Shown piece by piece: positions 1 to 18,930 of a DNA stretch of 18,930 bases. The notes under the pieces are model-generated. The model had not been told where the DNA came from and did no database searches. It worked only from the letters and a program-made list of their open reading frames with translations. The stretch spans positions 1 through 18,930 of the forward strand of contig JBHLRQ010000060.1 of NCBI GenBank assembly GCA_048882385.1, written 5' to 3'. Position numbers and translations under genes: made by a program. The DNA is from Candidatus Thorarchaeota archaeon (GTDB lineage: Archaea > Asgardarchaeota > Thorarchaeia > Thorarchaeales > Thorarchaeaceae). Each line of letters opens with the position of its first letter. Within the stretch, counting starts at the first letter, position 1.

Positions 1-3
1 GAA

Positions 4-546
4 CTACTGGTTCAGATACAGCTCAAGGTAAGATTCACGAATTGTCTGGGAGGCGTCCAGTCCAAGCTCATCCAGCATGGCAAAGATCTCGTTCTTTGTA
101 GTCTCTACGTCTTTGCCACTGGCGATTTGCTCTATCTCAAGAAATAACCCAACATCCTCAACCTCGTCGATACTGATTGTTGTCTTGGATAGACTGAAGA
201 ACTGTCGAGTCTTCGTGATTTTCACAACCTCTTTGAAACCAAGACCCTTGAGGATTAATACAATCTCATTTTCATTGTCGAGATTCACTGTGGATTCAAG
301 TCGCGTTTTCGTAGTGCTATCAATTCTTGGTCCCTTGTAGGTCAGTTCTACAGTGCCAACTGGCTGTCTATATCGCACCCTGAGTGCTTCATCTGTTTCC
401 TGAAATGTTCTACAAGGATGATCAAAATATGAGTCAATTTGAGTTTCTTTGTTGATTTTCTCTGCACCAAGCTTCAATATCCTGTCTTCCATTTCCTCAT
501 AGCTGGATATAGCAATCTTGACTTCAACCTCGTATGTATCACTCAT
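4..546 (-). CDS. cyaB: Class IV adenylate cyclase / CYTH-domain protein
   Basis: N-terminal ExExK motif (YEVEVK), plus QIDSYF, DEALRVR, LTYKGPR, GLFLEIE and C-terminal SYLELY. Start moved from 600 to the ATG at 546 (MSDTYEVEVK) because the ExExK motif normally lies at the N-terminus. Confidence 0.9.
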   Translation of the reverse strand: MSDTYEVEVKIAISSYEEMEDRILKLGAEKINKETQIDSYFDHPCRTFQETDEALRVRYRQPVGTVELTYKGPRIDSTTKTRLESTVNLDNENEIVLILKGLGFKEVVKITKTRQFFSLSKTTISIDEVEDVGLFLEIEQIASGKDVETTKNEIFAMLDELGLDASQTIRESYLELYLNQ

Positions 547-663
547 CAGGAACAACCTCGTCATGCTTGGTTCAGTCATTCCACTGTTAGGTGTTTCCAT
601 CAGATGAATGAGCCATAAGCCAAATAACGGCGTTGAATCATCTTGTGGAAGGCAGGTGTCAAT

Positions 664-1914
664 TTGTCAAAACTGAAGAGTATCAAATGTGCAAAGTGTG
701 GCAAGACCTATGATATATCGAACGTACCCTCCAATGATGGATGTGGAGGTAGAATAGATTTCGAGTTTGACCTTGAAACAATTAAAGACACCATTACGAA
801 AGAGAATCTATCAAAGAGGACTCCTGGACTCTGGAAATACTTTGAGTTGATGCCGCTTATTGATAAGAAGCACATAGTGACGCTTGGAGAGGGAGGAACC
901 CCTCTGGTAGATAGCAAGAGACTCTCAAAAGAATGGAAAATGAAGAATCTCTCACTCAAAATTGAAACTGTCAATCCATCAGGTTCTTTCAAAGACAGGC
1001 CGATCTGTGTGGGAGTCAGCAAGGCACTTGAAGATGGTGTCAAGACTGTTTCTGCTGCATCATCAGGAAACGCTGCTGCATCTATGTCGACTTATGCTGC
1101 AAGAGCTGGACTTCAGGCAGTTGTATTTGTACCTGAAGACGCTCCTAAAGGAAAACTGATTCATCTGAGAACCTTAGGTGCTAAGGTCTTCAGAGTGAAG
1201 AAGGTCCAAGAGGGAGTAGATCCAACTACGACATTACTCCTAGCAGCTTGCAAGGAGTTTGGTTGGACTCCTTCGCCTTCCTTTGGTCCTTTCAATGGTT
1301 TCCAATTTGAAGGAACCAAGTCGTTAGGATTTGAGATTGCAGAACAAACACAATGGAATCCACCAGATTGGATACTCTTTCCGACTGGGAGCGGAGGACT
1401 TATGGCAGGTACCATGAAAGGACTCTGGGAGTTTCAACAGATGGGATTGATAGATTGCCTACCTCGACCTGTTGTAGTGCAGCCAGAAGGATGTGCACCA
1501 ATTGTGAGAGCTTTCAAGGAAGAGCAGGAACCACTGAATATAGTACCTTGGGATTCGAACGAAACAGTAGCAGGAGGACTTGCAGATCCATTCCCCTGGG
1601 ATGGTGATGCGGCTCTTAGATATCTCAAATTGGCAAAAGGTGAAGCTATAGCAGTTTCAGATACTGCGATTGAGGAGTCACTTGTAGAACTTGGTAAATT
1701 TGAGGGTGTCTTCGCAGAACCTAGTGGAGTCGCAGCTCTTGCAGGATTGAAGCAACTTATGGACCAAGGAACCATCGATAGGTCTGACAGAGTGATTGTT
1801 CCTATTACAGGATCAGGTTTCAAGGACTTAGCCACACCAGACAGACTAACCCCTGAAGTGAAGCTGATTCCGCCAGAAACCTCAGAGCTCAAGAGAGCCT
1901 TGGAGAATTATTAG
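664..1914 (+). CDS. Threonine synthase-family PLP-dependent enzyme (fold type II) with an N-terminal Zn-ribbon-like segment
   Basis: Motifs LGEGGTPL, NPSGSFKDR (PLP lysine), SSGNA, PTGSGG, AEPSG and ITGSGFKD, plus N-terminal CAKC...GCGG. TTG start at 664 follows AGGTG at 654-658; the ORF track starts at 643. Confidence 0.85.
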   Translation: MSKLKSIKCAKCGKTYDISNVPSNDGCGGRIDFEFDLETIKDTITKENLSKRTPGLWKYFELMPLIDKKHIVTLGEGGTPLVDSKRLSKEWKMKNLSLKIETVNPSGSFKDRPICVGVSKALEDGVKTVSAASSGNAAASMSTYAARAGLQAVVFVPEDAPKGKLIHLRTLGAKVFRVKKVQEGVDPTTTLLLAACKEFGWTPSPSFGPFNGFQFEGTKSLGFEIAEQTQWNPPDWILFPTGSGGLMAGTMKGLWEFQQMGLIDCLPRPVVVQPEGCAPIVRAFKEEQEPLNIVPWDSNETVAGGLADPFPWDGDAALRYLKLAKGEAIAVSDTAIEESLVELGKFEGVFAEPSGVAALAGLKQLMDQGTIDRSDRVIVPITGSGFKDLATPDRLTPEVKLIPPETSELKRALENY

Positions 1915-1927
1915 TCAGGTGAGATGA

Positions 1928-2374
1928 TTGGAGAACATTGAAGAATACATGGAAGAAGCGATCAATGAAGCCAAGAAGGGACTAGAAGAGGGGGGAATAC
2001 CGATAGGTTCAGTTCTTGTCATCGATGGAAAGATTGTGGGAAGAGGTCACAATCAGCGAATACAGAAGGGCAGTGCAGTGCTGCATGCGGAAATGGACTG
2101 TTTGGAAAATGCTGGACGATTGACAGCCAAGGACTACAGAAATTCAGTTCTTTTTTCTACACTCTCTCCTTGTGATATGTGCAGTGGTGCTGTACTACTA
2201 TACGGGATACCAAAAGTGATTGTTGGAGAGAATGTCACTTTTCAAGGGCCCGAGGTGTATCTACGTAAGCGCGGTGTTGATGTAGTAGTTCTCAATGATG
2301 TTGAGTGCATAGAGATGATGAGGAAATTTATCGAGGAAAATCCGATTTTATGGAACGAAGATATAGGTGAGTAG
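1928..2374 (+). CDS. Zn-dependent cytosine/nucleoside deaminase, yeast Fcy1-like
   Basis: HAE and PCDMC zinc motifs, GGIPIG, GRGHN and C-terminal WNEDIGE. TTG start follows AGGTGA at 1917-1922. Confidence 0.88.
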   Translation: MENIEEYMEEAINEAKKGLEEGGIPIGSVLVIDGKIVGRGHNQRIQKGSAVLHAEMDCLENAGRLTAKDYRNSVLFSTLSPCDMCSGAVLLYGIPKVIVGENVTFQGPEVYLRKRGVDVVVLNDVECIEMMRKFIEENPILWNEDIGE

Positions 2375-2401
2375 ATAAAACAAAAGTTGGGGATGTTGAG
2401 A

Positions 2402-3385
2402 ATGTCAAAGAAGGAGATACGTAACAGAGCCAAGCAATTGGCTAAGGAGTACGGATATCTCCAGTACATGATAGAGCGCTATCTCGCCTTATGGGGAGAA
2501 GAAAAAACTCTGGAGTTTCTCGAAGCTTGTGACAAACCTGTTCGCACATCGATTCGAATCAACACTCTCAAATGTACAAAAGAGGAGGTTCTGCGGCGCC
2601 TGCAAGATAAATCAGTGATTGTTGATGAGATTCCATGGCTAGAACATGGATTTTTGGCCAATTTTCGAGATTCTTCTCCTGGAGCAATGTTAGAACATAT
2701 GCTTGGATACTACTACGTACAGGGAGTACCATCGATGACTGCAGTGGCAGTACTGGACCCACAGCCGGGCGAAACAATTCTTGATTTAGCTGCTGCGCCT
2801 GGAGGGAAGACAACCCACATCGGCCAAATGATGAATAACGACGGAATGGTCATTGCTATCGAGCAAGACCGACTACGGATGACCAGTCTCAAGAGCAACA
2901 TAATTCGGTGTGGAGTGACCAATTCATTAGTTCTACGGGGTGATGCGAGAAAACTTGACCAACTTGGTTTCGAGCCGGATAGAATTCTTCTCGATGCGCC
3001 TTGTTCAGGTGAAGGTCTGATACCTCTAGATCCTACGAGAAAGACTAGCAAGACCATGGCTGATATTAGATATTGTGCTACCAGAGAGGATGAAATGTTA
3101 GAAGCTGCTGTCAATGCTCTCTCTGATGGAGGTACAATCGTCTATTCCACCTGCTCAATTGCTCCTGAAGAAAATGAATACATTGTTGATGATATATTGA
3201 AGAGATACCCGGAGATAGAGATTGCTGAGATTCCTATTGATTTTGGAGTCTCAGGATATTCTGAACCTTATGGTGTTAAGTTGAATGATTCATTGATTCG
3301 CGCAAGACGCTTTCTCCCACACCTACATGGAACAGAGGGCTTTTTCATTTGTAAGATGGTGAAAACGGAGGGGAAGAATAAATGA
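2402..3385 (+). CDS. NOL1/NOP2/Sun (RsmB/RsmF) family RNA m5C methyltransferase
   Basis: DLAAAPGGKT (SAM binding), LDAPCSGEG (motif IV Cys), YSTCS (motif VI Cys), EENE and EGFFI. Start is uncertain (2387 TTG, 2393 ATG or 2402 ATG). Confidence 0.93.
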   Translation: MSKKEIRNRAKQLAKEYGYLQYMIERYLALWGEEKTLEFLEACDKPVRTSIRINTLKCTKEEVLRRLQDKSVIVDEIPWLEHGFLANFRDSSPGAMLEHMLGYYYVQGVPSMTAVAVLDPQPGETILDLAAAPGGKTTHIGQMMNNDGMVIAIEQDRLRMTSLKSNIIRCGVTNSLVLRGDARKLDQLGFEPDRILLDAPCSGEGLIPLDPTRKTSKTMADIRYCATREDEMLEAAVNALSDGGTIVYSTCSIAPEENEYIVDDILKRYPEIEIAEIPIDFGVSGYSEPYGVKLNDSLIRARRFLPHLHGTEGFFICKMVKTEGKNK

Positions 3386-3927
3386 CTCTAGAACTGGTTG
3401 ATCCTGTTGAATGGACATCCATTGCAGAACAGATCGATGATGAGTTTGGAACGGGAGTTACAAAAAGACTGTTAGGAACTCGTGTCCCCGTTGTTTTACC
3501 AAAAGAGGATACTAGGACATTCTTCCTTATACCTACTGAATGGATGTCAATTGTCACTGGGGAAGGTGGCGAAGAACTTGATATACAGTTTTTGGGGAAG
3601 GAACTCGGTTCAAAAGTTAAAGGCAGAATCAGAATGAGCCTCCAGATTCTTGGCGAACTAAAAGACCTGACTGATAATTTCATCATTGTCACAAAACACA
3701 GTGGAGAAGCATTCACCTATGGCAGGAGCATCCTCAAGGAGTCTGTTATCGAGTTGAGTCCAGAATTGAAGAGGGGTCAGAGAGTCCTAGTTCTGAACAA
3801 GGAACGTGAATGTCTTGGTATTGCCTCTCTTTCAATCGATGCATCAAGATTGAACCGTTTGAGCGGGGACAAACTAGTAGGGAAGAATCTCATTGATATC
3901 GGATGGTTCATTAGACGTCTTGGTTAG
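3382..3927 (+). CDS. NIP7-like pre-PUA/PUA-domain ribosome biogenesis protein
   Basis: C-terminal PUA signature (FTYGRSIL, GQRVLVLN...CLGIA, NLIDIGWFIR). ATGA overlap with the Nop2-family gene, a known archaeal pairing. Confidence 0.82.
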   Translation: MTLELVDPVEWTSIAEQIDDEFGTGVTKRLLGTRVPVVLPKEDTRTFFLIPTEWMSIVTGEGGEELDIQFLGKELGSKVKGRIRMSLQILGELKDLTDNFIIVTKHSGEAFTYGRSILKESVIELSPELKRGQRVLVLNKERECLGIASLSIDASRLNRLSGDKLVGKNLIDIGWFIRRLG

Positions 3928-4670
3928 ACAAACATGTCACTTGACCGGTCCGAGGACTCAATGGATTTGCGCATTTTCTCAAGTCTTTCGATTTCACGTG
4001 ATTCCTCAAGGAGCTGCTCTACATTTGCTCCAACACCGTAGACATCATTGATTTTCTCCAACATTGTTGCAGCAGATCGTGGATCTGGTCTTCCTCTAGT
4101 TGCATAGGTGAGTAGACCAATGGCAGGAGCGTTATGCATCTCCAGTTCAGCTAAGAACAGAGCTAATGGACCTGCTACAAAGAGTCCTTCTTCAAGAAGT
4201 GGAACGGCCCATTTTTTGAGTAAATCGCCATAAGCGGTAGTTGGAACGCATCGCATGTCTTCTTCATCTTCCTTGAAACTAGCATCTAGTCCACCAAGGA
4301 GTAGTGTTTCTGCGAACTTATTTTCAGCCACCCATGAGGCTAAGCGATCTATGAAGCCCCACTGTTCAGATTGATGCGGTTGAAAACGTGGGACAAGAAA
4401 GACCATCTTTTTTGGCTCATAGGAATACAATTCAAACGGAAGTACCAATCGTTCATTCTCCATTGACACGAAAAGGGGGAGCATGTCACTCTTGATGAAA
4501 CCTATTCGTTCCGCCTCAAGGGTTCTAGTCAGATGGGCTGTACTCAGAAAACCAACTTCACCCAGACCATGAAAACCACATATGAAAGTCGAACCTGGTT
4601 TTACCTTGAAATCTTTCTTCAGAATGATTTTGAAAGATGAATCAGTAGTAGCTACGAAAGCCATAATCAT
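3924..4670 (-). CDS. PAC2 family (proteasome assembly chaperone-like) protein
   Basis: GFHGLGEVG, LLGG, GPLAL and PDPRSAA motifs typical of archaeal PAC2-family proteins. Confidence 0.88.
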   Translation of the reverse strand: MIMAFVATTDSSFKIILKKDFKVKPGSTFICGFHGLGEVGFLSTAHLTRTLEAERIGFIKSDMLPLFVSMENERLVLPFELYSYEPKKMVFLVPRFQPHQSEQWGFIDRLASWVAENKFAETLLLGGLDASFKEDEEDMRCVPTTAYGDLLKKWAVPLLEEGLFVAGPLALFLAELEMHNAPAIGLLTYATRGRPDPRSAATMLEKINDVYGVGANVEQLLEESREIERLEKMRKSIESSDRSSDMFV

Positions 4671-4751
4671 TCACGCCTAATTGAGAGGGCAGAGATGGCT
4701 CAGCCTCTCGCTGTTGGGTCTATGATAGAATTTTGGTACTTGCTTTTGAGG

Positions 4752-4760
4752 CTTTATATG
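4752..4760 (-). promoter_or_regulatory. Candidate TATA box for the PAC2 gene
   Basis: Minus strand reads CATATAAAG about 80 nt upstream of the start codon, implying a leader of roughly 55-60 nt. Confidence 0.45.
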
Positions 4761-4870
4761 TGTCTACATAAGATTGGCATTGTAGAGCCAGTTATACACG
4801 GTTTAAGCGCATAGGATGAAGTCTGAAGAGTTGTGTATTTTTGGACCAGCTTTGCGTTATTTTGTCCAAG

Positions 4871-4924
4871 TACGCATAAAACTAATAGGATAAGATGATA
4901 TATCCTCATATAACCTTATGCGCA
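4871..4924. repeat. Nested imperfect inverted repeat immediately upstream of the pseudo-helicase gene
   Basis: CGCATAA (4873-4879) pairs with TTATGCG (4916-4922). Inner AGGATA (4887-4892) pairs with TATCCT (4901-4906). Confidence 0.55.
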
Positions 4925-4929
4925 TTTGA

Positions 4930-7146
4930 ATGACGGAGCGGGCTTATTTGAGCACTCTTAGGGAATTAGAACTCCAACAGGTTGCTCCCCGTTTGTTGGA
5001 GTTGCTCAGAAGACAGGGACTTGCCTCACTCAGTAGATTCCAGATTCTCGCAGTAAATCAAAGAATAATGAGAGGAAACAGCCAGCTCTTAGTGACCTAT
5101 GACTATGATGAAGCCTATCTTGTCGGTGAAATTGCACTATTGAATAGGGTTACCTCTGATCATCGTGCTCGCGCTATTGTGCTATGTCCCAATCCATACC
5201 AAGCCGATAAGAGATTCCAATCCATTAGCCAGAAAACAAGTCGACTTGGTATTCCCGCATCCCAGATTATTCGACGAAGAGATGCAACAAGGAGTACTCC
5301 ATCAGGAAGAGTAATTGTTGCGACTTTCAGATCTTTTGACATCGCTTCCAGAGTCAACCCAGAGATTCTCAAAGGTGTTGTTTTTGTTTTAATAGACAGG
5401 TTAGATCTGATTGGACAGCCAGGTATTGGAGCGAGTCTTGAAACGGTTCTAGTCACACTACTAAGTAAACCAAAGATCCAATATGTAGCAATATGCCCAC
5501 CTCTAGAAGATATTGATGAACTAAGCAGATGGCTCAATGCGGAGTACATTCAAGATCCAAAGACGGACGTGAAAGTCATCTTCAGCGTGAAGGCTGTTGA
5601 AGATTCTAGAGAATCGATTGCGGATTTGACACAGTTTGTGCAATCTCGTGAAGGACAGGTTTTGATTCTTTGCGCAAATATCGGCACAGCTGAAGATTTG
5701 GCACTTGAACTTTCAGGCTTTGATTCTAGGAAGGACTCAGCAATCCTTGATCTAAGACTCTCTCCGGAACATAGAGATGATCTCAGATATCTCTCAAGAG
5801 ATATCAAAGAGAAATACCCTCAGTGTAAAACTACAGAAAATCTAGCTAAAACGGTTTCAAGAGGTGTTGCATTCTTTCATGAAGGAGTGGGTATGACTCA
5901 GAGAAGAATCCTCTCGGACGCGTGGGAAGAGGGATTGCTGCCTGTAATCATCATGCCTACTAGATTTGCTATTGCGAGTGGTCTTAGGGCTACAGTAGTA
6001 TTCCTGATGGGTGTTTTCATGCAGGAGTTTGGAAAGGAGGTTTCACAAGAAGATGCTGTTACAATGTTATCAGAATGGCAACTCAGTGATGTCCTTGAAG
6101 CTGCGGGAAGAAGAGGGATAGACAATGAGGCATTTGGCATCGTTGTAGTGGATAGCGAATCAGAGAAAACCAGAGTTATTGCAAAGTTCTTCCAAAAGGA
6201 CTCAAAGGGCAATCTACAACCCAACCTTGGGGAAGTAGACAGTGTCATGGATGATCCTGAGAATGTTCAAGACTTGGTTCTCAGACAACTCTGCGGAAAA
6301 ACCGATGATGATGAGGACCCATTCTCAATTATAGACAGAACTTTGTGGGGGAGTAGTAGTCGCGCAATGGATTTGCAGCAAGTGGAAACACATGATGAGG
6401 CTGCTGTTGCCAGCCTATTAGCAATGCGTTCCACAAGATCGACAGTTGCAAGAGCCAAAGAGATTCCGAGTTCAAGTGTAAAACTTGTCTCAGTGAGACC
6501 TGACAAGATAGAAGGTCTAGTCCATAGTGGGAGTCGAGAGATCTGGCACTATGCAACATTGAGATCAAAGGATGGTGTTGCTTGTTCATGTGAATCATGG
6601 AAATATCAGGGAATAAGAAAACATAGGCTTTGCAAACATCTCGTTAAGTTTTCACAGTACGCACTAGATAATGAGGAATCGAAACCCTATGCAGCAGGAG
6701 TTATTCTTCAAGCCCTGCGGGGGCTTGAGATTTATAGCGATCTTGAATCGGACAAACTAATCATCCGTGATAGAGAAAGTACCAAATGTACAGATCTTGG
6801 AAAGAGCGTAGCAGTCTTAGGTGTGCCTGTAAAAGATGCAAAGAAAGTGATGCAGGCAATTGGTGATGAAAAGAGCGATTTGAAGTCAATACTTGAGAGC
6901 GTGGTATTAACACGGGCCAATGTGCCAAAGGATGTTGTGAAAGGGGTCTTGGATAGACTTCCAGCGAAGACGATAGAAGAGATTGTATGTGAAGAAGATA
7001 TGCCTGGTATTATTGAGAATTGTCTTGAGGAATTAGAATACATAAACTCGATACTCTTGAAGCTGATGATTGAAAAACACAAAGCACGAAACGAGAGTAA
7101 GAAACTCCATGACAATCTGTTGATGCTATTGGAGTCCATGCGGTAA
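4930..7146 (+). CDS. Hel308/Ski2-like SF2 helicase homologue with degenerate ATPase motifs and an internal SWIM zinc finger
   Basis: Colinear with Hel308 by eye (GLASLSRFQ Q-motif, GASLE, ELSRWLNA, GQVLIL, RGVAFFHEG, AGRRGID, TDLGKSVA). Motif I reads TYDYDEAY, motif II DRLD and motif III CPP. SWIM motif CSC-x13-CKH at nt 6583-6639. Confidence 0.85.
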   Translation: MTERAYLSTLRELELQQVAPRLLELLRRQGLASLSRFQILAVNQRIMRGNSQLLVTYDYDEAYLVGEIALLNRVTSDHRARAIVLCPNPYQADKRFQSISQKTSRLGIPASQIIRRRDATRSTPSGRVIVATFRSFDIASRVNPEILKGVVFVLIDRLDLIGQPGIGASLETVLVTLLSKPKIQYVAICPPLEDIDELSRWLNAEYIQDPKTDVKVIFSVKAVEDSRESIADLTQFVQSREGQVLILCANIGTAEDLALELSGFDSRKDSAILDLRLSPEHRDDLRYLSRDIKEKYPQCKTTENLAKTVSRGVAFFHEGVGMTQRRILSDAWEEGLLPVIIMPTRFAIASGLRATVVFLMGVFMQEFGKEVSQEDAVTMLSEWQLSDVLEAAGRRGIDNEAFGIVVVDSESEKTRVIAKFFQKDSKGNLQPNLGEVDSVMDDPENVQDLVLRQLCGKTDDDEDPFSIIDRTLWGSSSRAMDLQQVETHDEAAVASLLAMRSTRSTVARAKEIPSSSVKLVSVRPDKIEGLVHSGSREIWHYATLRSKDGVACSCESWKYQGIRKHRLCKHLVKFSQYALDNEESKPYAAGVILQALRGLEIYSDLESDKLIIRDRESTKCTDLGKSVAVLGVPVKDAKKVMQAIGDEKSDLKSILESVVLTRANVPKDVVKGVLDRLPAKTIEEIVCEEDMPGIIENCLEELEYINSILLKLMIEKHKARNESKKLHDNLLMLLESMR

Positions 7147-7196
7147 CATTTTTACGTCGGTTGACTTGTGGCGGCCTAGACTCAAGGGTGAGCCCC

Positions 7197-8342
7197 ATGA
7201 AATTGTTTGAACACGAGGCCAAGGACATTTTCAGAAACTTCAAGTTGCCGACTCCTCCAGGAGGTGTCGCTGAAACTCCAAAGGACGCAAAAGAACGCGC
7301 AGCAGAAGTTGGAAAACCAGTTGTTGTCAAGGCAATGGTTCTTGCAGGTAAGCGAGGAAAGGTGGGTGGAGTAAAGTTCGCGGATACTCCTGAAGAAGCA
7401 GAAAAGTGTGCTGAAGAGATTCTGAAGATGCGTATCAACGACCTCCCAGTAGAGGCGGTTCTCATTGAGGAAAAACTAGACATCGAGCAGGAAATCTACG
7501 CTGGAATCACAATTGACAGAAATGAACGCAAGTATGTTGTAATTGGTAGCGCAGCTGGTGGCATGTCAATAGAAGAACTTGCAGAAGAGAGTCCAGAGAA
7601 AATCATCAAAATGCATGTTGACCCAAGTCTTGGATTCCAACCATATGAAGCCAGACAGATGGCTATTGACATGGGATTTAGGGGTAAGCAGATTAACCAG
7701 CTTGGTAGCTTCTTTCTGAAACTTTGGCAGATTGTGGAAGCATTCGATGTTGAGCTCACAGAAATCAATCCATTGATTCTCACAAAGGATGGTAGGTTCT
7801 TCGCAGCAGATGCCAGACTCAATATCGACGATAACTCGCTCTACAGACATAAGGAAATCATCGAGAAACTCAAACGTGAACCTATTGAGCAGAATGAACG
7901 GGAAAGACTCGCTACAGAGAATGATATGGCCTATGTTGAACTCGATGGTAATATTGCATGCATTTGTAATGGTGCAGGTCTTACCATGGCTACCCTTGAC
8001 GCTGTGTCCCTCTATGGAGGAAAGGCAAGCACCTTTCTCGATCTTGGAGGAGGTGCAGATGCAGAAAGAGTTGAGAAAGGGATTGAAATTGCGCTGATGT
8101 ATCCCAATGTGAAGGCAATCCTCGTCAACATAATGGGAGGAATTACAAGATGTGATGAGGTCGCCAAAGGAATAGTATCTGCGAAAAACGATGGCGATAT
8201 CACAACTCCCATGGTTATTCGAATGGTAGGAACCAATGAAGAGGAGGGGCAAGAGATTCTGAAGACAGCTGGAATACCGTTCCTCAAGACAATGGAAGAG
8301 GCTGCTTCAAAGGTAGTAGAACTTGCAAAGGAGGCTATTTAG
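7197..8342 (+). CDS. sucC: Succinyl-CoA synthetase (ADP-forming) beta subunit
   Basis: MKLFEHEAK start, GKRGKVGGVK, EINPL, NGAGLTMATLD, FLDLGGGA, NIMGGITRCD and RMVGTN. ATG 7197 follows GGGTGAG. Confidence 0.96.
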   Translation: MKLFEHEAKDIFRNFKLPTPPGGVAETPKDAKERAAEVGKPVVVKAMVLAGKRGKVGGVKFADTPEEAEKCAEEILKMRINDLPVEAVLIEEKLDIEQEIYAGITIDRNERKYVVIGSAAGGMSIEELAEESPEKIIKMHVDPSLGFQPYEARQMAIDMGFRGKQINQLGSFFLKLWQIVEAFDVELTEINPLILTKDGRFFAADARLNIDDNSLYRHKEIIEKLKREPIEQNERERLATENDMAYVELDGNIACICNGAGLTMATLDAVSLYGGKASTFLDLGGGADAERVEKGIEIALMYPNVKAILVNIMGGITRCDEVAKGIVSAKNDGDITTPMVIRMVGTNEEEGQEILKTAGIPFLKTMEEAASKVVELAKEAI

Positions 8343-9212
8343 TTGGCAGTACTTGTAGACAAAGATACACGAGTGATAGTTCAAGGAATCACTGGCACAC
8401 AGGGAAAATATCACACGATATCCATGCTGAAATATGGTACAAAGATAGTTGCTGGGACATCACCTGGAAAATCAGGAGAAGAGGTCAATGGTGTGCCTGT
8501 TTATGATAGCGTTTCTGAAGCAAAAAAGACAGAAAACGCTACTGCATCAATAATCTTTGTTCCGGCACCTTTTGCAGGTGATGCTGCACTTGAAGCGATA
8601 GCCGCAGACTTGAATCCTGTTGTGATAATTACTGAACATGTTCCTGTAAAAGATGAAATTCGTGTAATTCATGCTGCAAAGCAAAAGGGGATTACCATTA
8701 TTGGCCCAAACACACCTGGAATCATTACGCCTGATGCAAAACAGAAAGTTGGGATAATGCCTGGACATGTATTTTCAGATGGTGATGTGGGTCTCATGTC
8801 GCGAAGTGGGACTCTAACATATGAGATTGCTGCAGGTATGACAAATGCAGGCATTGGAATCTCCACTGCAATTGGTCTTGGTGGAGACCCCTGTGTGGGT
8901 CTTACTACAATCGAGGCAGTCAAGCTTTTCAAAGAAGACAGGGATACTAAGGCGCTAGTCTTGGTTGGTGAAATTGGTGGCGATGCAGAAGAGAGAGCTG
9001 CAGCCTACATCAAAAAGGAGTACGATCTTCCAGTTGTTGGGTTCATAGCAGGCAGAACTGCACCTCCGGGAAAACGAATGGGTCATGCTGGCGCGATAAT
9101 CAGTGGCAGCTCCGGAACTGCAGCAGCAAAAATCAAAGCTCTGAATGAAGCCGGTATTGCAGTCGCAGACAAGCCAAGTGATGTTGCTAGACTCCTAAAA
9201 GAAGCTATTTGA
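8343..9212 (+). CDS. sucD: Succinyl-CoA synthetase alpha subunit
   Basis: VQGITG, IGPNTPG, SRSGTLTYE, GEIGG and RMGHAGA (phospho-His). TTG start follows GGAGG at 8330-8334. Confidence 0.96.
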   Translation: MAVLVDKDTRVIVQGITGTQGKYHTISMLKYGTKIVAGTSPGKSGEEVNGVPVYDSVSEAKKTENATASIIFVPAPFAGDAALEAIAADLNPVVIITEHVPVKDEIRVIHAAKQKGITIIGPNTPGIITPDAKQKVGIMPGHVFSDGDVGLMSRSGTLTYEIAAGMTNAGIGISTAIGLGGDPCVGLTTIEAVKLFKEDRDTKALVLVGEIGGDAEERAAAYIKKEYDLPVVGFIAGRTAPPGKRMGHAGAIISGSSGTAAAKIKALNEAGIAVADKPSDVARLLKEAI

Positions 9213-9232
9213 TTTGTGGAAAGAGCACAAGC

Positions 9233-9240
9233 TTTTAAAA
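9233..9240 (+). promoter_or_regulatory. Candidate TATA box for the rpl40e-tRNA-rpl38e unit
   Basis: TTTTAAAA about 76 nt upstream of the rpl40e ATG. Confidence 0.5.
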
Positions 9241-9315
9241 CACATCCCGGTTGGGAAGCCGAGCGGGCTAACTAGAGACTACTCTATTCGCCGTACATGA
9301 AATGAGGTTCAAGTG

Positions 9316-9474
9316 ATGCCAGTAGCTGACATCGAAAAACGTAGACTAGCACAGCACTACCTGCTGTATAAGTCCATATGCCGATACTGTGGAGCATCGA
9401 ATCCACTTAAGGCAAAGAAGTGCAGAAAGTGCAAGAACAAGGACCTCAGACCAAAGAGGCGTCAGAAGAAGTAA
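9316..9474 (+). CDS. rpl40e: Ribosomal protein eL40 (L40e), stand-alone; absent from the ORF track
   Basis: Manual translation: MPVADIEKRRLAQHYLLYKSICRYCGASNPLKAKKCRKCKNKDLRPKRRQKK (52 aa). It carries the ICxxCxAxN...CRKC...LRPK signature, and GAGGT lies upstream. Confidence 0.95.
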   Translation: MPVADIEKRRLAQHYLLYKSICRYCGASNPLKAKKCRKCKNKDLRPKRRQKK

Positions 9475-9500
9475 TCCTCTGGTTTAAAGGCCCTAGTTAC

Positions 9501-9623
9501 GGGCCGGTGGTCTAGCCCGGTTATGACGTCGCCTTCACAAATAGAGGCCAATTGACCATATTGGGAACTGACCTCTGTGGGAAGCGGCGAATATCACGAG
9601 TTCGAATCTCGTCCGGCCCACCA
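9501..9623 (+). tRNA. tRNA-Val(CAC) with a ~45-nt intron at 37/38 (9540-9584) and encoded CCA
   Basis: Acceptor stem GGGCCGG/CCGGCCC, D-arm GTCT...TGAC, anticodon stem TCGCC/GGCGA, spliced loop TT-CAC-A^C, T-arm ACGAG-TTCGAAT-CTCGT, discriminator A9620, CCA 9621-9623. The intron helix ATAGAGG/CCTCTGT forms a relaxed bulge-helix-bulge. Confidence 0.92.
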
Positions 9624-9653
9624 CCAAAACACAACAACAGAATGGTGCTAAAA

Positions 9654-9869
9654 ATGCCAAAACAGATCTATGATGTCGACAAATTCCTCGAGATGTCAGA
9701 GGATGCAGAAGAGTGCAGGGTCAAGAGAGGCAGTAATCAGGTCAAGCTGAAACTCCGAACAAAAACATACCTCTACACCATTGTTGTTGAACCGCAGAAA
9801 GCTGAAGAGATCATCCAGCAAGTCAAATGCCAAGTAGTAGAGGCCCGAAGTGGCGAAAAAGCGGCTTAA
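9654..9869 (+). CDS. rpl38e: Ribosomal protein eL38 (L38e)
   Basis: MPKQIYDVDKFL...VKLKLRTKTYLYTIVVE..KAE matches the eL38 pattern (MP..I.....FL...KFKVR..RYLYTL....KAE). The upstream part of the track ORF (9552-9653) overlaps the tRNA, so the start is ATG 9654 after GGTG. Confidence 0.9.
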   Translation: MPKQIYDVDKFLEMSEDAEECRVKRGSNQVKLKLRTKTYLYTIVVEPQKAEEIIQQVKCQVVEARSGEKAA

Positions 9870-11131
9870 ATCTTAACTTTATCGTTGATCTCTGGAACAT
9901 GCGCTACAAGTTTTCGTTTTTCTAGTTTCTCAGCTAAGGCGTCGCAAGATTCTGATTCTCCATGAATCACATAGAATTCGGGGTCTCCTGGAATTCTTGT
10001 GAGCATATCCAACATGGCTTTGGAATCGGAGTGTGAGGATAAGTGATGCTGACGGATATCTGCAGTCACCTCAAAGATCCTACCACCAACTGTGACTTTC
10101 TTAGTGGCAAGCATCTCGGCACCAGGTGTACCTGGAATTTGGTAACTAACAAGAACAATCGAATTCTTTGGATTATCATGCAGCATTTTGAAATAAAGAT
10201 GTGATGCCCCGCCCTTCAACATTCCTGCTGGAGAGATTATAATTCCACCCTTTTGAACTGCCTTAGTTCGGTCACGATTATCATTAATGACATGAGTTCG
10301 ACCAACAGCTCGTTGAAACGATTGAGGACTCTGAAGGTATTCTGGATGTTTCACAAGAACTTCATTGACAGCACGTGCCATCCCATCAATGTAAATTGGA
10401 TACTTACGTGGAAGTTCATGACGTTCCAGAATGCACATGATTTCTTGACTTCGACCCACAGCAAATGCTGGAATCAAAACAGTTCCACCACGTTCTAATG
10501 TTTCTATTATAGTGTCAATTAGGGCTATCTCAATATCTTCTCTTTTTGGGTTTACTCGACGAGCATACGTACTCTCAGTCACCACAACATCATGCTTTGG
10601 CAAGTTCTTTCTTGCACCAGGGTTCAACTGAGACTCGGTTGCATTGAAATCTCCAGTAAATAGAATTCGCTTTCCATTTACCCTGACTGAAACCATAGCA
10701 CTTCCTGGAATATGACCAGCATTGAACAAAGTCATCTCAAAGTGGTGACCTAGAGGAATTGTTTCCTCATAGGCAGTTGCTTGACTTTGTCTTCGGACCA
10801 ATGCAATATCCTTGCGGGTATAGGGTAGAGGACCTCTGGAGATGTTGAACATATCACGAAGCAACAGGATGCTTAAATCACGAGTAGCTGGAGTGCAGAA
10901 TAATGAAGCTTCACTCTTTGAAAGTATACCTGGAATACCACCCGAATGGTCAAGATGTGAATGGGTCAACCCTATACCTTGGAGTGTATCGGTCGGGACC
11001 ATATCAGGAAAAGAGGGAGGTTCAGTGAATTTCACTCCATAGTCCACTAATACACTCTCATCCTTTTGCTCTACCAAAAAGCCTGAACGACCAATCTCTC
11101 TACATGATCCAAGAAATGTGAGCTCTGCCAT
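9866..11131 (-). CDS. MBL-fold beta-CASP ribonuclease without KH domains (aCPSF2-like)
   Basis: FLGSCREIGRS, VDYG, THSHLDHSG, AGHIPGS, FTGDF, ESTY, PAFAVGRSQE, SSHSD and IHGE. Start set at ATG 11131 (MAELTFLG). Confidence 0.9.
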   Translation of the reverse strand: MAELTFLGSCREIGRSGFLVEQKDESVLVDYGVKFTEPPSFPDMVPTDTLQGIGLTHSHLDHSGGIPGILSKSEASLFCTPATRDLSILLLRDMFNISRGPLPYTRKDIALVRRQSQATAYEETIPLGHHFEMTLFNAGHIPGSAMVSVRVNGKRILFTGDFNATESQLNPGARKNLPKHDVVVTESTYARRVNPKREDIEIALIDTIIETLERGGTVLIPAFAVGRSQEIMCILERHELPRKYPIYIDGMARAVNEVLVKHPEYLQSPQSFQRAVGRTHVINDNRDRTKAVQKGGIIISPAGMLKGGASHLYFKMLHDNPKNSIVLVSYQIPGTPGAEMLATKKVTVGGRIFEVTADIRQHHLSSHSDSKAMLDMLTRIPGDPEFYVIHGESESCDALAEKLEKRKLVAHVPEINDKVKI

Positions 11132-11321
11132 TAATTTTTCTTCCTGAGCTGAGCCAATGAAAATCAAAGAAAAAGGTTTGGCAAAGCGCCATATCGTAGC
11201 TTAGTTGCCTCAAAGGAAAATTCTGCCATTATTTTTCTTTATTGAGAGAAACGAAATCTATATCAGACTGAGACCTATTCTGGTCTGTGATTGGCAACAG
11301 TAGTAGGCGGAGAGACTTCGG

Positions 11322-11654
11322 TTGACGGAGGAAAATACCGACGGAAAGTCGAGCAATAAGAAGACAGACCCTGAAGATTTGCAGGAAGATATGGATTGCA
11401 TTCTTGTGGGCAATAAGAATGTGATGTCATATGTGTTAGCCTGTGTGACCTTGTTTAACAAGGGTGCAGACGAAGTGATCATTAAGGCACGTGGCAGGTT
11501 AATCAGCAGAGCTGTAGATGTTGCAGAGATTACGCGTCACAGGTTCATTTCCGACCTCAAAGTGAAAAGCATAGAAATCGGAACTACCACTGTCCAAACG
11601 GACAAAGGTAGTGACTTGAATGTATCAACGATTGACATAACACTGTCCAGATAG
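11322..11654 (+). CDS. albA: DNA/RNA-binding protein Alba
   Basis: [33 protein letters not shown] and NVSTIDITL. Alternative start at ATG 11391. Confidence 0.95.
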
Positions 11655-11669
11655 ACGTATTCTCTGCTG

Positions 11670-11719
11670 TTCCTCGCCCGAAGCGCTGTCCTAACTGAGC
11701 CTTCGAAACTGGCGAGGAA
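11670..11719 (+). promoter_or_regulatory. Stable intergenic RNA hairpin covering the ribosome-binding site of the downstream gene
   Basis: TTCCTCGCC/GGCGAGGAA (9 bp), CGAAG/CTTCG (5 bp) and GCT/AGC (3 bp). GAGGA in the 3' arm lies 7 nt before ATG 11726. Confidence 0.6.
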
Positions 11720-11725
11720 AAATAG

Positions 11726-12310
11726 ATGCGACTACCTGTCTGTAACTTTGATCTGGAATCGGATATGCTTTGTACAAATTGTCAGGCAAGACTTGACAGA
11801 GGGGAGCTTAAACATTTTGACATTGAATTCAGCAAATGGATGCTTGAGAGAGAAAAATCCTATCCAAGCTTGGTGGACCTGACTCTACAGAGAGCTGCTA
11901 AAGTTGGAGACAGGCTCATTCTCGTGGTGAAGAAGAAGGGTAAGAGTCTCATTCTAAGTGAGGAGTCTCTAGTCAATGAGATGACTGAACAGTATGGGGA
12001 ACCAATGATAGTTGAAGGTCCAATAAAACTTCGAAAGGTTGTACGAGAATTCATACAACCTGCAAATGAGGTGGGAGTAAATAGTCTATATCTTCCTGAT
12101 GGCTCCAAGGAGAGTATCGTAATGCTTCGTGGAGAGGATCGGGAAAGAATATCTTATACAACAGATGAACTTCGACTCATTGTTTCTGCAGTAATGGGTG
12201 AGTCGGTTCTTTTCGAATATCAAGAGGACAGGATAAAGACTGAGAAAGAAGACGCAAAAACAGATGAATTTGATCAACGGATGGAAGAATTGGGCAAGAG
12301 AAGGTTTTAG
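11726..12310 (+). CDS. NusA2-like protein (N-terminal Zn finger plus degenerate KH domains)
   Basis: The N-terminus MRLPVCNFD...LCTNC..RL..GE...FDI resembles archaeal NusA-like KH proteins. P....GVN.LYLPDG matches the second KH-like domain, and the gene is adjacent to alba. Confidence 0.72.
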   Translation: MRLPVCNFDLESDMLCTNCQARLDRGELKHFDIEFSKWMLEREKSYPSLVDLTLQRAAKVGDRLILVVKKKGKSLILSEESLVNEMTEQYGEPMIVEGPIKLRKVVREFIQPANEVGVNSLYLPDGSKESIVMLRGEDRERISYTTDELRLIVSAVMGESVLFEYQEDRIKTEKEDAKTDEFDQRMEELGKRRF

Positions 12311-13647
12311 ACACGATTGATTGGGTGGTTTTTCATTATCTCACGCATCACGACTGTTGCGTATGAACCTTTCCTGAGACTAAACTTCACAAGCACTCCA
12401 TCTTCAGAAATGGATGATTCGATATCAGTCATGAGAATGGATGTCAGATGTAATCCACCGGGAGCATCTAATGCCTTCATCTTGGGATTCCTGAAATCTT
12501 GTAGTTGAGTTCCTTCATCGTTTAGAATCTGCTTTAAGATGCCTGTTTGTGAAGAAGGAGGTAATCTAGTAGCGTATCCTGGTATTGTAGATGCAAGTCC
12601 ATACTCACCAGACACCACCTGTTGTTCTCGTTCTTCAATAGTTGAATCAGTGACAAAAAGCCACGAGTCCCTCCCTGAGTGTGTTTCATCGAGCTTGATG
12701 AGAAAATCACCAACTTGAGGTCGGTTGATGGACATCCCCAATCTTGCGCGTTCACTAATCAAACGATTGAAGATATAGGACTGGAACGCATGAACCTGTA
12801 GAGTGAGCATCTTAGGAGGTATCTTCAGGATGGCCTTCTCGAACTCACCAGGGTGATTCAATAGGTATTTCATTACATCCTTTTCATAGTTGAGGTCTTG
12901 AGGGAACAAGTCGATAACATCCTCTGTTGGTATCAAGTCTTCTTCCAGTCGTATTCTCATGTCAGTAAGTTCATCGGACTCATATTCACTAGTGGTTGTT
13001 AACATAATTCGAACTGCGCTCTCGAAATCTCGCTGAACTAGAGCTTTACCGACAAGATGTGTATATGGTCGAGTCAGACCAAATCGCTGGATTCCAAAAT
13101 AGTTCAGAAGAGGTGTATTTTGGATTTCCATTATGACATCTAATGCAGAGTCACCTTCAGTGTCAATGTTTCGCAAAAGTATTGTGAATCGGTTACCCCA
13201 TAGGTCACCAATCTGTATTGGTTTGCGTGTGTAGCGAATATCTCGAATTGCTATTCGAGATAATTGGAGAGAGGGAAGTATTTCATCAGCACGAGATGGG
13301 ACACTCATGGTTTGAACTGTAATTGCTCTTTTATCCTTGAGACCAGCGTATGTCACATAATTCCGTGAAATTTTGAGTGATGCAGCCAGAATGTTAGATA
13401 TGTCCATCGTTGCAAGACCCATCTTTTGAACTGTGAAAGTCAAAAATCTTGAACGCTCTCCATCGATATTCTGAGGTGATCTTGCAGTAGTTTCCCAATT
13501 TTCGATGGAGAGAACTTGTTTTTCAGGTGTGATCTCTTGGACTATAAAGTCTTCAAAGCGGATCTTTAATTTCCCGCCAATTCCTTCTGATTTGGTAGAA
13601 TAAAGCTCCATCCCCAGTGATTTTTCAAGAGGATGTACTTCTTTCAT
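12307..13647 (-). CDS. truD: tRNA pseudouridine(13) synthase TruD
   Basis: EDFIVQE, YAGLKDKRAITVQ (catalytic Asp), GDLWGNRFTI, NYFGIQRFG, HAFQSYIFN and FSLRKGSYAT. Confidence 0.96.
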   Translation of the reverse strand: MKEVHPLEKSLGMELYSTKSEGIGGKLKIRFEDFIVQEITPEKQVLSIENWETTARSPQNIDGERSRFLTFTVQKMGLATMDISNILAASLKISRNYVTYAGLKDKRAITVQTMSVPSRADEILPSLQLSRIAIRDIRYTRKPIQIGDLWGNRFTILLRNIDTEGDSALDVIMEIQNTPLLNYFGIQRFGLTRPYTHLVGKALVQRDFESAVRIMLTTTSEYESDELTDMRIRLEEDLIPTEDVIDLFPQDLNYEKDVMKYLLNHPGEFEKAILKIPPKMLTLQVHAFQSYIFNRLISERARLGMSINRPQVGDFLIKLDETHSGRDSWLFVTDSTIEEREQQVVSGEYGLASTIPGYATRLPPSSQTGILKQILNDEGTQLQDFRNPKMKALDAPGGLHLTSILMTDIESSISEDGVLVKFSLRKGSYATVVMREIMKNHPINRV

Positions 13648-13656
13648 TTCTGTACC

Positions 13657-14025
13657 TCAGAGTAGCTTTAGTTCACCAGTCACTTCATCAATGATCTCTG
13701 TCTTTGCAGGACCAATGCCTAGAACAGTGATTGTTCCTGGAGGGAGTTCAGTCATACCTGCATCTCTAATTAGAGCATGAGGAAGGGTGTGGCTTACTGC
13801 TTGACGACGTAGCTCAAGTAGCTCCTCTTCAGATGCCACCTTGACTGCCACTTTCTTCTGTCCTTCACGTAGCCAAGCTCTCCAAACATCCTGATTATGC
13901 ACTCTTGCTTGCTCAGCTGCAGAAACAGACCCATGAGCAACTTGAACGGCAATCTTTCCTCTGCTCATATCAAGATCAGTCCGCACGGCAATAACCTGTT
14001 TGTATGTGAATATTCGGGATATCAA
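13657..14025 (-). CDS. pth2: Peptidyl-tRNA hydrolase Pth2
   Basis: YKQVIAVRTDLDMSRGKIAVQVAH, GQKKV, DAGMTEL, TVLGIGP and VTGELKLL. TTG start follows GAGGT. Confidence 0.96.
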   Translation of the reverse strand: MISRIFTYKQVIAVRTDLDMSRGKIAVQVAHGSVSAAEQARVHNQDVWRAWLREGQKKVAVKVASEEELLELRRQAVSHTLPHALIRDAGMTELPPGTITVLGIGPAKTEIIDEVTGELKLL

Positions 14026-14114
14026 ATGACAACCTCTCAGTGACTTGAACTTGTAGGTTCATCTTAGGGGAGAGTTAAAAACGTGCCCAAAGAACAGATA
14101 GTCTGGGTGTTTTA

Positions 14115-15308
14115 TTGAATCAAGAGGCTATCATTGTGGGTGGTGGTCCTGCAGGACTGCTTGCAGCTTCAAAGATAGCTGAGAATAATCATGATGTACT
14201 TTTATTGGAGGAACATCCAGAGATAGGAAAACCAGATCACTGTGCAGGTTTACTCAGTTCTTCTGGTCTAAAGTCACTGGGACTCAGAATCCCAGATGAT
14301 GTTATTCAAAATACAGTTTCAGGGGCTCGAATATACGCACCATCAGGTCATTCAATTCTAGTTGAGAGAGGTCAGCGTGAAGCATTTGTCATTGATAGAC
14401 AACGATTCGATTCTTGGTTAGCAGATGACGCCTTAAAAAAAGGCGTGGATATCATGACAAGTCGTAAGGTTTCTGGGATTGGTAGTTATGTGAATGGGAC
14501 ACGATCAATTCAAACTGACAGTCTAGAATACAATGCTTCGATTACTGTAATTGCTGAAGGTTCACGTTCAGTCCTCACAAAGATGATCGGATTATCCACG
14601 ATATCGAGGAGTAGCAAATTTCCAGCCTATCAGTACGAGGTAAAGGGGGTTGAAATAGAAGACGACCTAGTCGAGATGTTTTATGGGAGAAGAGTTGCTC
14701 CAGGCTTCTTCTCATGGATTATTCCCCTTGGAGAGGGAAGAGCACGAGTAGGATTAGCATCAAAGAACAAATCCAAGATAAGACTTGATGCAGCGATGAT
14801 GCATCATCCAGTAATCAGTAAAAAACTCAGGAATGTAAAGATAGAACGAGGAATGGGAGGAACAGTTCTAGTAGGTCGTCCAGTTTCAAAAATCTCAGGG
14901 GATGGAGCGGTCTCAGTTGGGGATGCTGCTGGAATGGTGAAAGCAACCACAGGAGGCGGTGTTATTATTGGTGGACTTACTGCTTTGGAGGCTGGAAAAA
15001 CAGCTAACGAAGCTCTTCAACGTGGAGATTCATCACGGAAATTACTATCCAGATATGACAAGAGTTGCAAGGCTCTGTATTATAGAGAGCTAGAAACCAT
15101 GTATCTGGCTCAAAGAGCACTCTCCTCACTCACTGACAAAGGGCTTGATTCAGTCATTAAAGATGCACATGAATTAGGATTACTAAGTATCGTGAAAAAA
15201 GAGGGTGATATGGACATGCAAGGGAGAGTGATTCGAAAGCTCATTTCAGACCCGCGTATGATGTTAGTGGGTCTGAAGGCTGTGAGATACATCAATCCAT
15301 TCCTTTAG
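14115..15308 (+). CDS. Geranylgeranyl reductase-family FAD-dependent oxidoreductase
   Basis: IVGGGPAG, PDHCAG, IDRQRFD, PGFFSWIIP and VGDAAG..KATTGGG. Confidence 0.88.
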   Translation: MNQEAIIVGGGPAGLLAASKIAENNHDVLLLEEHPEIGKPDHCAGLLSSSGLKSLGLRIPDDVIQNTVSGARIYAPSGHSILVERGQREAFVIDRQRFDSWLADDALKKGVDIMTSRKVSGIGSYVNGTRSIQTDSLEYNASITVIAEGSRSVLTKMIGLSTISRSSKFPAYQYEVKGVEIEDDLVEMFYGRRVAPGFFSWIIPLGEGRARVGLASKNKSKIRLDAAMMHHPVISKKLRNVKIERGMGGTVLVGRPVSKISGDGAVSVGDAAGMVKATTGGGVIIGGLTALEAGKTANEALQRGDSSRKLLSRYDKSCKALYYRELETMYLAQRALSSLTDKGLDSVIKDAHELGLLSIVKKEGDMDMQGRVIRKLISDPRMMLVGLKAVRYINPFL

Positions 15309-15352
15309 CTTTATGAGCCAAGATAATCACGAATTTGAGGAGGAAATGACAA

Positions 15353-16717
15353 ATGACGGTGCCTACTGAGGACAGAGTACTCGACACAACCGTACGTATG
15401 CTTGGAAAGCATACACTCTGTGATAGGTGCCTTGGACGTCAATTTGCTTGGCTCAGTACCAACACAACGAATTTAGACAGAGGTCATTCACTGAAGTTGG
15501 CTTTGTCGATGATTGCAGATGACGAACTAAAATCTGGAAATACCGAGTATGGAAAACAGATAATCAGTCTATTAGCAGGAAAAGGAATGTTCGAACCGGC
15601 CCAGGTAATTGCTGATAAAAGCGCTATCGAGGTTGCTCTTGAAACCCAATGTGATCTCTGCACAGTCGATGGCGAATCGATATTCACGAGAGTGAATGCA
15701 ATAACCAAGAGAGTTGTAGAACTGGTCCAAGAGATACAGTTTGATACATTCCTCGTTGGAACAATAACAAGCCCCATTCTTGACGAAAAGCAGGATGAAC
15801 TACGAGCGGAATATTCACTCTTGCATGCTGAAGCCTTAAAGTCTGATTTCAGTAGAGAACTTGGGAAGCAGATTCACGATACCATCAGGAAGGAAGTAGA
15901 CTTCGAGAAACCCGACATTGTATTCATCTATGACATGATCAAAGACAAGGTCCAATTACAGATAAACCCGATTTTCATCTATGGAAGATATCGTAAGCTG
16001 ATGAGGGGTATACCACAGAGCAGATGGGACTGTAAAGAGTGCAAGGGTAAAGGTTGTAACGAATGTAAAGGTACAGGAAGAAGATATCCTGATTCAATCT
16101 CTGAGTATGTGGGAAATGTGGCTCAGGAATTGACCAAAGGTACAAGATTCAAGTTTCATGCAGCAGGTAGAGAGGATGTTGATGTACTCATGTTGGGAGA
16201 GGGCAGACCGTTTGTAGTTGAAGTTTCTGAACCTCGAATTAGAAATCCGGACTTGGAGAAATTAATGAAAACTATAAACAAAAGTGCCAAGAAACGCGTT
16301 CAAGTTCAAGATCTTAAGATGACCAATCGAGAACATTCCCAGAAACTAAAGGAAGATGCTTCCTCCAATATCAAAGAGTATGCAGCAATCATCAAAACTG
16401 ACGAGAGTGTGGGTAAAGAGAAACTGCAGAAAGTGGAGAAGGAGTTCTCGGGTGTTGAAATTGAACAGAGAACGCCTAGACGTGTTTCGCATCGTAGAAG
16501 TGATCTTGTAAGGAGGAAAGTAGTCCATGAAGTACGTCTAAGGAAGCTTTCTGACAAGACAATTGAAGCATCCTTCAAGGTTCAAGGGGGAACCTATGTT
16601 AAAGAGCTGATCTCAGGAGATGATGGAAGAACTGTTCCTTCAATAGCAAGCATAATAGGTACAGACTGCACATGTATTGAGCTGAATGTTACAGCAGTCT
16701 ATGGAGAAGCACAATAG
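15353..16717 (+). CDS. pus10: tRNA pseudouridine(54/55) synthase Pus10
   Basis: LCDRCLGRQFA, GRYRKL.RGIPQ, FHAAGREDVD (catalytic Asp), GRPF, QRTPRRVSHRR and GGTYVKELISGD.GRT.PS. Confidence 0.96.
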   Translation: MTVPTEDRVLDTTVRMLGKHTLCDRCLGRQFAWLSTNTTNLDRGHSLKLALSMIADDELKSGNTEYGKQIISLLAGKGMFEPAQVIADKSAIEVALETQCDLCTVDGESIFTRVNAITKRVVELVQEIQFDTFLVGTITSPILDEKQDELRAEYSLLHAEALKSDFSRELGKQIHDTIRKEVDFEKPDIVFIYDMIKDKVQLQINPIFIYGRYRKLMRGIPQSRWDCKECKGKGCNECKGTGRRYPDSISEYVGNVAQELTKGTRFKFHAAGREDVDVLMLGEGRPFVVEVSEPRIRNPDLEKLMKTINKSAKKRVQVQDLKMTNREHSQKLKEDASSNIKEYAAIIKTDESVGKEKLQKVEKEFSGVEIEQRTPRRVSHRRSDLVRRKVVHEVRLRKLSDKTIEASFKVQGGTYVKELISGDDGRTVPSIASIIGTDCTCIELNVTAVYGEAQ

Positions 16718-16843
16718 AATCTAAGATTTCTGATAGCTGTTGCGAAATCCTTAAGTGTTGACCCAAGAGGTCATGCTGGACCTCGGGTGTGGGTTTTAGT
16801 ATATTCACACATTTCGAGTAAGATACAATTGCGAGTGATACCC

Positions 16844-17140
16844 ATGGTCAAGAAAAGTCATGGCTACAGAGCCCGAACACGCAGCTTGATGAGCAAGAGA
16901 ATACGACAGCGTGGACTAAGCTCACCAAGTAAAGTATTGATTGACTATGAAGAAGGTCAAAATGTTGACATTGTCATCGATTCGGGTTTTCACAAGGGTA
17001 TGCCACATCGCAGATATCACGGCAGAACTGGTGTCGTAACAGGCTTGAGAGGGCGAGCGGTACTTGTCGATGTTGGACTTGGAAAGTCCACAAAGACACT
17101 CATCATCAGACGCGAGCATCTCCGACCTAGTAGAGGTTGA
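16844..17140 (+). CDS. rpl21e: Ribosomal protein eL21 (L21e)
   Basis: MVKKSHGYRARTR, KGMPHRRYHGRTG and EHLRP. Start at ATG 16844. Confidence 0.97.
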   Translation: MVKKSHGYRARTRSLMSKRIRQRGLSSPSKVLIDYEEGQNVDIVIDSGFHKGMPHRRYHGRTGVVTGLRGRAVLVDVGLGKSTKTLIIRREHLRPSRG

Positions 17141-17150
17141 GTGGTTAGAA

Positions 17151-17486
17151 ATGCCCAAGGAGATTATCAGCGAAGAAGAAGTAACTCTTCCACAGGTCAA
17201 GAAGCTACTTGCTCAGAGAGGAAAAGAAGGAGAACTTTCTTTCCAGCAATCAATTACACTTGAACACGCAAGCGCATTTTCAAGAATGGCTCCAGCAGTG
17301 TCAGTGAAGGTTGTCGATAAGTTAATGAAGAGTTATGATTTGGCACGATCACAAGCAGTTCAGATTGTGAATATTGCTCCCACAACGATCGAGGAACTCA
17401 AGTCCATCCTCTCATCTCGATCAACTAATCTTACTGATGAGCAGATGATCGAGATTGTAGATTTCATTATTAAAAATAGGTCGTAG
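17151..17486 (+). CDS. rpoF: RNA polymerase subunit Rpo4 (RpoF)
   Basis: MPKEIISEEEVTL.QVKKLL, ELSFQQ..TLEH and AVQIVNIAP.TIEELKSIL, in the conserved position after rpl21e. Start at ATG 17151. Confidence 0.9.
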   Translation: MPKEIISEEEVTLPQVKKLLAQRGKEGELSFQQSITLEHASAFSRMAPAVSVKVVDKLMKSYDLARSQAVQIVNIAPTTIEELKSILSSRSTNLTDEQMIEIVDFIIKNRS

Positions 17487-17492
17487 TTTTTT
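17487..17492 (+). terminator. Possible U-tract terminator after rpoF
   Basis: T6 run directly after the TAG stop. Confidence 0.35.
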
Positions 17493-17595
17493 CAAAAGCT
17501 GATTGGCGCAAAGCGTTTCTGAGTCCGATTAGTTTTTATCCAATCAGGTCCAACACTTTCACAATGTATCCAAGTAGCGATAGGAGTGTTAACGA

Positions 17596-18210
17596 ATGGA
17601 AGGTTCACAGAACAGGATGTTTGAGACTCACGCATATATCCTGTCTGTTGTACCACCAAAAGAATACCTCCGTGATTCTCGCCCAAGAGGCGAAACTATA
17701 GCTCAGGGTATTGGTGAGACATATTTTACACTTCTCGAGATGATTCCTCAAAGAGGGATTAAACCGCATCCTCAAGAGCGAGTAGCAATCACAAAAAATA
17801 CCCAGAGCAAGATAGACCATGTGAAGAGGAGGATTTTCTACGAGGATCTTGTTCCAGAGAGCGTTGCAGAGTTGTCACTCGTTATTGAGATTATAGTAAC
17901 AAAACATGAGCACAAATATGTTCAATTCTTCAACGAGGCAAATCCGATAACAACCAGAATGCATTCCTTGCAACTTCTTCCTGGAATTGGACAGACTCTC
18001 ATGTGGGCTATTCTGGAGGAAAGGAAACGAGAACCTTTCAAAAGCTTTGAAGATATAGCATCCCGAACAAAGCTGCAAAACCCTAAGAAGGTCATCACAG
18101 CCAGAATAATTGATGAGCTTAGAGAGGATGTCAAGCGCTGGTTGTTTGCACGGCCACCAAAACGCGAAGAAAATGACCGTGATCATCGTGACCGTTCACC
18201 AAGGCGATAA
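17596..18210 (+). CDS. DUF655 family predicted RNA-binding protein
   Basis: AQGIGETYFTLLE, FFNEANPITTRMHSLQLLPGIG and ILEERKREPFKSFEDI, in the conserved position between rpoF and ksgA. GGAGTG ribosome-binding site. Confidence 0.92.
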   Translation: MEGSQNRMFETHAYILSVVPPKEYLRDSRPRGETIAQGIGETYFTLLEMIPQRGIKPHPQERVAITKNTQSKIDHVKRRIFYEDLVPESVAELSLVIEIIVTKHEHKYVQFFNEANPITTRMHSLQLLPGIGQTLMWAILEERKREPFKSFEDIASRTKLQNPKKVITARIIDELREDVKRWLFARPPKREENDRDHRDRSPRR

Positions 18211-18222
18211 AGAGAGACCAAG

Positions 18223-18930
18223 GTGAGGTATCTGTCAGACGAAATTCGTATACTTCTGAATCGATACAAAGTGAAACCAAGAAAGAAATACGGTCAGAGT
18301 TTTTTGAAAAGTCACGCTATTGCAAGAGAGATTGTCCAGCTTGCCAAGGTATCATCTAAAGACAGTGTTCTAGAGATTGGTGGAGGTCTCGGAATGCTTA
18401 CACGTTGGATAGCTGCAGAGGCAGGAAAGGTTCATGTCATCGAGATTGAGCCGGGCCTTATCAAAGCCCTAAATGATGTATCCAGAGGGTTTGGTAATCT
18501 CGAAATAATTGAAGGTGATGCACTAACAGTTTCTTTGCCTGATGCAAACAAGGTGGTAGCGAACCTTCCCTACAGTATCTCATCTGAGATCACATTCCGT
18601 CTACTGAGAGAACTCAACTTTGAGAGTATGGTTTTGATGTACCAAAAAGAGTTTGCTTCACGATTGGTAGCCAAACCAGGAAGCTCAGAATACTCACGGT
18701 TGACTGTCAATGTGCAATATCATGCCAAAGCTGAGTTGATGATGGATGTGTCAGCAGACATGTTCTATCCAGTACCTGCTGTGGATTCAACTGTTGTTAG
18801 AATCACACCAAGAACAGAAGGACCACATGCGAAGGACGAGTCAATATTCCATTGGATGATTGGAGGAATCTATCTATATCCGAATAAGAATGTACGGAAA
18901 GCATTTCGAATCTGGTTCAAGAACATTGGT
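18223..18930 (+). CDS. ksgA: 16S rRNA m6,2A dimethyltransferase KsgA/Dim1, truncated by the window end; absent from the ORF track
   Basis: Manual translation shows KPRKKYGQSFL, VLEIGGGLGMLT, IEGDAL, VVANLPYSIS, LMYQKEFASRL, YSRLTV and FYPVPAVDSTVV. Start is GTG 18223, or CTG 18232 after AGGTGAGG. Confidence 0.94.
   Translation, partial: MRYLSDEIRILLNRYKVKPRKKYGQSFLKSHAIAREIVQLAKVSSKDSVLEIGGGLGMLTRWIAAEAGKVHVIEIEPGLIKALNDVSRGFGNLEIIEGDALTVSLPDANKVVANLPYSISSEITFRLLRELNFESMVLMYQKEFASRLVAKPGSSEYSRLTVNVQYHAKAELMMDVSADMFYPVPAVDSTVVRITPRTEGPHAKDESIFHWMIGGIYLYPNKNVRKAFRIWFKNIG

Follow-up and report, generated by a model that had tools for sequence, protein, structure and literature searches.

A Thorarchaeota Hel308-like protein with an internal SWIM module, very probably an inactivated offshoot of an Asgard helicase family

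The analysed window is a stretch of 18,930 nucleotides from Candidatus Thorarchaeota (contig JBHLRQ010000060.1, positions 1 to 18,930). At 4930..7146 on its forward strand it encodes a 738-aa Hel308-like pseudo-helicase with an internal SWIM module, designated here as the Thor protein. With a probability of about 65%, this is a catalytically inactive paralogue within an Asgard Hel308/Ski2-like subfamily, acting without ATP as a nucleic-acid binder or an adaptor. The hallmark of the subfamily is a module of ~100–130 residues that ends in a SWIM-type CxC-xn-CxH zinc knuckle and is placed in domain 3, the winged-helix domain, between the third helix and the helix leading into the wing. In the Thor clade, GKT has become DEA, DEIH has become DRLD and SAT has become CPP, and domain 5 and part of domain 4 have been lost.

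Results

Relation to Hel308 and loss of the catalytic motifs

The extent of the gene was taken from the stop-free translation. A TTG at 4948 (residue 7) is a possible start and coincides with the start in many orthologue records. Profile comparison against the PDB matched residues 16–426 to Hjm (2zj2, E 2.4e-24) and Hel308 (2va8, E 8.3e-24). Using Foldseek, Hjm 2zj5 was the top structure (E 2.1e-26, TM 0.67), followed by Hel308, Pol theta helicase, Mtr4 and Brr2. Only Hel308-type models were hit in NCBIfam, with 95.9 bits versus 1216 for NF001308 and 81.8 versus 1200 for NF040935; the control P0353 reached 1415 bits. Like Hel308/Hjm (2zj2/2zj5/2zj8, 2va8, 2p6r), the Thor protein has a homologous RecA1-RecA2 core and a TxLG hinge with an invariant glycine, and it has regions that can be aligned with the winged-helix and ratchet-type helical domains, but it has lost intact motifs I, II and III and carries a SWIM module of ~100 aa in its winged-helix region. 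Another archaeal Ski2-like protein, ASH-Ski2, carries an N-terminal four-cysteine finger, as described in the available part of PMC10946056; the Thor protein differs in having no cysteine in its first 85 residues, no N-terminal extension and an internal zinc motif.

The AlphaFold2 model was built from a 95-row alignment (pLDDT 87.5, pTM 0.82), replacing a model from 21 close orthologues with a pLDDT of 64.3 and values below 50 in the SWIM region. Both RecA folds were modelled with a pLDDT mostly above 90. The RecA1-like domain (residues 19–210; 4984..5559, +) was delimited by profile alignment with Hjm 2zj2 and Hel308 2va8, by the model and by Foldseek, and its motifs I, II and III are degenerate. 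At the motif I position (residues 56–62; 5095..5115, +), the profile alignment places TYDYDEA opposite the canonical PTASGKT, with the Walker A lysine changed to glutamate and the threonine to alanine. T56, D58, E61 and A62 are invariant in the orthologue alignment, and not one of 120 orthologues has GK[TS] at this position. The motif II position (residues 156–159; 5395..5406, +) reads DRLD where DEIH is canonical, the Walker B glutamate being replaced by arginine; [DE]RLDLIG was found in 116/120 orthologues, and D58, E61 and R157 in 118/118 orthologue sequences. For motif III, CPP is aligned with SAT against both structures. In the RecA2-like domain (residues 211–432; 5560..6225, +), defined by alignment with canonical Hel308 and by the model, motif VI is reduced to AAGRRG and has lost its first arginine in the profile alignment. 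Pfam DEAD and Helicase_C gave no match in the Thor protein at E ≤ 1, in contrast to its active relatives, which matched DEAD in 17/17 and Helicase_C in 16/17 cases. The pseudo-helicase assignment of the preliminary description, made from the letters of this one stretch, is thus borne out by the replacement of motifs I, II and III in the alignment to 2zj2 and 2va8. Because motif I reads TYDYDEA and motif II DRLD, ATPase activity has very probably been lost.

The SWIM motif

The motif C552-S-C554-x13-C568-K-H570, already pointed out in the preliminary description, can be read directly from the translation of ORF 4930–7146 (+), with C552-S-C554 at nucleotides 6583–6591, C568-K-H570 at 6631–6639 and 13 residues between them. 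The complete core (residues 549–573; 6574..6648, +) is G-V-A-C552-S-C554-ESWKYQGIRKHRL-C568-K-H570-LVK, as supported by the translation, a Pfam match at 551–572 and orthologue conservation. When the residues of the Thor protein were shuffled, only 20 of 20000 permutations contained any C.C.{5,45}C.H. Conservation of the ligands in orthologues had been made a point of decision beforehand. The exact CxC-x13-CxH was retained in 118/120 orthologues, collected by a search that is unbiased towards the motif because its words were taken from residues 1–500 only; the two sequences without it both come from one contig and have a 31-aa in-frame deletion.

The Pfam SWIM family (PF04434) matched residues 551–572 with 14.0 bits (E 0.038), so the predicted family was hit at the predicted place, but with a score under the gathering cut-off of 19.6 bits. 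In a scan of 66 proteins in all, with differing E limits, three positional homologues exceeded the cut-off (P0140 with 27.7 bits, P0186 with 21.7 and P0135 with 21.5) and seven other proteins, the Thor protein included, stayed below it. Membership of the Thor protein is therefore assigned by transitive homology, since its own score is sub-cut-off and positional homologues pass. In its CxC-xn-CxH signature with n = 13 the Thor protein resembles PF04434; the differences are that its module sits within the winged-helix domain of a Ski2-like protein and exceeds the 38-position Pfam model in size. Other SWIM domains are located terminally, in SNF2 ATPases, transposases and MEKK1. The reference for this zinc finger, as listed in PMC5727457, is Makarova, Aravind and Koonin 2002.

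The beta-strand-like segments expected ahead of CxC were recovered at the level of secondary structure as four strands (517–523, 526–533, 538–545 and 549–552), followed by helices 555–564 and 569–580, the latter starting at CxH; pLDDT is 76–96 from residue 491 onwards. A PDB sequence search with residues 501–592 gave nothing significant (best E 0.38). With residues 505–590, the three best ESM Atlas clusters were labelled ‘SWIM zinc finger’ (score 0.80–0.82), which is taken as a lead only. The spacer has a net charge of +2 to +3 in all 126 Thor-type sequences. Mean entropy over 118 sequences was 0.47–0.55 bits in the SWIM module versus 0.98 bits in the whole protein, and the lowest-entropy windows of 30 aa start at 543–546: the SWIM module is the best-conserved segment of the Thor protein.

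Winged-helix domain, insert and C-terminus

The N-terminal part of the winged-helix domain (residues 433–480; 6226..6369, +), identified by alignment with canonical Hel308 and the model helices 443–455 and 466–480, ends in ...DRTLWGSSS. It is followed by the inserted module (residues 481–584; 6370..6681, +), which corresponds to a gap in 13/13 canonical Hel308 proteins, is seen in the model and has the lowest sequence entropy of the protein. The insert is modelled as a low-confidence linker and helices 490–499 and 503–510, leading into the four-stranded sheet 517–552 and the two helices beyond it. The C-terminal part of the domain (residues 585–621; 6682..6792, +), drawn from alignment and model, consists of a long helix (585–607) and a wing hairpin (611–613/618–620), ending in C620-T. 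An alignment of domains 3 and 4 with canonical Hel308 is possible, and the model shows both as helical, domain 3 being split by the insert.

In the alignment, RTLW falls on the canonical TFY/TLL helix and TDLGKSVA on the canonical TxLGxxxSxLYIDP. Between the columns of W473 and L596, SWIM-bearing proteins have 100–204 residues versus 7–12 in the 13 canonical Hel308 proteins. With both flanks aligned and ~100 extra aa between them, the module is an insertion rather than an appendage, as had been proposed. The start of this feature had been set at 6360, about 10 nt past the RTLW codons (6339–6350), so that its extent is adjusted to ~6339–7146.

The last domain (residues 622–738; 6793..7143, +) is, by alignment and model, a shortened ratchet-like domain 4 of six helices with no domain 5 behind it. 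The segment PGIIENCLEELEY704INSILL aligns with the canonical PGDL...W ratchet helix. Pfam Helicase_dom4_arc was not detected in the Thor protein and was detected in most active relatives. G624 is invariant in 95/95 alignment rows; beyond it the Thor protein has 114 residues versus 210–252 in canonical Hel308. [quoted passage not shown] The short C-terminus noticed earlier is confirmed in both respects.

A SWIM-bearing subfamily in Asgard archaea

The SWIM insert had been regarded as a peculiarity of the pseudo-helicase, which does not hold. In the 95-row alignment, the four ligand columns are occupied by C/C/C/H in 82/82 SWIM-bearing rows and are a gap in 13/13 canonical Hel308. Among 116 hits to P0128, CxC..CxH was present in 69, which are all the full-length hits scoring above canonical Hel308, and in 0/46 of the canonical Hel308 hits; 83/83 further hits to P0140 had it too. 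Pattern matching recovered GK[TS] together with DExx in 67 of the 69 motif-bearing hits. Outside the Thor clade, motif I is retained as GK[TS] and motif II mostly as DExH; the closest of these relatives show 19–27% identity across almost the entire length. The source names of the relatives belong without exception to Asgard lineages (Loki, Hod, Hermod, Baldr, Njord and Thor), and the subfamily is labelled only ‘DEAD/DEAH box helicase’ or ‘hypothetical protein’ in the databases. A characterised member was not found in the literature searches.

The Asgard relatives (P0140 of Baldrarchaeia, P0128 of the Hod type, P0292/P0310 of the Loki type) share with the Thor protein the place of the insert, the four ligands and the deletion in domain 4. 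They differ in matching Pfam DEAD and Helicase_C and, in many cases, in retaining domain 5 (HHH_5). The commonest type, an active protein of ~840 aa, has an acidic x19–20 spacer instead of the basic x13 of the Thor protein and gave no Pfam SWIM match at E ≤ 0.05; the module therefore varies within the family in its surface properties and perhaps in its role. This active type also occurs in Thorarchaeota-named records (P0294, P0338), with GK[TS], DEIH and CxC-x19-CxH. Since the insert is common to every SWIM-bearing relative examined, the pseudo-helicase would have inherited its SWIM module.

Phylogeny and synteny

A tree was calculated under LG+G4 from 59 hand-chosen rows of the 95 (10 Thor, 41 other SWIM-bearing and 8 canonical). 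SWIM-bearing and canonical proteins were split with a starred support of 100. The Thor clade, also with a starred 100, has a stem length of 1.61 substitutions per site. It groups with the Hod-type P0128/P0272/P0273, with P0133 and with P0135/P0139 at an SH-aLRT of 90, its nesting in the family being read from unstarred branches of a quick tree with a simple model and a long stem.

Genes of the Thor type were located at 62 loci in as many species-level genomes, with 44–82% identity and an intact full-length ORF in nearly all; these loci are no measure of SWIM conservation because they were retrieved by SWIM peptide patterns. Judging from the sequences compared, the gene is under purifying selection, and the Thor protein is very probably a Thorarchaeota-wide inactivated offshoot of the SWIM-bearing family.

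The gene is divergent from PAC2, which lies upstream in 56/62 loci, and the succinyl-CoA ligase genes come next downstream, with sucC in 61/62. Other neighbours encode an RsmB/F-like methyltransferase, a UPF0113 PUA protein, L38e, a beta-CASP nuclease, Alba, TruD, PTH2, Pus10, L21e, an Rpo4-like protein and KsgA, in an order that is held in up to 61/62 loci. A guess at function from an operon was dropped, as the whole block of ~20 kb is collinear across the class. Since this housekeeping block is collinear as a whole, the neighbourhood gives no specific functional hint.

Discussion

From its motifs, the Thor protein is expected no longer to hydrolyse ATP or to translocate, and its role would be that of a nucleic-acid binder or adaptor working independently of ATP. 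The Hel308 scaffold, with its RecA folds, winged helix and a ratchet helix bearing the aromatic Y704, may hold a strand or a branched substrate. The basic SWIM module, predicted to be stabilised by zinc, would project from the winged-helix domain and contact DNA, RNA or a partner protein. Active relatives probably gain substrate or partner specificity from the same module, the motor being otherwise an ordinary Hel308-type one.

The C-terminal helicase cassette of Brr2 is inactive and regulatory, and it is conceivable, though unlikely, that the Thor protein is a comparable regulator that works in trans on an active SWIM-bearing Hel308-like helicase present in the same cell, with the SWIM module and winged helix as the interface. 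The active ~840-aa type in Thorarchaeota-named records would provide the partner, the dead form retains the whole scaffold under what appears to be purifying selection, and Brr2, in which a Ski2-like scaffold was likewise kept after loss of activity, is among the fold neighbours found with Foldseek. The dead and active genes are not neighbours, however, and their SWIM spacers differ strongly in length and charge. The Brr2 cassette is moreover fused in cis to an active one and has a Sec63 unit, whereas the Thor protein is encoded by a separate gene, has a SWIM insert and would pair with an active enzyme only putatively.

The chances are also small that the protein is a non-enzymatic clamp on RNA or RNPs, active in ribosome biogenesis, tRNA/rRNA modification or RNA surveillance; RNA is indeed the substrate of some Ski2-like proteins. 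The flanking genes, from the RsmB/F-like methyltransferase to KsgA, with their conserved order, would fit such a role, as would the fold neighbours Mtr4 and Brr2. Against this, the block is collinear throughout the class, so that adjacency in it reflects inheritance and nothing specific. The gene is moreover divergently oriented from PAC2 and followed by the succinyl-CoA ligase genes, and the DNA helicases Hjm and Hel308 are its closest families both in sequence and in fold.

According to the preliminary description, the SWIM module might make this protein an archaeal recombination mediator with a bearing on how the eukaryotic Shu complex (SWS1/ZSWIM7, Shu2) arose. In its favour, Hel308 and HELQ work as helicases in recombination and repair (PMC13623763, available part), the SWIM domain of Shu2/SWS1 binds Rad51 paralogues (PMC5727457 and PMC6316741, available parts), and the 13 residues in CxC-x13-CxH agree with the n = 6–16 that is usual for the SWIM signature CxC-xn-CxH (as given in the accessible text of PMC5727457). 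A CxC..CxH zinc site in a protein from the wider sphere of recombination and repair (PMC5727457, same text) is shared with Shu2/SWS1. The signature of Shu2/SWS1, however, is CXC..Xn..CXHXXA in the accessible part of PMC6316741, and its alanine is missing in 126/126 Thor-type sequences, where the third residue after the histidine is K (124) or R (2). Nor does the Thor protein have the form of a small, free-standing partner of a Rad51 paralogue: its SWIM module lies inside a 738-aa helicase scaffold and goes back by inheritance to a family of helicases that appear active. No RadA/Rad51 paralogue occurs among the 20 neighbouring ORFs in the window or in the conserved synteny block. Sequence similarity to Shu2/SWS1 was not detectable, and the PDB sequence search returned no match to Shu2 or any SWIM structure. 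A phylogeny of a finger of ~35 residues could not bear the proposed link. Archaeal relatives of Shu2/SWS1 are reportedly described by Godin et al. 2015. On this balance the proposed mediator role and Shu ancestry are very unlikely and the claim is not upheld.

It is just as hard to believe that the Thor protein is still an ATP-driven helicase with non-canonical motifs. The high-confidence RecA1/RecA2 folds, the AGRRG of motif VI and the conserved T132 and D137 of motif Ib would agree with it, but the Walker A lysine and threonine, the Walker B glutamate, motif III and the first arginine of motif VI are all lost, these substitutions are fixed across the Thor clade, and the Pfam DEAD and Helicase_C models recognise the active relatives only. 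Decay of a gene without function, to which the long stem branch and the lost catalytic motifs might point, has next to no probability, being contradicted by the near-universal intact ORFs in 62 species-level genomes at 44–82% identity, the fixed synteny and the many invariant columns, among them the replaced motifs themselves.

Hel308/HELQ-type helicases are central to DNA repair in archaea and eukaryotes. In the literature searches, no description was found of a SWIM-bearing Hel308-like subfamily, the named members of which are all Asgard, nor of a dead copy in Thorarchaeota with the zinc module as its best-conserved part; the word ‘SWIM’ is absent from the available portions of the text and supplement of the 2024 survey of archaeal Ski2-like proteins. 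If the Thor protein is indeed an inactive nucleic-acid binder or adaptor, the role of the winged-helix domain in this helicase class becomes approachable by comparing a protein with and one without a motor. It is a rather improbable further step that the SWIM-bearing Hel308-type helicase is lineage-wide in Asgard archaea and that Thorarchaeota turned a duplicate of it into a dedicated, ATP-dead subunit, which would pair through its SWIM module with the active enzyme or else with some other machine of repair or RNA metabolism. Were this true, it would be an archaeal precedent, in trans, for eukaryotic pairs of active and inactive Ski2-like cassettes such as those of Brr2. Asgard versions of Hel308/HELQ are used in tracing the origin of the eukaryotic enzymes, and the SWIM-bearing genes should not be counted as ordinary Hel308 in comparative genomics.

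The pseudo-helicase gene and its motif

The pseudo-helicase ORF (4930–7146, plus strand) encodes a protein of 738 aa. The motif C552-S-C554, a 13-residue spacer and C568-K-H570 (nt 6583–6639, plus strand) was found in its translation exactly as in the preliminary description, which had called it a SWIM zinc finger. Any pattern of the form C.C.{5,45}C.H arose in 20 of 20,000 residue shuffles of the protein. PF04434 (SWIM) was the sole Pfam family in the protein, at residues 551–572 with 14.0 bits, below the cut-off of 19.6 bits, and neither DEAD nor Helicase_C was matched. Among NCBIfam models only Hel308-type ones responded, over residues 16–434 and at less than one tenth of their cut-offs. 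The start codon lies at 4930 or 4948, many orthologue records beginning at residue 7 (MSTLREL..., with TTG here), and the Atlas copy of the protein also runs from residue 7 on.

A Hel308 fold with a probably dead motor

A profile of 21 orthologues matched Hjm in the PDB (2zj2, E 2.4e-24) as well as Hel308 (2va8, 2p6r) over residues 16–426. In this alignment TYDYDEA stands opposite PTASGKT (motif I), DRLD opposite DEIH (motif II), CPP opposite SAT (motif III) and ESAGRRG opposite GRAGRPG (motif VI). The protein has thus lost lysine and threonine of Walker A, the glutamate of Walker B, motif III and one of the motif VI arginines. No variation was seen in the 21 rows at T56, D58, E61, A62 and R157-L-D-L-I-G. 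Of 120 orthologues, 116 carry [DE]RLDLIG, and GK[TS] is missing from motif I in all of them, eight pattern matches falling at other positions; the replacements are fixed in the Thorarchaeota orthologues (Thor type). An AlphaFold2 model from a 95-row alignment was confident (pLDDT 87.5, pTM 0.82), and among PDB structures it came closest to Hjm (E 2.1e-26, TM 0.67), followed by Hel308, the Pol theta helicase domain, Mtr4 and Brr2. The protein is Hel308-like, and its motor, judged by the motifs, is very probably dead.

Position of the SWIM insert and the C-terminus

Five canonical Hel308 proteins, among them those of Thermococcus and Stygiolobus, were aligned to locate the insert. It begins past the winged-helix helix ending in ...RTLW (canonical ...TFY) and ends ahead of the helix IYSDLESDKLI (canonical VYFLIENEFI), which continues into the wing and TxLG hinge. 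Between columns W473 and L596 of the 95-row alignment, SWIM-bearing proteins hold 100–204 residues and canonical ones 7–12. The modelled insert starts with a low-confidence linker (481–489) and helices 490–499 and 503–510, continues with a sheet of strands 517–523, 526–533, 538–545 and 549–552, the last closed by CxC, and ends with helix 555–564 and helix 569–580, which is opened by CxH. In the model, this layout is as expected for a SWIM finger.

The hinge glycine G624 is present in 95 of 95 rows and is followed by 114 residues, where canonical Hel308 has 210–252; domain 4 is shorter by about 45 residues and domain 5 is wholly lacking. The region of the ratchet helix can still be identified (PGIIENCLEELEY704INSILL opposite canonical PGDL...W...), with Y704 invariant in the 21-row alignment. 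The canonical tryptophan of this helix has a role in base stacking. The earlier reading of a finger inserted within the winged helix, with a shortened C-terminus, was right.

Conservation and gene neighbourhood

A scan that took a single genome for each species, queried with SWIM peptide patterns, gave 62 loci of 44–82% identity, a count that is no measure of SWIM conservation. Their titles read Thorarchaeota, Promethearchaeota or uncultured archaeon, with one Hermodarchaeota label. The gene is flanked by a divergent PAC2 (56/62) and by sucC (61/62), within a block (window 1–16717) that is collinear across the Thorarchaeota species genomes and consists of CYTH, PLP enzyme, dCMP deaminase (in only 30 of 62 loci), RsmB/F-like methyltransferase, PUA protein, PAC2, pseudo-helicase, succinyl-CoA ligase beta (sucC) and alpha (sucD), L38e, beta-CASP nuclease, Alba, a 194-aa ORF, TruD, PTH2, geranylgeranyl reductase and Pus10. 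Since the whole block from CYTH to Pus10 is collinear, the neighbourhood reflects vertical inheritance and shows no specific partnership. The pseudo-helicase is a conserved core gene of Thorarchaeota.

The window (G+C about 43%, archaeal) is filled with housekeeping genes, among them also L21e, an Rpb4-like subunit, DUF655 and KsgA. The pseudo-helicase stop lies only 14 nt ahead of sucC, which has the same orientation (7146–7161), the distance being about 30–350 nt in other loci; co-transcription is possible. The 194-aa ORF (11726–12310, plus strand) matched no Pfam family at E ≤ 0.001 and is conserved at this position in 37 of the 62 loci. An Rfam tRNA match (9501–9620, plus strand, 51 bits), for which ARAGORN reported nothing, spans 120 nt for a 71-position model and is therefore probably a tRNA with an intron. 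It is overlapped by a mechanically called ORF (9552–9869) with L38e homology only from residue 36, so that the true L38e start probably lies downstream of the tRNA.

In 118 full-length Thor-type sequences, collected without use of the SWIM region, the SWIM module had the lowest entropy of the protein (0.47–0.55 bits versus 0.98 for the whole protein), and the 30-residue windows of strongest conservation begin at 543–546. In two orthologues from one contig (P0030/P0039), a 31-aa in-frame deletion takes the strands and the CxC half and leaves the remainder intact; either natural variation or an assembly error could account for it.

SWIM-bearing relatives in Asgard archaea

An exhaustive HMMER search over 1.84 billion cluster representatives gave 756 matches. 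Ranked after the orthologues are full-length proteins with 19–27% identity and alignments extending through the SWIM region; GK[TS] was present in 17 of 17, motif II was mostly DExH, and CxC...CxH lay in the equivalent place. Among the matches listed, the pattern occurred in 43 of 150, 36 of these outside the Thor type. A search with the Hod-type relative P0128 found it in 69 of 116 matches (all 68 of P0272–P0339, and P0357), namely every full-length match outscoring canonical Hel308, and in none of 46 canonical-type matches; one 462-aa fragment was without the SWIM region. With P0140, from Baldrarchaeia, all 83 new matches carried it. The insert is thus no peculiarity of the pseudo-helicase: in the 95-row alignment all 82 SWIM-bearing rows have C, C, C and H in the ligand columns, where all 13 canonical rows are gapped. 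Named sources are all Asgard (Promethearchaeota, Lokiarchaeota, Hodarchaeota, Hermodarchaeota, Thorarchaeota, Njordarchaeota, Baldrarchaeia); some records bear only sediment or subsurface metagenome labels, and many are nameless.

Pfam SWIM scans covered 66 proteins, the E limit being set at 1, 0.01 or 0.05. Three relatives exceeded the cut-off (P0140, 27.7 bits; P0186, 21.7; P0135, 21.5), six further ones stayed below it like the window's protein, and the abundant type of about 840 aa gave no match at these limits. This Loki-type group has long acidic spacers (x19–20, mean −2.8; GFKNGISDNF...FEF), and Baldr-, Hod- and Thor-type proteins and those of about 730 aa carry short basic ones (x7–14, net charge about +1 to +3). 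The active members mostly match Pfam archaeal helicase domain 4, several also HHH_5; their nearest NCBIfam models are those of Hel308 (197–483 bits, all under cut-offs, which a Thermococcus control passes). One SWIM-bearing protein of 1100 aa (P0184) has an N-terminal extension matching SAP domains.

An LG+G4 tree (59 rows, root on canonical Hel308) placed the SWIM-bearing proteins together on one side of a branch with full support (100*). The Thor-type clade (100*), whose stem measures 1.61 substitutions per site, groups with the Hod-type P0128, P0272 and P0273, with P0133 and with P0135/P0139 (SH-aLRT 90, unstarred); its exact sister group is uncertain, the stem being long and the model simple. 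These nearest relatives share its short basic spacer. Motif II reads DETY, DDAQ, EECD and DEFQ in P0128, P0133, P0135 and P0139, three of which have K or N where motif VI has its second arginine, and degeneration of the motor may predate its loss in the Thor clade. Whatever the exact sister group, the conclusion holds that the dead protein comes from an active ancestor which already bore SWIM.

Relation to Shu2/SWS1

The signature of Shu2/SWS1 is given as CXC..CXHXXA in PMC6316741, and Shu2 relatives extend into archaea according to PMC5727457, which cites Godin et al. 2015. The third residue after the histidine is K or R in 126 of 126 Thor-type sequences, and alanine in no more than 62 of the 186 remaining family members. 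No RadA-like gene occurs near the pseudo-helicase among the window ORFs, and a sequence search of the PDB with the SWIM module gave no similarity to Shu2. No support was found for the evolutionary link to Shu/SWS1, which could be at most a very distant one. Of the preliminary description, the observation and its structural reading stand; the evolutionary and functional inference is mostly unsupported.

Novelty and proposed function

No relevant full-text paper was found on SWIM in Hel308, Ski2-like or other helicases of archaea or Asgard, subscription journals being mostly outside the coverage. A 2024 survey of archaeal Ski2-like helicases includes 27 Thorarchaeota genomes (PMC10946056); 'SWIM' is absent from the portion of its text available, as are 'SWIM' and 'PF04434' from one supplement. 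The accessible part of a 2026 HELQ/Hel308 review (PMC13623763) mentions neither. The Asgard Hel308 subfamily with SWIM in the winged helix, and its Thorarchaeota-wide dead paralogue, are apparently undescribed.

The alignments show the SWIM module to be an inherited, predicted zinc-finger-type element, the most constrained one of a Hel308 scaffold that lacks the ATPase motifs. Its spacer has a net charge of +2 to +3 in 126 of 126 Thor-type sequences. Two alternatives are unlikely to an equal degree, namely a regulator acting in trans on an active SWIM-bearing paralogue, and a role with RNA or RNP. A still-active enzyme is most improbable, and a decaying gene is scarcely credible. In the preferred reading, the pseudo-helicase would bind nucleic acid or a partner without consuming ATP. 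The winged helix is described as the substrate-recognition domain of Hel308 in PMC13623763, and the SWIM module would project from this domain and supply the contact that is under selection.

Follow-up and report, generated by a model that had tools for sequence, protein, structure and literature searches.

PSH, as the 738-residue pseudo-helicase encoded in the window is named here, appears to be a non-catalytic, Asgard-specific Hel308-like protein that acts as an ATP-independent clamp or adaptor, probably in recombination repair. This reading is given a probability of roughly 0.55. The window is the whole stretch of DNA that was analyzed, 18,930 nucleotides of a Candidatus Thorarchaeota contig. 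All of the ATP-using motifs of PSH have been lost and yet the protein is conserved. It is therefore most likely a binding or scaffolding protein and not a motor.

Homology and domain organization

The open reading frame of PSH (Table 1) contains 0 internal stops over its 738 codons, as the initial annotation had reported. That annotation placed the end of the feature at 6240, which takes in only the two RecA-like domains, and the C-terminal 300 residues with their putative SWIM zinc finger were overlooked. The gene continues for about 900 bases beyond that point, to 7146.

Table 1. Features of the PSH gene and its upstream flank, with positions in the window.
Feature	Positions	Strand	Basis or remark
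PAC2-family gene (proteasome-chaperone family)	3924-4670	minus	Divergent from PSH
Intergenic region, common to PSH and the divergent PAC2-family gene	4671..4929	.	Neighbor calls
Whole PSH gene (738-aa pseudo-helicase)	4930..7146	+	Stop codon 7144-7146; ORF and orthologs
RecA1-like domain, aa ~8-210, ex-motifs Q, I, Ia, Ib, II, III	4951..5559	+	Alignments, AF2 model
Ex-Walker A / motif I, TYDYDEAY for PTxxGKT, aa 56-63	5095..5118	+	Near-invariant in orthologs
Ex-motif Ia, PNPYQ for PLRAL, aa 87-91	5188..5202	+	Alignments
Ex-Walker B / motif II, DRLD for DExH, aa 156-159	5395..5406	+	Alignments
Ex-motif III, CPP for SAT, aa 189-191	5494..5502	+	Alignments
RecA2-like domain, aa ~211-430, ex-motifs IV, IVa, V, VI	5560..6219	+	Alignments, AF2 model
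Motif IVa, largely kept, GVAFFHEGV vs GVAFHHAGL	5863..5889	+	Alignments
Ex-motif V (IMPTRFAIASGLR)	5950..5988	+	Alignments, conservation scores
Ex-motif VI, DVLEAAGR for QMxGRAGR, aa 387-394	6088..6111	+	Gln and first Arg gone
Winged-helix domain, first part, aa ~431-477	6220..6360	+	hhalign
Winged-helix insertion with putative SWIM zinc-finger module, aa ~478-594	6361..6711	+	Models, hhalign, Pfam
SWIM signature CxC-x13-CxH (C552, C554, C568, H570)	6583..6639	+	Sequence, family alignment
Winged-helix domain, second part, aa ~595-633	6712..6828	+	hhalign and insert model
Helical C-terminal domain, equivalent of the Hel308 ratchet (domain 4)	6829..7143	+	AF2 model vs Hjm

The NCBIfam Hel308 models match PSH over aa 16-434 with E-values of 1.8e-27 to 3e-23. 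They score 76-96 bits where the curated cut-offs are 887-1216 (for example, 81.8 vs 1200 bits for NF040935 and 95.9 vs 1216 for NF001308). Judged by these scores, PSH is a relative of Hel308 and not an equivalog. A phmmer search of the PDB with PSH found Hjm (2zj2) at E 1.6e-21, and profile-profile alignment with Hel308 (hhalign) gave a probability of 100 and an E-value of 2.1e-41, with the winged-helix domain split by an insertion. The AF2 model of PSH (pLDDT 85.2) superimposes on Hjm 2zj2 with Z 31.3 and an rmsd of 3.1 A over 567 residues, 8..733 against 1..640. In this model PSH retains the Hel308 order of RecA1, RecA2, winged helix, and ratchet. The second part of the winged-helix domain is also seen in the model of the insert, where aa 121-163 match the winged helices of POLQ-HLD, HrpA, and DHX37 at Z 3.6-4.4. 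Pfam Helicase_dom4_arc was found in 12 of the 62 family members.

Domain 5, the helix-hairpin-helix domain of Hel308, is absent. Residue 733 of the PSH model corresponds to residue 640 of the 720 in Hjm, which is the end of the ratchet, and no residues are left after it for a further domain. PSH has no Pfam match to HHH, for which a canonical Hel308 (L089) gives HHH_5 at 5.9e-12, and no Pfam match to Sec63.

Loss and retention of helicase motifs

Every motif substitution listed by the initial annotation is present in the residue-level alignments, in which the Hel308 forms replaced include PTASGKT (motif I), DEIH (motif II), and QMLGRAGR (motif VI). Motif V has changed from TLAAGVNLPA to RFAIASGLRA, and it lies within the best-conserved 20-residue block of PSH (aa 341-360, score 0.89). 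R157, L158, and D159 of the former Walker B are invariant in 22 orthologs. The structural segments GASLE, ELSRWLNA, GVAFFH, and AGRRGID are likewise retained, as had been proposed.

It could be supposed that PSH has remained an NTPase or translocase and works through an unorthodox active site. The Q-motif glutamine (Q38) is invariant in 62 of 62 aligned family members, dead ones included. R394 of motif VI is kept, and so is motif IVa, where F315, H317, E318, G319, and V320 are invariant in 22 orthologs. Against this, the Gly-Lys-Thr of Walker A (with its Lys and Thr), the Glu of Walker B, motif III, and the Gln and first Arg of motif VI have all been replaced, and a residual enzymatic activity appears very improbable. 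The sole GKT of PSH (aa 456-458) is in the winged-helix domain and is unconserved in orthologs. Therefore, it is no relocated P-loop.

Conservation and selection

The gene had been proposed to be under selection and not in decay, and the orthologous loci agree with this. Of 61 loci, 55 have a full-length open frame (728-789 aa), and contig ends cut the other 6. Some translated matches show stops ('1 TAG' and the like); these matches begin several codons ahead of the real start, and from the start codon onward the frames are open at the loci checked. The median pairwise dN/dS is 0.096 (0.093 in the core and 0.102 in the C-terminal part), and so not near 1, for the 40 pairs with 0.05<dS<1.2; the 56 sequences gave 1540 pairs in all. 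The substituted motifs are conserved across 117 orthologs, down to 57% identity. Mean conservation is 0.82 at the ex-motif positions and 0.71 in the core; of 5000 random block placements, 4 attained the ex-motif value. The SWIM region has a score of 0.81. In PSH the highest conservation is found in the SWIM module and the replacement residues, both under purifying selection throughout one family of Thorarchaeia.

A decaying pseudogene or an annotation artifact without function might be suspected from the loss of every catalytic motif and from the NCBI records, in which PSH orthologs are mostly 'hypothetical protein'. This suspicion is refuted by the open frames, a dN/dS of about 0.1, and the conservation of the dead motifs, and the gene's occurrence in its sister genomes also speaks against it. 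A PSH match at E<=1e-36 was found in 82 of the 85 other genomes of the window's family of Thorarchaeia, with identities of 45-82% where the matches are not shortened by contig ends.

Putative SWIM zinc finger

The SWIM module of PSH is modeled as four strands at 517-552 followed by two helices. Among its putative zinc ligands, C568 and H570 are invariant in the 62 family members, and C552 and C554 are kept in at least 90%. Pfam SWIM (PF04434) matches 36 of the 62 at E<=0.01, with a best E-value of 2e-6. PSH itself gives 14 bits (E 0.038), which is under the gathering cut-off of 19.6 bits.

The insert was modeled with a pLDDT of 83. Its best match, and the sole match with Z>=5 among 48,161 chains, is ZSWIM8 (9rwz_M) at Z 7.6, with an rmsd of 3.2 over 95 aa of the SWIM region; a Z under 8 does not by itself settle the fold. 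Shu2 (6dex_B) is at rank 5 with Z 4.0. A Foldseek search with the isolated insert found no match at E<=1e-3. Shu2/SWS1 proteins bind Rad51 paralogs through the SWIM domain. Complex prediction for the 163-aa SWIM insert with the KaiC-like ATPase and the RadA paralog from the gene cluster of the intact sister paralog scored 0.00, with a mark of 0.32, an outcome that speaks neither for nor against binding.

Distribution and phylogeny

The other 314 genomes of the phylum have no PSH match above 27% identity. Only one family of Thorarchaeia has the dead form.

The SWIM signature is found at the equivalent place in 32 further proteins. The Asgard SWIM-Hel308-like family is defined here by monophyly with respect to canonical Hel308 and by the position of its SWIM finger, inside the winged-helix domain of a core that resembles Hel308. 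The split between the SWIM family and Hel308 has support of 100/100, and of 99 in a second tree. Clade B, which holds PSH and its nearest relatives, has support of 99/94, and the PSH stem is 2.46 substitutions per site long. On these trees, the family is an Asgard-specific, monophyletic sister of Hel308, and most of its members are predicted to be intact helicases. The description of PSH as 'Hel308-derived' is not precise; its origin is placed in this SWIM-bearing sister family and not in Hel308 proper.

Motif III has been lost in the nearest clade-B relatives, and the Gln of motif VI in most. The P-loop has disappeared entirely on at least three independent occasions, one each in Thor, a Ran lineage, and an Odin lineage. 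The relatives of PSH represent intermediate stages, with motifs III and VI lost first and the P-loop later. For the question of how a Hel308 fold functions without ATP, they provide a natural series.

The statement that no characterized archaeal family is like this one has stood. In a literature search, no SWIM-bearing or inactive Hel308 paralog was found described, although the Ski2-like trees of PMC10946056 may hold such sequences unremarked. The word 'swim' has 0 occurrences in the available portions of PMC10946056 and PMC13623763. The family of Asgard Hel308-like helicases whose winged-helix domain bears a SWIM finger is apparently undescribed.

Related helicases in the genome

A separate intact Hel308, whose presence the initial annotation had proposed to confirm, is encoded in the same genome as PSH. 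So is an intact SWIM-Hel308 paralog, P0122 (G000:C69), which is 23% identical to PSH. The P0122 gene sits between an XPD-like gene and FEN1, in a cluster that also contains a KaiC-like ATPase and a RadA paralog. Proteins of 781, 544, and 320 aa are encoded in this C69 cluster as well. The intact helicase and the RadA paralog are 4-6 kb apart on one contig in 20 genomes. XPD, FEN1, and RadA paralogs accompany the genes of the active family members.

A role in a defense system was considered and rejected. PSH matches HamB marginally (E 7e-4). The matches of P0122 to HamB-type helicases (1e-41) are due to the generic helicase core, and its neighbors gave no PADLOC match apart from a weak mad8.

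PSH could be a regulatory cassette that acts in trans to modulate the ATPase or helicase activity of the intact SWIM-Hel308 paralog or of Hel308, both of which share its genome, the paralog being built alike. Second matches, with 24-28% identity, are present in many genomes of the class. There is a parallel in Brr2, whose C-terminal cassette is a pseudo-enzyme that stimulates the N-terminal cassette, according to two reports (10.1101/758698, PMC8220420). The inactive Brr2 cassette regulates the active one within a single polypeptide, and several of the top structural matches of PSH are the human Brr2 C-terminal cassette (1307-1952, Z 27-29). However, both Brr2 cassettes hold a nucleotide pocket (PMC8220420), and PSH has none. 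In addition, PSH and P0122 are on different contigs, unlinked, and the SWIM sequences of the PSH clade and the intact clade are strongly different. A regulatory cassette in trans is considered rather unlikely.

Gene neighborhood

The immediate neighbors of PSH are the PAC2-family gene and the succinyl-CoA ligase genes, sucC and sucD. The order PAC2, PSH, sucC, sucD and its flanks are kept in essentially all 63 loci. By eye, stretches rich in A/T that resemble TATA elements can be made out 15-35 nt upstream of the PSH ATG. The stretch is contained in 20 public sequencing runs from 7 studies, all of DNA.

The window is rich in genes for RNA and ribosome functions. These are an RsmB/Nop2-type methyltransferase, a UPF0113/PUA protein, L38e, a beta-CASP nuclease, Alba, TruD, Pth2, Pus10, L21e, an Rpb4-like protein, and KsgA. 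This setting, and its conserved gene order, would fit a role of PSH in ribosome biogenesis or RNA processing, as a scaffold that binds RNA or forms part of a ribonucleoprotein, in place of a role in DNA repair. The dead Ski2-like fold would then serve as a placeholder, and the SWIM insertion would play the part of the Mtr4/Ski2 arch. RNA helicases are among the Ski2-like relatives, and the arch is in the winged-helix domain, the same domain that bears the insert of PSH. Dead helicase folds are known as ribosome-assembly scaffolds, with Utp25 as an example, and this also counts in favor of an RNA role. However, adjacency to PSH tells little, because the whole 14-kb neighborhood is collinear throughout this single Thorarchaeia family. 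The direct neighbors of PSH are not RNA genes, and its clade-B relatives elsewhere adjoin ThiN or aconitase. The closest solved folds are DNA helicases, and the sister clade sits among DNA-repair genes. An RNA scaffold is thus regarded as unlikely.

Proposed function

The preferred reading remains the ATP-independent clamp or adaptor. PSH is predicted neither to bind nor to hydrolyze ATP, and its acidic and aromatic former P-loop may block such binding, as the initial annotation had proposed. Its former ATP cleft would be filled by conserved residues, including the charged D58, E61, R157, R345, and R394, and these may lock both RecA domains in one state. Nucleic acid in single-stranded or branched form, most likely DNA, may still be held by the Hel308-type ring. 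From its place on the winged-helix domain, the SWIM module could offer DNA or a partner protein the specific surface on which to dock. The pathway is probably recombination repair, which is the context that encodes the intact sister paralog.

Inactive copies of motor enzymes frequently have regulatory roles. In eukaryotes, the inactive Brr2 cassette and the Rad51 paralogs that are ATPase-dead are central to the control of splicing and recombination. There is a precedent for ATP-independent activity of this fold in HELQ. In a review, ATPase-null HELQ is stated to anneal naked DNA, HELQ to bind the RAD51-paralog complex BCDX2, and domain 5 to be the annealing domain of Hel308/HELQ (PMC13623763).

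Several observations weigh against parts of this reading. An annealase role for PSH is doubtful because domain 5 is missing. Binding of nucleic acid through the canonical channel is not assured, since motifs Ia, IV, and V, which contact DNA, have been replaced as well. PSH is acidic (pI 5.75, net charge -10), which counts against the reading; the intact paralog and Hel308 of the same genome are equally acidic. The support for a repair adaptor is circumstantial, as it comes from the repair-gene cluster of the active sister paralog. The genes around PSH itself are RNA-modification and ribosome genes and not repair genes, which speaks against a repair role. So do the clade-B relatives in other Asgard lineages, for which no neighbor genes in common with PSH or with the repair cluster were found.

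Should PSH bind branched DNA or RadA paralogs, it would be a new control element in archaeal recombination. The same binding would link Hel308 and SWIM biology with the connection between HELQ and RAD51 paralogs in animals. A more elaborate and quite doubtful proposal is a two-cassette Ski2/Hel308-type machine in Thorarchaeia that forms in trans, in which PSH docks on the intact paralog or Hel308 and on degenerate RadA-paralog partners. If this were true, PSH would be the non-catalytic regulatory cassette and substrate selector. It would be a free-standing archaeal counterpart of inactive cassettes of the Brr2/ASCC3 type and also of SWIM-Rad51-paralog (Shu-like) modules. The stepwise loss of motifs in clade B would then be a record of how a pseudo-cassette originates.

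Comparison with known systems

PSH resembles Hel308/Hjm (2zj2, 2va8, 2p6r) in domain order and fold (Z 29.5-31.3), and it has kept the Q-motif Gln, motif IVa, and a number of structural segments. It differs in that every ATPase motif has been substituted, there is no HhH domain 5, and a SWIM insertion of about 115 residues is carried in the winged-helix domain. In the tree it also falls within the SWIM family and apart from canonical Hel308 (100/100). The intact Asgard SWIM-Hel308-like helicases are similar to PSH in length (about 730 aa), domain order, and the site of the SWIM insertion. Unlike PSH, they have kept GKT, DExH/Q, SAT, and QxxGRAGR, and they cluster with XPD-like, KaiC-like, RadA-paralog, and FEN1 genes.

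The clade-B relatives from Hod-, Odin-, and Ran-archaeia (P0130, P0137, P0141, P0135, P0280, and P0149) are the closest to PSH, at 22-27% identity. They have in common with it the SWIM signature C-x-C-E-[HYS]-[WF]-[KR]-[FY] and the loss of motif III. The P-loop and the DE of motif II are still present in most of them, whereas PSH has neither, and their gene neighborhoods are unlike that of PSH. With SWIM proteins (PF04434; ZSWIM8; Shu2/SWS1), PSH shares the CxCxnCxH signature and, in its model, a module of beta-sheet plus helices. In PSH, however, the module sits inside the winged-helix domain of a helicase.

The Brr2 C-terminal cassette, as described in the reports cited above, is also a pseudo-enzyme with the Ski2/Hel308 fold that has been kept for regulation and protein docking. 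It forms a tandem with an active cassette in one polypeptide and has a Sec63 module. In contrast, PSH is a free-standing protein of 738 aa that has no Sec63 or HhH/FN3 part and no P-loop, and it possesses a putative SWIM finger.

A Hel308-Like Protein with Replaced ATPase Motifs

The pseudo-helicase, PSH, is encoded by a single long ORF in the window (see the table below). The initial annotation had ended the gene at 6240, which covers only the first 437 codons from 4930; the ORF that it reported is present and continues to 7146. Residues 16-434 match the NCBIfam Hel308 models (E 1.8e-27 to 3e-23), with bit scores of 76-96 against curated cut-offs of 887-1216. Solved Hel308/Hjm chains were also matched, 2zj2 (Hjm, E 1.6e-21), 2va8 (2.2e-15), and 2p6r (2e-11). 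In the alignment to Hjm and in the family alignments, TYDYDEAY is found in place of PTASGKT, PNPYQ in place of PLRAL, DRLD in place of DEIH, CPP in place of SAT, RFAIASGLRA in place of TLAAGVNLPA, and DVLEAAGR in place of QMLGRAGR. All of the substitutions listed by the initial annotation can be seen in these alignments. The Walker A Lys/Thr, Walker B Glu, motif III, and motif VI Gln/Arg are replaced, and on these grounds PSH would neither bind nor hydrolyze ATP. With these residues replaced, it is very improbable that PSH is a cryptic NTPase.

Coordinates of the features discussed (L092 is the locus of P0122, G000:C69:3000-16000)
Feature	Location	Strand	Remarks
PSH (P0001)	window 4930..7146	+	738 aa
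Ribosomal protein L38e ORF	window 9552-9869	+	Pfam 2.8e-12, aa 36-91
194-aa ORF	window 11726-12310	+	between Alba and TruD
P0122 cluster	L092, 1651-12944	minus	co-directional genes
Cluster gene 1			XPD-like
Cluster gene 2			199-aa ORF, no Pfam or PADLOC match
Cluster gene 3			781-aa protein, no Pfam or PADLOC match
Cluster gene 4			P0122 helicase
Cluster gene 5			544-aa protein, no Pfam or PADLOC match
Cluster gene 6			KaiC-like ATPase
Cluster gene 7			320-aa protein, no Pfam or PADLOC match
Cluster gene 8	L092:2657-3376	minus	RadA paralogue, Pfam Rad51 1.3e-7
Cluster gene 9			FEN1

Selection and Distribution

A word-indexed protein search with PSH gave 211 matches at E<=1e-5. Among the 120 of these that were listed (57-92% identity, ~735 aa), the relatives with names are mostly Candidatus Thorarchaeota "hypothetical protein." In contigs from one genome per species, 63 loci code for a PSH relative (44-82% identity). 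The frame is complete and open (728-789 aa) in 55 of the 61 loci with a match of more than 300 aa, and is cut by contig ends in the other 6. The median Nei-Gojobori dN/dS is 0.096 for 40 non-independent pairs with 0.05<dS<1.2 (from 1540 pairs of 56 sequences). Taken separately, the dead ATPase core has a median of 0.093 and the C-terminal part one of 0.102. The replaced motifs are themselves kept across 117 orthologues, as T[YH]DY[DNG]EAY, LCPNP[HY]QAE, DRLDLIGQ, [CST]PP, MP[TIM]RFA[IV]ASG[LM][RK], and VL[EG][AS]AGRRG. Mean conservation is 0.82 at the 86 ex-motif positions (the substituted SF2 motifs) versus 0.71 in the core, and only 4 of 5000 random placements of blocks of equal size attained the former value. 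Thus, the former active site is more constrained than its surroundings. The best conserved parts are ex-motif V (0.90) and the SWIM region (0.81). The initial annotation's view of a selected protein is upheld, and the pseudogene reading is excluded by the open frames, the low dN/dS, and the constraint on the ex-motifs. It is hardly conceivable that PSH has no function.

PSH has a match at E<=1e-20 in 85 of the 87 genomes of the window's class. Within the window's family, 82 of the 85 other genomes have a match at E<=1e-36 (45-82% identity, where a contig end does not shorten the match), and the three without one are 92, 85, and 65% complete. The sister family, a single genome that is 96% complete, possesses only an intact paralogue (24% identity) of clade A, the intact SWIM-Hel308 helicases. 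In the rest of the phylum, 22 of 314 genomes have matches at E<=1e-36, all of 22-27% identity; the two largest families there have none at this threshold (0 of 135 and 0 of 31).

Fold and Probable SWIM Insertion

An AlphaFold2 model of PSH was built from 62 aligned sequences (mean pLDDT 85.2, pTM 0.85). Foldseek ranked Hjm first (E 1.7e-25), and VIA-align superposed residues 8..733 on Hjm 1..640 of 720 (Z 31.3, rmsd 3.1 A, 567 residues aligned). A profile-profile alignment with 16 canonical Hel308 sequences (probability 100, E 2.1e-41) likewise bears out the proposed relationship to Hel308. From the superposed ranges, PSH retains RecA1, RecA2, the winged helix, and the ratchet, which leaves no room in the chain for the helix-hairpin-helix domain 5. 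No HHH Pfam match was found in PSH.

In the profile-profile alignment, an unaligned block of ~115 residues (aa ~478-594) interrupts the winged-helix domain. It contains CSCESWKYQGIRKHRLCKH, a CxC-x13-CxH signature of which C568 and H570 are invariant in 62 sequences. Pfam SWIM gives just 14 bits on the window's PSH and matches 36 of 62 family members at E<=0.01. When the insert was modeled in isolation (pLDDT 83), its top structural match among 48,161 chains was the SWIM region of ZSWIM8 (Z 7.6), the sole chain with Z>=5; Shu2 ranked fifth (Z 4.0). Foldseek with the isolated insert gave no match at E<=1e-3. The insert is taken to be a SWIM module, on modest fold evidence.

Origin within an Asgard Helicase Family

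At E<=1e-3, 756 matches were obtained in an exhaustive search against 1.84 billion representatives. The best outside the close PSH family, P0130, has only 27% identity (E 2.8e-66). Many relatives of ~730 aa possess CxC..CxH at the PSH position together with intact helicase motifs, and source names assign the SWIM-bearing relatives to Hod-, Ran-, Odin-, Jord-, and Baldr-archaeia. These sequences seem to form an Asgard-wide family of Hel308-like helicases that carry a SWIM finger. In a careful ML tree of 26 rows, this family splits from canonical Hel308 (support 100/100), PSH groups with Hod and Odin proteins as clade B (99/94), and the stem to PSH measures 2.46 substitutions per site. A 56-row quick tree agrees, with a warning of long-branch joining for the Ran and Odin outliers.

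Motif III is gone in all clade-B members examined (SSN, SGK, AEP, SAN, SDI, LSG, CPP), and the motif VI Gln is missing from all bar one. The P-loop is kept in the Hod sequences, one Ran sequence, and three of four Odin sequences. PSH, P0280 (Ranarchaeia, SSNRQSKD), and P0149 (Odinarchaeia, CTPMSCWE; also short, at 593 aa) have lost it. The last two lie outside Thorarchaeia, and their destroyed P-loops suggest that the ATP site was lost entirely on separate occasions. Degeneration therefore started at the base of clade B and was completed at least three times.

Intact Relatives and Genomic Context

The window's own assembly (95% complete) contains two intact relatives of PSH, a canonical Hel308 and P0122. 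The former adjoins an MCM gene and has PTSSGKT, DEIH, SAT, and QMAGRAGR all intact; it is the separate active-type hel308 for which the initial annotation had advised looking. P0122 is a SWIM-Hel308 paralogue (731 aa, 23% identity to PSH). PSH could be a Brr2-like regulator acting in trans on this active paralogue, which is considered improbable. The RadA paralogue of the P0122 cluster is present in 54 of the 87 genomes of the class, and in 20 of the 54 it shares a contig with the paralogue helicase, 4-6 kb apart. The 320-aa gene accompanies it in 20 of 20 loci retrieved and the KaiC-like gene in 19, the remaining locus having been retrieved in shortened form. The KaiC-like and FEN1 genes also occur in clusters of another Asgard family. 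The P0122 cluster seems to be a repair module of Asgard archaea not yet described. The consensus of the RadA paralogue (alignment A5) is without GK[ST] and has HGxERAPLT at the expected Walker A position, so a second member of the same pathway may be ATPase-dead. In the KaiC-like neighbor, GSGKT is retained.

PSH itself lies between a divergent PAC2-family gene and sucC, sucD in essentially all 63 loci. The entire 14-kb neighborhood, rich in RNA-modification and ribosome genes, is equally collinear there, and clade-B relatives in two other lineages adjoin ThiN or aconitase. Because synteny covers the whole neighborhood and the clade-B neighbors differ, context says little on PSH. A role in an RNP, to which the RNA genes might point, is rather unlikely. 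The TTG start listed for sucC (7161; window 7146-7198) probably lies too far upstream. The ATG at 7198, which opens MKLFEHEAK and comes after GGGTGA, would leave ~51 nt after the PSH stop, so that co-transcription is possible. The L38e ORF is syntenic in most PSH loci. The 194-aa ORF is syntenic across the family and has no Pfam match at 1e-5.

Possible Function and Known Systems

A non-catalytic binding or adaptor role of PSH in DNA recombination or repair is somewhat favored (probability of about 0.55). Binding would be independent of ATP, and the SWIM module would provide the chief surface for specific contacts. Charged residues conserved in the former cleft, D58, E61, R157, R345, and R394, possibly lock the two RecA domains together. 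The recombination setting is favored because the relatives are DNA helicases, because the sister clade is encoded in a repair cluster, and because of the literature on HELQ and SWIM proteins. Shu2/SWS1 SWIM proteins bind Rad51 paralogues. Against this setting, PSH also has changes in motifs Ia, IV, and V, through which Hel308 contacts DNA, and PSH has RNA genes as neighbors. An ATPase-null form of HELQ is able to anneal naked DNA, and the RAD51-paralogue complex BCDX2 is bound by HELQ, according to passages of a 2026 review (PMC13623763). The same passages give domain 5 as the annealing domain, and its absence from PSH is a further point against recombination.

The initial annotation knew of no characterized archaeal family like this. 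In agreement, the literature searched, including passages of PMC10946056 and PMC13623763, yielded no account of a Hel308 paralogue that is inactive or carries a SWIM domain. The arch insertion of Mtr4 and Ski2 also sits in the winged-helix domain, according to a figure legend (PMC10946056); the likeness to the SWIM insert concerns this domain. Pseudo-enzymes on the Ski2/Hel308 fold are a known kind, for example the C-terminal cassette of Brr2. PSH is of the same kind but is free-standing, P-loop-less, and SWIM-bearing, and this form and its parent family appear to be new.
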